Under the pieces are notes generated by a model. It was not told the origin of the DNA and ran no database searches. It saw nothing but the letters and a program-made list of their open reading frames with translations. The translations under genes were made by a program, and so were the position numbers. Shown here in pieces: positions 1-64,000 of a stretch of DNA of 64,000 nucleotides. How positions within the stretch are numbered: the stretch's first letter is position 1; each line of letters starts with the position of its first letter. The DNA comes from Synechococcus sp. UW140 (GTDB lineage Bacteria > Cyanobacteriota > Cyanobacteriia > PCC-6307 > Cyanobiaceae). The DNA is taken from assembly GCA_943367705.1 (NCBI GenBank), contig CALRJV020000002.1:204895-268894 (forward strand), read 5' to 3'.

Positions 1-893
1 GCATCAGGGACAGCGAGATCACGGTCGGCACCGACGGCAACGTGAGCGGCAGCGCCGGTCTCACCGGCACGGCCTCGGCCAGCACCACCACCGGTGATGC
101 CGCCGCCGAGACCTCCCTGTCCGCCAAGGGCATCAACAACGATGTGAGGATCGCCATCGGCCAGGCCGGCAACGTGACCGGCACGGCCTCGGCCGCTGAC
201 CAGGGCACGACGGGCGCCGCCGTCACCGGCGACGCCGACGCCGAATCCGAACTCAAGGCGATCGGCATCCATCTGGGCAGCGGCACCCCGATCTCGATCG
301 GGACCACCGGCAACATCACCGGCACCGCTTCTGCCACGGCTCCCACTGTGCTGTCCACCACCACCACCGGTGATGCCACCACCGAGGTGGAATCCACCGC
401 CATCGGCATCAAGGGCAGCCGCGGCAGCTCGATCGGCCCCGGCCTCTCCGGCAACATCACCGGCACGGGCACCGGCAGCGCCGTCGGCGCCGCCAACACG
501 ATCACCGGACTGGCCACCGGCATGACCGATGCCCTCGTGGTGGGCATCAAGAAGGTCAACCTCTCCGCCGACAACGTGACGGCCCAGGGCACCGGCACCT
601 ACCGGACCGACGCCACCAACGTCAACGGGGATGCCAGTGCCACCTCCGACGTGATGGTGGCGGGTCTGCTGGGGCGCGGGAACACCGCCAGCCTCAGCGG
701 TGATCTGACGGCCACCGCGGTGCTCAGCAACATCGTGATGGCCTCCACCACCACAGGATCGGCCACCGCCACCGCCAACAGCAACGCGGTGGGCATGAGC
801 GGGTACAACGTCAACATCCTGCAAAGCGGCAACATCAACGCCTCGGCCGTGAGCGACACGATCGCGATGGCCAACACGGTGACGATCCCGTGA
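1..893 (+). CDS. C-terminal part of a Thr/Gly/Ala/Ser-rich repeat protein (putative secreted beta-solenoid/surface protein); 5' end outside window
   Basis: Frame is open from base 3 (IRDSEITVGTDGN...) to TGA at 891-893. Six 40-47 aa units of the pattern [V/I]TGxA...TTTGDAxA...xG[I/L/M]...GN. Lies directly upstream of a T1SS operon. Confidence 0.75.
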   Translation, partial: IRDSEITVGTDGNVSGSAGLTGTASASTTTGDAAAETSLSAKGINNDVRIAIGQAGNVTGTASAADQGTTGAAVTGDADAESELKAIGIHLGSGTPISIGTTGNITGTASATAPTVLSTTTTGDATTEVESTAIGIKGSRGSSIGPGLSGNITGTGTGSAVGAANTITGLATGMTDALVVGIKKVNLSADNVTAQGTGTYRTDATNVNGDASATSDVMVAGLLGRGNTASLSGDLTATAVLSNIVMASTTTGSATATANSNAVGMSGYNVNILQSGNINASAVSDTIAMANTVTIP

Positions 894-926
894 TGGTCTG
901 ACCCCTCGCCTGAGAGGTCTCCCCCG

Positions 927-953
927 GGGGGCCGGATCCACGATCCGGCCCCC
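927..953 (+). other. Perfect 12-bp GC-rich intergenic stem-loop (no U tail)
   Basis: GGGGGCCGGATC-CAC-GATCCGGCCCCC in the 99-bp gap between the first two ORFs. Confidence 0.7.
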
Positions 954-992
954 TCCCCGCTTCCGTTCCGGTCCCTGCGCCTGTCGCTCCCC

Positions 993-3056
993 ATGGCGTT
1001 CCAACCCATCACCACCGCCCTGTCGCGGGCCCTGGCCCTGCGCCTCGATCCGGGCACCACCTTCCTCGGCGGTGGCCTCCAGCTCACCATTTCCCCCAGC
1101 GCCCTGGCCAGCAACCGGGTGGTCCTGCCGGCTTCCCAGCCGATCGGCTCCGTCGCCTCCGCCCTGGGCCTGGGTCTCGGCTCCAGCCGGTTCTTCACGG
1201 CCCCCGACGACGCAGCCTTCTTCAACAGTCCCGGCCTCTCGGTGGTCACCGGTGGAGGATCGATCACCGGCAGCGCCGAGGCCTCGGCCAGCACCACGGG
1301 CCGCAACGACAACAGCGCCGAGGCCACGGCGGTCAATGTCGGCCTCGCCAATCTCCATCTGGTCTCCCGCGGTGGCGGCGTCCTGCGGATCGGCAATCCC
1401 GCCGATCCCCTGCGGGCGGCGGCGGCGGCGGCCACCCGTTCCCTGCTGGCGCCCCAGGCCACCCCGCCGCTGGCCGCCCAGCTGAGCGCCCTCGCCACGG
1501 TGCGGGGACTGGAGGGAGTCCCCGCCGCCGACCCCCCGGAGATCGTTTCCCTCCCCACCTTCTACGGCCAGCCCGTGGCCACGGTGCTCGCCAGCGCCGA
1601 TCTCGACCTGGATCCGGGGCCGGTCGCCACGACGGCCCGGGCCGTGGCCGATGCCCGGGGGATTGAGGGGTATCGGGTCATGGCCCTCTCCCCGGGGCCG
1701 GGATCCACCGCCCTCGTCGGCGGCATGGCCGCCGCCACCCTGGGCCTGGCCGGCGCACCGCCGACCGCCGCCCTGCCGGCGGACCTGTCGGCCACGGCCA
1801 TCGGCATCGACCATGCCGCATTGCGGGGGCCCGGCAGCGGTGCCGTGCTGTTCACGGGATCCGGTCTGGCCCTGCTGGAGACCGCCCCGGCCGCCGCCGC
1901 TGCGGCACCGGAGGCGGTGACGCTGCGCAGCCTGCGCGGCATCGGCATCCTCGGCAGCGACATCCAGAGCAACGGCGGCGATGCCACCGTGATGGCGATG
2001 GGGGGCTTTGCCGCACCACCGGCCGTGGGCCTGCTGCCCTCGATGGATGCGGCGGGCATCGACCGCTCCACGGTGCTCACCGGCTCCCGCAACGATGTGG
2101 TGATGGGCCGCATTCTCACCGAGCAGGAGGCCGGGGTGGATGCGGATGGGAATGGGACGATCTCACCCAACACCTTCCTGGATGCCTCTGCCCTGACGGG
2201 AGGAGACGGAGGCTTCGATGGCATCCGCAACAGTCTCATCCACACCGGTTCCGGCAGCGATGGGGTGTTTGGCTCCGCCAGTGGCAGCCGGATCGACACC
2301 GGCACTGACAATGACGCCATCCTTCTGGAGAGGGCCCGCAGCTCCGTTCTGGACGGGGGCTTCGGCAATGACAGCGTCCAGGTGAGTCAGCTGGCCGTGG
2401 GCAACCGGCTCAACGGTGGTTTCGGCAACGACACGGTGGACGTGGCCGCCGGTGACGGCAACCTGCTGGACGGCGGTTTCGGCCAGGACCTGGTGGTGGG
2501 CGGCAGCGGCCAGAACACGTTTCTGCAGTCCAACGCCGGGGCGGCCCTGGATGCTGCCAGCCGCAGCGCCGCTCCCGGGGCGTCCTTCGCGGAGCGGCTC
2601 GCCGATCCCGCCTTCTGGGCGGGGCTGGGGACCCAGCAGAAACAGGACCTCTGGCAGAGCGGTGAGCTGCTCCAGGGCGGCCAGGTGCTGCGTGCCGACA
2701 CGATGAGCAACTTCGATGCCAGCCGCGGCGACATTCTCGAACTGAGCAGTTCCCTTGGCTCGCTCACCCAGTCCCTCTGGGACACCCAGGGGGCCATCTT
2801 CGGCGTGCAGAACGGGCAGCTGGTGGTCCGTGACGGGCCGGCGAACAGTCAGCTGGGTGTCGTGGTCGGAACCCTGGCCGACATCCGCTCCCTCGGCATC
2901 GGATCTCCCTCGCTCGCCTACGCCACCGACACCCGCCAGCTGATGTTCGATGCCGATGGGAACTGGAAGCAGGGCAGCCAGAGCCTCGGGACCGTGAACA
3001 TGTCCGATCCGTCCGTCCTCACCAAATCCAACATCCACTTCGGCAGCGGCAGCTGA
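993..3056 (+). CDS. RTX-like Ca-binding repeat protein, putative T1SS substrate (687 aa)
   Basis: Nonapeptide-like repeats GGFGNDSVQV, GGFGNDTVDV, GGFGQDLVVG, TGSGSDGVFG. C-terminal LAYATDTRQLMFDADG resembles RTX C-termini. Upstream of hlyB/hlyD. Confidence 0.75.
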   Translation: MAFQPITTALSRALALRLDPGTTFLGGGLQLTISPSALASNRVVLPASQPIGSVASALGLGLGSSRFFTAPDDAAFFNSPGLSVVTGGGSITGSAEASASTTGRNDNSAEATAVNVGLANLHLVSRGGGVLRIGNPADPLRAAAAAATRSLLAPQATPPLAAQLSALATVRGLEGVPAADPPEIVSLPTFYGQPVATVLASADLDLDPGPVATTARAVADARGIEGYRVMALSPGPGSTALVGGMAAATLGLAGAPPTAALPADLSATAIGIDHAALRGPGSGAVLFTGSGLALLETAPAAAAAAPEAVTLRSLRGIGILGSDIQSNGGDATVMAMGGFAAPPAVGLLPSMDAAGIDRSTVLTGSRNDVVMGRILTEQEAGVDADGNGTISPNTFLDASALTGGDGGFDGIRNSLIHTGSGSDGVFGSASGSRIDTGTDNDAILLERARSSVLDGGFGNDSVQVSQLAVGNRLNGGFGNDTVDVAAGDGNLLDGGFGQDLVVGGSGQNTFLQSNAGAALDAASRSAAPGASFAERLADPAFWAGLGTQQKQDLWQSGELLQGGQVLRADTMSNFDASRGDILELSSSLGSLTQSLWDTQGAIFGVQNGQLVVRDGPANSQLGVVVGTLADIRSLGIGSPSLAYATDTRQLMFDADGNWKQGSQSLGTVNMSDPSVLTKSNIHFGSGS

Positions 3057-3104
3057 GCGGAGGGTGCCCTGCCCGGTTCCGATCGTTCCCCGTGGCTTTG
3101 ACCC

Positions 3105-3920
3105 ATGCTTCCTGTTTCCCGGCTCCACCTCGATCTCCGCAGCGCCCTTGATGCCATGGCCCGCCGGCCGCTGCACGAGCTGCTCGACCAGCACGGGCTG
3201 CTCCAGGCGCTGGCCCGGGATCTGGCCCTGAAGGCCCTGCGGGAGGACGTCCGCTTCACGGAGGAGGAACGGCAGGCGGTGCTGAGCCGAGTCTGCGCCG
3301 GACTGCCCTGCCCCGCCCCCTCCAGCCTGGAGGGCGACTGGATCGCCACCCTGCCCGAGGACCTGCGGGACACCGTGCGGCAGCGGTGGGATCACCTCCG
3401 CCACCAGAAGGCGCTGGAGGATCGCTACGGCGAGCGGGTGGAGGCCCATTTCCTCGAACGCCGTGCAGATCTGGAGCAGGTGGTGTTCCGGCTCCTGCGG
3501 CTGCCCCAGCAGGGTCTCGCCGAGGAGCTCTATCTCCGGCTGGTCGATGACGGTGCCGGTTTCGGGGAGCTGGCCAGCCGCTATTCGATCGGGGACGAAA
3601 GCATCACCCGCGGCATCGTCGGCCCGATCGAACTGTCCCAGCTGAACCCCACCCTGCGCGGAGTCCTGGGCTCTCTGGCGGTGGGGGACATCCATCCCCC
3701 CTTCCTGCTGGAGCAGGCGATCCTGGTGGTGCGGCTCGAACATCGCCGACCTGCCAGCCTGAGCGAGGACCTGCGCCACCGCCTCCTCGAGGAACTGCTG
3801 CAACCGGACCTGCACTCCTGCATCGAAGCGGTCCTGGCGGAGCTGCGCCACTCCCTCGCCGCGGAGCAGGCCCCGCTGGCTGCGGTACCGGCTCCGGCGC
3901 TGGCTGTGGCAGGAGGCTGA
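3105..3920 (+). CDS. PpiC/parvulin-type peptidyl-prolyl isomerase associated with T1SS
   Basis: Rotamase-like segment AEELYLRLVDDGAGFGELASRYSIGDESITRGIVGP...GDIHPPF; stop lies 3 bp before the ABC transporter start. Confidence 0.8.
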   Translation: MLPVSRLHLDLRSALDAMARRPLHELLDQHGLLQALARDLALKALREDVRFTEEERQAVLSRVCAGLPCPAPSSLEGDWIATLPEDLRDTVRQRWDHLRHQKALEDRYGERVEAHFLERRADLEQVVFRLLRLPQQGLAEELYLRLVDDGAGFGELASRYSIGDESITRGIVGPIELSQLNPTLRGVLGSLAVGDIHPPFLLEQAILVVRLEHRRPASLSEDLRHRLLEELLQPDLHSCIEAVLAELRHSLAAEQAPLAAVPAPALAVAGG

Positions 3921-3923
3921 GCC

Positions 3924-7015
<3,092 letters not shown>

Positions 7016-7019
<4 letters not shown>

Positions 7020-8449
7020 GTCCTTCCAGCAACGGCAACGGCAATGGCCATGGCACAGCCCATGCCAACGGCAACGGCAACGGCCACAGCCACAGCCACG
7101 CAACATCCCAGGCCACCGGCAGCCAGGCCGCCCGCACGGCCACCCTGGCTCCCCCCGAGGAGGCCACCCTGCCCTTGGTGCGCCTCTCCCGCAGTCGCCG
7201 TCGCACCCATCTGCCCCGTTCCACCCGCGGCTGGAGCCGCGCCATCGTCTGGAGCCTGATCGGGCTGACCGGCTTCGGTGTGATCTACGGCTCCGTGGCC
7301 CGGATCGATTCCTCGATCAGCACCACGGGCAAGCTGCGCCCCATCGGTGGCACCCTCGCGGTGCTCCCCCCGTTCACCGCTCCGATCCAGCGGGTCCGGG
7401 TCCGGGACGGACAGACGGTGAAGACCGGCGACGTGCTGGTGGAATTCGACAGTCAGCAGGCCCGCCGCGAGCGCCGCGACCTGCTGGCCCAGGCCGAACT
7501 CTGGCGCAGGCAGGTGAACCAGGCCGCCCGGCAGCTCAACCTCCCTCCCCTGCCGGGGAGCAGCCGGGAGGAGCGGCAGGTGCTGGCCCTGGAGCGCCGG
7601 GACATCCAGCTGCGTCATCGGGTGGCCCTGCAGCGACTGCGACGCAGCCAGGCCGGTGAGCGGGAACAGGCCGACGTGCTGGTGGCGTTGCGGTCCCGCT
7701 ACGCCCTCAATGCCAACATCCGCGCCCGCATGGCCCAGCTGGCCCGGGAGGGCGCCATCTCCCATCTGGAGCTGGAGCGTCAGGACGAGCGCCAGATGGA
7801 TCTGCTGAGCACCATCCGGCGCACCGAGCAGCAGATGGCCGCCGCCGGCAGCGGGGTGGTCGAGAGCTTGACCAACCAGGAACAGGTGGGCACTGAAAAC
7901 GCCCGTCGGCTCTGGGACCGCTACGACGAGGCCCGCCAGCGTCTCCTGGAGACCACCTCCCGGCTGGGCCAGGTGGAGGAGCGTCTCCGCCTCGGTCGGG
8001 TGGTGGCGCCCCGTCCGGGGAGGGTGTTCGACCTCCAGGCCCGGGCCGGAGAGCTCCCCACCCCGGGCCGTCCGCTGCTGAAGCTGGTGGGGCAGGGGGG
8101 ACTGGAGGCGGAACTGGCGGTCTCCAACCGGGACATTGCCTTCCTGCGGCCGGGAATGCCGGTGGACGTGCGGGTGACCTCGCTTCCGTTCACCGATTAC
8201 GGCTCCCTCCAGGGCACCGTGGTGCGGGTGGGGGCGGATGCGCTGCCCCCTGACCAGCGCACGGGGCAGGAGTCCTTCCCCGCGATCGTGCGTCTCGACC
8301 GCAGCAGCTTGGGTCGCCGGGGCCAGTCCTATCCCCTCCAGGCCGGCATGGCAGTGACGGGGATGGTGCAGCTGGGCTCGAGGCCGGTGCTGGCCCTGCT
8401 CAACGATCGGGTGGGAGGCTTCCTGGACGCCACCCGCACCATCCGCTGA
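7016..8449 (+). CDS. hlyD: HlyD family membrane fusion protein
   Basis: Single TM, VRDGQTVKTGDVLVEFD lipoyl-like half motif, long coiled coil, C-terminal LQAGMAVTG; ATGA overlap with hlyB. Confidence 0.88.
7031..7099 (+). repeat. Hexamer microsatellite-like repeats (AACGGC, CACAGC) encoding NGNGNGH/HSHSH in the HlyD N-terminus
   Basis: aacggcaacggcaatggccat ... aacggcaacggcaacggccacagccacagccac read directly from the sequence. Confidence 0.7.
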
Positions 8450-8452
8450 CCG

Positions 8453-11047
8453 CTAAGCCACCGCCATGGCACCGCCACTGGCAGGGACGCCGGTCGTGTG
8501 CAGGGCCGGCAGCTGGGCGAGGGCGGTGACGCTCCTGTCGGATCCCAGCAGCACCAGTCGGCTGCCCAGGTCCCCGGTGGCGATCGCCAGCTGGTCGATC
8601 CCGGTGCTTCGGGCATCCATGCCGGCGACCAGCTGATCGAGGGGAGCGATCGGCAGCAGCCGGGCCTGGCCGATCCCGTCGAGCCCTGCCGGCGTCAGGT
8701 CGATCACGTTCCCGGCCGCCCCGGGTAGAACGCCCTCCAGTCGCAAGGAGACCTGGTCGGTGAGACCGATGCCATCGGCCGTCGTGGACGGGCTGAGTTC
8801 CAGGTCGGCCAGCACCGGCAGGACGAACTTGCTGTCGGCCGCCATCGCGCGGATGGCCTCCACGCCCGCCAGGACGAAGCGATCGCGACCCTGCCCGCCG
8901 CTGACCACCAGGCCGGCGGCCGGTGCGCTCCCGGCCGGCGGCCGGGCGGAAAGATCCAGCTCGAACGTGTCGTCTCCGTCCCCACCCTCGAGCCGCAGGG
9001 TCTCGGCAGCGGCGACCAGCCGGTCGTCTCCCGCCCCGCCCCGCACCGCCTCGAAGCCGCTGATGCCCCCCAGGATGCCGCTCGCCTCGCCCTGGCGGAG
9101 ATCGACGCTCACCGGCTCCTGCCAGGCGCCGTAGTCGAGCCCATCCACGCCGTTCCCAGCCTCCAGCACCCCATCGAGCACCCCCCGGGCCCCCATCGAC
9201 ACCAGCGCATCCCCGTCCCCGAGTGCGAAATTCTCCAGCCCACGGAAGTTCAGCGATCCGATGGTCCCTTCTCCGGGGCCATCCAGGCTGAGCCGCAGGG
9301 GGTCGGCTCCCAGGTCGTCCGGATGGAGTTCCTCGGACGTTTCGGAGCTTGCCACGGTCCTGAGGGTGTCGAACCCGTCGCCGCCGTCGACGGACCCGGA
9401 CAGGGCCGCCGCCGGGAGCAGGATCAGGTCATCCCCCGCCGCCGTGTCGAGCGTCACCACCGCCCTTTCTCCGGATGCCAGGGTCAGGGTCAATCCGTCA
9501 TCGCCGTCCGCCAGTCGGATGGCATTGCTGGAATCCGGCGCCAGCGCCACGGTGGACGACGCCACCCTGCCATTGACCAGCAGCCCGTTGGAACCGCTTC
9601 CCAGCGAGAGGCGCGAATCGATCACGGCGCCTTCCACCCTCAGCTGGTCATCGCCATCCCCGAGGAGCACGTCCGACTGCATCAGGGCGATCCGCTGGAG
9701 TTCGCCGTCCCGTCCGTCCGGGCCCTCGAGCCGGACGTTGATGCTGACCAGATCGTCGCCGCCTCCCACATCCAGCAGGCTGTCGACCAGTCCAAGGGCG
9801 CGGGCCCGCAGCTGCAGGGAGGCATCGTCCTGCCCGGCCTGGGGGGAGGGGATGTCCAGGATCAGGCCAGGGCCTGACCCCTCCAGGTCCAGGAATCCGC
9901 TGGAGATCGTGACCCGGTCGTCCCCATCCCCCAGGAGGATGGAGCTGTTCTGCATCGCCTGGGACAGCAGATCGATCCCCAGCTGGCGGTGCTCCGGGGC
10001 CGTCGGGGCCCGGAGCTGGAAGCGGGCCAGGCTGCTGAGCTCCAGGGAACCGCCACCGCCGATGTCCTGGAGCTGGCTGTCCAGCATGCCGATAAGGGAC
10101 TCCAGGATCTGCCCCCGGACGGTTCCGCCGGCCAGCAGGGCGAGGTCGATGACGTCGGTGACCTGCAGGCGGATGTCATTGGTCTCGGGGCCGAACAGCA
10201 GCCGCGCCTGATTCAGACCTGTGTTCCGGCTCTCCATCGCCAGATCGGCGTCGTTGAGCACCGAAAGGCTGAGCAGGTTGAGCCGCCGGTCGGAGCTCAC
10301 CTCCACCAGGGGGGTGGCGACGTTGCGCAGGTCGATCACCGCGTCGGTGATGGCCCCGAGTTCGTTCCGGAAGCTGGTGCTGGCTGCCCCCTCCACCGAG
10401 CGGCTGACGATCCCCTCGTTGCTGCGGAGCACCACCCTGAGGGAGGGGATCTCGGGCTCCACTGCCATGGCCATGGTCGTGGCTGTGGCAGCGGCGGTCT
10501 CCCTGCCCGCGTCCATGTCCGCCGCGGGGGGTGATGCCGTGGGGCGGGTGGCTTCGAGACGGGCCGCAGCGACGGCCAGGGGCTGGGAAGAGGAGCCCGC
10601 GGCCAGGGAGCGGGCTGCGGCGGGTGGCAGCTCCTGGGAGGGGCTGGCGAGGGCGCCGGCCGTCGGCCCCGCCGCCTGCGACGGGCTCCAGCGCCCCGGA
10701 CCGTTCAGGGACTCCGGCAGTTCCCCTGGCGCGACCCCGTCGGCCCGGGCGGGGTCGGCGGGTGGCGTCGGGGCACCCAGCGCCCCATCGGTGGCCTGCG
10801 AGTCCCCTCGGGGGGCAGGGCCCACGGCGCCACCGTTGCCGGGATCCCCGCCAGCGGCGACCCCACCGGGGGAGGACGGCTCCCCCGGTGGGGTCGCCGC
10901 CACGGCCACGTCCTGCATCAGGTAGAGAACGGCCAGCCACAGGGCCGTACCACTCAGGACGCTCTCAAGGGACAGTCGGCCTGAATCCTGCCGGAGACTC
11001 AACGCCTTGCCGAGTTGGCGACCGAAATGGCGGACGGCCTGACCCAT
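8453..11047 (-). CDS. Ca-binding RTX-like repeat protein (864 aa), putative secreted/surface protein
   Basis: AAGGAG RBS before ATG 11047; about 12 GxGDD-type repeats (LGDGDDRVTI, GGGDDLVSI, GGAGDDRLVA, GGDGDDTFEL); convergent with hlyD. Confidence 0.75.
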   Translation of the reverse strand: MGQAVRHFGRQLGKALSLRQDSGRLSLESVLSGTALWLAVLYLMQDVAVAATPPGEPSSPGGVAAGGDPGNGGAVGPAPRGDSQATDGALGAPTPPADPARADGVAPGELPESLNGPGRWSPSQAAGPTAGALASPSQELPPAAARSLAAGSSSQPLAVAAARLEATRPTASPPAADMDAGRETAAATATTMAMAVEPEIPSLRVVLRSNEGIVSRSVEGAASTSFRNELGAITDAVIDLRNVATPLVEVSSDRRLNLLSLSVLNDADLAMESRNTGLNQARLLFGPETNDIRLQVTDVIDLALLAGGTVRGQILESLIGMLDSQLQDIGGGGSLELSSLARFQLRAPTAPEHRQLGIDLLSQAMQNSSILLGDGDDRVTISSGFLDLEGSGPGLILDIPSPQAGQDDASLQLRARALGLVDSLLDVGGGDDLVSINVRLEGPDGRDGELQRIALMQSDVLLGDGDDQLRVEGAVIDSRLSLGSGSNGLLVNGRVASSTVALAPDSSNAIRLADGDDGLTLTLASGERAVVTLDTAAGDDLILLPAAALSGSVDGGDGFDTLRTVASSETSEELHPDDLGADPLRLSLDGPGEGTIGSLNFRGLENFALGDGDALVSMGARGVLDGVLEAGNGVDGLDYGAWQEPVSVDLRQGEASGILGGISGFEAVRGGAGDDRLVAAAETLRLEGGDGDDTFELDLSARPPAGSAPAAGLVVSGGQGRDRFVLAGVEAIRAMAADSKFVLPVLADLELSPSTTADGIGLTDQVSLRLEGVLPGAAGNVIDLTPAGLDGIGQARLLPIAPLDQLVAGMDARSTGIDQLAIATGDLGSRLVLLGSDRSVTALAQLPALHTTGVPASGGAMAVA

Positions 11048-11176
11048 CTCCTTCCCTTTCGCAGAGCTGCTCTTCCACCCCTAGCCGCATTTCGGCCCTG
11101 GAGCGATGCGGTGGTGCAAAGACGCTGTCATCATGGCTACCGCCTTCACGGTCCGCAACCGCCCGGCGGGCCCGCC

Positions 11177-12862
11177 TCAGCTCCAGACGATGAAGGCTCC
11201 GGGGGTGAGGTTGAGCAGCGGGCAGGTCAGGATCGGGGCCGCAGCGTCCGCGGCGGCCAACCCTGGCGGCACCAGATCCGTCAGTTGCCTGCGCTCCGGC
11301 TCCAGATCGATGCTCGGATGGGCCTTGCGGCGGGCATCGGGCGCCAGCAGCAGGTTCACCCCGGTGGTGCCCTGCCAGCGGGCCATCTCCATCAGCGGCC
11401 CGGCCAGGTCGGCGGCGGTGAGCTGGCGGGACTGGTGGGCGGCCAGCAACAGGGCCAGCCCGGGCCGATCGAGCAGGGCCAGCAGGCGGGGATCCTCCTC
11501 CCGCTCCAGCAGCAGCCCCTTGCGCCGTGCCCAGTCCCGCAGCAGCTCCAGACGGCTCGCCCCCAGCAGGGCATCGTGGGGGCCGTGCCAGCTGAGCACC
11601 GCCGTGAGGCCATGGGATTCCGCCTCCATCAGGTGGCCCAGCTTGGTGCGCTTCACCCGCAGGTAGGCGGCATTGTGGATGCCGGGATCCATCACCAGGG
11701 GCACCCGGTCGACCACCTGGAGCCCGTAGCCGCCCAGACCCGCGATCTTGCGGGGGTTGTTGGTGATCAGGCGCAGCCGGCGCACGCCCAGGTCGCTGAG
11801 GATCTGGGCGCCGACGCCGTAATTGCGCAGGTCGGCGGCGAAGCCCAGCCGTTCGTTGGCTTCCACCGTGTCGAGGCCGCCGTCCTGGAGGCTGTAGGCC
11901 TTGAGCTTGTTGATCAGGCCGATGCCGCGCCCTTCCTGGCGCAGGTAGACCACCACCCCCTCCCCGGCCGACTCGATCATGCGCAGGGCCGCCTCCAGCT
12001 GGGGTCGGCAGTCGCAGCGGAGCGAGCCGAAGGCATCGCCGGTGAGGCACTCGGAGTGCACCCGCACCAGCACCGGGCCGCTGCCCCGTTCGGGGTAGCC
12101 CTTGACGATCGCCACGTGCTCGCTGCCGTCGAGTTCGTTGCGGTAGCCGATCGCCCGGAACTGGCCGAAGCTGCTGGGCAGGGTGGCCTCCGCCTGGCGG
12201 GCCACGAACCGCTCGGTGTCGAGGCGGTAGCGGATCAGGTCGGCGATGCTGATCAGCCGCAGGCCGTGGTGGCGGGCGTAGTCGGCCAGCTGGGCCAGCC
12301 GGGCCATGGAGCCATCGGGATTCTGGATCTCGCAGATCACACCGGCGGGGTACAGACCCGCCAGGCGGGCCAGGTCGACGGCCGCCTCGGTGTGGCCCGC
12401 CCGCTGCAGCACCCCGCCCTGGCGGGCCCGCAGCGGGAAGATGTGGCCAGGCCGGCGCAGGTCGCCGGGGCGGGTGTCGGGATGGATCGCCACCTGGATC
12501 GTCCGGGCCCGGTCCTCCGCCGAGATGCCCGTGCTCACGCCACGCTCCGGGCCCGCATCCACGCTGACGGTGAAGGCGGTCTGGTTGCTGTCGGTGTTGC
12601 GATCCACCATCAGGGGCAGATCCAGGGCATCGAGCCGCTCGCCCTCCATCGCCAGGCAGATCAGGCCCCGGGCATCGGTGGCCATGAAGTTGATCTGCTG
12701 CGGGGTGGCGAACTGGGCCGCGCAGATCAGGTCACCCTCGTTTTCCCGGTTCTCGTCGTCGACCACCACGATCGACTCACCGTTGCGGATGGCCGCCAGG
12801 GCATCGGCGATGGCATCGAAGTGAATGCCCGTGGACTGGCGTGGGCCGGACAGGACGGTCAA
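11177..12862 (-). CDS. ribBA: Bifunctional DHBP synthase / GTP cyclohydrolase II
   Basis: [47 protein letters not shown]. Confidence 0.96.
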
Positions 12863-12941
12863 GGGAACGGGCTGGATCAGGGAAGGGATCGAACCTCATT
12901 TATAGGGTGCCGGTACGATCCAGCGTTCTTCTGCGTTCCGC

Positions 12942-14006
12942 ATGGCTGGCAAGCGCGTTGCGGTGATCGGTGCCAGTGGCTACGGGGGACTGCAGACCCT
13001 CAGGCTGCTGCAGGGCCACCCGGACCTCACGGTGAGCTTTCTGGGCGGGGAGCGCAGCACCGGCCGGCGCTGGAGCGAACTGGTGCCCTTCCTCCCCCTG
13101 GAGGACGACCTGGTGGTGCGCTCACCGGATCCGGAGGCCATCGCCGCCGCCGCCGATCTGGCCGTCCTGAGCCTGCCGAACGGCCTGGCCGCCGGTCTGG
13201 TCCCCGAACTGCTGCAGCGCGGCGTCAAGGTGGTGGACCTCTCGGCCGATTACCGCTACCGCTCCCTGGCCCGGTGGGAAGAGGTCTATGCCGCCGAAGC
13301 CCGCCAGGCCGCCCGCCAGGACGACGATCTCTGCCGGGAGGCCGTCTATGGCCTGGTGGAGGTGGCGGAGGCGCGGATCCGCGAGGCCCGCCTGGTGGCG
13401 GCCCCCGGCTGCTTTCCCACCGCCAGCCTGCTGGCCCTGCTGCCGTTCCTCGAGCAGGGACTGATCGAGACGAGCGGCATCGTCATCGACGCCAAGACGG
13501 GCACCTCCGGCGGCGGCCGGGCCGCCAAGGAGAACCTGCTGCTGGCCGAAGCCGCCGAAGCCGTGGCGCCCTACGGGGTGGTGGGCCACCGCCACACCAG
13601 TGAGATCGAGCAGCTGGCGGGCCAGGCGGCGGGCCAGGCGATCCAGCTGCAGTTCACGCCCCACCTGATGCCGATGGTGCGGGGCCTGCTGGCGACCGTG
13701 TACGGGCGGCTGCGGGACCCCGGGCTCACCGCCGAAGACTGCACCACCCTGCTCAAGGCGTCCTATCGCCACAGCCCCACCGTGCAGGTGTTGCCGGTGG
13801 GGACCTACCCCTCCACCAAGTGGGTGCGCAACACCAACCGCTGCCTGCTGTCGGTCCAGGTGGACCCGCGCACCGGCCAGCTGATCGTCATGAGCGCCAT
13901 CGACAACCTGGTCAAGGGCCAGGCCGGCCAGGGGGTCCAGTGCCTCAACCTGCTCAGCGGCCTGGAGGCGGGAACCGGACTGCCGCTGCTGCCCTTCTAT
14001 CCCTGA
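12942..14006 (+). CDS. argC: N-acetyl-gamma-glutamyl-phosphate reductase
   Basis: GASGYGG, AAPGCFPTA, SGGGR, IDNLVKGQAGQGVQ. Confidence 0.96.
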   Translation: MAGKRVAVIGASGYGGLQTLRLLQGHPDLTVSFLGGERSTGRRWSELVPFLPLEDDLVVRSPDPEAIAAAADLAVLSLPNGLAAGLVPELLQRGVKVVDLSADYRYRSLARWEEVYAAEARQAARQDDDLCREAVYGLVEVAEARIREARLVAAPGCFPTASLLALLPFLEQGLIETSGIVIDAKTGTSGGGRAAKENLLLAEAAEAVAPYGVVGHRHTSEIEQLAGQAAGQAIQLQFTPHLMPMVRGLLATVYGRLRDPGLTAEDCTTLLKASYRHSPTVQVLPVGTYPSTKWVRNTNRCLLSVQVDPRTGQLIVMSAIDNLVKGQAGQGVQCLNLLSGLEAGTGLPLLPFYP

Positions 14007-14656
14007 GTCAGGCGCCGGGCGGCCAGGGTGACGGCCAGCGGCAGGATGCGGTGCTCCTGCTGCTGGATGCGGGCGTGGAGCCGTTCGCGGTCGTCGTCCG
14101 CCAGCACCGGCACCGCTGCCTGCACCAGGATCGGCCCGGCATCCACCTGCTCGGTCACGATGTGGGCGGTGCAGCCGGCCACGGTCACCCCGGCCGCCAG
14201 GGCCTGCCCCACCCCGTCGGCGCCGCGGAAGCTGGGCAGCAGGGAGGGGTGGATGTTCACCAGCCGCTCCGGGAAGGCCCCGATCAGCACCGGGGTGACG
14301 ATGCGCATCCAGCCGGCCATCACCACCAGATCGACCCGATGCGCCGCAAACAGGTTGATCAGGGCCCGGTCCAGAGCCTCCCGCGAGGGCTGCCGGCGGT
14401 GGTCGATCACCTCGCAGGGGACCCCGAGGCGTTCGGCCCGGCCCCGGGCCCCGCAGTCCGCCCGGTTCACCGCCAGGACGACCACCTGGCCATGCAGCCG
14501 GCCATCGCCGCAGGCCCGCGCCAGGGCTTCGAAGTTGCTGCCGGCGCCCGAGGCCATCACCGCCAGTCGCAGCGGGGCGTCGGCGGCCGGAAGCGGCTGT
14601 GGCAACGGCCACTGGAGAGACCCGCCGGGATCGCTATGGTCAGCGGAATCGGGCAT
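13997..14656 (-). CDS. purN: Phosphoribosylglycinamide formyltransferase (start could be 14665)
   Basis: MASGAGSNFEAL, LVVMAGWMRI, NIHPSLLPSFRG, VDAGPILVQ. Confidence 0.93.
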   Translation of the reverse strand: MPDSADHSDPGGSLQWPLPQPLPAADAPLRLAVMASGAGSNFEALARACGDGRLHGQVVVLAVNRADCGARGRAERLGVPCEVIDHRRQPSREALDRALINLFAAHRVDLVVMAGWMRIVTPVLIGAFPERLVNIHPSLLPSFRGADGVGQALAAGVTVAGCTAHIVTEQVDAGPILVQAAVPVLADDDRERLHARIQQQEHRILPLAVTLAARRLTQG

Positions 14657-14663
14657 TGCGTCC

Positions 14664-15008
14664 ATGTCCCATCTCTCCATCCTGCCCACCGTTCTGCGGG
14701 ATGCCGAGACCCTGGCGGCCACCCTCGCCAGCCTCCAGCTCCCCTGGCGGTGGGGGGGTGAACTGGTCGGATTCGCCGGCGAGCGCCAGGCGGTGACCCT
14801 GCAGCTGCAGCTCAGGGACGGCCAGGGCCTGGGATGGGTCCAGCAGAACGACGGCTCCCTCGCCCTGGTGGGCGATCTCCAGCGCATCAGCCGCAACAAC
14901 GGGCTGCAGCGGCTGCTGGGCCGGATCACCCGGGCCTATGCCGCCCGGGCGGCCCTCCAGGAGGCCAGCCTGGCCCTCCCCACGGCGTCGATCGAGCTCC
15001 GTGTCTGA
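14664..15008 (+). CDS. DUF1257 (Ycf35-like) small protein
   Basis: MSHLSILPTVLRD... with GWVQQNDGSLALVGDL and RAYA matches my recollection of DUF1257; it is the 3' part of ORF 14028..15008. Confidence 0.7.
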   Translation: MSHLSILPTVLRDAETLAATLASLQLPWRWGGELVGFAGERQAVTLQLQLRDGQGLGWVQQNDGSLALVGDLQRISRNNGLQRLLGRITRAYAARAALQEASLALPTASIELRV

Positions 15009-16749
15009 CGACCCACCCCAACCCGACACGGTCGCCGGGCCGGTCGTCCAGCTTGATCTGCGCGAGCCCCATCGCCATCGGGTCCAGGTCACCCTCCATC
15101 TCACCCCCCGGTGCCAGCGGCTTGAGCTGCAGCTGCCAGCCTGGACGCCGGGCTCCTACCTGATCCGTGACCACGTCCGCCACCTTGAGGCCCTGGAGGT
15201 GGATCAGGGTCCCGACAGGGTCGTCCCGGTGCGGGTGGCGGAGGCCCGCTGGCGGCTCTCCCTCCCCAGCCTTGCCCCCCTCGTCGTCCGCTACCGCCTC
15301 CAGGCCACGGAGCTGAGCGTGCGCACCTGCCACCTCAATGCCGACCACGGCTTCCTGGCCCTGGCCGGTGTGGTGCTGGAGGCCACGGGCGAACGCTGGA
15401 ACCCCCACCGCCTGGAGCTGCGGCTGCCCGAGGGCTGGCAGGCCTTCGTTCCCCTCCCGTCGGTCGGCGATGGCGCCTGGAGCGCCGCCGACTACGACCG
15501 GCTGATCGACGCGCCCCTGGAGGCCGGCCCCCATCCCAGCCACCGCTTCAGCGTCGCCGGGGTCCCGCACCGCTGGGTCACCTGGGGGGGCGATCTGCCC
15601 GCCCGGGATCCCACCTGGCTGGCCGATGTGGAACGCATCGCCCTGGCCTGCTGCCGCCTGATGGGGGAGACCGCCCCCGTCAGCGACGACTACCTGTTCG
15701 TGCTCCACCTGCTGGAGGCGGGCTTCGGCGGCCTGGAGCACGACCACGCCAGCGTGCTCCAGTACGGCCGCCGGGCCCTGGCTGCCCCGGGGGGACGCCG
15801 CAAGCTGCTGCAGCTGGTGGCCCACGAGTACCTGCACCAGTGGAACGTGCGGCGCCTCAAGCCCGCCGAGCTCACGCCGCTCGACTACGGGCGGGCCACG
15901 ATCGTGTCCGGTCTCTGGTTCGCCGAGGGGGTGACTTCCTACCTCGACCTGCTGCTGCCCCTGGCGGCCGGTGTGGGCACCGAGGCCGACCTGCTCGAGG
16001 ACCTGGGGGCGAACCTGAGCCGCTACCTGCTCACCCCCGGCCGCCGGGTCCAGGGACTGCGGCAGAGCGCCCAGGAGGCCTGGGTGAAGCTCTACCGCCA
16101 GGATGCCTCCTCGGCCGACAGCCAGATCAGCTACTACCTCAAGGGGGCCGTCGTGGCCCTGGTGCTCGACCTGCACCTGAGGCGCCACGGCTCCAGCCTG
16201 GGGGTGGTGCTGCGGGGGCTGTGGCGCAGCCACGGGGCCGCGGGACGCGGCTACACCGACGCCGATCTGATCGACGCCTTCGCCGGCCAGGCCCCCGACC
16301 TGGCGGAACTGCTGCCCCACTGGCTGGAGAGCACCGACGACCCCGACCTCGGCGCCTACCTGGCCGATGTGGGGCTGGCCCTGCGGCCGAAGCTGGCCCA
16401 CGAGCCCTTCCTCGGCTGGCAGCTGGAGGAAGCCGCGGGGGGAACGATGCGGCTGAAGCGGGTGCACAGGGACGGCCCGGCGGAGCGGGCCTGGCTGCAG
16501 GCAGGCGATGAGCTGCTCGCCCTCGACGACCTGCGCCTGCGCACCCCGGAGGACCTGGCCCTGGCCCTGGCCATCCCCACGTCAGCGGCGGAACGGCAGC
16601 TGCTCTTCTGCCGGGACAGCCGGGTGCGCCGCACCGGCCTGCAGCCCGATCCCCCGGCGATCGCCAGCTGGCAGCTGGTGATCGATCCTGATCGCGACAG
16701 CGCGCAGACCCGCGACAACCGGCAGCGCTGGCTGTCGCTGCAGCCATGA
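15001..16749 (+). CDS. M61 family metallopeptidase with PDZ domain
   Basis: PAWTPGSYLIRD, GGLEH, HEYLHQWN zinc motif, WFAEGVTSY, YYLKG, PDZ-like GPAERAWLQAGDELLALD; GTG start overlapping the upstream stop. Confidence 0.9.
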   Translation: MSDDPPQPDTVAGPVVQLDLREPHRHRVQVTLHLTPRCQRLELQLPAWTPGSYLIRDHVRHLEALEVDQGPDRVVPVRVAEARWRLSLPSLAPLVVRYRLQATELSVRTCHLNADHGFLALAGVVLEATGERWNPHRLELRLPEGWQAFVPLPSVGDGAWSAADYDRLIDAPLEAGPHPSHRFSVAGVPHRWVTWGGDLPARDPTWLADVERIALACCRLMGETAPVSDDYLFVLHLLEAGFGGLEHDHASVLQYGRRALAAPGGRRKLLQLVAHEYLHQWNVRRLKPAELTPLDYGRATIVSGLWFAEGVTSYLDLLLPLAAGVGTEADLLEDLGANLSRYLLTPGRRVQGLRQSAQEAWVKLYRQDASSADSQISYYLKGAVVALVLDLHLRRHGSSLGVVLRGLWRSHGAAGRGYTDADLIDAFAGQAPDLAELLPHWLESTDDPDLGAYLADVGLALRPKLAHEPFLGWQLEEAAGGTMRLKRVHRDGPAERAWLQAGDELLALDDLRLRTPEDLALALAIPTSAAERQLLFCRDSRVRRTGLQPDPPAIASWQLVIDPDRDSAQTRDNRQRWLSLQP

Positions 16750-17621
16750 CATCGTCCCTGCGCCCCCTGGTGCTGGCGGTGGCCGGTGCGGGTGTGATCA
16801 GCCTGGGGGGACTCACCTGGCTGGGCCGTGACCTGTTCGGCTCCCCGGGCAATGCCGGTGGCCGTGCCTCCCTCCTCGATCTGCTGGAGCAGGTGCGCCA
16901 CTCCCCTGCCGATGGGGGGGCGTCGCCGTCAACGCCGGAGCAGGCCCTGCCGCCGCCCCAGGCCGCCTGGCGGGCTCCCCTGGGGGGCGCCTGCCAGGCC
17001 GATCCGGCCCTGCGCGCCCGCCTGGCGGGGCTGGCGGAGCGATTGCGCTACGACACCGTTCGGCTGCGCATCGACCCGAGCAACTACGGCGAGCGTTTCC
17101 GCCGCGATGCCTTCGGCCAGACGCTTGACACCACCCCCCAGGTTGTCGTGCTGCACGAGACCGTCTTCGGCATCAACTCGGCGATCAACACCTTCATGAC
17201 GCCCCATCCGCGGGACGAGGATCAGGTGAGTTATCACACCCTGATCGGCCTCGATGGCCAGGTGGTGGAGGCGCTGGACCCGGCCAAGCGGGCCTTCGGC
17301 GCCGGCAACTCGGCCTTCAACGGCCGCTGGGTGGTGACCAACCCGGAGCTGGCCGGCTCGATCAACAACTTCGCCCTGCACCTCAGCCTGGAAACGCCCC
17401 TCGATGGCGAGAACCAGGCGTCGAGTCACAGCGGTTACACGGCTGCCCAGTACGACGCCCTCGCCGTCGTCCTGGCCCGCTGGATGCGCCGCTACGGCAT
17501 TCCCCCGGCCAACATCACCACCCACCAGCACGTGGATCTGGGCGGGGAACGCATGGATCCGCGCAGCTTCGACTGGCGGGAACTGCAGCTGCGGCTGGCC
17601 GCCCTCGGGGTGCTCTGCTGA
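16746..17621 (+). CDS. N-acetylmuramoyl-L-alanine amidase (Amidase_2)
   Basis: VVLHET, SYHTLI, RAFGAG, LSLE, ITTHQHVD...DPRSF; N-terminal TM; ATGA overlap with the peptidase. Confidence 0.85.
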   Translation: MTSSLRPLVLAVAGAGVISLGGLTWLGRDLFGSPGNAGGRASLLDLLEQVRHSPADGGASPSTPEQALPPPQAAWRAPLGGACQADPALRARLAGLAERLRYDTVRLRIDPSNYGERFRRDAFGQTLDTTPQVVVLHETVFGINSAINTFMTPHPRDEDQVSYHTLIGLDGQVVEALDPAKRAFGAGNSAFNGRWVVTNPELAGSINNFALHLSLETPLDGENQASSHSGYTAAQYDALAVVLARWMRRYGIPPANITTHQHVDLGGERMDPRSFDWRELQLRLAALGVLC

Positions 17622-17661
17622 TCGGGACGCGCCTGGGGCCGGTTCAGATCACCGGGCCGGC

Positions 17662-18597
17662 TCAGATCAGCGGGCTGGTGATCGGTTTGCGGGTGCCGTA
17701 GAGCAGGGCGTGCAGCTCCGGGTCCTGCATGTAGCGCAGCACCCGTCCGGGGTAGTCCAACTTGCCGTTGTGCAGGTAGGCCAGGGTGGCAATGGCCTTG
17801 GCGTCGGCTGGGGAGGTGCTGGCCATCAGCAGGGCGTTGTGGGAGAGCCCGAGGGCCTGCTTCAGCCGCACGAACTTGCCCACCAGCAGCCGCACGTTGC
17901 GATCGGGGTCAAGCAGCTCCATGCGCGCCTCGTCGATCTGCTCCGCAGTGGCATCGGCGGGCAGGAGCCCCTGCTTGACGAGCTCGCCGACACTGAGCTG
18001 GGCCGGGCCGTGGGTGCTGAACAGGCCGCTGCGGGCCGCCAGGGGCAGGTCTTCGCCGGGCTTGGCGTGCTGCAGCTCATCGAAAAGCACGGCGGCAACC
18101 AGCATCGGGTTGATGTGGTGGCGGTGGCTCTCGCTGAGGATCACCGGTCTGAGCTCCTCGAGCCGCCCGAGGGTGTGGGTGCGCAGGGGCTGGAGCTGGT
18201 CGATGCCCTCGGTGAACAGCTGGGCCAGACGGGGCTGGGGGCCGTGGACGCCGAAGCGGCGGTTGAGCTCCCGCAGTTCCTCGGGCGTGAAATCGACCGG
18301 ATCGGGCCGCAGCCCTTCGCTGGTGGACGGGCTGATCAGGGGAAAGACCTGGCCGTCGCGCCCGCCATCGGTGAGCAGGAAGGGGCTGCGGGATCGCACC
18401 TGATGGTCCCGGCTCAGGGGGATCAGGGCCAGGCCACCGGCCACCAGAAGCAGACCCAGACCGAGACCGTGCTGCCGCAAGCCATGGCGATGCAGGCGGC
18501 TCCGATCGAGAGCTTGGCGACCCAGGCCTCGCAGAGAAGCGATCGCCGGCCGGTGGCCGGAGCGTCGTGGCTTAGTTCCGTCGGGGCGGGACAGCAA
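17662..18597 (-). CDS. Membrane-anchored lysozyme-fold (SLT-like) hypothetical protein
   Basis: INPMLVAAVLFDE, HGPAQLS, LLDPDRNVRL, AYLHNG, YPGRVL line up in order with SLT motifs; N-terminal TM. Confidence 0.55.
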   Translation of the reverse strand: MLSRPDGTKPRRSGHRPAIASLRGLGRQALDRSRLHRHGLRQHGLGLGLLLVAGGLALIPLSRDHQVRSRSPFLLTDGGRDGQVFPLISPSTSEGLRPDPVDFTPEELRELNRRFGVHGPQPRLAQLFTEGIDQLQPLRTHTLGRLEELRPVILSESHRHHINPMLVAAVLFDELQHAKPGEDLPLAARSGLFSTHGPAQLSVGELVKQGLLPADATAEQIDEARMELLDPDRNVRLLVGKFVRLKQALGLSHNALLMASTSPADAKAIATLAYLHNGKLDYPGRVLRYMQDPELHALLYGTRKPITSPLI

Positions 18598-18768
18598 GCG
18601 GAATGGCGCTCTTTAGATCAATTGTAACGAACACGGCCGGACTCTTCCCGTTTCGGGGGCGCTCCGGCGGCCGGCCCCGTGGTGGAAAGCCCGCATCCGC
18701 CGATCCGCTTGCCGAACGTGGAGGCTGATGGATACGGTTCGGGGGCCCGTCACGGCCTCCCAGGAGCC

Positions 18769-21502
<2,734 letters not shown>

Positions 21503-21546
21503 CCCCCTCTTCTGAACACCCTGCGACCCCGGAGGTCGGCGTCCCC

Positions 21547-22389
21547 ATGCTCGAGCTGCTCAGCGAGAACCGCAGTTTCGGCGGCCTGCACCGCCGTTAC
21601 AGGCACCCGTCCTCCGAGCTGAACGGGCCGGCGAATCTGGCGGTGTACCTGCCGCCCCAGGCCCTCGCCGGGGAGAGGGTGCCGGCCCTTTACTGGCTCT
21701 CAGGGCTCACCTGCACCGACGAGAACGTGATGCAGAAGGGCGGCGCCCATCGCCTCGCCGCCGAGCTCGGCCTGGCCCTGGTGGCCCCGGACACCAGCCC
21801 CAGGGGAGCGGAGGTGCCCACGGACCCTGAGGGCGGCTGGGACCTGGGCCAGGGGGCCGGCTTCTACGTCGATGCCACCCAGGCCCCCTGGAACCGCCAC
21901 TACCGGATGCACTCCTACGTGGTGGAGGAGCTGCCCTCCCTGCTGGAAGCGGAGCTGCCCCTGAGCCAGAGCCGCGGCATCAGCGGCCACTCCATGGGAG
22001 GCCACGGCGCCCTGGTGACGGCCCTGCGCCACCCGGGCCGCTACCGCTCGGTCTCCGCCTTCGCCCCGATCTGCCATCCCGCCGCCTGCCCCTGGGGCAA
22101 GAAAGCCTTCGGTGCCTACCTGGGCCCCGATCCAGGGGCCTGGGCCGCCTGGGACGCCACCCTGCTGATCCCCGCGGCGGCGGAGCGCCTGCCCCTGCTG
22201 GTGGATCAGGGCACGGCCGACCCTTTTCTCGACACCCAGCTGAGGCCCGCCGACCTGGCGGCGGCGGCCGAGGCGGCGGGCCACCCCCTGCAGCTGCGCT
22301 ACCAGGAGGGCTACGACCACAGCTACTTCTTCATCGCCAGCTTCATCGACGACCACCTGCGCCACCATGGCGCCGCCCTGGGGGCCTGA
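21547..22389 (+). CDS. fghA: S-formylglutathione hydrolase
   Basis: LSGLTCTDEN, PDTSPRG, GHSMGGHGA, GYDHSYFFI. Confidence 0.93.
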   Translation: MLELLSENRSFGGLHRRYRHPSSELNGPANLAVYLPPQALAGERVPALYWLSGLTCTDENVMQKGGAHRLAAELGLALVAPDTSPRGAEVPTDPEGGWDLGQGAGFYVDATQAPWNRHYRMHSYVVEELPSLLEAELPLSQSRGISGHSMGGHGALVTALRHPGRYRSVSAFAPICHPAACPWGKKAFGAYLGPDPGAWAAWDATLLIPAAAERLPLLVDQGTADPFLDTQLRPADLAAAAEAAGHPLQLRYQEGYDHSYFFIASFIDDHLRHHGAALGA

Positions 22390-22407
22390 GGCAACGGGCG
22401 ATGGCCC

Positions 22408-25029
<2,622 letters not shown>

Positions 25030-25075
25030 GGGCCACAGAGAATGGGAGTGATCGTGTCACAGCCCATGGGAAGGC

Positions 25076-25315
25076 TCAGCTGAGGGCCCGCAGCGACGCC
25101 ACGGCAGCCAGGCTGATCAGCAGCAGCGGCGTACCGGGTTCGGTGCTCATCGCCAGGTAATGGCTGTCCTGCCAGCGGATGATCCCATCGAACTCCTTGC
25201 CGGACAGCAGGACGACGTTCACAGGGGTGCGGATGCGGATCAGCTCCTGGACGTGCCGCACACTGGGCAGGGTCGTGTCGAGCCTGGGTCCCCGTCGTTC
25301 AAAGAAACTCTGCAT
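25076..25315 (-). CDS. hfq: Cyanobacterial Hfq-like Sm protein
   Basis: LDTTLPSVRHVQELI...GKEFDGIIRWQD...ISLAAV matches the cyanobacterial Hfq pattern; 79 aa. Confidence 0.8.
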   Translation of the reverse strand: MQSFFERRGPRLDTTLPSVRHVQELIRIRTPVNVVLLSGKEFDGIIRWQDSHYLAMSTEPGTPLLLISLAAVASLRALS

Positions 25316-25358
25316 AGGATCGACCCCAATCTCCAGGTCTCACGGAACGGTGCATCAG

Positions 25359-26477
25359 GTGCTCCAATTCAGCAAATACCAGGGTCTTGGAAATGACTTC
25401 TTGCTCCTGGACGGCCGCAGCTTAGAGGATCCTGAGGGCCTGTTCGGCCTGACCCCCGAAGGGGTGCAGCGGCTCTGCGACCGCCGCTTCGGCGTCGGCG
25501 GCGATGGCGTGATCCTGGCCCTGCCGCCCAGGGAGGGCGGCGAGTTGCGGATGCGGATCTTCAACGCCGATGGCACAGAGCCGGAGATGTGCGGCAACGG
25601 GATCCGCTGCCTGGCCCGCTTCCTGGCGGACAGCGACGGCGACGAGGCTCCCCGGAGCTGGGAGATCGAGACCCTCGCCGGTCGCATCGTGCCGGCCCTG
25701 GCCGAGGACGGTCGCATCCGCGTCGACATGGGCCCGCCGTTCCTGACGCCCGAGACCATCCCCACCACCTTGGCGATGGGGGAGCAGGGGCTGCCCGTGG
25801 GTGAGCTCGAGGTGCTGGGCCAGCGGCTGGCGGTGGCGGCCGCCGGCATGGGCAATCCCCATGCCGTCGTGCCCGTCGCCGATGTGGCGACGATCGATCT
25901 GGAGGGTCTCGGCGCTGCCCTTGAGGTGCACGGGGCCTTTCCGGCCCGCACCAACGTCCACTTCGTCCAGGTGCTTGCCCCCGACCATCTGGTGATGCGG
26001 GTGTGGGAGCGGGGGGCGGGTCCCACCCTGGCCTGCGGCACCGGCGCCTGCGCCACCCTGGTGGCCTGCCATCGGCTCGGCCTGGCCGCCCGCCACGCCC
26101 GGCTTGATCTGCCGGGCGGGCCCCTGGAGATCCTCTGGGACGAAGCCAGCGGCCACGTGTTCATGACCGGCCCGGCCGAGGCGGTGTTCGATGGGGTCGT
26201 GGCGCCATCGCTGTTCGACGAGGACGGGGCGCTGCCTCAAGTCACGGCGGTCCCCCCCGCCATTTCGGTGCCCCCCGCCATCGAGGACTCCATCGACTGC
26301 GCCACCGCCTGCGTCAACGGCTGCCTGCGCCCGGAGGCCTGCCCCAGCGCCGACGCCCGGGCCCGCGTCACGGCCCTGCTGGAGGGGCGCTCCCTTGACG
26401 ATCTGGTGGCCCTGGCCGGCGAATCCCTGGAATCCCGCACCCGGGGCCGCCTCTCCCGCGATGCCCCCGCCCCCTGA
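25359..26477 (+). CDS. dapF: Diaminopimelate epimerase with C-terminal 4-Cys extension
   Basis: FSKYQGLGNDF, EMCGNGIRC, MGNPHAV, ERGAGPTLACGTGA; GTG start at 25359. Confidence 0.95.
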   Translation: MLQFSKYQGLGNDFLLLDGRSLEDPEGLFGLTPEGVQRLCDRRFGVGGDGVILALPPREGGELRMRIFNADGTEPEMCGNGIRCLARFLADSDGDEAPRSWEIETLAGRIVPALAEDGRIRVDMGPPFLTPETIPTTLAMGEQGLPVGELEVLGQRLAVAAAGMGNPHAVVPVADVATIDLEGLGAALEVHGAFPARTNVHFVQVLAPDHLVMRVWERGAGPTLACGTGACATLVACHRLGLAARHARLDLPGGPLEILWDEASGHVFMTGPAEAVFDGVVAPSLFDEDGALPQVTAVPPAISVPPAIEDSIDCATACVNGCLRPEACPSADARARVTALLEGRSLDDLVALAGESLESRTRGRLSRDAPAP

Positions 26478-27654
26478 GATCTATCTGGACGCCAGCGCCA
26501 CCGCCCCTCCGGCGGCGGCGGTGCTGGAGGCCATGGATCGGGCCTACCAGGAGGCCTGGGCCAACCCGTCCAGCCTCCATGGCCACGGCCTGGCGGCGGC
26601 GGAGCGGCTGGAGCGCGACCGCCAGACCATCGCCGCCCGGCTCGGCTGCGGCGGCCATGAACTGGTGCTCCTCTCCGGGGGAAGCGAAGCGATCCACACG
26701 GCCCTGGTCGGCTCCGACGGACCACTGGAGCCGGGTCGGGTGCTGCTGTCGGCCGTGGAGCACCCCGCCAGCTACGCCGCCGCCGCCGCCCTGGGGCGTC
26801 GTGGCTGGGAGGTGCAGCTCCTGCCGGTGGACCGCCGCGGCGTGATCGATCTGGAGGAGCTGCAGCGCCTGCTGGCCCCGCCGACCCGGCTGGTGTCGGT
26901 GCTCTGGGGCCAGAGCGAGGTGGGCACGCTCCAGCCGATCGAGGCGATCGGTGCGCTGTGCCGCCAGGCCGGCGTGCGGTTTCACGTCGATGCGGTGCAG
27001 GTGGTGGGCCACCAGCAGGTCGATTTCAGCCGACTCCCGGTGGATCTGCTGAGTTGCACGGCCCACAAGATCCAGGGCCCCCGCGGGGTGGGGGCCCTGC
27101 TGGTGCGCCGCGGGGTCCGGCTTGAGCCCCTGATCGGCGGAGCCCAGGAGGGTGGCCGTCGCGGCGGCACCGAGCCGGTGGCCCTGGTGGCCGGCTTCGC
27201 GGCGGCCCTCGAGCTGGCCGACCGGCGGCTGGCCGCCCACGGGGGCAGCGATCCGCTCGCATCGGTGCGTGATCGCCTGCTGGCCGACCTGCGGCGGCTG
27301 GAGGGCGTGCGGCTGAGCGGGCCGGAGCCGGACGACCCCGCCGGGCGCCTGCCGCACCACATCAGCCTGCTGGTGGAAGGGGAGGATGGCCGGCCCCTGG
27401 CCGGTCGGCGGCTGGTGCGGGAGCTGGCCCGCCGGGGCTATGCCCTCAGCAGCGGATCGGCCTGCGCCAGCGCCGGAGCCGGTGCGGGCACGGCCGGCAC
27501 CAGTGCGGTGCTGCTCGCCATGGGATACGGCCCCGCCGAGGCGGCCAGCGGCCTGCGGATCAGCCTGGGCCCCTGGCTGTGCCCCGAGGATCTGGCCGGC
27601 CTGCCGGCGGCCCTGGAGCAGGCCCGCCGCAGCGTGGCGGAAGCGCCTGGGTAG
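26461..27654 (+). CDS. Cysteine desulfurase (IscS/NifS family)
   Basis: YLDASAT, NPSSLH, HVDAVQ, AHKIQGPRGVG (PLP Lys), SSGSAC (catalytic Cys). Confidence 0.9.
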   Translation: MPPPPEIYLDASATAPPAAAVLEAMDRAYQEAWANPSSLHGHGLAAAERLERDRQTIAARLGCGGHELVLLSGGSEAIHTALVGSDGPLEPGRVLLSAVEHPASYAAAAALGRRGWEVQLLPVDRRGVIDLEELQRLLAPPTRLVSVLWGQSEVGTLQPIEAIGALCRQAGVRFHVDAVQVVGHQQVDFSRLPVDLLSCTAHKIQGPRGVGALLVRRGVRLEPLIGGAQEGGRRGGTEPVALVAGFAAALELADRRLAAHGGSDPLASVRDRLLADLRRLEGVRLSGPEPDDPAGRLPHHISLLVEGEDGRPLAGRRLVRELARRGYALSSGSACASAGAGAGTAGTSAVLLAMGYGPAEAASGLRISLGPWLCPEDLAGLPAALEQARRSVAEAPG

Positions 27655-27680
27655 GGTCCGATCAGCCCTGCCGCCAGCCG

Positions 27681-28370
27681 ATGCTGCCCGCCGACCTGCG
27701 CACCGCCGAAGCCGAAGCCCTGGAAGCCCTGAAGGCGGCCCTGGCGGCCGGATCGGGGGGGCGCTGGACGGTGGAGTTCCGTTTCGAAGGGCTGCGTCTG
27801 ATGCCGGTGGTGCTGCGCCTGCTCGAGGGGCTGATGGCGGAGCGGCCGGCGGTGCGGTTGCTGTTTCCGGACGCCGGCGCCACCGCCCTGGCCCGCCGGG
27901 ATGCCCCGGCCCTGGCCGAGCAGATCGGCAGTTTTTCCGACCAGCGGCGGCGCCAGCAGGAGGAACCCTCCAGCGGCGTGCTGCTGCTGGTGGGGGCGAG
28001 CCAGGCCGAATACGAGCTGGTGGAAGAGGTCTGCGGCAGCCACGGCGACGCCGTGGTGCTCGTCAATCCCGCCCTGGAGGATGCCGCCGTGGGCATCGGC
28101 AGCGTGGCGCGCCAGCGGCGCCGTGGCTTCCTGGCCGGCTGGAGGGCCGCCTATGCCCTGCTGCCCAAGGCCGACCGCGCCCTGCGCTGCGCCTACCCGG
28201 GCGAATGGGAGCTGTACCGACTCGACCCCGAGGGCTTCCGGCTGGCGGGGAGCTTCGAGCAGAAGCCCGATGCGGAGCAGCAGGACCTGGCCCTCAGCGG
28301 CCGCCAGGAGGCGGGTCTGGGCGGCAACCTCCGGGCCCTTGGGCAGATGATCGAGGACCTGCAGAACTGA
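27681..28370 (+). CDS. DUF1995 family protein
   Basis: RWTVEFRFEGL, FPDAGATALARRD, NPALED...GIGS, ALRCAYPGEWELY, recalled as DUF1995. Confidence 0.7.
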   Translation: MLPADLRTAEAEALEALKAALAAGSGGRWTVEFRFEGLRLMPVVLRLLEGLMAERPAVRLLFPDAGATALARRDAPALAEQIGSFSDQRRRQQEEPSSGVLLLVGASQAEYELVEEVCGSHGDAVVLVNPALEDAAVGIGSVARQRRRGFLAGWRAAYALLPKADRALRCAYPGEWELYRLDPEGFRLAGSFEQKPDAEQQDLALSGRQEAGLGGNLRALGQMIEDLQN

Positions 28371-28446
28371 CGCGCTGGTCCGGGTGGGCCCGACCGGTGC
28401 GGCTGGTGCATCCCGGAAAGGCTGCGTACACTTCGCGGGCTTTCCC

Positions 28447-28977
28447 ATGCCCATGCCCAGTACATCGCCCCGGTCCCGTTACTTCAGCCTCGTCGACGTC
28501 GGCGCCGCCGTCGCCGCCCTGCTGGCGATCGGGGGCGTGATCTGGAGCCCCCGCCTCAGTGGGGCAGTGGCCCAGGCCACCGGTGCCCTCGAGCCGGTCA
28601 CCGTGATGGTGGACGTGCGTGGCGAACCGGTCGCCTCTCCCAAGGACCTCCTTCAGCAGGCCCGCCAGGAAGGCAAGGTGGCCATCGTGATCCGCAACCA
28701 GCCCCACGGCAGCGTGGCGGTCAAGGAGATCCTCCCCTTCGAGCGGATCATCTCCACCCTCTCCCCCGACGGGAAGGTGGTGAGCGCCCCCGATCCCAAC
28801 CAGAAGACCTTCAGCACCTTCGATGGACGCTTCGTCCTGGAGGGGCAGGGGCGGCGCACCTCCGGTGGCGTCGTCTTCGGTAACCAGACCATCAAGATCG
28901 GTGCCCCGGTGGAGCTGGAGGGGAACAACTACCGCTTCAACGGCACCGTCACGGACCTGAAACTCGGAACCTCCTGA
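28447..28977 (+). CDS. DUF4330 family membrane-anchored protein
   Basis: SLVDVGAA + TM, VIRNQPHG, VVFGNQTIKIGAPVELEG, recalled as DUF4330. Confidence 0.65.
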   Translation: MPMPSTSPRSRYFSLVDVGAAVAALLAIGGVIWSPRLSGAVAQATGALEPVTVMVDVRGEPVASPKDLLQQARQEGKVAIVIRNQPHGSVAVKEILPFERIISTLSPDGKVVSAPDPNQKTFSTFDGRFVLEGQGRRTSGGVVFGNQTIKIGAPVELEGNNYRFNGTVTDLKLGTS

Positions 28978-28978
28978 T

Positions 28979-30343
28979 ATGACCGCGTCCGCCCGCCCCG
29001 GCCACCGCCTGCACCGCCTTCGCCTCGGCCCCCGCCGAAGCGCCCTGAGGCTGGCGGCGCTGCTGCTGGTCGCCGGCGGCACCGGACCGGCGGGCCTGGC
29101 GGCCTGGGCCCAGACCGCGCCGGCCCTGCCCTCGGCCCGCAGCCAGCGCCCCCTGCCGATGGCGGCCCTGCCGCTGGCTCCTCCCCCGGTGGGCATGCCG
29201 CGGCTGGCCACCGAGGTCAGCTGCCCCGGCCTCCAGCGCCAGGTGGCCCTGGTACTGGGCGATGAGCGTTCCCGCTGGAGCGTCAGCGTCGCCGACGGCA
29301 GCGGCCGGCTGCTGGCTGACGTCAACGGACGCCAACCCCGGGTGCCGGCCTCCAACCAGAAGCTGGTCAGCACCGCCTTCGCCCTCGACCGCCTCGGACC
29401 CGATTACCGGCTCACCACCCAGCTGTGGCGGCTTCAGGACGGCACCCTGCGGCTCACGGGCCAGGGGGATCCCGACCTGGCCCTGCCCCAGCTGCAGCGC
29501 TTCGCCCAGCTGGCCATGGCTGCCGGGGCCACCTCCCCCGTGGGTGGCGCTCCGGTGAGGCTGGAACTGGCGGAGGAAGCCTCCCAGAACTGGTGGCCCA
29601 GCGGCTGGAATGTGGCTGACCGGGCCTACGCCTATGGCGCCCCGATCACCCGCCTGGCGATCACCAGCAATGCCATCGACGATGCGGTCAGCAATCCCCC
29701 CTCCCGGCTCCAGACGCTGCTGCGTCGTGCCATGGACCAGGGCGGTGGGTCGCCCCTGCAGCTGACCCTGGTGTCCGCCCGCCAACCCCTGCCCGCTGGC
29801 GCCGTGCTGATCCACGAGGAACCCTCCACCTCAATGCATGGTCTGCTCAGTCTGGCCAACACCGAAAGCCACAACTTCACCGCCGAGGTGCTGCTGCGCC
29901 AGGCGGCCGGCAGCTGGGACGTGGCCGAGGCCAGCCGTCTGACCACCATCTGGCTGGCTGAGCAGGGCCTGCCCATGGAGGGTGTCAGGGTGGCGGACGG
30001 CAGTGGTCTCGACCGCTCCAACCGGGTCACCAGCCGCTTCCTGGTGGCCCTGCTGCTGCGCATGGACCACCACCCCTACTCCAGGGACTACGTCAGTTCC
30101 ATGGCCATCGCCGGGCGCCGCGGCACCCTGCGCAACCTCTACAAGGGCACCAGCCTCGACGGCCGTTTCTTCGCCAAGACCGGCACCCTCACCGGTGTTC
30201 GCTCCATCAGCGGCGTGCTCCAGACCCCGGACGGCCCCCGCTACGTCAGCGCCGTCTCCGCCGGGGCCGGAGCACCGAACACCACCATCGGTCGGGTCCT
30301 GCGGGAGGTGCAGGCCGTGGGGGCCTGCCCTTCAGCGATCTGA
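28979..30343 (+). CDS. dacB: D-Ala-D-Ala carboxypeptidase/endopeptidase (PBP4, peptidase S13)
   Basis: PASNQKL (SxxK), ESHNFTAE (SxN), DGSGLDR, AKTGTL. Confidence 0.92.
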   Translation: MTASARPGHRLHRLRLGPRRSALRLAALLLVAGGTGPAGLAAWAQTAPALPSARSQRPLPMAALPLAPPPVGMPRLATEVSCPGLQRQVALVLGDERSRWSVSVADGSGRLLADVNGRQPRVPASNQKLVSTAFALDRLGPDYRLTTQLWRLQDGTLRLTGQGDPDLALPQLQRFAQLAMAAGATSPVGGAPVRLELAEEASQNWWPSGWNVADRAYAYGAPITRLAITSNAIDDAVSNPPSRLQTLLRRAMDQGGGSPLQLTLVSARQPLPAGAVLIHEEPSTSMHGLLSLANTESHNFTAEVLLRQAAGSWDVAEASRLTTIWLAEQGLPMEGVRVADGSGLDRSNRVTSRFLVALLLRMDHHPYSRDYVSSMAIAGRRGTLRNLYKGTSLDGRFFAKTGTLTGVRSISGVLQTPDGPRYVSAVSAGAGAPNTTIGRVLREVQAVGACPSAI

Positions 30344-30364
30344 GGCAGCTCAGAGGCGACCGCC

Positions 30365-31312
30365 TCAGCTGGCCAACCCCCGGCTGGCGGCACGGCGGAG
30401 ACGGCCAGCGGCACGACGTGCCCGGTCGACGGCGGCGTTCTCCAGGGGAATGGGGGCTTCGGGGGGACGGCTGGCGGCCTGGGTCTCCTGGGCCTGCAGC
30501 CGCACCAGCTCCCGCCGGCCGCCGAGCACCACCTGGCTGAGCTCCTTGAGGCGCACCTCCAGTTCCCCGAGCACCTGCTCGGCGTAGCGGTTGGCGCCCT
30601 CCTGGATGGCCGCCGACTCCTGGCGGGTGCGGGCGATCAGGGCATCGCACTGCTGCTGGGTCTGCTGACGGAACTGCAGGGCGTCGGCGTGGAGGCGCTC
30701 TGCCTCGGCCTGGCTTTCCCGCTGGACCCGCAGACCTTCCTGGCGGATGCCCTCCAGTTCCTGCAGGGCCTGGGCCCGGCTGCGTTCGTGCTGCTCGACC
30801 AGCTGGCGGTTGCGCTCCGCCGCTTCCTGCTCCAGCTGCTGGCGCCGCTGCTGGGCCTCCTGCTCCAGCTGCTGGCGCCGACCGGCGAACTGCTGCTCGA
30901 ACTGGGCCATCCGGGCCTGGTGCTCCTGTTCCGTCTGGGCCACCTGCTGGCGGGCCTGGAGCACCATCTGCTCGCACTGCTGGCGGGCCAGTTCCCGCTG
31001 TTCCGTCACCTGGCGCTCCGCCTCTTGGCGGATGGCGGCGGCGTTGATCAACTGCTCCCGCTCGCGCCGCGCCTGGGTGACGATCTCCTCGGCCTGCACC
31101 CGGGCCTTCTCGATGAAGCCCTCCCGCTGGCGAATCAGGTCATCAGCCTGGGAGATCTGCCCCGGCAGGGCTTCCCGCAGGGCATCCATCATCTCGATGG
31201 CGTCCTGCTCGTTCACCAGACGGCCACCGCTGAAGGGGATCCGGCTGCCGTCGAGAACGATGTCCTCCAGCTGATCCAGCTGATCGAGAACGGTGAAGCG
31301 GACCTCAGCCAT
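30365..31312 (-). CDS. cdv3: DivIVA-like coiled-coil cell division protein (Cdv3-like)
   Basis: [33 protein letters not shown]-terminus plus long Q/E/R coiled coil; overlaps the coaD stop by 8 bp. Confidence 0.65.
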
Positions 31313-31808
31313 ATGGGGTTTCGGGAGCTGCCTGTCGATTAAAGAGCCTCTCCAGGTCGATCGCCACTCCCGGCGGGACCATGTGACCCACGTCCCCGCC
31401 GAAGCGGGCCACCTCCTTCACCACCGAGCTGCTGAGAAAGCTGTGGTGCGCAGCGGTGGCCATGAACAGGGTCTCGACGCGGGGGGCCAGGGTCCGATTG
31501 GTGTGAGCGATCTGCAACTCGAATTCAAAGTCGCTCATCGCCCGCAGGCCCCGCAGGATCACCTGGGCGCCGCAGCTCTGGGCGTAGGTCACGGTGAGGC
31601 CATCGAAATGGCCCACCTCGATGCCGGCGATCCCCTCGGTGGCGAGGCGGATCTGCTGCAGCCGCCGTTCCAGGGGGAAGGCGGGCTGCTTGGAAGGGTT
31701 CATCAGCACCGCCACCACCACGCCGTCGAAGAGGCCGGCCGCCCGCTCGATCAGGTCGAGGTGGCCCAGGGTGAGGGGATCGAAACTGCCGGGATAGAGC
31801 GCTCGCAT
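31305..31808 (-). CDS. coaD: Phosphopantetheine adenylyltransferase
   Basis: [36 protein letters not shown]. Confidence 0.96.
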
Positions 31809-31892
31809 CGCCCCAGCCTATGGAGACGGGCCCTGGCGGGGAAACCGGCCCGGATGGGTTCCTAGAGTCCATGGATCCCTGCCGCCCACCCC

Positions 31893-32384
31893 ATGACCGA
31901 CGTTGCCCTGGACGCGGCTGCCAAGAAGACCCTGCTGCGCAAGATCCCCCACGGCGTGTTTATCTGCGGGGTGGCCGAGGGCGAGGAGGTCAACGGCTTC
32001 ACCGCCAGCTGGGTCACCCAGGGCTCCTTCGAGCCCCCCCTGGTGGTGATGGCGGTGCGCGCCGACTCCACCAGCAACGGCATGATCCAGCGCAGCGGGC
32101 GCTTCTGCCTGAATGTGCTGGCCGCCGAGCAGAAGGACCTGGCGGCAGTGTTCTTCAAGCCCCAGAAGGGGGTCGGGGGACGGTTCGATGCCGCCCCGTT
32201 CCACCTCGGGCCCCTCGGCCTGCCGGTGCTTGACGACGCCCTCGGGGCGGTGGAGTGCACCCTGGTGGGGCAGGTGGCCCACGGCGACCACACCGTGTTC
32301 GTGGGGGAAGTGAAGACGGCCACCCTGCACCGCGATGCCGCCGCCCTGGAGCTGTCCGCCACGGGCTGGCAGTACGGCGGTTGA
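31893..32384 (+). CDS. Flavin reductase-like domain protein
   Basis: NGFTASWVTQGSFEPPLV, FCLNVL, GDHTVFVGEV. Confidence 0.88.
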   Translation: MTDVALDAAAKKTLLRKIPHGVFICGVAEGEEVNGFTASWVTQGSFEPPLVVMAVRADSTSNGMIQRSGRFCLNVLAAEQKDLAAVFFKPQKGVGGRFDAAPFHLGPLGLPVLDDALGAVECTLVGQVAHGDHTVFVGEVKTATLHRDAAALELSATGWQYGG

Positions 32385-32393
32385 GGCCGGGCC

Positions 32394-34406
32394 ATGGCTG
32401 AACCGGTTGCGCCTCCGGGCGGCACTCCGGGCGGCGATGTCGTCGGGCCGCTGCTGCTCCAGCGTGAGCGGCTGTCGGCCCGGTTGCGGGAGTTGCCGGC
32501 GGAGCCGGGCTGCTACCTGATGCGGGATGCGAGCGACCGCATCCTCTACATCGGCAAGTCGAAGAGCCTGCGGGCCCGGGTGCGCAGCTACTTCCGCGAC
32601 TCCCACGACATCAGTCCGCGCATCGCCCTGATGGTGCGGCAGGTCTGCGAGATCGAGTTCATCGTCACCGACAGCGAGGCGGAGGCGCTGGCGCTCGAGT
32701 CGAACCTGATCAAGAACCACCAGCCCCACTTCAATGTCCTGCTCAAGGACGACAAGAAGTACCCCTACCTCTGCATCACCTGGAGCGAGGCCTACCCGCG
32801 CATCTTCATCACCCGCCGCCGTCGGCTGCGCAGCCCCCTCGACCGCTTCTACGGGCCCTATGTGGACGTGGGCCTGCTGCGCCGCACCCTGGCCGTGGTC
32901 AAGCGGGTGTTCCCCCTGCGCCAGCGGCCCCAGCCCCTCTACCGCGACCGCACCTGCCTCAACTACGACATCGGCCGCTGCCCTGGCGTGTGCCAGGAGA
33001 AGATCGGCTCCGAGGAGTACCACCGCATCCTGCGCAAGGTGGCGATGGTGTTCCAGGGCCGCAACGACGAGCTCCTGGATCTGCTCCACCAGCAGATGGA
33101 GCGGTATGCCGAGCGGCTCGATTTCGAGGCCGCCGCCCGGGTCCGCGACCAGCTTCAGGGCCTCGACCTGCTCACCGCCGACCAGAAGATGAGCCTGGGG
33201 GACAGTTCCGTCAGCCGGGATGTGATCGCCCTGGCGGCGGACGATCGCGTGGCGGCCGTGCAGATCTTCCAGATGCGAGCCGGCAAGCTGGTGGGGCGGC
33301 TGGGCTACACCGCCGACGCGGCGATCGCCACCCCGGCGGAGGTGCTGCAACGGGTGGTCGAGGAGCACTACAGCCAGGTGGAGCCGGTGGAGATTCCGCC
33401 CGAGCTGGTGCTGCAGCACCAGCTGCCGGCCCAGGAGCTGATCAGCGACTGGCTGGCGGAACGGCGGGGCCGCAAGGTGCGGCTGGCCGTGCCCCAGCGG
33501 CGCCAGAAGGCGGATCTGATCGAGCTGGTGGAGCGCAACGCCGGCTTCGAACTGGCCCGGGCCCAGCGGGGGGCGGAGCAGCAGCAGCTGGCCACCGAGG
33601 ACCTGGCCCAGCTGCTGGAGCTGCCGGTGCCGCCCCGGCGGATCGAGGGCTACGACATCAGCCACATCCAGGGCAGTGATGCGGTGGCCTCCCAGGTGGT
33701 GTTCATCGACGGGCTGCCGGCCAAGCAGCACTACCGCAAGTACCGGATCCGCAGCAGCAGCATCCGCGCCGGCCATTCCGACGACTTCATGGCCATGGCG
33801 GAGATCATGCGACGGCGGTTCCGCCGCTGGTCCCAGGCGAAGGCGGAGGGCGCCGACCTGGCCGCCCTGCGCCGGGCCGGCGCCTCGGCCCTGCACACCG
33901 ATGGCCTCAGTGACTGGCCGGACGTGGTGATGATCGACGGCGGCAAGGGCCAGCTGTCGGCGGTGATGGAGGCGCTGCGGGAGCTGGACCTGCACGAGGA
34001 CCTGACGGTGTGTTCCCTGGCCAAGCAGCGGGAGGAGGTGTTCCTGCCCGGTGCCGGAGAGCCCCTCGACACCGAGGCCGACCAGCTGGGGGTGGTGCTG
34101 CTGCGACGGCTGCGGGACGAGGCCCATCGGTTCGCCGTCAGCTTCCACCGCCAGCAGCGGGGCGAGCGGATGAAGCGCTCCCGCCTCAGCGACATCGCCG
34201 GCCTGGGTCCGAAGCGGGTCAAGGATCTGCTGGCCCACTTCCGCTCCATCGACGCCATCCAGCTGGCCAGCCCCGAGCAGATCGCCGCTGTCCCCGGCAT
34301 GGGGCCGGCCCTGGCCCGGCAGGTGTGGGAGCACTTCCACGCGCCCATCGACGCGGCCGATGCTGCCAATGACCGTCACGGGGAACCCCTGGAGCTGGCG
34401 GGATGA
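32394..34406 (+). CDS. uvrC: Excinuclease ABC subunit C
   Basis: PGCYLM...[16 protein letters not shown] (GIY-YIG), [25 protein letters not shown], HhH GLGPKR. Confidence 0.97.
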
Positions 34407-34720
34407 GGCCGGCCGTGCGGACCTGGATGGCGAGGGGCTGGGCCGGGCTGCTGGCCCTGCTGCTGCTGTTGCCATTCGCCGCGGCGCCGGTGGCGGCGTC
34501 CCCGGGGATCTGCGTCGGTCCGGTCTGCGGGGACGAGATCAGCCGCAGCGCCAAGCACCACTGGCAGCTGAGGCTCCGGGTCAGCGACCAGGAGAGCCGG
34601 CGGGAGCGGATCGTGGTGGATTGCCGCGATGGCGGCATCAGCCCGCGGCAGGGCCCCGTCGACCGGGCCTACAGCGCCGCCGTGGCCCGCCGCTGCTGCC
34701 GGCTGGTGGGGGAAGGCTGA
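34403..34720 (+). CDS. Small exported hypothetical protein
   Basis: Signal-peptide-like N-terminus, paired Cys, ATGA overlap with uvrC. Confidence 0.6.
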
Positions 34721-34803
34721 ACCGAGCCTGCCCATGGCGATCAACCGCACCACGGCGTCTAACTTGACGGTCCGTCGCCCATTGCCCTCCCCCGGGCCCT
34801 GAC

Positions 34804-35421
34804 ATGACGCTGCCGCTGTCCCTGGCCGTGACCCTGCCCCCCGAGGCCTACCTCTGGTTCAAGACCCTCCACATCGTCGGGGTGGTGGTGTGGTTCGCCG
34901 GGCTGTTCTACCTGGTGCGCCTGTTCATCTACCACCGGGAAGCCGCCGAGCTGGAGCCGCCCCTGCGCCAGGCCTTCGAGGAGCAGTACGGCCTGATGGA
35001 GCGGCGCCTGGCCAACATCATCACCACCCCGGGCATGGTGGTGGCCGTGGCGATGGCGGTGGGGCTGCTGCTGGTGGAGCCCCTCTGGCTGAAGCAGGCC
35101 TGGATGCACGCCAAGCTGGCCGTCGTGGCGGGTCTGCTCATCTACCACCACCTCTGTTACCGGCTGATGGGCCAGCTGCAGCGGGGTGCGTGCCACTGGA
35201 GCGGCCGCCAGCTGCGGGCCCTCAACGAACTGCCCACCCTGATGCTGGTGCTGGTGGTGATGCTGGTGGTGTTCAAGAACCAGTTCCCCACCGGTGCCGC
35301 CACCTGGTTCCTGGTGGCCCTGGTGGTGTTCATGGCCGCCTCGATCCAGTTCTATGCCCGCTGGCGGCGACTGCGCGCCGAACGGCTGACCCAGCAGGAG
35401 AGCGGCGGTGCTGCGGCCTGA
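34804..35421 (+). CDS. hemJ: Protoporphyrinogen IX oxidase HemJ
   Basis: YLWFKTLHIVGVVVWFAGLFYLVRLFIYH, MERRL..II..P, LRALNELPT. Confidence 0.92.
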   Translation: MTLPLSLAVTLPPEAYLWFKTLHIVGVVVWFAGLFYLVRLFIYHREAAELEPPLRQAFEEQYGLMERRLANIITTPGMVVAVAMAVGLLLVEPLWLKQAWMHAKLAVVAGLLIYHHLCYRLMGQLQRGACHWSGRQLRALNELPTLMLVLVVMLVVFKNQFPTGAATWFLVALVVFMAASIQFYARWRRLRAERLTQQESGGAAA

Positions 35422-36073
35422 GGCTCTCGCCCATCCCCTCACCCCGGTGCTGCGCCAGGTGCGGGCCGACAGCTGCCCGGAGCGGTTCAACTTCCACTGC
35501 CACACGATCTGCAGCGACGGCAGCCTCCACCCCCACGATCTGGCGGCCGAGGCCGTGGCCATCGGCCTGGAGCACCTGGCCGTCACCGACCACCACGGCC
35601 TCGCCGCCCATGGCGCCATCAGCGCCGCCCTGGACGACCACCGCCGGCGGGGGGCGGCCACACCCACCCTCTGGCGCGGTGTGGAGATCAGCTGCCTGCT
35701 GGAGGGGTGCCTGGTCCATGTGCTCGGGCTGGGCTTCGCCGAAGACCACCCTTCCCTGCACCCCTACCTGCAGGGCAACGCCGTCGTGGGGCCGGCCCTG
35801 CGGGCCGAGGCGGTGGTGGCGGCGATCCGGACGGCCGGTGGCCTGGTGCTGCTGGCCCACCCCGCCCGCTACCGGTTGCCCCACCAGCGCCTGATCGCGG
35901 CGGCGGCGGATCTGGGCTTCGACGGCGCCGAGGTCTGGTACGACTACGGCATGCAAGCCCGCTGGCAACCTACGCCGCTGGTGTGCGAGGCGATCGCCGC
36001 CGACCTGGAGCGCCGGGGCCTTCTGATGAGTTGTGGTACGGATACCCATGGGCTGGTGCTCCGCGGCCGCTAG
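35408..36073 (+). CDS. PHP domain metal-dependent phosphoesterase
   Basis: HCHTICSDG, TDHH, GVEIS, LAHP, GTDTHG. Confidence 0.88.
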   Translation: MLRPEALAHPLTPVLRQVRADSCPERFNFHCHTICSDGSLHPHDLAAEAVAIGLEHLAVTDHHGLAAHGAISAALDDHRRRGAATPTLWRGVEISCLLEGCLVHVLGLGFAEDHPSLHPYLQGNAVVGPALRAEAVVAAIRTAGGLVLLAHPARYRLPHQRLIAAAADLGFDGAEVWYDYGMQARWQPTPLVCEAIAADLERRGLLMSCGTDTHGLVLRGR

Positions 36074-36102
36074 GGTTTGCTGACACCTTCCTCCTTGCGT
36101 CG

Positions 36103-36639
36103 ATGGGTCTGTTCGATCGTCTGTTCGGTTCCCGTGCCGCTTCGGTGAGCAAGCCCGAGGCTGCCGCCAAGGCCAAACCCAAGGCCGAAACCTTCTTCCT
36201 CGACCCCGAGGCCTCCAGCAGCCTCGGGGATGTCAAGTTCATGAAGCGGTCGAACACGATCCGCCACACCTTCCCCGGCAACGCCGACAGCCCTGGTGAG
36301 AAGGAGATGGTGGCGGAGGTGGCCTCGATGGAGGCCCGGGTCGAGAAGATGACCCCCGGTCTGGCCGGCATCCAGGCCACCGAGAAGGGGTCGGTCAACC
36401 TCACCGGCGGTATTCCCAAGCCCGTCAAGAAGACCTTCGCCCAGCAGATGAGCGCCGCCGAGCTGGGGCAGCGCATGAAGGGGGCGGCCGTCACCCCCAC
36501 CAACCTGCCCGGTGGTCCGGCGGCGGCCAAGCAGCAGAAGGAGGCCGAAGTCCAGGGCCAGCCGGCCAGCTCCCAGGCGGCGGCCAAGCCCGGCACCACC
36601 GATCCGTTCCGCTCAATGGTGAGGGATCTGGAGCTCTGA
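36103..36639 (+). CDS. Conserved-looking cyanobacterial hypothetical protein (178 aa)
   Basis: MGLFDRLFGS start, FFLDPEASSSLGDVKFM core, typical codon bias; 3' part of ORF 35707..36639. Confidence 0.7.
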   Translation: MGLFDRLFGSRAASVSKPEAAAKAKPKAETFFLDPEASSSLGDVKFMKRSNTIRHTFPGNADSPGEKEMVAEVASMEARVEKMTPGLAGIQATEKGSVNLTGGIPKPVKKTFAQQMSAAELGQRMKGAAVTPTNLPGGPAAAKQQKEAEVQGQPASSQAAAKPGTTDPFRSMVRDLEL

Positions 36640-36663
36640 TCCCGCCGGTGTCGGGAGCCTGGT

Positions 36664-39600
36664 TCAGCGCTGCTCCACCAGGCTCTCGCTCTCCAGCACC
36701 AGCTGCCGGAGCCGCTCCAGCCGCTCGGGATCGGCTCCGTCCCAGAGGCCCCGGTGGTGCGCCTCCAGCAGACGTTCGGCCATGTCCCGCAGGGCCCAGG
36801 GGTTGGAGCGGCCCAGAAACTCCCGCACGGTCCCGTCCTCCAGCCAGGCCGCGCTGATGGCGCCGTAGCCCCAGTCGGGGACGCGGCCGGTGCTGGCGTC
36901 GTAGGCGAACAGGTAATCGAGGCTGGCGGCCATCTCGAAACCGCCCTTGTAGCCGTGCTCCTGCATGGCGGCGATCCAGCGGGGATTGAGCAGGCGGGAA
37001 CGCAGGACCTTGTCGAACTCGCGCTCCAGCCGGTGCAGCCGGGGGCGCTGGCTGCGGGAATGGTCGCCGAACCAGAGGGCCGGGGCCCGTCCCTGCAGCC
37101 GCTCGGCGGCGGCGCTCAGGCCCCCCTGGAACTGGTAGTAGTCGTCGGAATCCAGCAGGTCGTGCTCCCGGTTGTCCTGGTTGTGCAGCACCACCTGCAC
37201 CTGGGCCAGGCGCCGTTCCAGGCCGGCCCGATCGGCCGTGGCGTCGATGGCGCCGCCGGTGGCCCCATCGCCGGGGTCACCGTCGTAGCGCCAGGCGCTC
37301 CAGTTGAGGAAGGCGTCGCCCAGGTCGGCGCGTTCCTCCCAGTGGCCGCTGTCGATCAGGCCCTGCAGGCCCGCCCCGTAGGCACCGGGGGCTGAGCCGT
37401 AGATCCGCCCTCCGTGGCCCTCCTGGCGGACCGAGGCCGCCAGGGGGTTGTCGTCGGGGGCCTCATCGAGGCCGGCCACCAGGCGGGTGGCCCGGTTGAA
37501 CCAGCCCACCAGCTGGGGAAAGGCATCACGGAACAGGCCGGAGATGCGCAGGGTCACATCCACCCGCGGCCGGCCGAGCAGGCGCAGGGGGATCACCTCC
37601 ACGTCCACCAGCCGGCGGGTGGGGCCATCCCAGACCGGGCGCACCCCCATCAGGGCCAGGGCCTGGCCGATGTCCTCGCCACCGTTGCGCATGGTGGCGG
37701 TCCCCCACACCGAGAGGGCCAGGGTGCGCAGGTCGTCGCCCTGCTCCTGGAGATGGAGCTGCAGCAGCAGCTCGGCGCTGCGCCGCCCCAGGTCCCAGGC
37801 GGCCTCCGTCGGCAGGCCGCGCAGATCGACGCTGTAGAAGTTGCGCCCGGTCGGCAGCAGATCCGGACGCCCGCGGGTGGGCGCCCCGGAGGGCCCGGCG
37901 GCGATGCGGCCGCCCGCCAGGCCGGTGAGCAGGGCCTGGCGCTCCGCCGCGCCGCAGGCCAGCAGGGGCGGCAGCAGGGCCTGGCGAAGGTGGCCGAGGG
38001 CCCGCTCGGTGGCCGTACCAGGCGCGACGGCCGCCCCCGGAAGCTCGGACGTCTCCGGTGCAGCCGCCGATGTTCCGGGCACTCGGCCCAGCTCCCCTTC
38101 CACCAGAGCCAGGGCCCGGGCCTCCAGCAGGGCCACCCCGTCGCCGACGTGTCGCAGCACGGGACCACTCGCCCTGTGGACGCTGAGCCGGCCGCGGTCG
38201 GCGGCGGAGAGGGCAGCCTCCTCCGGATCGGACCAGGGGTCCAGATCCAGGCCCAGATCAAGGGCCAGGGCCTGGGTGAGCCCCGGCACCCCCGCCTGGG
38301 GCGGCCGGGCCAGGCACAGCAGCAGCTCGGCCAGCTTGCCCGGCGCCGGCAGGGTGCCGAAGGTGTGCAGGCCGAGGCGGATCTGGGCCTCCTTGAGCTC
38401 GCACAGGTAGCCGTCGGCCGCCTCCAGCTGCCCGTCCAGATCCGGCTGGGCCGTGGCGGGCAGCTGCAGCTCATCCAGCCGCTGGCCCAGGCGCTCCCGC
38501 AGCAGCGGCGCCCGGGCGCTGCCCAGCTGGCGTGCCTCCCAGTACTCGTCCAGCAGGGCCTCCAGGCCCTGCAGATCGCCGTGCAGCCCGGCCCGGCCCA
38601 GGGGCGGGGTGAGGTGGTCGAGGATCACGGCCTGGGCGCGGCGCTTGGCCTGGCTGCCTTCGCCGGGGTCGTTGACGATGAACGGGTACAGATGCGGCAG
38701 GGGGCCGAGCGCCCACTCGGGGAAGCAGTCCTGCGACAGCCCCAGCCCCTTGCCGGGCAGCCATTCTAGGTTGCCGTGCTTGCCCACGTGCACCACCACC
38801 TGGGCGCCGAAGCTCTGGCGCAGCCAGAAGTACTGGGCCAGGTAGGCGTGGGTGGGGGGCAGATCGGGGCTGTGGTAGCTGAGGCTGGGATCGCGGTCGT
38901 AGCCGCGCTCCGGCTGAATCAGCACCAGCACCCGGCCGAAGCGGAGTCCCCGCACCGGAAAGGCAGGGACCGTGTCCCCGTCCTCCAGGGCCACCGGCTC
39001 CAGTCCCGCGTCGGCCTCAGGCGGCCCCCAGACCGCCTCCAGCCGCTGGCGGCCCTCCAGCGGCAGGGCGATGTACCACTCCTGGTAGCTGTCCAGGGGC
39101 AGGTGGTCCAGGGGCGGGCGATGGCCGCTTTCCGGGTCGTTGCTGCGTCCCTCCAGCAGCCGGTGGATGAGGGCGTCGCCGTCCATCGGAAGGTCAGCGG
39201 CCATCCCCAGGTCGTAGCCGGCCTCCGCCAGCCAGCCGAGCATCAGGGCGGCACTGGCCGGGGTGTCAAGGCCGACGCCGTTGGCCAGGCGGCTGTTGCG
39301 GTTGGGGTAGTTGGCCAGCACCAGGGCCACCCGGCGCCCGGTGGCGGGCGTGCGGCGCAGGTCGATCCAGGCACCGGTGAGGCGGGCGATCCAGTCGAGG
39401 CGCTCCCGGTCGGGCACATAGCGGTGCAGGGCCGTGGCCAGGCTGTCGCTGGTGGCGCTCCATTCCTTGAAGGCCCCCACCCGTGTGGTGAGGCGTCCGT
39501 CCAGCTCCGGCAGGGCCACCTGGAGACTGAGGTCCAGGGGCGCCAGGCCGATGCTGCTGGTGCTCCAGGCTTCGCGACTGCGGCCGCTGCAGAGCACCTG

Positions 39601-40443
39601 CAGCACCGGCACCCCCAGCCGTTCCCACAGGGGCGCCCCCAGCCCAGCCTCCTCGAACGATACCGAGGCGAAGCCCGTGCCACAGAGCACCGCCTCCGCC
39701 CCCTCCCTGGCCAGCAGATCGGCCACCCCCCGCTGCACGGCCCCATCCCGCAGGCTGCTCACCCACAGGGCCCGCGGCGCCAGCCCCCGGCCGCGCAGGG
39801 CCGCCAGCAGCGCCTCCATCAGGGCCAGATCCCCCGCCTGCCAGAGGGCCCGGTAAAGGATCACCCCCACCCGGGAGCCGGGCTCGTCCCGCCAGTCATG
39901 GGGGAGGGGGTCGGCGGCCGGCGCCGGCCAGGGCGGCTCGGGATGCTCCCCGGCCAGCAGGTGGGCCAGGGTGCGCAGCAGCAGGCGCAGGTTGGCCGGC
40001 CCCCCCTCCCGCAGGCAGGCCGCACAGGCCGATGCCAGGGGCCCATCGAGGTTGCCGAGGCAGGCCAGGGCCTGCTCCTCCTCGGCGGTGCCGGCCAGCA
40101 CCAGCAGCTGGCGGCCCTCCGCAGCGGCGGCCCACTGCCGCAGGCACTCCAGCCCATAGCTCCAGTGGCCGCGCCCCCCCAGCAGCCGCACCACCACCAG
40201 TCGGGTGGCAGCGAGGCTGCTGGCCACGTAGTGATCGATCACCGCCGGGTGCTGCAGGGCCGAGAGGTTGAGGGCCCGCAGCTCCCCGGGCAGCAGCTTC
40301 GGCTCAGCCTCCAGCAGCTGGGCCACCGCCAGCAGATCCGTGTCAGCGCTGCTGAGCAGCACCACCGGCGCCGGTGGCTGCTCCACGAAGAGGCCGCCGT
40401 CGTTCTCCGTCCTGTCCCCGGCGATGGACGCGAGTCGATGCAT
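36664..40443 (-). CDS. cobN: Cobaltochelatase subunit CobN
   Basis: LSSADTDL, VHVGKHGNLEWLPGK, AKRR..AVILDHLTPP, LPTGRNFY, HNQDNREHDLLDSDDYYQF. Confidence 0.95.
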   Translation of the reverse strand: MHRLASIAGDRTENDGGLFVEQPPAPVVLLSSADTDLLAVAQLLEAEPKLLPGELRALNLSALQHPAVIDHYVASSLAATRLVVVRLLGGRGHWSYGLECLRQWAAAAEGRQLLVLAGTAEEEQALACLGNLDGPLASACAACLREGGPANLRLLLRTLAHLLAGEHPEPPWPAPAADPLPHDWRDEPGSRVGVILYRALWQAGDLALMEALLAALRGRGLAPRALWVSSLRDGAVQRGVADLLAREGAEAVLCGTGFASVSFEEAGLGAPLWERLGVPVLQVLCSGRSREAWSTSSIGLAPLDLSLQVALPELDGRLTTRVGAFKEWSATSDSLATALHRYVPDRERLDWIARLTGAWIDLRRTPATGRRVALVLANYPNRNSRLANGVGLDTPASAALMLGWLAEAGYDLGMAADLPMDGDALIHRLLEGRSNDPESGHRPPLDHLPLDSYQEWYIALPLEGRQRLEAVWGPPEADAGLEPVALEDGDTVPAFPVRGLRFGRVLVLIQPERGYDRDPSLSYHSPDLPPTHAYLAQYFWLRQSFGAQVVVHVGKHGNLEWLPGKGLGLSQDCFPEWALGPLPHLYPFIVNDPGEGSQAKRRAQAVILDHLTPPLGRAGLHGDLQGLEALLDEYWEARQLGSARAPLLRERLGQRLDELQLPATAQPDLDGQLEAADGYLCELKEAQIRLGLHTFGTLPAPGKLAELLLCLARPPQAGVPGLTQALALDLGLDLDPWSDPEEAALSAADRGRLSVHRASGPVLRHVGDGVALLEARALALVEGELGRVPGTSAAAPETSELPGAAVAPGTATERALGHLRQALLPPLLACGAAERQALLTGLAGGRIAAGPSGAPTRGRPDLLPTGRNFYSVDLRGLPTEAAWDLGRRSAELLLQLHLQEQGDDLRTLALSVWGTATMRNGGEDIGQALALMGVRPVWDGPTRRLVDVEVIPLRLLGRPRVDVTLRISGLFRDAFPQLVGWFNRATRLVAGLDEAPDDNPLAASVRQEGHGGRIYGSAPGAYGAGLQGLIDSGHWEERADLGDAFLNWSAWRYDGDPGDGATGGAIDATADRAGLERRLAQVQVVLHNQDNREHDLLDSDDYYQFQGGLSAAAERLQGRAPALWFGDHSRSQRPRLHRLEREFDKVLRSRLLNPRWIAAMQEHGYKGGFEMAASLDYLFAYDASTGRVPDWGYGAISAAWLEDGTVREFLGRSNPWALRDMAERLLEAHHRGLWDGADPERLERLRQLVLESESLVEQR

Positions 40444-40496
40444 CACCCCATCCTGCCGAACGCGATGAGAAGATCGCATCGTCGCCACCGCCTTCC

Positions 40497-41414
40497 ATGC
40501 ACCAGTTCCTGCCCTATGCCTGGTTCGGCGGACAATGCGTCCCCTTTGCCGAGGCGACCCTCTCGGTGGCCACCCATGCGCTGCATTACGGCACGGGCGC
40601 CTTCGGCGGCATGCGGGCCCTCCCCAACCCCGCCGACAACAACGAGATCCTGCTGTTCCGCGCCGATCGCCATGCCCGCCGCCTCAGCCAGAGCGCCCGG
40701 CTGCTGCTGACGGAACTGCCGGAGGAGACGATCCACAACGCCATCCATGCCTTTCTGCAGGCCAACCGACCCACCTGCCCGATCTACCTGCGGCCCTTCG
40801 TCTACACCAGCGACCTCGGCATCGCCCCGCGCCTGCACAACATCCAGACTGACTTCCTCATCTACGGCATCGAGATGGGCGACTATCTCTCCCCCGAGGG
40901 TGTCAGCTGCCGGATCAGCAGCTGGTGCCGCCAGGAGGACCGTTCCCTGCCCCTGAGGGGCAAGATCAGCGGCGCCTACATCACCAGCTCCCTGGCCAAG
41001 ACGGAAGCCGTCAAGAGCGGCTTCGATGAGGCCCTGCTGCTCAACAGCCGCGGCAAGGTGAGCGAAGCCAGCGGCATGAACCTGTTCATCGTCCGGGACG
41101 GCGTGCTGATCACCCCGGGCGTCGATCAGGACATCCTCGAGGGCATCACCAGGGCCAGCATCATGGAGCTGGCGCGCTCGATGGACATCCCCGTGCTCGA
41201 GCGGCCCGTCGACAAGACCGAGCTGATGATCGCCGACGAGGTGTTCCTCAGCGGTACCGCCGCCCGGGTCACCCCGGTGCGCCGGATCGAGTCCACCGAC
41301 CTCTCCAGCCATCGCCCCGTGATGGAGCGTCTGCGCGACCGTCTCACGGCGATCACGGAGGGCCGCGATCCCTCCTATGACCACTGGGTCACCCGCATCC
41401 GCATCGACGCCTGA
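40497..41414 (+). CDS. ilvE: Branched-chain amino acid aminotransferase
   Basis: [38 protein letters not shown]. Confidence 0.93.
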
Positions 41415-44400
41415 TGGTCGTCACCGCCGCCATCCACCACCCCACCGACCGCATCGGCTTCCTCGACTGGCTGCACGGTCCGACCCGGCCGGTGCTCGTC
41501 TTCGACGGCGCCACCGGCACCTCCCTGCAGGAGATGAACCTGACGGCCGACGATTTCGGTGGTGCGGCCCTGGAGGGCTGCAACGAGAACCTGGTCTTCA
41601 CCCGGCCCGATGCGGTCCAGGCGGTGCACCGCCAGTTCCTGGAGGTGGGTTGCGACGTGATCGAGACCGACACCTTCGGGGCCGCCTCGATCGTGCTGGC
41701 CGAGTACGGACTGGAGGACCAGGCCTTCGCCATCAACCGCCGGGCCGCCGAACTGGCCCGCGAGATGGCCGCCGCCTACAGCACCCCGGAGAAGCCCCGG
41801 TTCGTGGCCGGCTCGATGGGGCCCACCACCAAGCTGCCCACCCTCGGCCACATCGACTTCGACACGATGAAGGCCTCGTTCCGCGAGCAGGCCGCCGGCC
41901 TGATCGTCGGGGACGTCGACCTGTTCATCGTCGAGACCTGCCAGGACGTGCTGCAGATCAAGGCGGCCCTGCAGGGGATCGAGGAGGCCTTCAGCGCCGC
42001 AGGAGAGCGGCGTCCCCTGATGGTCTCGGTGACCATGGAGACCACCGGCACCATGCTGGTCGGCTCCGACATCGCCGCCGTCGTGGCGATCCTGGAGCCC
42101 TTCCCGATCGACGTCCTGGGCCTCAACTGCGCCACCGGCCCGGAGCAGATGAAGGAGCACATCCGCTACCTGAGCCAGCACAGTCCCTTCGTGGTGAGCT
42201 GCATCCCCAACGCGGGGCTGCCGGAGAACATCGGCGGGGTGGCCCACTACCGGCTCACCCCCACTGAGATGCGGATGCAGCTGATGCACTTCGTCGAGGA
42301 TCTGGGGGTCCAGGTGATCGGTGGCTGCTGCGGCACCACCCCGGCCCATATCGGCGCCCTGGCGGATCTCGCCGCCGGGCTGAAGCCCGCCCCCCGGGAG
42401 GTGCGCCTGCCCCGCCAGCGGCTGGAGCGGCCGCCGCTCCACTACGAGCCGGCGGTGGCCTCGATCTATGGCGTCACCCCCTACTTCCAGGACAACTCCT
42501 TCCTGATCATCGGCGAGCGGCTCAACGCCAGCGGCTCGAAGAAGGTGCGCGAGCTGCTCAACGCCGAGGACTGGGACGGCCTGGTGGCGGTGGCCCGGGG
42601 CCAGGTGAAGGAGAACGCCCACGTGCTCGATGTGAACGTCGACTACGTGGGACGTGATGGAGTGAAGGACATGCACGATCTGGTGAGCCGGCTGGTCACC
42701 AACGTGAACCTGCCGCTGATGCTCGATTCCACCGAGTGGCAGAAGATGGAGGCCGGCCTCAAGGTGGCCGGCGGCAAGTGCATCCTCAATTCCACCAACT
42801 ACGAGGACGGCGACGAGCGCTTCTTCAAGGTGCTGGAACTGGCCCGTGACTACGGCGCCGGTGTGGTGGTGGGCACGATCGATGAGGAGGGCATGGCCCG
42901 CACCGCCGATCGCAAGTTCGCCATCGCCCAGCGGGCCTACCGGGATGCGATTGAGTTCGGCCTGCCGGCCCACGAGATCTTCTACGATCCCCTCGCCCTG
43001 CCCATCTCCACCGGCATCGAGGAGGACCGGGCCAATGCGGCCGCCACGATCGAGGCGATCAGGCGGATACGCCAGGATCTTCCCGGCGTGCATGTGGTGC
43101 TGGGGGTCAGCAACGTCAGCTTCGGGCTGTCTCCGGCCGCCCGCATCGTGCTCAATTCGGTGTTCCTGCACGACTGCTGCGCCGCCGGCATGGATGCGGC
43201 GATCGTCAGCCCGGCGAAGATTCTCCCCCTGGCCAAGATCAGCGAGGAGCATCAGCTGATCTGCCGCGATCTGATCCACGACCGGCGGCGCTTCGAGGAC
43301 GGCATCTGCGTCCACGATCCCCTCACCCTGCTGACCACCGAGTTCGAAGGTGTCAGCGCCAGGGAGGCCCGGGCCTCAGGCCCTTCGCTGGCCGATCTGC
43401 CCTTGGAGGAGCGGCTCAAGCAGCACATCATCGACGGGGAGCGCATCGGCCTGGAGGCCGCCCTGCAGGAGGCCCTGGCGGAGCATCCACCGCTGAAGAT
43501 CATCAACACCTTCCTGCTGGATGGCATGAAGGTGGTGGGTGAACTGTTCGGTTCCGGCCAGATGCAGCTGCCCTTCGTGCTGCAGAGCGCCGAAACCATG
43601 AAGGCGGCCGTCGCCTTTCTCGAGCCCCACATGGAGCGCAAGGAAGGCGAATCCAGCAGCAAGGGCAAGTTCCTGATCGCCACCGTCAAGGGCGACGTTC
43701 ACGACATCGGCAAGAACCTGGTGGACATCATCCTGACCAACAATGGCTATGAGGTGGTGAATCTGGGCATCAAACAGGGCGTCGACGCGATCGTGGAGGC
43801 CCAGCGCCAGCATGGAGCCGACTGCATCGCCATGAGCGGCCTGCTGGTGAAATCCACCGCCTTCATGAAGGACAACCTCGAAACGTTCAATGAGGTCGGC
43901 ATCTCCGTTCCCGTCATTCTTGGCGGTGCCGCGTTGACGCCGCGGTTCGTCAACGGCGACTGCCGAGCGGCCTACCGGGGCCAGGTGATCTACGGCCGGG
44001 ACGCCTTCGCCGACCTGCGCTTCATGGACGCCCTGATGGACGCCAAGGCGGCGGGCCGCTGGGACGACCACCAGGGTTTCCTCGATGGCGCTCCCGAGGG
44101 CCTGGGGCTGGGCGAGTCCGCGGCTTCCGCGACGCCCGTCGCATCTGAGCAGGCGGCTGCCGAACCTGGGGAGGCGGCGGTGGCGGCTGATCCGGTGGTG
44201 GCCGGCAGCGACGAGCGCTCCGCGGCGGTGCGCGCCGAACCGGCCATCGCGCCCCCGTTCTGGGGCACTCGGGTGCTCACCGAAGCGGAGATCGACCTCG
44301 ACGAGGTGTTCGCCTACCTGGATCGCAACGCCCTCTTCGCCGGCCAGTGGCAGCTGCGCAAGACCCAGCAGCAGAGTCGGGAGGCCTACGAGGCCATGCT

Positions 44401-45091
44401 CGCCGAGAAGGCGGAACCCGTGCTGCAGGAGTGGCTCGGACGCTGCCGCCAGGAGGGTCTGCTGACCCCCCGGGTGGCCTACGGCTACTTCCCCTGCGGC
44501 CGCGCCGGCAACGCCCTGGTGGTGTTTGATCCCGCTGGGATGGCCGATGGGGCAGCGGCCGCCAGCGGCGGCAGGGAGCTGGGGCGTTTCGCCCTGCCGC
44601 GCCAGCGCGGCGGCAACCGCTACTGCATCGCCGACTTCTACCGCGACCTGGAGCCAGGCCCAGACGGCGCCCAGCGGCCAAGTGACGTGCTGCCGATGCA
44701 GGCCGTCACCATGGGCGAAGGGGCCACCAGCTTCGCTCAGGAGCTCTTCCGGGCCGACCGCTACAGCGATTACCTCTACTTCCATGGTCTGGCGGTCCAG
44801 ATGGCCGAGGCCCTGGCGGAATGGACCCACGCCCGCATCCGCCGGGAGATGGGATTCGCCGCAGCCGAACCGGCCGCCCTCCGGGACGTGCTGGCCCAGC
44901 GCTACCGGGGCAGCCGCTACTCCTTCGGCTATCCGGCCTGTCCGAACGTGGCCGACTCCCGCCAGCAGCTCGCCTGGCTGGGCACCGACCGCATCGGCCT
45001 GACGATGGACGAGAGCGACCAGCTGGAGCCGGAGCAGAGCACCACCGCCCTGGTGGCCCTGCACAGCCAGGCCCGGTACTTCAGCGCCTGA
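41414..45091 (+). CDS. metH: B12-dependent methionine synthase
   Basis: [36 protein letters not shown] (B12 DxHxxG), RYSFGYPAC; TGATG overlap with ilvE. Confidence 0.97.
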
Positions 45092-45142
45092 GGCCGGACC
45101 CCAGGCCATGGCAGGCTTTGTTCACCCTTCGAAACCCTGGCC

Positions 45143-45415
45143 ATGGCCATTGCAGGACCCGGTGGTGTTGATGACGCCATCGCGGCGGGCGTGGATCTGG
45201 ACGGTTCCCCGATCCCGCCCGCCATGCTCGCCCTCTACGGCGAAGTGATGGAGCTGGAGAGCCGCCGGGCCCGCAGTGGCGTGAAGAAGTCGATGCGCAA
45301 CCGCATCGTGCGCACCGGAGCCAAGCATCTCGATCGGCTCACCCTCGACCAGCGCCTGCGGGAAGCGGGCTGGGAGGGCCTCAAGGACAAGGAGATCGCC
45401 TTCTTCTACGGCTGA
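45143..45415 (+). CDS. DUF4090 family small protein
   Basis: AIAAGVDLDGSPIP...VMELE..RARSGV..SMRNRIVRTGAKH, recalled as DUF4090. Confidence 0.7.
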   Translation: MAIAGPGGVDDAIAAGVDLDGSPIPPAMLALYGEVMELESRRARSGVKKSMRNRIVRTGAKHLDRLTLDQRLREAGWEGLKDKEIAFFYG

Positions 45416-45446
45416 GGACAACCGAAGGCCTGAGCGGCAGAGGGGC

Positions 45447-45674
45447 TCAGCTGCAGAGCTCCTCGAGGCTGTCGATCACGTCCTGCTGGAAAACGTCAAG
45501 GGCGTCGGAGTCGCTCAGGTCGATCCCCTCACCGGCGGCGTTCTGGGTGAGTTCCTGGAAGTGGAAGGCACCCTCGCCATGGGCCAGAAACTCCATGGCG
45601 GAGGGCTCACCGCTTTCCTTGTAGGCGTCGCAGAGGGCCAGGAAGGCCGCATCCTCGGTGAAATCCCAGCTCAT
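45447..45674 (-). CDS. Small, very acidic hypothetical protein (75 aa)
   Basis: Clean ATG ORF in an intergenic gap with normal codon usage; 18 D/E, 1 K, 0 R. Confidence 0.7.
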   Translation of the reverse strand: MSWDFTEDAAFLALCDAYKESGEPSAMEFLAHGEGAFHFQELTQNAAGEGIDLSDSDALDVFQQDVIDSLEELCS

Positions 45675-45790
45675 GAAGGGGGTCGTGCTGAAAGACCTTT
45701 AACCCCTCTCCCCCGGAATTCGTCAACCTCCTGGGGGCAATTTGTGCCAGTCCTCCGTCAGACTCTCCCCGATCCTGCTCCGCCCCGGCC

Positions 45791-46177
45791 TTGGTCGCCT
45801 CCCCCCTGCAGCCCCCTGCCGAAAGCCACAACGTGCTGGGAGAACCGCTGCAGGAGTGCGGGTGTGCGCCGCTCACCGGCTGGTTCAGGGACGGCTACTG
45901 CCACGCCGATCCCGGTGATTTCGGCCGCCATACGGTCTGCTGCGTGGTGAACGAGTCGTTTCTGAGCTACAGCCGCGCCCTGGGCAACGACCTCTCGACC
46001 CCGGTGCCGGCGTACAACTTCCCCGGCCTGCGCCCCGGGGACCACTGGTGCGTCTGCGCCGCCCGCTGGCTGGAGGCCTACGAGGACGGCATGGCCCCGC
46101 CGGTACGGCTGGAGAGCTCCGCCCTCTCCACCCTCGAGGTGATCCCCCTGGAGGTCCTGCGCAGCCACGCCGCCTGA
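45791..46177 (+). CDS. DUF2237 family protein
   Basis: NVLGEPLQEC...TGWFRDGYC...G.HTVC, GLRPGDHWCVCAARW. Confidence 0.85.
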   Translation: MVASPLQPPAESHNVLGEPLQECGCAPLTGWFRDGYCHADPGDFGRHTVCCVVNESFLSYSRALGNDLSTPVPAYNFPGLRPGDHWCVCAARWLEAYEDGMAPPVRLESSALSTLEVIPLEVLRSHAA

Positions 46178-46199
46178 GCGGCATCCTGCAGCCTGCGCC

Positions 46200-46928
46200 T
46201 CACCAGGGAATCGGCGAGCCGTCCCAGGCGAGGAAGGCGCCGCTGCCGGCGGCCGTCTGGCCCTCCAGCACATCGAGCAGGTGGGCGGCGGCCCGCTCCG
46301 GGCTGAACAGGGCCGTGGGCGGCACGGAGCGGCCGAAGGGGGCCGAGAGCGGGGTGGCGGTGGTGCCGGGATGGAGCAGGGTCACGCAGGCCAGGGGCAG
46401 GCGGCGCTGCCATTCGATCGCCAGGGTGCGCAACAGCTGGTTCTGGGCCGCCTTGGCCGCCCGGTAGGCGTACCAGCCGCCGAGACGGTTGTCGCCGATG
46501 CTGCCCACCCGGGCCGAAAGGCTGGCGAAGTGCACCGGCCGGTCCCTGGGCAGGGCGGCCTCGATCGCCTGGGCCAGCAGCAGGGGACCGAAGGCGTTGA
46601 CGGCGAAGCTGCGCTCCAGGGCCTGGCGATTCACCTGGGTGAGGCGCTTCTCCGGCTGCAGGGCCCCGTCATGGAGCAGGCCGGCTGTGTTGATCACGAT
46701 CCGGAGCGGCGCGAGCTCACCGGCGGCACGGGCCGCCAGCGCGGCCAGGCTGCCGTCATCGGCCAGATCGAGCGGGATGTCCGCCCCGCGGCGGCCGGCG
46801 GTGCGGACCCGCAGAGCCGGCGCCCGCCGGGCCAGCTCGGCCGCGAGCGCCCGGCCGATGCCCCCCGGGCCCACGATCAGGGCCTGACCCTCCCAGTCGT
46901 GCCAGTGGGGGGTGGTGGCGCTCGGCAT
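46200..46928 (-). CDS. Short-chain dehydrogenase (CsgA/C-factor-like)
   Basis: GPGGIG, NTAGLLH, SARVGSIGDNRLGGWYAYRAAKAAQNQ, LHPGTTAT; only the last 242 codons of ORF 46200..49451. Confidence 0.88.
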   Translation of the reverse strand: MPSATTPHWHDWEGQALIVGPGGIGRALAAELARRAPALRVRTAGRRGADIPLDLADDGSLAALAARAAGELAPLRIVINTAGLLHDGALQPEKRLTQVNRQALERSFAVNAFGPLLLAQAIEAALPRDRPVHFASLSARVGSIGDNRLGGWYAYRAAKAAQNQLLRTLAIEWQRRLPLACVTLLHPGTTATPLSAPFGRSVPPTALFSPERAAAHLLDVLEGQTAAGSGAFLAWDGSPIPW

Positions 46929-46991
46929 GGCGGGCAGGGGGATGGCGCATGATGGCAGTTCCTTCCGGGGAACCGCCCCGCGCATCGGTCC

Positions 46992-47912
46992 ATGGGTCTG
47001 CGCATCACCGTGCTGGGTCGGGGTGCCTGGGGCGGCACATTGCTGCGGCTCTGGGAGCGCCAGGGGCACCACCTGCGCAGCTGGTCGCGGCGGGATGGGG
47101 GAGAGCCGGGGGCCCTGCTGCAGGACTGCGACCTGGTGGTGGCGGCCGTGTCGATGGTGGGGGTCGCCCCCCTCGGTCACAGCCTCCAGGGACGCTGGCC
47201 GGAGCGCCTGCCGCTGCTGAGCTGCAGCAAGGGAATCGATCTGGACAGCCTCTGCACCGCCAGCCAGCTCTGGCGGCGCCACCTGCCGGCGGTGCCGCTG
47301 GCGGTGCTGAGCGGCCCGAATCTGGCGGAGGAACTGGAAAGGGGGCTGCCGGCGGCCAGCGTGCTCAGCAGCGACGACCCCGCTCTGGCCCGCCGGCTGC
47401 AGGAGCAGCTGCGGGCCCCGCACCTGCGGCTCTACACCAACACCGATCCCATCGGCACCGAGGCGGCCGGGGCCCTCAAGAACGTGATCGCCCTGGCCGC
47501 CGGCATCAGCGACGGCCTGGGGCTGGGGGCGAATGCCAAGGCCTCCCTGCTGTGCCGGGGTCTGGCGGAGATCGCCGTCGTGCTCCAGGCCCTTGGCGGC
47601 CAACCCACCACCCTCTACGGCCTGGCCGGCCTGGGGGACCTGCTGGCCACAGCCAACAGCAGCCTGAGCCGCAACTACCGCTTCGGCAGCCTGCTGGCGG
47701 AGGGCTTTGACGAAGCCACCGCCCTCGGCCGCATCGGCGCCACCGTGGAGGGGCCCCGCACCGCCCGCGCCACCCTGGCCCTGGCCGAGAGGGAGGGCTG
47801 GCAACTGCCCATCTGCGGCCAGGTGGTGCGGCTGCTGGCGGGCGAGCTGGAGGCCCGGCAGGCGGTGCAGGAGCTGATGCAGCGCGACCTGCGGGCCGAA
47901 GCGGCCCCCTGA
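46992..47912 (+). CDS. gpsA: NAD(P)H-dependent glycerol-3-phosphate dehydrogenase
   Basis: GRGAWG, SKGI, LSGPNLAEE, ALKNVIALAAG, GLGDLLAT, SRNYRFG. Confidence 0.93.
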   Translation: MGLRITVLGRGAWGGTLLRLWERQGHHLRSWSRRDGGEPGALLQDCDLVVAAVSMVGVAPLGHSLQGRWPERLPLLSCSKGIDLDSLCTASQLWRRHLPAVPLAVLSGPNLAEELERGLPAASVLSSDDPALARRLQEQLRAPHLRLYTNTDPIGTEAAGALKNVIALAAGISDGLGLGANAKASLLCRGLAEIAVVLQALGGQPTTLYGLAGLGDLLATANSSLSRNYRFGSLLAEGFDEATALGRIGATVEGPRTARATLALAEREGWQLPICGQVVRLLAGELEARQAVQELMQRDLRAEAAP

Positions 47913-48029
47913 ATCGTGCCGCCGGTCCCGGTGTGGCGGCACGGTGCAATGGGGCGACCGTCCTGCGCCGGGGGGCGCCGGAGCCGGATTGTCCGGCATG
48001 ATCCTTTCAATCCTTTGTGAATCCTTGCC

Positions 48030-49079
48030 GTGAGCCGGCACGTCAAGGCCGCCATCGCCGCTCTCCGGGCCACGGGCCGGCGACTGCTCCACGGTTGCCG
48101 CCGCCACCCGATCCTGCTCACGGCCCCCCTGGCCGTCGTGGCGGTGGGGGCCGGTTTCGCCGCCCAGGAGCTGATCCCGGCGGGGGCCTCCCGATCGGAT
48201 CCCGACCTGCTCGAAGCTCTGATCGCCCAGCCCCGGGAGGTCTCCCAACAGGCCACCGATGCCAGCGAAGCCCCCGACAAGGACCTGCTGGCGGCGGCCT
48301 CCCTGCAGGCCCAGCGCACCAGCCTCAGCCATCCCGACCCCGCGCTGGTGGAACCGGAGGCCGGCGCTGAGGTCCCCCTCGAGATCCGGGTGGCCCTGCT
48401 GGGCGCCTCCCCCTCCCCCCGGCTGGGCGCCAGCGGCTACTGGCGACTGGTCGACCGGGATGGCCGTCCCGTCCAGGAGGGTGGCCCCGCTGACTCCCCT
48501 GACCTGGCGGCGGCCATGGCCGGACGGTCCGAGGTCTGGATGGAGACGGGGTCCGACCAGGTCCTGCAGGTGGACGGGCGTCCCTACGAAGGCCGCCTGA
48601 GGGTGCTGCGCGGATCCCAGGGCCTGCAGCTCGTGAACCACCTCTCCCTGGAGCGCTACATCAGCTCGGTAGTGGGGGCCGAAATGCCCAGCGGCTGGCA
48701 CATGGAAGCCCTCAAGGCCCAGGCCGTGGCGGCCCGGTCCTACGCCATGGCCCACATGGCCCGTCCGGCCAGTGCCCACTGGCACCTGGGCGACACCACC
48801 CGCTGGCAGGCCTACCGGGGCCTGGGCAGCGTCAATGCCCGCACCCGCCAGGCCACCGCCAGCACCTCCGGGGTGATCCTCAGCTACCAGGGGGGCATCG
48901 TTGAAAGCCTCTACGCGGCCACCAACCGCATCACCCAGGAGGCCCATGGTCACCTGGGGGCCAGCATGAGCCAGCACGGCGCCCAGGATCTGGCGGAGCA
49001 GGGACTGCGGTACAACGAGATCCTTGGGCGTTACTACCGGGGCGCCTCCCTGGCCCGACTGCAGGCCGGTGCGAGCTGA
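48030..49079 (+). CDS. SpoIID/LytB domain protein
   Basis: YEGRLR, VNHLSLERYISSVVGAEMP..W..EALKAQAVAARSYA, MSQHGA, EIL..YY. Confidence 0.88.
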   Translation: MSRHVKAAIAALRATGRRLLHGCRRHPILLTAPLAVVAVGAGFAAQELIPAGASRSDPDLLEALIAQPREVSQQATDASEAPDKDLLAAASLQAQRTSLSHPDPALVEPEAGAEVPLEIRVALLGASPSPRLGASGYWRLVDRDGRPVQEGGPADSPDLAAAMAGRSEVWMETGSDQVLQVDGRPYEGRLRVLRGSQGLQLVNHLSLERYISSVVGAEMPSGWHMEALKAQAVAARSYAMAHMARPASAHWHLGDTTRWQAYRGLGSVNARTRQATASTSGVILSYQGGIVESLYAATNRITQEAHGHLGASMSQHGAQDLAEQGLRYNEILGRYYRGASLARLQAGAS

Positions 49080-49899
49080 GCGCCATTGGCAACGGGCCCG
49101 TGAGGTCTCGGAGCTGGCCCGCCGCCAGGGGGCCCTAGTGCCCCTCGACACACGTGTCCTGCCGGGTCCCGGCATGGAGCCCTTCGTCCTGCGCGAGCTC
49201 CTGTCCTCCACGCCCCGGCACCTGCGCCAGGGGGGACCCCGGCCCAATCCGTTCCTGCCCTGGGACAGGCCTCTGCAGGTGGAGCTGCTTGAGCCGGCCC
49301 ATGTGCTGCTGCTGAACAAGTACCCGGTGCAGGAGGCCCACCTGCTGGTGATCACCCGTGACTGGCGCCCCCAGGGCGGCTGGATCGAGCCACCCGACTG
49401 GCAGGCGGTGGCCCAGGTGGGCCGGGACACCGGTGGCCTGTGGTTCTTCAACAGCGGCGCCCGCTCCGGCGCCAGCCAGCCCCATCGCCATCTCCAGCTG
49501 CTACCGCGCCGACCCGGCGAGCCCAGTTGCCCCCTGGCGCCGCTGTTTCTGGAGCAGCTGGAGACGGGGGAGCCCGCCTGGAGCTGGGCCTACCGACTCA
49601 GCCGGCGCACCGACCCTGCGGGTGGCTCCGATCTGGAGGGCATTTACCACGCCCATGCCCGGGCCCTGGGGCTGGGGGAACCGGGCCGCGACGGCGAGCC
49701 CCTGCACCCCTACAACCTGCTGTTCGACGACGACTGGTTCCTGACCGTGCGCCGGGTGCGGGAGCACGGGGCCGGATTCAGCGTCAATGCCCTGGGCTTC
49801 GCCGGTTTCCTTCTGATCACCGAGGGCTCCGACAGGGGCTGGCTGGAACGCCACGGTCCCTGGGCCCTGCTGAAGGACGTGGCGGCCCCCGCTGTCTGA
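49069..49899 (+). CDS. ATP adenylyltransferase / Ap4A phosphorylase
   Basis: NPFLP, LLNKYPV, FFNSGARSGASQPHRHLQ, SVNALGFAG. Confidence 0.88.
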   Translation: MRAERHWQRAREVSELARRQGALVPLDTRVLPGPGMEPFVLRELLSSTPRHLRQGGPRPNPFLPWDRPLQVELLEPAHVLLLNKYPVQEAHLLVITRDWRPQGGWIEPPDWQAVAQVGRDTGGLWFFNSGARSGASQPHRHLQLLPRRPGEPSCPLAPLFLEQLETGEPAWSWAYRLSRRTDPAGGSDLEGIYHAHARALGLGEPGRDGEPLHPYNLLFDDDWFLTVRRVREHGAGFSVNALGFAGFLLITEGSDRGWLERHGPWALLKDVAAPAV

Positions 49900-50069
49900 G
49901 CCAGGCCATCCCGGGGCCCGGGACCCGGATCGGGAAACTTCCGTGTTTCCACGGTTGTGCGTTCCGCTCCTCCTGGCCCTCTCTGGAAAAGGAGCGCACC
50001 GCCAGCCGTCATCGGCGCCGCGGCCCGCCCTGCTTCCACGACATCGCCGACGCACCAGGCCCCACGACC

Positions 50070-50834
50070 ATGGCCCCCTCCCCCTCCAGCCGCCAGACCC
50101 TTCCCTCCCCCGCCGCCCGCCGCAACCGGCGGGTGGAGCAGTACCGGGCCGTGGTCCGCCCCCTGGCGCTGCACTACGCCCGCTGCAGCCGGGAATCCTT
50201 CGAGGATCTGCTCCAGGTGGGCCTGATGGGGTTGATCCGGGCCGCCGAGCTCTACAGCGACGATCGCCGTACCCCGTTCGAGGCCTTCGCCCGGCCCCAC
50301 ATCCGCGGGGCGATTCTCCACTACCTGCGGGATGCATCCCCGGTGGTGCGGCTGCCGCGGCGCCAGGCGGAGCTCCAGGAGCGCTTCAACCGCCTCAGCC
50401 GTCACCCCTCCTTGCTGACCGATCCCGGCCGGGCGATCACGCAGCTGAGCCGGACCCTTGGCGTCACCCCGACGGAATGGCGCCGGCTGGAAGTGCAGCG
50501 TCTGCTGGCCAGGCCCGCCAATCTCGATGATCCGGCACTGGTCGAGGCCGTGGCCGCCAGCACCGCCCATGAATCGTGCCGGCAGGAGGAGGCGGGGCCG
50601 TCGGTGGCGATGCTGCTGGGCTTGTTGGAGCCACGCCAGCAGCTGGTGGTGCGCCAGGTGGTTCTGGCGGGCTGGAGCTACAGACGGCTCGGGCGGCAGA
50701 TGGAGGTGAGCCCGATGACGGTGAAACGGCTGCTGCACAAGGGACTGGAGCAGCTGCGACTGGAGCTCGATGCCCGTGGACTCACCCCTGGGGATCGACC
50801 TGATCGCGGTGCATCTGCTGTTCCAGGGTGCTGA
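50070..50834 (+). CDS. sigF: Group 3 RNA polymerase sigma factor, SigF/SigB-like
   Basis: Region 2 EDLLQVGLMGLIRAAELY...FARPHIRGAILHYLRD...VRLPR; region 4 HTH SYRRLGRQMEVSPMTVKR. Confidence 0.75.
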   Translation: MAPSPSSRQTLPSPAARRNRRVEQYRAVVRPLALHYARCSRESFEDLLQVGLMGLIRAAELYSDDRRTPFEAFARPHIRGAILHYLRDASPVVRLPRRQAELQERFNRLSRHPSLLTDPGRAITQLSRTLGVTPTEWRRLEVQRLLARPANLDDPALVEAVAASTAHESCRQEEAGPSVAMLLGLLEPRQQLVVRQVVLAGWSYRRLGRQMEVSPMTVKRLLHKGLEQLRLELDARGLTPGDRPDRGASAVPGC

Positions 50835-50973
50835 TGGCGGCATTCATCGCGGCCAGCTGACGCTCGATGCCATCGCGCCAGAAGCTGAGCAGGCGCAGCT
50901 TGCGTTCCTGATACCGCCGCAGGGCGCTGGCTCCGGACTCCGACCCGGAGCAGTACCCGAAGGGAGGAATCAT
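50782..50973 (-). CDS. Small coiled-coil hypothetical protein (63 aa) overlapping the sigma factor 3' end
   Basis: MIPPFG...YQERKLRLLSFWRDGIERQLAAMNAAISTLEQQM with heptad pattern; 3' part of ORF 50782..51144. Confidence 0.6.
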   Translation of the reverse strand: MIPPFGYCSGSESGASALRRYQERKLRLLSFWRDGIERQLAAMNAAISTLEQQMHRDQVDPQG

Positions 50974-51115
50974 GACAAAATCTGCAGAGTGGGACCGTTC
51001 TAGCGAGCCCGTCGTTCCATCCGGGGCTGCCAAGTCCACGCACCCCCCAACGGTTGGGCCTGCCGTATCCCGCCTTACCGTCCTCTGGCCACCCACACCA
51101 CCAGCCTGTCGCAAT

Positions 51116-52774
51116 TTGAGATCAGTCCCCCCCATTGGTCCCATCGGTGTCTGGCTGACACTGGGTCTGGGCCTGGTGCTGGCGCAGCCCGCCCACGCCT
51201 ACGTGGCCCTGATGGCGGGCCAGAAAGCCCGGCCGCTGAACGGCACCTTCAACAGCGTGCCTGTGCTGCACTCCAACCAGCCGGAGGAGGTGGAGGGGCC
51301 GGGGATCCTGATCAACACGGCGCCCGGCTACGCCTATGCCGCGGAGACGGGCCAGCCCCTGCGCAATGCGGAGTTCACCTTCAACGGGGAATTCGGCATG
51401 CACCTGCACCACAAGTATTTCCCCCCCAACCGCCGCTCCATCGCCCCTGGCGCCCGACGGGCGGAACTGACCCTGGCGGCGATCCTGATCAATCCGGGCG
51501 TGCGTCCGGTCCACATCCGCTTCGAGAAGGGGGCGGTGCGCAACAGCTTCGAGGCCCCCTACCTCGCCAACAACCTGATGGGGGTCAAGCCGCTTGGGCC
51601 CCGTCCCTGGAACACCGGACCCGGTGATGCCACCGCTGTCCAGATGCTGCGAGGCCGCCTGGACAGCCGACTGAGCGACGAGATCACGATCCCGGCCCGC
51701 AGTCGCATCGTGCTGTTCCAGACCCAGCTGCCGGCCCTGGGCATCGCCAACGCCCTGCTGCGCGGCCGCAGCGACGGCCCCTTCCAGATCGCCGTGGTGG
51801 CCGCCAAGGAGCGCGACACCGACAGCGAAGTGCTGGCGGTGCTGGATGAGGGCCGGCTTGCGCCCGGCCGGGTTTACCTGAGTCGGATCAACGACATCCA
51901 CAACCGGCGCATCTTCTCCCGGGTGGGCGGCGTCGCCCTCGGTGATGCCTATCAGGCCTCGATCAGCCACGACCTCGACGTCAAGGGGCCGCTGCACGTG
52001 CCCTTCACCAGCACCGACCGGCACAACTTCGGCACCCGCGACGTGCAGGTCAACGCCCTGGCCAGCCGCATGGTCGATTCCTCCCTTGACAACGTCGGCA
52101 CCTACGGGGTGCGCTTCGACATCGACCTGAACCTCAAGGGCAACGGCCCCTACGAGCTGGTGATGAGCCACCCCACCCTGATCGGCGGCCAGCCGTTCAC
52201 GGCCTTCCGGGGCTCCATCCAGATCCAGACCCCCGCCGGCCTGCGGGAGGTGCATGTGGGGCTGCGATCGGGGCAGAGCCTGTCCCTGGGTCAGATCGAT
52301 CTCACGCCAGGGGTCGTGAACCCCGTGCGGGTCAGCCTCGTCTACCCGGCCGATGCCACCCCGGGCCATCTGCTGAGCGTGGTGAGCGCCAGCCAGCTGG
52401 CCATGGTCCAGGAACGGGAACGGCAGCTGGAACTGGCCCGGGCCGGTGCCACGGTCCGGCCGGGCCCGCCGCCCGTCGCCCCTCCGGCGATCACCACCCT
52501 GCCACCGGCCGTCACGATCAGCCCGACGCCGATGGGGGGAGGGACCGGCCCCCTGCTGCCTCCGGCCCAGATCCTCCGCCCGTCGCCGGCCCCCGGCTGG
52601 CTGACGCCGCCGCCGCCGCTGCCCTCCTCCAACCGCGGTGTCCTGGCCCCGTCCCCCATGATCACGCCGATGCGCAGCCGCTCCGGCACCGCCGGCGGCG
52701 GATCGCTGGTGGATCGGTACCGCGAAGCTGTGGAGGCCCAGCAGCAGTTCCTGCGGGAGCAGCGGGGACCCTGA
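51116..52774 (+). CDS. DUF3370 family exported protein with Pro-rich tail (start uncertain)
   Basis: Signal-like WLTLGLGLVLAQPAHA, PVLHSNQPEEV.GPGILI, GTYGVRF, FRG, YPADATP, recalled as DUF3370. Confidence 0.7.
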   Translation: MRSVPPIGPIGVWLTLGLGLVLAQPAHAYVALMAGQKARPLNGTFNSVPVLHSNQPEEVEGPGILINTAPGYAYAAETGQPLRNAEFTFNGEFGMHLHHKYFPPNRRSIAPGARRAELTLAAILINPGVRPVHIRFEKGAVRNSFEAPYLANNLMGVKPLGPRPWNTGPGDATAVQMLRGRLDSRLSDEITIPARSRIVLFQTQLPALGIANALLRGRSDGPFQIAVVAAKERDTDSEVLAVLDEGRLAPGRVYLSRINDIHNRRIFSRVGGVALGDAYQASISHDLDVKGPLHVPFTSTDRHNFGTRDVQVNALASRMVDSSLDNVGTYGVRFDIDLNLKGNGPYELVMSHPTLIGGQPFTAFRGSIQIQTPAGLREVHVGLRSGQSLSLGQIDLTPGVVNPVRVSLVYPADATPGHLLSVVSASQLAMVQERERQLELARAGATVRPGPPPVAPPAITTLPPAVTISPTPMGGGTGPLLPPAQILRPSPAPGWLTPPPPLPSSNRGVLAPSPMITPMRSRSGTAGGGSLVDRYREAVEAQQQFLREQRGP

Positions 52775-52819
52775 CCAGCCGCCCGATGTCAGCGAAACCA
52801 GCACCGATGGAGCGCTGCC

Positions 52820-53902
52820 GTGGCTGAGAAGTCGAACGACGCCCGCCAGCGGATCAGTCTCGACCTCACCCGGGAGCTGGTGGCCCACCTGGATCACCTG
52901 CGGCGTGAGTGGGGCATCCGCAGCCGGGGCGATGTGCTCGAGCGTCTGCTCGACGATCTGTTCGGCTCCGGTGAGGAGGGGGACGGAGAGGCTGAGGGCG
53001 ATGGCCTTCGCATTGGCGATGCCGGTGGGGGCCTTGGGCTGGCGCCGGAAGGCAGATCAGCCCAGCGTCACGACGATGACGAGCGGGAGCTGGAGGAACA
53101 GGGGGCCCTGGTGCTGGTGGGACGGGGGGCGATGGACACCCTGCAGGCGGAATTCGAGTGGGAAGCTCCGGCAGAGCACCCACCGCGCCCTCAGCCCGCT
53201 GGCGGGGGCATCGATCTACCCGGCTTCGTGCGGCGCCGCTCCGATGTGCTCAAGCGCAGCCTGCGGCCCACGGCGCGCCAGAGTGCGGTGCCCCTGCCCC
53301 TGACGCCCCTGCCTCCCCTCGGTGGCGAGGTGGTGCAGCAGGCGATGGAGGAAGCCGGCAACCATTGGCGCACGCTCTATGGATCGCCGGCCAACGAAGC
53401 GGTGCTGGAGGCGGCCATGCTGTGGTTGGCCCAGGACATCTGGCCCCAGTCGGACCAGAGCGATGGCCGGACCTTCACCTGGTCGGGCGCCTGCCAGGTG
53501 ATGCAGCAATTCGTTCCCGGCTGGAGCGATGGCCCACCGACGTTCGAGCGGGTGATGGTGACCGCCGGTGTGCTGGAAGACCCCTTCAGTGGTTCCACCC
53601 TGAGTCTGCGGATCCCGACCCTGATCCGGCGCTTCGTGCACCGTTTCCGCCGCCGTCGGCGGGGCACGTCCTTCCAGACGCTGGAGCACACCATGACCCT
53701 GCACGGCGCCCTGCGGCTCTTGCAGTTGCCCACCGATCCCGGCCAGCGCCTGACCCTGGGGCAGATCCGCGAGGCCTACCGGGACATGGCCCAGAGTCAC
53801 CACCCCGACGCCGGCGGATCGGTGGAGGCGATGCGGCGCCTCAACGAGGCCTATCAGCTGCTCAAGGAGCTCTATCGGCAGGGTGCCGCGAGCGACCGCT
53901 GA
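52820..53902 (+). CDS. J-domain (DnaJ-type) protein with N-terminal ribbon-helix-helix-like segment
   Basis: C-terminal IREAYRDMAQSHHPDAGG...NEAYQLL; N-terminal RISLDLTRELVAHLDHLRREWGIRSRGDVLERLL. Confidence 0.8.
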   Translation: MAEKSNDARQRISLDLTRELVAHLDHLRREWGIRSRGDVLERLLDDLFGSGEEGDGEAEGDGLRIGDAGGGLGLAPEGRSAQRHDDDERELEEQGALVLVGRGAMDTLQAEFEWEAPAEHPPRPQPAGGGIDLPGFVRRRSDVLKRSLRPTARQSAVPLPLTPLPPLGGEVVQQAMEEAGNHWRTLYGSPANEAVLEAAMLWLAQDIWPQSDQSDGRTFTWSGACQVMQQFVPGWSDGPPTFERVMVTAGVLEDPFSGSTLSLRIPTLIRRFVHRFRRRRRGTSFQTLEHTMTLHGALRLLQLPTDPGQRLTLGQIREAYRDMAQSHHPDAGGSVEAMRRLNEAYQLLKELYRQGAASDR

Positions 53903-54703
53903 TTTCACGGTGCGCACCGATCGGGGGCGTCGTCAGTGCCCCAGGCGTCTTAGTTGAGACAACTATCTGGTCTAGGAGTTGGTCCCATGACAGAGCATTG
54001 GGATGGATGGCAGCCATCGCCAGAGCGCTCTTTTCTCAGGAGACCCACATGAGACCTGCAGTGTGTCTCGGAGCGGGACTTGCTCGCCATCTGCAAGAAC
54101 GTGATTTTTCGTCGATTTCATTTGTGATGAGTGACTCATCCCACCTCCTGGCCGTTGCCGACACTGGACGACCGATGGATCTCAGACGCAGTGGCTGTCC
54201 AAGGGCGCCTGCCCAGAACGATGGCAATGTCCACGGTTTGGACAGTGCCTAAGAAGCCCTGGCCCAACAGTCTTCTGGATGCCAGCGTATCTGTCTTTGA
54301 CACAGATACGCAGCTTTAATCGATGGTCTGAAGCGATCGATCCCGGGCCAGCCGCTCGAAAACCCCCAGGGGGAGAGCCATCGTCAAAGGGTTTGTCCGC
54401 CTGCATGCACAGGCCCTGCCACATGCACTTCGGATATCTCGGTTGAGTGTTGCCATGGGACCGGCTATGCGACCAATCTGAGACGGCAGAGGAACTGGGG
54501 CTGGATCCGCCTCCCACGCACCACAAACCGCCATCCGATGAACACGCCAGCGACAACACCGTCCAGATGTCGCAGCTGAACGGAGTGGGTCTCATGCCAG
54601 GACCAGGAGAGAGTCCCGTCTGAGAACCATGGAGCACCCTTGCCGCTGCACGGGGGATCGTCCGCGCGCCACCGGCGGACATCGCTCCCATCGCTGTCTC
54701 CAC

Positions 54704-54731
54704 AAAAAACCCCGTCACGAATGTGACGGGG
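54704..54731 (-). terminator. Rho-independent terminator downstream of apcD
   Basis: Minus strand CCCCGTCAC-ATTC-GTGACGGGG followed by TTTTTT. Confidence 0.88.
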
Positions 54732-54827
54732 CGAAGGGTTCGAAGGCTCACGGAGACTTGATTGTTCGTCTCACGCCGGACCCACTGTCAGACCAGCCAT
54801 TGGACCAGAGTGGGACGGCCGGAACGC

Positions 54828-55322
54828 TCAGGTGGAGGTCTGGAGTCCCTGGATCAGATAATCGAAGTAGGGCCCGGCCAGGGTCGCTTCCTCGGCCCCG
54901 AGCAGCACCAGGGCCGCGTCCTTGAGGGTGCGCATCGCCTCGACCATGCCGGGCAGGGGTACGCCGAGGCTGTTGTACATCTCGCGGGCGCCCACCACGC
55001 CGATCTGCTGGATCAGCTCGGTGCTGCCGGCCAGGATGCCGTAGGTGACCAGCCGCAGATACCAGCTGTAATCCCGCAGGCACTGGGCGCGTTGCTTCTG
55101 GCCGAAGGCGTTGCCGCCGGGAGCCACGTAGTCCGGCTTGCGCAGGAACAGTTGCTTGGAGGCCTCGGCGACGATCTTCTTCTCGTTGTCGGTCAGCACC
55201 CGGACAACACTCAGCCGGCGGGCCCCGCCGCTGAGGAACTCCACCATCGTGCGCAACTCGCCGCCGGTGGGATAGCGGAGCTGATCATCAGCCTGGAGGA
55301 TCAGATCGCGAACGACGCTCAT
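54828..55322 (-). CDS. apcD: Allophycocyanin-B alpha subunit
   Basis: MSVVRDLILQADDQLRYP..GEL, PGGNAFG, CLRDYSWYLRLVTYG, MYNSLGVP. Confidence 0.93.
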   Translation of the reverse strand: MSVVRDLILQADDQLRYPTGGELRTMVEFLSGGARRLSVVRVLTDNEKKIVAEASKQLFLRKPDYVAPGGNAFGQKQRAQCLRDYSWYLRLVTYGILAGSTELIQQIGVVGAREMYNSLGVPLPGMVEAMRTLKDAALVLLGAEEATLAGPYFDYLIQGLQTST

Positions 55323-55444
55323 AGCAGCGACCACAGTCGGGCGAATCCTATCGAGCCCGAAGCCTCCACCAGGGCTCCGGGTGCAAGGTGTAACGCCCCT
55401 TTGCACGACCCCCGATAGGGTCGCAGCAGTGCTGCGGATCGCAG

Positions 55445-56815
55445 ATGGCCTCGGTGGGCGACAGGCTTCAGCTGGAGATCACCGACCTGGGCCATGACGG
55501 GCAGGGGGTGGGGCGCCACGACGGGCAGGTGGTGTTCGTCAGTGGCGCCCTTCCCGGGGACACCGTGCAGGTGCGCCTGCAGGCGGTGGCGCGGCGCCAT
55601 CTTGTGGGTCAGCTGCAGCGGGTGCTGACGCCCTCGCCCGACCGCCGCCGGCCCCCCTGCATCCTGGCTGACAACTGCGGCGGCTGCAGCCTCCAGCCCC
55701 TGGATGACGGGGCCCAGGCCGCCTGGAAGCAGCGCAGCCTGGAGCAGACCCTGCAGCGCATCGGCGGCCAGAGCGCCCCGGTGCGGCCGCTGCTGGCGGC
55801 CGATCCGACCCTCGGCTACCGCAACCGCGCCCTGATTCCCCTGGAGCGTCGGGCCGATGGCCGCCTGCGGGCCGGGTACTACCGCCGGGGCTCGCACCAG
55901 ATCGTCAACATGGCTCGCTGCCCGGTGCTCGACCCGCGCATCGATGCCCTGATCGCCCCCCTCAAGGCCGACATCGAAGCCAGCGACTGGCCGATCGATC
56001 GCCACGGCAACGACTCCCTGGCCGTGGAGGGTCCCGGTCTGCGCCACCTGGGCCTGCGGGTGGGGGCGGCCACCGGGGAGCTGCTCATCACCCTGATCAG
56101 CAGCCATGACGACCTGCCCGGCCTCGAGGCCCTGGCCGAGGCCTGGTGCGAACGCTGGCCCGAACTGGTGGGTGTCTGCCTCAACCTCCAGCCCCTGCCC
56201 ACCAATCGCCTGATGGGCGACGAGACCCGGGTGATCCGCGGCCGGGAGTGGCTCCACGAGATCTTCGCCGGCCTGCGCTTCCGCATCGCTGCCGACACCT
56301 TCTTCCAGGTGAACACCGGCCAGGCCGAACGGCTGGTTCCCCATCTGATCGAAGCCCTGGGGCCCGCTCCCGCCGGCGGCTCCCTGCTCGATGCCTACTG
56401 CGGCATCGGCACCTACAGCCTGCCCCTGGCGGCCGCCGGCTGGCAGGTCAGCGGCCTGGAGCTGCACGAGGGCTCGGTGGCCCTGGCCCGGCTGAATGCC
56501 TCCGCCAACGGGCTGGAGGAACGGACGGACTTCGAGCAGGCCGACGTGCCCCTGGTGCTGGAGGAGCGCCTCCAGGGGGTGCAGGCCCTGGTGCTGGATC
56601 CGCCCCGCAAGGGGCTGAATCCGGTCGCCATCGCGGCGATCCTGGCGGCGCGACCGGATCGGATCGCCTACGTGAGCTGTGATCCGGCGGCCCTGGCCCG
56701 GGACCTGGCCCAGCTGTGCGGCTCAGGGGTCTACCGGCTGAACTGGGTGCAGCCCGTCGACTTCTTCCCCAACACCAGCCACGTGGAGGCCCTGGCGGCC
56801 CTGGAGCGCCTCTAG
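55445..56815 (+). CDS. rlmD: 23S rRNA (uracil1939-C5)-methyltransferase
   Basis: TRAM N-terminus, CILADNCGGC Fe-S motif, FFQVN, LDAYCGIG, DPPRKG, YVSCDP, DFFPNTSHVE. Confidence 0.93.
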   Translation: MASVGDRLQLEITDLGHDGQGVGRHDGQVVFVSGALPGDTVQVRLQAVARRHLVGQLQRVLTPSPDRRRPPCILADNCGGCSLQPLDDGAQAAWKQRSLEQTLQRIGGQSAPVRPLLAADPTLGYRNRALIPLERRADGRLRAGYYRRGSHQIVNMARCPVLDPRIDALIAPLKADIEASDWPIDRHGNDSLAVEGPGLRHLGLRVGAATGELLITLISSHDDLPGLEALAEAWCERWPELVGVCLNLQPLPTNRLMGDETRVIRGREWLHEIFAGLRFRIAADTFFQVNTGQAERLVPHLIEALGPAPAGGSLLDAYCGIGTYSLPLAAAGWQVSGLELHEGSVALARLNASANGLEERTDFEQADVPLVLEERLQGVQALVLDPPRKGLNPVAIAAILAARPDRIAYVSCDPAALARDLAQLCGSGVYRLNWVQPVDFFPNTSHVEALAALERL

Positions 56816-59268
56816 CGGCGCTGCTCGGCGCCGAAACGGCGTTCGAGGGCCTCGCGCACCCGACCATGGGCCGCTTCCACCTCCTCGTCGGTGAGGGTGC
56901 GGGCGCTGTCGCGATAGCGGAGGCGGAAGGCCTGGCTGCAGCGGCCGGGCTCCACCTGGGCGCCCTCGTAGCGGTCGATCAACTCGGCCTGCTCCAACAG
57001 TGGCTTGCCCGCCTTGCGGATCGCCGCCAGCAGGTCCGCCGCCGTGGTGTCGGTGGGAACGACCAGGGCCAGGTCGCGTTCCGAGGCCGGCACCGTGGGG
57101 TAGGGACGGAAGCTGGGCTGCCAGCGGTTGCGTCGGGTGCCGGCACTCAGCAGGGGCTCCAGCTCCAGCTGGAACACATAGGTGGCGGCCGGCAGGTCGA
57201 GGGCGTCGGCCTCGGCCGGGTGGAGCTGGCCGAACCAGCCGGCGGGCTTGCCTTCCACCAGCAGCTGGGCGGCGCGGCCGGGGTGGAGAAGGGGGAAGTC
57301 GCTCAGGGGGCGGTCCTCCAGGGGCAGGCGCAGGGGCTCCAGACCGGCCTGCAGAACGCCGCGGGCCTGGAAATAGTCCGGGGGGGCGGGCTTGCCGGAG
57401 CTGCGCCAGCGCTCGGCGCGGCGCTCGCCGGCGATCACCCCCACCAGCAGGGTGCGTTCCCCATGGCGCTCCTCGCCGCTGGCCGCGCCACCAGGGAACA
57501 CCCGGCCGATCTCGAAGCCCCAGAAGCCCCCCAGGGAGGCCTGCAGGTTGCGGCGGGCGGCCTGGAGCAACTCCTGGTGCAGGTTGTCGCGCAGGTGGCC
57601 GTAGTCGGCCAGCAGTGGGTTGGCCAGGGGCACCCGGCCCGGCGCCGCCGCCACCAGCGACAGGGAGACGATCTCCTGCAGGCCGGCGGCGCAGAGGGAG
57701 CGGCGCAGGCGGCGTTCCAGCTGCTGGGCCGGCTCCAGGCCCCCGGGGATCAGGGGATCGGGCAGGTGGGAGGCGAAGTGGTCGTAGCCCACCAGCCGGG
57801 CCACCTCCTCGATCAGGTCCACCTCACGCCTGAGGTCCATGGCCCGCTCGGGCGGCACCCGCACCTGCCAGCCCTCCTCGTCCTCGTCAAGCACGCAACC
57901 CAGGGCCTCGAGGGTGGCGGTGATGCGTTCGTCGTCCAGGTCCCGGGCCTCGCCCTCCACCAGCACCGGACCCAGCAGGTTGTGGAGGGCGTCGCGGCGC
58001 AGGGGCAGGGGCGGCTGGGGGGACGGGGGCCGCTGGTGCAGCCAGCGCCCGTCCACCCGGGCTCCGGCCAGCTCCTGCAGCAGGGCCACGGCCCGGTCGG
58101 CGGCGGCCAGGGTGATCTCCCGCGGCACCCCCTTCTCGAAGCGGCTGCTGGCCTCGGTGCGCAGGCCGACGCTGCGGGCGGAGCGGCGCACGGCCTGGGG
58201 GGCGAACACCGCCGCCTCCAGCCAGATGGCGGTGGTGGCGTCGGTGACGGCCTCCGCGAGGCCCCCCATCACCCCGGCCAGGGCGATGGGGTGGTCGCCG
58301 CAGGTGACCACCAGGGCCTCTTCGCTCAGGGTGCGCTTCTGGCCGTCGAGGGCCACAAACGCCTCTCCGCTGCGGCCCTGGCGCAGGCCGATGTGGGCCG
58401 GCTCCGGCGTGCCGCCGGTGAGTACGCCAAGGCGATCCCGGTCGAAGGCATGCAGGGGCTGTCCCGTCTCCAGCATCACCAGGTTGGTGATGTCCACCAC
58501 GTTGTTGATGGGGCGCACCCCGGCCCGCTCCAGCCGCTGGCGCAGCCAGTCCGGGGAGGGACCCACCGTCAGGCCGCTGAGGGCCGTGAGGCTGAACAGG
58601 CCCCCGGCCTCGATGGCCTCGCGGTCGGCCGCCGCGGCGGCCAGGGGCTCGGCCGCCACCTCGGGCGCCGCCGCAGGGAAGGTGGTGTGGCCGCCGCTGA
58701 GGGCCGCCACCTCGCGGGCGATCCCGCGCATCGACAGGCCATCGGGGCGGTTGGCGGTGATCGCCAGCTCCAGCACCTGGTCGTCGAGGCCCAGGAGCGG
58801 GCCCACGGGCGTCCCCAGGGGGGGGACGCTCTCCAGGAGCTGGTCGAGTTCGGCAATGCCGTCGCTGCCGTCGTCGAGGCCCAGCTCCCGCAGGGAGCAG
58901 ATCATGCCGCTGCTGGCCACCCCCCGCAGTTCGGCCGGCTTGATCGTCAGTCCCACAGCGGGAAGGGTGCTGCCCACCAGGGCCACGGGCACGTGCAGGC
59001 CCTGGCGCACATTCGGGGCACCGCAGACGATCTGTAGGGGCTCGCCGGCCCCCACATCCACCCGGCAGACGCTGAGCTTGTCGGCGTTGGGGTGGGGATC
59101 CCGCTGCACCACATGACCCACCACCACACCGGCCGCCCGGGCCGCCAGATCCTCGATGGCCTCCACCTCGAAACCGGCGATCGAGAGGCGCTCCGCCAGG
59201 GGCTCAGGCTCGAGGCAGGCCGGTTCCACGCTGACCAGCTCCCGGAGCCATTGGAGCGAAACCAGCAT
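56812..59268 (-). CDS. pheT: Phenylalanine--tRNA ligase beta subunit
   Basis: HPNADKL, IVCGAPN, TANRPDGLS, RFEKG, DLIEEVAR, C-terminal FDX-ACB domain. Confidence 0.96.
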   Translation of the reverse strand: MLVSLQWLRELVSVEPACLEPEPLAERLSIAGFEVEAIEDLAARAAGVVVGHVVQRDPHPNADKLSVCRVDVGAGEPLQIVCGAPNVRQGLHVPVALVGSTLPAVGLTIKPAELRGVASSGMICSLRELGLDDGSDGIAELDQLLESVPPLGTPVGPLLGLDDQVLELAITANRPDGLSMRGIAREVAALSGGHTTFPAAAPEVAAEPLAAAAADREAIEAGGLFSLTALSGLTVGPSPDWLRQRLERAGVRPINNVVDITNLVMLETGQPLHAFDRDRLGVLTGGTPEPAHIGLRQGRSGEAFVALDGQKRTLSEEALVVTCGDHPIALAGVMGGLAEAVTDATTAIWLEAAVFAPQAVRRSARSVGLRTEASSRFEKGVPREITLAAADRAVALLQELAGARVDGRWLHQRPPSPQPPLPLRRDALHNLLGPVLVEGEARDLDDERITATLEALGCVLDEDEEGWQVRVPPERAMDLRREVDLIEEVARLVGYDHFASHLPDPLIPGGLEPAQQLERRLRRSLCAAGLQEIVSLSLVAAAPGRVPLANPLLADYGHLRDNLHQELLQAARRNLQASLGGFWGFEIGRVFPGGAASGEERHGERTLLVGVIAGERRAERWRSSGKPAPPDYFQARGVLQAGLEPLRLPLEDRPLSDFPLLHPGRAAQLLVEGKPAGWFGQLHPAEADALDLPAATYVFQLELEPLLSAGTRRNRWQPSFRPYPTVPASERDLALVVPTDTTAADLLAAIRKAGKPLLEQAELIDRYEGAQVEPGRCSQAFRLRYRDSARTLTDEEVEAAHGRVREALERRFGAEQRR

Positions 59269-59380
59269 CGGAGGGGTGCACAGCAGCCGCCCACATTAGG
59301 AAGCGATCAGGGCCCTACCCATCGGGAGGTAAGGTGCAGGATCGTCTCTCTGCAACGCATCCGCGGCGCAACGTCCTTCC

Positions 59381-59575
59381 ATGGCCAAGAACAAGGGCGT
59401 CCGGCTGGTGATCACCCTCGAGTGCACCGAATGCCGGTCCAACCCCGCCAAGCGGTCCCCTGGCGTGTCCCGTTACACGACCCAGAAGAACCGCCGCAAC
59501 ACCACCGAACGGATCGAACTCAAGAAGTTCTGCCCCCACTGCAACGCCTCCACCGTCCACAAGGAGATCAAGTGA
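59381..59575 (+). CDS. rpmG: 50S ribosomal protein L33 (Zn-ribbon form)
   Basis: ITLECTEC...YTTQKNRRN...ELKKFCPHC...HKE. Confidence 0.96.
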
Positions 59576-59664
59576 GGCTGGATTCCCTGCGGAATCCCAT
59601 CGCCTGATCGTCCCGCGGCCCCTGCAGCGGCAGTTGTTTCCATTCTTTTCTTCCCTCCGTTCCC

Positions 59665-59886
59665 ATGTCCAGTTCCTTCTTCAAGAAGCGCCTCTCGCCG
59701 ATCAAGCCCGGTGATCCGATCGACTACAAGGACGTCGATCTGCTCAAGAAGTTCATCACCGAGCGCGGCAAGATCCTGCCCCGCCGCCTCACCGGCCTGA
59801 CGGCCAAGCAGCAGCGCGATCTCACCAATGCCGTCAAGCGGGCCCGGATCGTGGCCCTGCTGCCCTTCGTGAATCCCGAAGGCTGA
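59665..59886 (+). CDS. rpsR: 30S ribosomal protein S18
   Basis: [26 protein letters not shown]...[13 protein letters not shown]. Confidence 0.97.
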
Positions 59887-59887
59887 G

Positions 59888-61927
59888 TTGCCCCCCGCCT
59901 CGCGTCGGTTCACGGCGGGTGACCTGGTCGGCCTCCACGACGACAGCCGCAGCCTGCTGGCGGTCGTCGTGGCCGAGAAAGGCACGCGCCTCGATCTCAA
60001 GGTGGGTTTCGAGGCCAAGGCCGTCCAGCGGGGGGTCCGGCAGCTTGATCTGCTGGCCGCTCTCCCTGGCGATCAATCCCCACCCTCACGCCTGTCCCAG
60101 CCCCCCTGGGGGCTGAGTGCCGAGTCGTTGCAGCAGGCCGCCCCCAGCCCCCGCGAGCTGGGGGCGGCCTGGCTGCTGTTGCTGGATGACCCGGCGTCCC
60201 TGGAGCTGGGGGATTTCGTCGACCTGATCGGCGACGGCAGCGACCCGATCCAGAGGGCCGCCTGCTGGCTGTGGCTGCAGGGCCCCCAGACCCTGTTCCG
60301 CTGGCGCCAGCAGCAGGTGGAGGCCCGCCCCCTGGTGGATGTGCGCCGGCTGCGGCGGGACGCCCGCCGCCAGCAGCTGGCCGAGCAGCGCCGGCGCCAG
60401 TGGCAGGACGCCCTGCGCCAGCGCCGCCCGATCGATCCCCAGCAGCTCGATGCCGAACAGCGGCAGCACCTGGCCCTGCTGCGGGAGTGGGCCAGCGGCG
60501 ACACCAGCCGCCCCCTGCCCGACGATCTGCACCGGGCCCTGCAGGCGGCCCACTGCGCGATGGAATCGGCGCCGATCCGGCACCTGCTGGTGGACCTGGG
60601 CCAGTGGGAGCGGCACCATCTCCCCTCCCTGGAGAACACCACCTGGCAGGCCGGCTTCTCCGAGGAGCTGGAAGCTGAGGCCCGTCGGCTGGTGGAGCTG
60701 GCCGCCACGGAGCTGCCCGGTGATCAGCGCCGCCGCGACCTCACCGGCCTGCACACCGTCACCATCGACGATGCGGACACCCGCGACATCGACGACGGCC
60801 TCTCCCTGGAGCACGGGGCCGGCGGCACACCACGGCTGTGGATCCACATCGCCGACCCCGGCCGGCTGGTGGCTGCGGACAGCCCCCTCGACACCGAAGC
60901 CCGGCGCCGGGCCAGCAGCCTCTACCTGGCCCGGGGGCCGCTGCCGATGTTCCCCGAGCTGCTCAGCACCGGCCCGATGAGCCTGCGCATGGGCCAGCGC
61001 TGCGCGGCCCTCAGCCTGTGGGTGGAACTCGCCGAAGACGGCGCCGTGGCCGGCCATGGGCTGGAATCCAGCTGGGTGCGCCCCTCCTACCGGCTCAGTT
61101 ATGGGGATGCAGATGAGCTGATTGAGCTGGCCCCGCCCCAGGAGCGATATCTCAACGAGATCCACGCCCTGATGGAGCGGCGGCGCCGCTGGCGGCTGGC
61201 GCGGGGGGCCCTCGATCTGGACCAGCCCGAGGGCCGGATCCGTTGCGACGACCAGGGGCCCCAGCTGGAGATCACCGAGCCGTCCCCGTCGCGGACCCTG
61301 GTGGCCGAGGCCATGATCCTGGCCGGGGCCGTGATCGCCTCCTACGGCCAGGAGCAGAGCCTGGCCCTGCCCTACCGGAGCCAGCTGACGGCGGAGCTGC
61401 CCCCTGAGGCGGAACTGGCGAGCCTGCCGGCGGGTCCGGTGCGCCATGCCGCCATCAAGCGCTGCCTCAGCCGGGGCCATCTGGGCACCACGCCCGCCCC
61501 CCACTTCTCCCTGGGCCTGCCCTGCTATGTGCAGGCCACCTCACCGATCCGCCGCTACAACGACCTGCTGGTCCAGCGCCAGCTGCTGGCCCACCAGCAG
61601 GGGCAGCCGGTGCTGGAGGAGGCCGAGCTGGCGGAGCTGCTGGCGGAGCTGGAGGGGGCGATCCGCCAGGGCCTGCAGATCGCCCGGGAAGACCAGCGCC
61701 ACTGGCAGCAGGTGTGGTTCGAGGCCCAGGAGCAGCACCAGTGGCCGGGGCTGTTTCTGAGGTGGCTGCGGCCCCAGGACCGGCTCGGCCTGGTGCACCT
61801 GCCGGATCTGGCCATGGATCTGGCCGCCGAGTGCCATGGCGACCCCGGCCCCGGCGACGCCCTGCTGGTGCGCCTGCAGCAGGTGGATTCCCTGCGCGAT
61901 CTCCTGCGCTTCACGGCCGCGGGCTGA
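59888..61927 (+). CDS. Ribonuclease II/R family exoribonuclease (RNB domain)
   Basis: TIDDADTRDIDDGLS, HIADP, RRASSLY, HFSLGL..Y...TSPIRRYNDL. Confidence 0.9.
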   Translation: MPPASRRFTAGDLVGLHDDSRSLLAVVVAEKGTRLDLKVGFEAKAVQRGVRQLDLLAALPGDQSPPSRLSQPPWGLSAESLQQAAPSPRELGAAWLLLLDDPASLELGDFVDLIGDGSDPIQRAACWLWLQGPQTLFRWRQQQVEARPLVDVRRLRRDARRQQLAEQRRRQWQDALRQRRPIDPQQLDAEQRQHLALLREWASGDTSRPLPDDLHRALQAAHCAMESAPIRHLLVDLGQWERHHLPSLENTTWQAGFSEELEAEARRLVELAATELPGDQRRRDLTGLHTVTIDDADTRDIDDGLSLEHGAGGTPRLWIHIADPGRLVAADSPLDTEARRRASSLYLARGPLPMFPELLSTGPMSLRMGQRCAALSLWVELAEDGAVAGHGLESSWVRPSYRLSYGDADELIELAPPQERYLNEIHALMERRRRWRLARGALDLDQPEGRIRCDDQGPQLEITEPSPSRTLVAEAMILAGAVIASYGQEQSLALPYRSQLTAELPPEAELASLPAGPVRHAAIKRCLSRGHLGTTPAPHFSLGLPCYVQATSPIRRYNDLLVQRQLLAHQQGQPVLEEAELAELLAELEGAIRQGLQIAREDQRHWQQVWFEAQEQHQWPGLFLRWLRPQDRLGLVHLPDLAMDLAAECHGDPGPGDALLVRLQQVDSLRDLLRFTAAG

Positions 61928-61938
61928 CCCCGGCGGGT

Positions 61939-62253
61939 TCAGGGGCTGAGGTTGTACTTGCCCATCGCCTGCTGCTTGCAGATGGTTTCGGCCTGGGGAA
62001 TCGTCGCCCGGTCGTTCACCTGCTGGGCGACGCAAGTGCAGGTGTCCTTGGCCAGGCCGGCCGGCACCGTCTTGCCCGCCTTGGTGAAATCGGCATTCAC
62101 CGCCAGGGTGCAGTAGTGGATGATCAGCTGGTCGCGCATGTTGTCGAGGCTCTGGGCCCGGACGGGGAGACCGGCCAGCAGCAACACCGCCCCAGCCAGG
62201 GACAGCAGCAGCGGCAAGGGCTGAACGGCGGATCCGGGGTTGGCGGAAACCAT
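61939..62253 (-). CDS. Small exported hypothetical protein with 4 Cys
   Basis: Signal-peptide-like hydrophobic stretch ending VRA; C...CxC...C pattern. Confidence 0.6.
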   Translation of the reverse strand: MVSANPGSAVQPLPLLLSLAGAVLLLAGLPVRAQSLDNMRDQLIIHYCTLAVNADFTKAGKTVPAGLAKDTCTCVAQQVNDRATIPQAETICKQQAMGKYNLSP

Positions 62254-62290
62254 GGGGAACGGGCGCTGAACCAGCCCATCCTGGCCGAGC

Positions 62291-62881
62291 TCAGGCCGGC
62301 TGGCCCAGGCGCTCCAGGCGGCGCCGCCGCCAGAGCAGCAGCGCCACCAACCCCGCGCAGGCCAGGCCCACCGCCGCCGGGAAGAGGGCCGTGGTGAGTG
62401 TCAGGCGCTCCAGGGACAGGAGCACCAGCAGATTGCGCAGCACGAACAGGCTGTAGAAGCCAACCCGTTCCTGTTCGGGGTGGCTCCAGGCGCGCCGCAG
62501 GGTGGGGCCGAAGCCCAGCAGGTCCACCAGGGTGAGGACCACCACGGCCCAGAAGGGGTCGGCGGTGAGGAACCAGAAGGGCAGGGCCGAGGCGGCACCG
62601 GCCAGAAACAGCCAGTCGCCCGTTGTGATCTCCCGGTCGGCGCCATGGGCGAAGGCCAGCCAGGCGATGGAGAAGGTGAGCAGGGCCGACATGCCGGTGG
62701 GCCAGGCCCCGACCCCGCCGCCGCCGGCCCAGGTCGCCAGGAACACCAGCAGGGTGGTCACGCCCCAGATCAGCCAGGAGAAGACATGGGGGCGGGTGCG
62801 ACCGGCCCGAATGGAGCGGATGTAGGGGAGGAAGGCCGCGAAGGTAAGCGCGATGGCCGCCGCACTGAGCAGTGCCTTCAC
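62291..62881 (-). CDS. Integral membrane protein, PQ-loop/SWEET-like internal repeat
   Basis: GTG start overlapping the upstream TGA; 6-7 hydrophobic segments; two repeats LPYIRSIRAGRTRP and GPTLRRAWSHPEQE. Confidence 0.6.
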   Translation of the reverse strand: MKALLSAAAIALTFAAFLPYIRSIRAGRTRPHVFSWLIWGVTTLLVFLATWAGGGGVGAWPTGMSALLTFSIAWLAFAHGADREITTGDWLFLAGAASALPFWFLTADPFWAVVVLTLVDLLGFGPTLRRAWSHPEQERVGFYSLFVLRNLLVLLSLERLTLTTALFPAAVGLACAGLVALLLWRRRRLERLGQPA

Positions 62882-64000
62882 GGCACGAGCCGTGACACCC
62901 GCAGCCAGGGCCCCCAGGGGTTGGCGCAACCGATCAGGGCCACCGGGGTGGGGCGATCAAGGCCCAGCAGCCAGTGGTGCAGGGCCGGCTCCAGGGTGAT
63001 CAGGGGCCAGGCCCCGGCCTCGCCGTGCAGCACGTAGCCGCCCTGGCCATCGGGCACCAGCTCGCCGCGCCAGAGGCGTTCGCCCGGCTCCGGCGGCGGC
63101 GCCCAGCCCGCCGGCGCTGCCAGCTCCGCCGCCTCCAGCTGCCCGTGCCGATCCAGTCGCTCCGGCGCCGCCAGAGCCTGAAGCTGCCGCTCACGCCACA
63201 GGGGGTGGTGCCAGGGGGTGTCCCACAGCGGCACCACGCCGGCCGGGGCCAGCGGATCACCGATCAGGGCCTCCTGGAGCCGTCGCACCGGCAGGGCGGC
63301 AAGCTCAAGCTCACTCTGCACGCACAGGGCCGCCGCCAGCCCGGCGGCCTGGCCGATGTTGAGCACCAGGGGCTGCAACCGGGTGGCGCCGTTGGCCATG
63401 TGGCTGACGCCGAAGCCCTTGTCGGCCGCCAGCAGGTTGCTCACCCCCTCACTCACCAGGGCTCCGTAGGGGATGGTGAACGGGGTGCCGCTCCAGCGGC
63501 CGCCCCAGCGGCAGCTCTTGGGGGCCAGGGGCCAGTCGCCGCCGGGGTAGTGGTGGTCGTTGGCGTAGTTGCCCACGGCGATGCTGCGCAAGGACCCGTC
63601 GGCGGCGCGGCAGAGGGGGGCGATGCAGGCGCCCTCCCCCTGGGGCAGCAGGTGCTGCTCCAGCACCAGCTCCCGGGCCACCAGCCGGCGGCCCTCGCGC
63701 CAGTAGGGCATCAGGGCCAGGGACCCGGAGCCGCTCAGCCGGCCGGCGGCGGCTTCTTCCGGCGTGGGGAACACCGCCGCCGGCCCCAGCCAGCCGCCGC
63801 TGGCCTGGCGCAGGGAAGCAGCGAAGGTTTCGCTGTGGTCGCGCATCGCCGCCAGCAGCTCCGCTTCGGCCGCTTCGGCCGCCGCGGGCCCCCCACCGCC
63901 GCCGGAAACCCGCTCCGCGAAGGCCCGCTCCAGGCCGTCGTGCCAGTCGTTGCCGTGCAGGGGCCAGTTCAGCATCACCAGCCCCCCGGGCAGGCGGCCG
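62878..64000 (-). CDS. FAD-dependent oxidoreductase (5' end outside window)
   Basis: Frame open to the window edge (GRLPGGLVMLNWP); PYWREGRR, IAVGNYANDHH, FTIPYGALV, SHMANGATRLQP..NIGQAAG. Confidence 0.85.
   Translation of the reverse strand, partial: GRLPGGLVMLNWPLHGNDWHDGLERAFAERVSGGGGGPAAAEAAEAELLAAMRDHSETFAASLRQASGGWLGPAAVFPTPEEAAAGRLSGSGSLALMPYWREGRRLVARELVLEQHLLPQGEGACIAPLCRAADGSLRSIAVGNYANDHHYPGGDWPLAPKSCRWGGRWSGTPFTIPYGALVSEGVSNLLAADKGFGVSHMANGATRLQPLVLNIGQAAGLAAALCVQSELELAALPVRRLQEALIGDPLAPAGVVPLWDTPWHHPLWRERQLQALAAPERLDRHGQLEAAELAAPAGWAPPPEPGERLWRGELVPDGQGGYVLHGEAGAWPLITLEPALHHWLLGLDRPTPVALIGCANPWGPWLRVSRLVP

What the first reader, a model, noticed from the sequence alone, without database searches (positions are those of the whole stretch)
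1..11047. Multi-cargo type I secretion locus with three related repeat proteins: candidate uncharacterised surface-layer or aggregation system
Seen: rotamase-hlyB-hlyD are tightly coupled (3-bp gap, ATGA overlap). Two repeat proteins lie upstream on the same strand and a third converges, with its stop 3 bp from the hlyD stop. All three share an A/G-[I/L/M]-x-x-S-type beta-strand motif (AIGI, ARGIEG, ALGLVDS, IALMQS). No TolC is in the locus. Known: cyanobacterial T1SS export RTX-type S-layer and motility proteins (Synechocystis Sll1951 via Sll1180/Sll1181; marine Synechococcus SwmA/SwmB) and use a TolC encoded elsewhere. Inference: one exporter secretes three paralogous subunits that co-assemble a surface lattice, fibre or colony matrix. 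This is the best candidate in the window for a new system.
Basis: partly seen in the sequence, partly recalled or inferred. Interest (0 to 1): 0.72.

Follow-up and report, generated by a model that had tools for sequence, protein, structure and literature searches.

The report
Cyanobium surface-protein type I secretion locus
This is a real, conserved secretion-gene cluster of freshwater picocyanobacteria that most likely exports a very highly expressed repeat protein to build a cell-surface coat; it is a new variant of a known kind of system, not three related subunits.

Summary
The gene layout is as described. A parvulin-like gene, an hlyB-like gene and hlyD are tightly coupled. Two large acidic, cysteine-free proteins lie upstream (P1, P2) and a third converges (P6). 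The three are not paralogues. P1 is made of about 16-18 copies of a 43-residue repeat that is absent from P2 and P6. P2 and P6 share only short RTX calcium-binding motifs and a general beta-solenoid build.

The transporter is a true HlyB-type exporter. Its C39-like domain is catalytically dead, and it carries an extra cNMP-like N-terminal domain.

In GTDB genomes the parvulin-hlyB-hlyD triad is present in every picocyanobacterial locus where that side is on the contig. P6 follows hlyD in 43 of 43 informative loci of this subfamily. The upstream cargo varies: P1+P2 in some loci, a single larger or giant protein in others.

In four metatranscriptomes, P1 RNA contigs are 10-100 times deeper than 20 kb of neighbouring genes.

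Best reading: a dedicated type I secretion operon for an abundant, fast-evolving surface coat (S-layer-like), with a chaperone and a conserved anchored RTX partner. It is a new variant of a known kind. Function is untested.

The parts
1..893 (+). P1, last 296 of 900 codons (the window cuts the gene; full length in L001:7199-9901). It is Thr/Ala/Gly/Ser-rich, pI 4.3, has no Cys and no signal peptide, and holds about 16-18 copies of a 43-residue repeat. Proposed major secreted surface-coat protein.
   Evidence: Homologues occur only in picocyanobacteria and evolve fast (69%, 57%, then about 40% identity). RNA-contig depth is 61/30/19/15 in four metatranscriptomes. No Pfam or PDB sequence match.
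927..953 (+). Perfect 12-bp GC-rich hairpin (GGGGGCCGGATC cac GATCCGGCCCCC) in the 99-bp P1-P2 spacer. Candidate intra-operon attenuator or mRNA stabiliser.
   Evidence: A hairpin of at least 8 bp sits in the same spacer in 15 of 19 related loci, with different stem sequences in distant loci.
993..3056 (+). P2, 687 aa, pI 4.4, no Cys, no signal peptide. The N-terminal beta-solenoid has turns of about 45-50 residues. Three canonical RTX nonapeptides lie at aa 455-503, followed by a C-terminal mixed alpha/beta domain. Proposed second cargo, or a Ca2+-dependent accessory of P1.
   Evidence: AlphaFold pLDDT 88.9, pTM 0.89. No PDB fold match better than E = 0.2. The profile hits the CyaA RTX domain at 2.3e-7 and MpAFP at 3.7e-5 over aa 415-513 only. 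68 homologues, all picocyanobacterial.
3105..3920 (+). Parvulin-like (SurA/PrsA-type) protein, 271 aa: helical N-terminal part plus one parvulin domain (aa about 120-215). No signal peptide or TM segment. Proposed cytoplasmic chaperone of the secretion system.
   Evidence: best PDB match SurA, 3.8e-5; 14 of 14 orthologues hit Pfam Rotamase. It sits directly upstream of hlyB in every locus where that side is on the contig. The family has 521 representative clusters at E <= 1e-10.
3924..7019 (+). HlyB-type ABC exporter, 1031 aa.
   Evidence: TIGR01846 at 705 bits. Best PDB match is E. coli HlyB 7sgr, 2.7e-160.
4026..4289 (+). cNMP-binding-like domain of the exporter (aa 35-122). Ligand unknown.
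   Evidence: Pfam PF00027 at 4.3e-9. The same architecture is studied in HetC, whose domain binds ppGpp in vitro (PMC10986499).
4824..5153 (+). C39-like domain (aa 301-410), catalytically dead.
   Evidence: Pfam PF03412 at 23 bits. No conserved Cys or His anywhere in aa 285-440 across 34 orthologues.
5262..6707 (+). Transmembrane domain (aa 447-715) and nucleotide-binding domain (aa 779-928) of the exporter.
   Evidence: Pfam ABC_membrane 1.8e-48 and ABC_tran 3.5e-34.
7016..8449 (+). HlyD-family membrane fusion protein, 477 aa. It has an Asn/Gly/His-rich cytoplasmic tail and one TM segment at aa about 76-95.
   Evidence: (TIGR01843, 164 bits).
8453..11047 (-). P6, 864 aa, pI 4.2, no Cys. Conserved companion of the transporter.
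10907..10969 (-). P6 conserved hydrophobic helix (aa 27-47). It is preceded by a basic stretch and the conserved motif GRLSLE, and followed by small residues (A-x-A-like). It is either a membrane anchor or a signal peptide.
   Evidence: Kyte-Doolittle 1.55; helix 27-47; conserved across about 20 homologues.
10451..10906 (-). P6 Pro/Ala/Gly/Ser-rich disordered linker (aa 48-199).
   Evidence: pLDDT 23-40. The region varies in sequence and length in the family alignment.
8456..10450 (-). P6 beta-solenoid / RTX beta-roll (aa 200-716; four canonical and several degenerate GGxGxD motifs) and a conserved C-terminal domain (aa 717-864).
   Evidence: pLDDT 80-97 over most of aa 200-700. Foldseek: RsaA S-layer protein on top (E = 8e-4, low TM-score), serralysin RTX rolls at probability 1.0. 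Profile hits: MpAFP 5.3e-7, serralysins 1e-3. Motifs.

Best explanation
The locus is a dedicated HlyB/HlyD-type type I secretion (T1SS) operon of freshwater picocyanobacteria (the Cyanobium / Synechococcus 5.2-type clade). It sits together with the surface proteins it handles.

Shown:
- The exporter is an HlyB-group ABC protein. Its C39-like domain has lost the protease residues, and it carries an additional N-terminal cNMP-like domain.
- It is translationally coupled to an HlyD adaptor and preceded by a SurA/PrsA-like parvulin gene with no export signal.
- P2 and P6 carry genuine RTX motifs.
- P1, P2 and P6 are acidic and cysteine-free.
- P1 RNA is far more abundant in situ than the RNA of its neighbours.

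Inferred:
- P1 and P2 have no signal peptides. They are fed C-terminus first through HlyB-HlyD and a TolC encoded elsewhere, fold outside with Ca2+, and coat the cell.
- P1 is the bulk subunit (a beta-solenoid of 43-residue repeats, probably glycosylated). P2 supplies the Ca2+-dependent RTX module that P1 lacks.
- The dead C39-like domain docks unfolded cargo as in HlyB. The parvulin-like protein keeps cargo export-competent in the cytoplasm. The cNMP-like domain gates export in response to a small ligand.
- P6 is the invariant partner. It is held by its N-terminal hydrophobic helix, and its 150-residue linker lets the RTX solenoid reach the envelope or surface, where it tethers or organises the coat.
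- The coat genes are the variable cassette. Other strains carry one larger or giant protein instead (RTX motifs in the >3000-aa ones).
For: Transporter identity. Dead C39 domain. Gene coupling.

Synteny in 57 picocyanobacterial loci:
- The Rot-HlyB-HlyD triad is complete wherever both sides are on the contig.
- P6 lies directly after hlyD in 43 of 43 informative loci of the HlyB >= 64% group, convergent in 42.
- P1+P2 lie upstream in about 24 loci. In about 13 loci there is a single Cys-free Thr/Ala/Gly/Asp-rich protein instead, from 788 to more than 3047 aa. Its C-terminal roughly 300 aa resemble the P1 repeats in most of these loci.

Cargo hallmarks: pI 4.2-4.4, zero Cys, no N-terminal signal in P1 or P2, and RTX nonapeptides in P2 (3) and P6 (4). 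RTX profile hits go to known T1SS substrates: CyaA, MpAFP, serralysins, AlgE. The top Foldseek hit of P6 is the T1SS-secreted S-layer protein RsaA.

Abundance: RNA contigs from four independent metatranscriptomes cover P1 at depth 61/30/19/15. The transporter and P6 are at 0-8, and 20 kb of neighbouring housekeeping genes at about 0-2. Single contigs span P1-P2-Rot. A conserved hairpin after P1 fits differential expression within the operon.

Surface-type evolution: in strains whose flanking genes (pnp, cyclophilin, ribBA, argC) are 92-99% identical, P1 is 69-72%, P2 70-71% and P6 53-57% identical.

Precedent: the Synechocystis S-layer protein Sll1951 is exported by Sll1180/Sll1181/Slr1270 (as cited in PMC11594277). 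S-layers and spinae are described on freshwater Synechococcus/Cyanobium (PMC8955281).
Against: - No experiment: secretion, surface location and lattice formation are all inferred.
- P1 has no RTX motif and no match to any solved structure or Pfam family. Its fold could not be predicted here.
- The RsaA match of P6 has low TM-scores (0.11), and the P2 model matches nothing at E < 0.2.
- Contig depth is a crude measure of expression, and the RNA runs are sediment metatranscriptomes of a 95-99% identical relative, not this strain.
- The N-terminal helix of P6 could be a cleavable Sec signal. P6 would then be a periplasmic protein rather than a T1SS-related surface tether.
- The parvulin-like protein may be unrelated to secretion despite its synteny. 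Its catalytic status is unresolved.
- No TolC was located, because the rest of the genome was not available.
Confidence: 0.6

Rival explanations
1. The cargo proteins are not a lattice. They are fibrillar adhesins or anti-grazing surface fibres (LapA/SiiE/SwmB-like) secreted by the same T1SS. They mediate aggregation, microcolony formation or predator avoidance.
For: In sister loci the cargo slot holds larger or giant proteins, those over 3000 aa carrying RTX motifs, as in the giant Synechococcus proteins discussed for defence (PMC9387257). P2 and P6 are elongated beta-solenoids, and Foldseek lists Ag43, MpAFP and 'large adhesion protein' among the weak or local matches. Grazer-induced microcolonies and spinae are known in Cyanobium (PMC8955281).
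Against: P1 is only 900 aa, and its very high RNA level suits a bulk coat protein better than a sparse adhesin. No LapG/LapD-type release genes lie in the locus.
Confidence: 0.22
2. One reading: one exporter secretes three paralogous subunits (P1, P2, P6) that co-assemble into one structure.
For: All three are acidic, Cys-free and beta-rich, with a period of about 43-50 residues. P2 and P6 share RTX motifs. All three occur together in about two thirds of related loci.
Against: BLASTP, HMM and hhalign find no homology between P1 and the other two. The P2-P6 similarity is limited to 45 RTX columns. P6 has an N-terminal hydrophobic helix and a disordered linker that the others lack. About 13 loci keep P6 and have lost P2, and some also lack any P1-like repeats.
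Confidence: 0.08
3. P6 is not handled by the T1SS. Its N-terminal helix is a Sec signal or anchor, and it is a periplasmic or inner-membrane Ca2+-binding protein that only happens to be encoded next to hlyD. The T1SS serves only the upstream genes.
For: The N-terminus has a basic n-region, a 15-20 residue hydrophobic core and an A-x-A-like stretch, and it is conserved across the family. T1SS cargo normally lacks such a segment.
Against: RTX rolls followed by a conserved C-terminal domain are the hallmark of T1SS substrates. 43 of 43 co-occurrence with hlyD argues for a functional link. The sequence conservation of the helix (GRLSLE..LTGTALWLA.LYLM) is unusual for a mere signal peptide.
Confidence: 0.3
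4. The transporter is a peptidase-containing ABC exporter (PCAT, as in HetC or bacteriocin systems) that cleaves and exports small double-glycine peptides. The large neighbours are unrelated.
For: Pfam Peptidase_C39 and cNMP_binding hits give the same domain order as HetC (PMC10986499). There are weaker NCBIfam hits to NHLP and bacteriocin exporters.
Against: No Cys or His is conserved in the C39-like domain in 34 orthologues. The best family and structure matches are HlyB. The intergenic spaces (99, 48, 3, -4, 3 and 129 bp) leave no room for small peptide genes.
Confidence: 0.03

Closest known systems
Synechocystis PCC 6803 S-layer biogenesis system (Sll1180 HlyB-like, Sll1181 HlyD-like, Slr1270 TolC; cargo Sll1951)
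   Same: A cyanobacterial HlyB/HlyD-type T1SS with TolC encoded elsewhere, exporting a large acidic RTX-type surface protein (as cited in PMC11594277; PMC3034196).
   Different: Here the cargo genes sit next to the transporter. P1 has no RTX repeats. A parvulin-like gene and the anchored P6 gene are fixed parts of the module. Whether Sll1180 has the same cNMP + dead-C39 N-terminus was not checked here.
Caulobacter crescentus RsaA S-layer with the RsaD/RsaE/RsaF T1SS
   Same: An abundant, acidic, Cys-free, Ca2+-dependent beta-rich S-layer protein of about 1000 aa, secreted by an adjacent ABC/MFP pair. RsaA is the top Foldseek hit of the P6 model.
   Different: The match is weak (TM 0.11, probability 0.33). 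RsaA is a single protein that both anchors and forms the lattice. Here the functions appear split between P1, P2 and P6. There is no sequence similarity.
E. coli haemolysin T1SS (HlyB-HlyD-TolC)
   Same: It is the best structural relative of the exporter (7sgr, 2.7e-160). Both have a catalytically dead C39-like domain, an adjacent HlyD, and RTX cargo with no N-terminal signal (PMC11026475 and PMC5018854, listed).
   Different: This locus has about 300 extra N-terminal residues including a cNMP-like domain. It has no acyltransferase (HlyC). The cargo is structural, not a toxin. A parvulin-like gene is added.
HetC of Nostoc PCC 7120 (cNMP-binding + C39 + ABC exporter)
   Same: The same domain order. 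The cNMP-like domain of HetC is required in vivo and binds ppGpp in vitro (PMC10986499), which gives a precedent for ligand control.
   Different: HetC has an active Cys/His protease and is thought to export a peptide. Here the catalytic residues are absent and the neighbours are large proteins.
Marine Synechococcus SwmA (S-layer) and SwmB (giant surface protein)
   Same: Picocyanobacterial surface proteins, with RTX-type repeats (SwmA) or giant size (SwmB), tied to envelope function and grazing resistance (PMC3034196; PMC4949707; PMC9387257). Sister loci here carry giant proteins in the cargo slot.
   Different: No sequence comparison was possible. Swimming is not reported for this freshwater clade (PMC10161378). 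The more distant Rot-HlyB-HlyD loci (HlyB 43-57% identical) have no adjacent cargo or P6.
LapA/MpIBP-type RTX adhesins retained in their T1SS by an N-terminal retention module
   Same: P6 has the same logic of parts: an N-terminal retaining element, a long flexible linker, RTX repeats and a C-terminal domain. MpAFP is the best PDB profile hit of P6.
   Different: In P6 the retaining element would be a single hydrophobic helix, not a folded plug. No LapG/LapD-like genes are present in the locus. Retention is pure inference.

Membership tests
Type I secretion system, HlyB group (ABC with C39-like domain) | ABC exporter with a transmembrane domain and a nucleotide-binding domain of the HlyB family | tested here: met
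   Pfam ABC_membrane 1.8e-48 and ABC_tran 3.5e-34. TIGR01846 at 704.8 bits (cutoff 725.55, so just below trusted). Best PDB match HlyB 7sgr, 2.7e-160.
Type I secretion system, HlyB group (ABC with C39-like domain) | N-terminal C39-like domain that lacks the catalytic Cys (and His) | tested here: met
   Pfam C39 at 23.1 bits. No invariant Cys or His in aa 285-440 in 34 orthologues.
Type I secretion system, HlyB group (ABC with C39-like domain) | Adjacent HlyD-family membrane fusion protein | tested here: met
   ATGA overlap with hlyB. TIGR01843 at 164 bits (below its 208.65 cutoff) and HlyD_3 at 2.4e-17.
Type I secretion system, HlyB group (ABC with C39-like domain) | TolC-type outer-membrane factor | not testable with these tools
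   None was found among the locus genes, the genes called in the 10 kb upstream, or the ten further large window ORFs scanned. The rest of the genome was not available.
Type I secretion system, HlyB group (ABC with C39-like domain) | Cargo with C-terminal RTX nonapeptides (GGxGxDxUx) and no N-terminal signal peptide | tested here: inconclusive
   P2 meets it: 3 nonapeptides and no signal. P6 has 4 nonapeptides but also an N-terminal hydrophobic helix. P1 has no nonapeptide and no signal.
Type I secretion system, HlyB group (ABC with C39-like domain) | Secretion of the cargo depends on the transporter | not testable with these tools
   This needs knock-outs and exoproteomics.
Bacterial S-layer protein | Among the most abundant products of the cell | tested here: inconclusive
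   P1 RNA contigs are 10-100 times deeper than 20 kb of neighbouring genes in four metatranscriptomes. Contig depth is crude, and protein level was not measured.
Bacterial S-layer protein | Self-assembles into a regular two-dimensional lattice on the cell surface | not testable with these tools
   No microscopy or assembly data. The only structural hint is a weak Foldseek hit of P6 to RsaA.
Bacterial S-layer protein | Acidic, with few or no Cys, often Thr/Ser-rich and glycosylated | tested here: met
   P1 has pI 4.33, 0 Cys, and Thr 14.8% + Ser 9.4%. Glycosylation was not tested.
RTX protein family | Tandem Gly/Asp nonapeptides that form a Ca2+-binding beta-roll | tested here: met
   Met for P2 and P6: motifs, PDB profile hits to CyaA, MpAFP and serralysins, and Foldseek probability 1.0 to serralysin rolls for P6. 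Not met for P1 (0 motifs).
Peptidase-containing ABC transporter (PCAT; HetC, bacteriocin exporters) | Catalytic Cys and His in the C39 domain | tested here: not met
   Neither residue is conserved in 34 orthologues.
Peptidase-containing ABC transporter (PCAT; HetC, bacteriocin exporters) | Small precursor peptides with double-glycine leaders encoded nearby | tested here: not met
   The intergenic gaps are 99, 48, 3, -4, 3 and 129 bp, which leaves no room for such genes.
Parvulin-type PPIase / SurA-PrsA-like chaperone | PpiC-type rotamase domain | tested here: met
   Pfam Rotamase in 14 of 14 orthologues (best 2.5e-8; the window copy at 22.0 bits against a 21.7 cutoff). Profile hits to SurA at 3.8e-5, and weaker ones to Pin1 and PrsA.
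Parvulin-type PPIase / SurA-PrsA-like chaperone | Catalytic residues retained (active isomerase) | tested here: inconclusive
   The best-scoring aligned stretch falls in the first of SurA's two parvulin domains, which from my own knowledge is the inactive one. By eye, conserved His positions appear to be missing in the family alignment. No rigorous residue mapping was done.
LapA-type retained RTX adhesin system | LapG-type periplasmic protease and LapD-type c-di-GMP receptor next to the T1SS | tested here: not met
   None of the locus or flanking proteins has such domains.

The most novel reading that the evidence does not exclude
Rot-HlyB-HlyD-P6 is a previously undescribed picocyanobacterial surface-assembly module with three parts.
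1. P6 is secreted C-terminus first but stays held by its conserved N-terminal transmembrane helix. Its 150-residue linker is threaded through the HlyD/TolC conduit. This would be a new way of retaining a T1SS substrate, serving as the anchor for an exchangeable coat (P1+P2 or a larger or giant protein).
2. A cytoplasmic parvulin-like holdase is a dedicated T1SS chaperone.
3. P1 is the long-sought S-layer protein of freshwater Synechococcus/Cyanobium, the layer implicated in calcite nucleation during lake whitings, or the building block of the grazer-induced spinae.
Probability: 0.15. Interest if true: 0.75.

Novelty: new variant of a known kind. Interest (0 to 1): 0.5.

Why it matters
Freshwater picocyanobacteria are major lake primary producers. 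Their S-layers have been linked to calcite 'whiting' events, and their surface structures to grazing resistance and microcolony formation (PMC8955281). As far as my searches show, the genes behind these structures have not been assigned in this clade.

This locus gives a concrete, conserved and highly expressed candidate set:
- an exchangeable coat cassette (P1+P2, or a larger or giant protein);
- a fixed export and anchoring module.

The fast divergence of P1 and P6 between strains with near-identical flanks suggests selection by phages or grazers. The locus could therefore serve as a strain-level marker and is a likely determinant of who eats or infects whom.

Two mechanistic points would interest secretion specialists. 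One is a parvulin-like partner fixed to a T1SS across picocyanobacteria. The other is an RTX protein with an N-terminal membrane helix plus a long linker. The confident P2 model has no solved structural relative.

Tried and rejected
1. Paralogy of P1/P2/P6: rejected. BLASTP, the P1-repeat HMM, and hhalign with whole-family and repeat-unit profiles were all negative, apart from a 45-column RTX stretch shared by P2 and P6.
3. Peptide/bacteriocin exporter (PCAT): rejected, because the catalytic residues are lacking and there is no room for peptide genes.
4. TolC in the window: none found among the locus, upstream and large window ORFs scanned.
5. Extra paralogues or RTX proteins elsewhere in the window: none.
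6. DNA contamination as the source of the RNA contigs: unlikely, because 20 kb of adjacent genes are almost uncovered in the same runs.
7. Genomic island: not supported. GC is even across the region, and the locus sits next to ribBA-argC in both cargo types.
8. Autocorrelation for repeat period: uninformative, because unit length varies. It was replaced by the HMM approach.

Dead ends:
- The C39-like domain alone finds nothing in the PDB by phmmer.
- 'SYNW0193' occurs in no held paper, and the McCarren & Brahamsha 2009 paper is not held.
- Cluster look-ups of distant Rot relatives gave almost no names or taxa.
- No paper linking parvulins to T1SS appeared among the ten top-listed results.

Full report
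OBSERVATION

The window (about 70% G+C) begins inside a gene. ORF listing and translation give six genes in 1-11047:
- P1: ..893 +, only the last 296 codons.
- P2: 993-3056 +, 687 aa.
- Parvulin-like 'Rot': 3105-3920 +, 271 aa.
- HlyB-like ABC exporter: 3924-7019 +, 1031 aa.
- HlyD: 7016-8449 +, 477 aa.
- P6: 8453-11047 -, 864 aa.

There is a 3-bp gap between Rot and hlyB, an ATGA overlap between hlyB and hlyD, and 3 bp between the converging stops of hlyD and P6.

To the right lie ribBA (-) and argC (+). A public contig that encodes exactly the same P2 supplies the missing upstream DNA. On it P1 is 900 aa, preceded by a 680-bp spacer, a cyclophilin gene, a PNP_UDP gene, a murQ-like gene, DUF3110, dnaJ and dnaK.

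The closest named genome is Cyanobium gracile UHCC 0281 (HlyB 99% identical).

No TolC gene was found in the locus, among the genes called in the 10 kb upstream, or among the ten further large window ORFs scanned. Those are housekeeping genes: pgi, leuS, dapF, a D-Ala-D-Ala carboxypeptidase, uvrC, a CobN/Mg-chelatase-family gene, metH and an RNase II-type gene.

ARE THE THREE PROTEINS RELATED?

By sequence they are not.
- Pairwise BLASTP gives E >= 0.2.
- Family alignments were built from the homologue searches and compared profile to profile. P1 vs P2 has probability 8%. P1 vs P6 gives nothing. P2 vs P6 has probability 88%, but only over 45 columns of Gly/Asp repeat.
- P1 is made of at least 16-18 copies of a unit of about 43 residues, with consensus I-x-I-G-x-x-G-x-V-T-A-x-A-x-x-x-x-x-A-x-A-x-T-V-T-G-D-A-x-A. 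An HMM of that unit scores 459 bits on P1 and nothing on P2 or P6. An hhalign profile of the unit finds nothing either.

What the three do share is composition and build:
- pI 4.2-4.4 and no cysteine at all.
- All-beta predictions for P2 and P6, with turns of about 45-50 residues that taper into an RTX roll. That period is close to the 43-residue unit of P1.
- Canonical GGxGxDxUx nonapeptides in P2 (3) and P6 (4), and none in P1. In the whole window, nonapeptides cluster only in these two genes.

THE TRANSPORTER

- The ABC protein is HlyB-like. TIGR01846 scores 705 bits, and the best solved relative is E. coli HlyB in the HlyB/HlyD complex (2.7e-160).
- In front of the membrane domain it has a C39-type domain (Pfam, 23 bits) and, further N-terminal, a cNMP-binding-like domain (4.3e-9).
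- In an alignment of 34 orthologues no Cys or His is conserved anywhere in the C39-like region. It is therefore a dead, HlyB-style C39-like domain, not the active protease of HetC-type or bacteriocin exporters. The HetC paper sets out this distinction (PMC10986499).
- There is also no room for small precursor genes.
- The same paper shows that the cNMP-like domain of HetC is needed in vivo and binds ppGpp in vitro, which is a precedent for ligand control. By eye, the cassette here lacks the usual Glu/Arg of cAMP binders. That is my reading, not a test.

THE PARVULIN-LIKE PROTEIN

- All 14 orthologues tested hit Pfam Rotamase (best 2.5e-8). A family profile hits SurA (3.8e-5) and, more weakly, Pin1 and PrsA.
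- It has a helical N-terminal part plus one parvulin domain, and no signal peptide or membrane segment.
- An exhaustive search finds 521 representative clusters at E <= 1e-10, some from marine metagenomes.

SYNTENY

A scan of one genome per GTDB species with the exporter returned 57 picocyanobacterial loci. tblastn of all locus proteins against them and a simple GC3-based gene call show the following.

(i) Rot-hlyB-hlyD is present wherever both sides are on the contig. This includes a distant group (HlyB 43-57% identical) where the triad sits between urea-transporter-like ABC genes and a gene that looks like pyrG by its N-terminal sequence, with no large neighbours. Those two flank names are my reading of the ORF starts, not a Pfam result.

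(ii) In the closer group (HlyB >= 64%), a P6-like gene follows hlyD in 43 of 43 loci that have DNA there. It is convergent in 42 and co-directional once (Vulcanococcus limneticus).

(iii) The upstream slot varies.
- About 24 loci have P1+P2.
- About 13 loci have a single Cys-free Thr/Ala/Gly/Asp-rich protein abutting Rot, from 788 to more than 3047 aa (two run off the fetched DNA).
- The two largest carry 7-9 RTX nonapeptides. In most of these loci the C-terminal roughly 300 residues resemble the P1 repeats at 30-35% identity. The extreme C-termini fall into two conserved types that look alike by eye.
- One MAG carries both types in tandem.

(iv) The locus sits beside ribBA-argC in both types.

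(v) The locus evolves far faster than its flanks. In strains with pnp, cyclophilin, ribBA and argC at 92-99% identity, P1 is 69-72%, P2 70-71%, Rot 70-77%, HlyB 84-89%, HlyD 78-85% and P6 53-57% identical.

HOMOLOGUES AND STRUCTURES

- P1, P2 and P6 have no Pfam family.
- P2 and P6 homologues are confined to Cyanobium/Synechococcus-type genomes and metagenomes, and are named 'hypothetical' or 'calcium-binding protein'.
- P1 homologues are almost all the same. The more distant ones are called 'beta strand repeat-containing protein', and one weak hit comes from a Chitinophagaceae MAG.
- The P2 model is confident (pLDDT 88.9, pTM 0.89) but has no Foldseek match in the PDB better than E = 0.2. Only its RTX segment matches known proteins by profile: CyaA 2.3e-7, MpAFP 3.7e-5, and AlgE R-modules.
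- The P6 model has a helix at aa 27-47, a disordered Pro/Ala/Gly-rich stretch at aa 48-199, and a confident beta domain at aa 200-700. That domain is followed by a less confident but conserved C-terminal domain.
- For P6, Foldseek puts the T1SS-secreted S-layer protein RsaA on top (E = 8e-4, low TM-score) and gives probability 1.0 to the RTX rolls of serralysins. The profile hits MpAFP (5.3e-7) and serralysins.
- The P6 N-terminus is conserved in about 20 homologues: a basic stretch, then GRLSLE, a hydrophobic core (LTGTALWLA.LYLM), then small residues.
- The P1 profile finds nothing in the PDB. Its structure could not be predicted within the rules and caps.

EXPRESSION

Four independent sediment metatranscriptomes contain contigs 95-99% identical to the locus.
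- Depth over P1: 61, 30, 19 and 15.
- Depth then falls through P2 and Rot. It is 0-8 over hlyB, hlyD and P6, and about 0-3 over ribBA in three of the runs (up to about 7 in the fourth).
- Single contigs span P1-P2-Rot, and in one run continue into hlyB.
- The next 20 kb of the window (about 20 housekeeping genes) is almost uncovered in the same runs, mostly 0-2. The signal is therefore RNA, not DNA carry-over, and P1 is by far the most abundant transcript of the region.
- Contig depth is a crude measure and the runs come from a close relative, so this is supportive rather than quantitative.

A perfect 12-bp GC hairpin lies in the P1-P2 spacer. A hairpin of at least 8 bp occupies that spacer in 15 of 19 related loci, with different stem sequences in the distant ones. 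This fits an attenuator or stabiliser that sets P1 above the downstream genes.

INTERPRETATION

That this is a type I secretion operon is close to certain. That the upstream proteins are its cargo is a strong inference, resting on:
- adjacency and apparent co-transcription;
- absence of signal peptides;
- acidity and lack of Cys;
- RTX motifs in P2;
- a variable cargo slot that keeps a P1-like C-terminal region in most loci.

That the product is a cell-surface coat in which P1 is the bulk component rests on its abundance, its composition, its rapid divergence and precedent:
- Sll1951 exported via Sll1180/Sll1181/Slr1270 (PMC11594277);
- RsaA;
- SwmA (PMC3034196);
- S-layers and spinae seen on this clade (PMC8955281).

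A fibrillar adhesin or anti-grazing role is the main rival. The larger and giant proteins in sister loci favour it (PMC9387257).

P6 is the least expected part. It is the invariant companion of the transporter. It carries the hallmarks of a T1SS substrate (RTX roll plus a conserved C-terminal domain), yet it also has a conserved N-terminal hydrophobic helix and a linker long enough to cross the envelope.

Two readings remain open. P6 may be a tether kept at the membrane or in the conduit while its C-terminal part is outside, which is LapA-like logic by other means. Or it may be a Sec-exported periplasmic protein.

The roles proposed for the parvulin-like protein (cytoplasmic holdase) and the cNMP-like domain (ligand gate) are inferences from fixed synteny and from HetC.

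COMPARISON AND NOVELTY

The system works like the known T1SS/S-layer and T1SS/RTX-adhesin systems and passes the testable membership features of the HlyB group. It fails those of peptidase-containing exporters and of the Lap system.

New here are:
- the cargo families, which have no Pfam family; P1 finds nothing in the PDB and the confident P2 model has no solved relative;
- the fixed parvulin-like partner;
- the anchored RTX companion P6;
- the cassette-like exchange of coat genes.

I found no paper describing this locus. My searches cover only an open-access library. I rate it a new variant of a known kind, of moderate interest (0.5). Interest would rise if P1 proves to be the freshwater Synechococcus S-layer protein or if P6 proves to be a threaded tether.

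Noticed in passing
window 927-953: A perfect 12-bp GC-rich hairpin lies 34 nt after the P1 stop. An equivalent hairpin, with different stem sequences in distant relatives, sits in the P1-P2 spacer of 15 of 19 related loci. This suggests a conserved attenuator or RNA-stabilising element.
   Followed up: partly
window 7028-7105 (HlyD aa 5-30): The cytoplasmic N-terminal tail of HlyD is an Asn/Gly/His-rich low-complexity run (NGNGNGHGTAHANGNGNGHSHSH). A similar run is present in the closest relative (L003), but the region aligns poorly or not at all in more distant orthologues. It could be a metal-binding or flexible docking tail.
   Followed up: no
L015:60-9203 and L017:156-9203: In sister loci the cargo slot directly upstream of the parvulin gene holds giant Cys-free proteins of more than 3000 aa (both run off the fetched DNA), with 7-9 canonical RTX nonapeptides.
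   Followed up: partly
L050 and L012 (same contig, MAG Cyanobium sp. EUL_240): Two complete copies of the system lie in tandem: one with a large, unresolved cargo region upstream and one with P1+P2. Each has its own convergent P6-like gene.
   Followed up: partly
L017, L021, L031, L052: Record titles name Microcystis elabens, Pseudanabaena sp., 'uncultured Klebsiella sp.' and 'uncultured Prochlorococcus'. The loci nevertheless have the picocyanobacterial gene order and 43-75% identical HlyB, so the assemblies are probably mislabelled or mis-binned.
   Followed up: no
window 6511-6944: One metatranscriptome (X4) shows a depth spike of 88 over the ABC nucleotide-binding region, with contigs that run on into unrelated sequence (loose ends at 6622). 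This is most likely cross-mapping of a conserved ABC domain from another organism, not expression of this gene.
   Followed up: partly
L044-L049, L051, L052, L056-L058: A more distant version of the parvulin-hlyB-hlyD triad (HlyB 43-57% identical, HlyD only 387 aa) has no adjacent cargo or P6. In the loci inspected (L045, L046, L051, L056, L057) it lies between ABC-transporter genes that look like urt and a gene that looks like pyrG, both judged from ORF starts only. Its substrates must be encoded elsewhere.
   Followed up: partly
window 50972-52774 and 46200-49451: One gene encodes a 600-aa DUF3370 protein. On the minus strand there is a 1083-aa ORF in which only the C-terminal 200 residues match a short-chain dehydrogenase. 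The long N-terminal part is unexplained or the start is mis-called.
   Followed up: no
L002 (Cyanobium gracile UHCC 0281, 9-kb contig): The nearest isolate assembly breaks inside P2 at one end and inside P6 at the other. The repeat-rich coat genes therefore fragment short-read assemblies and will be under-reported in draft genomes.
   Followed up: no
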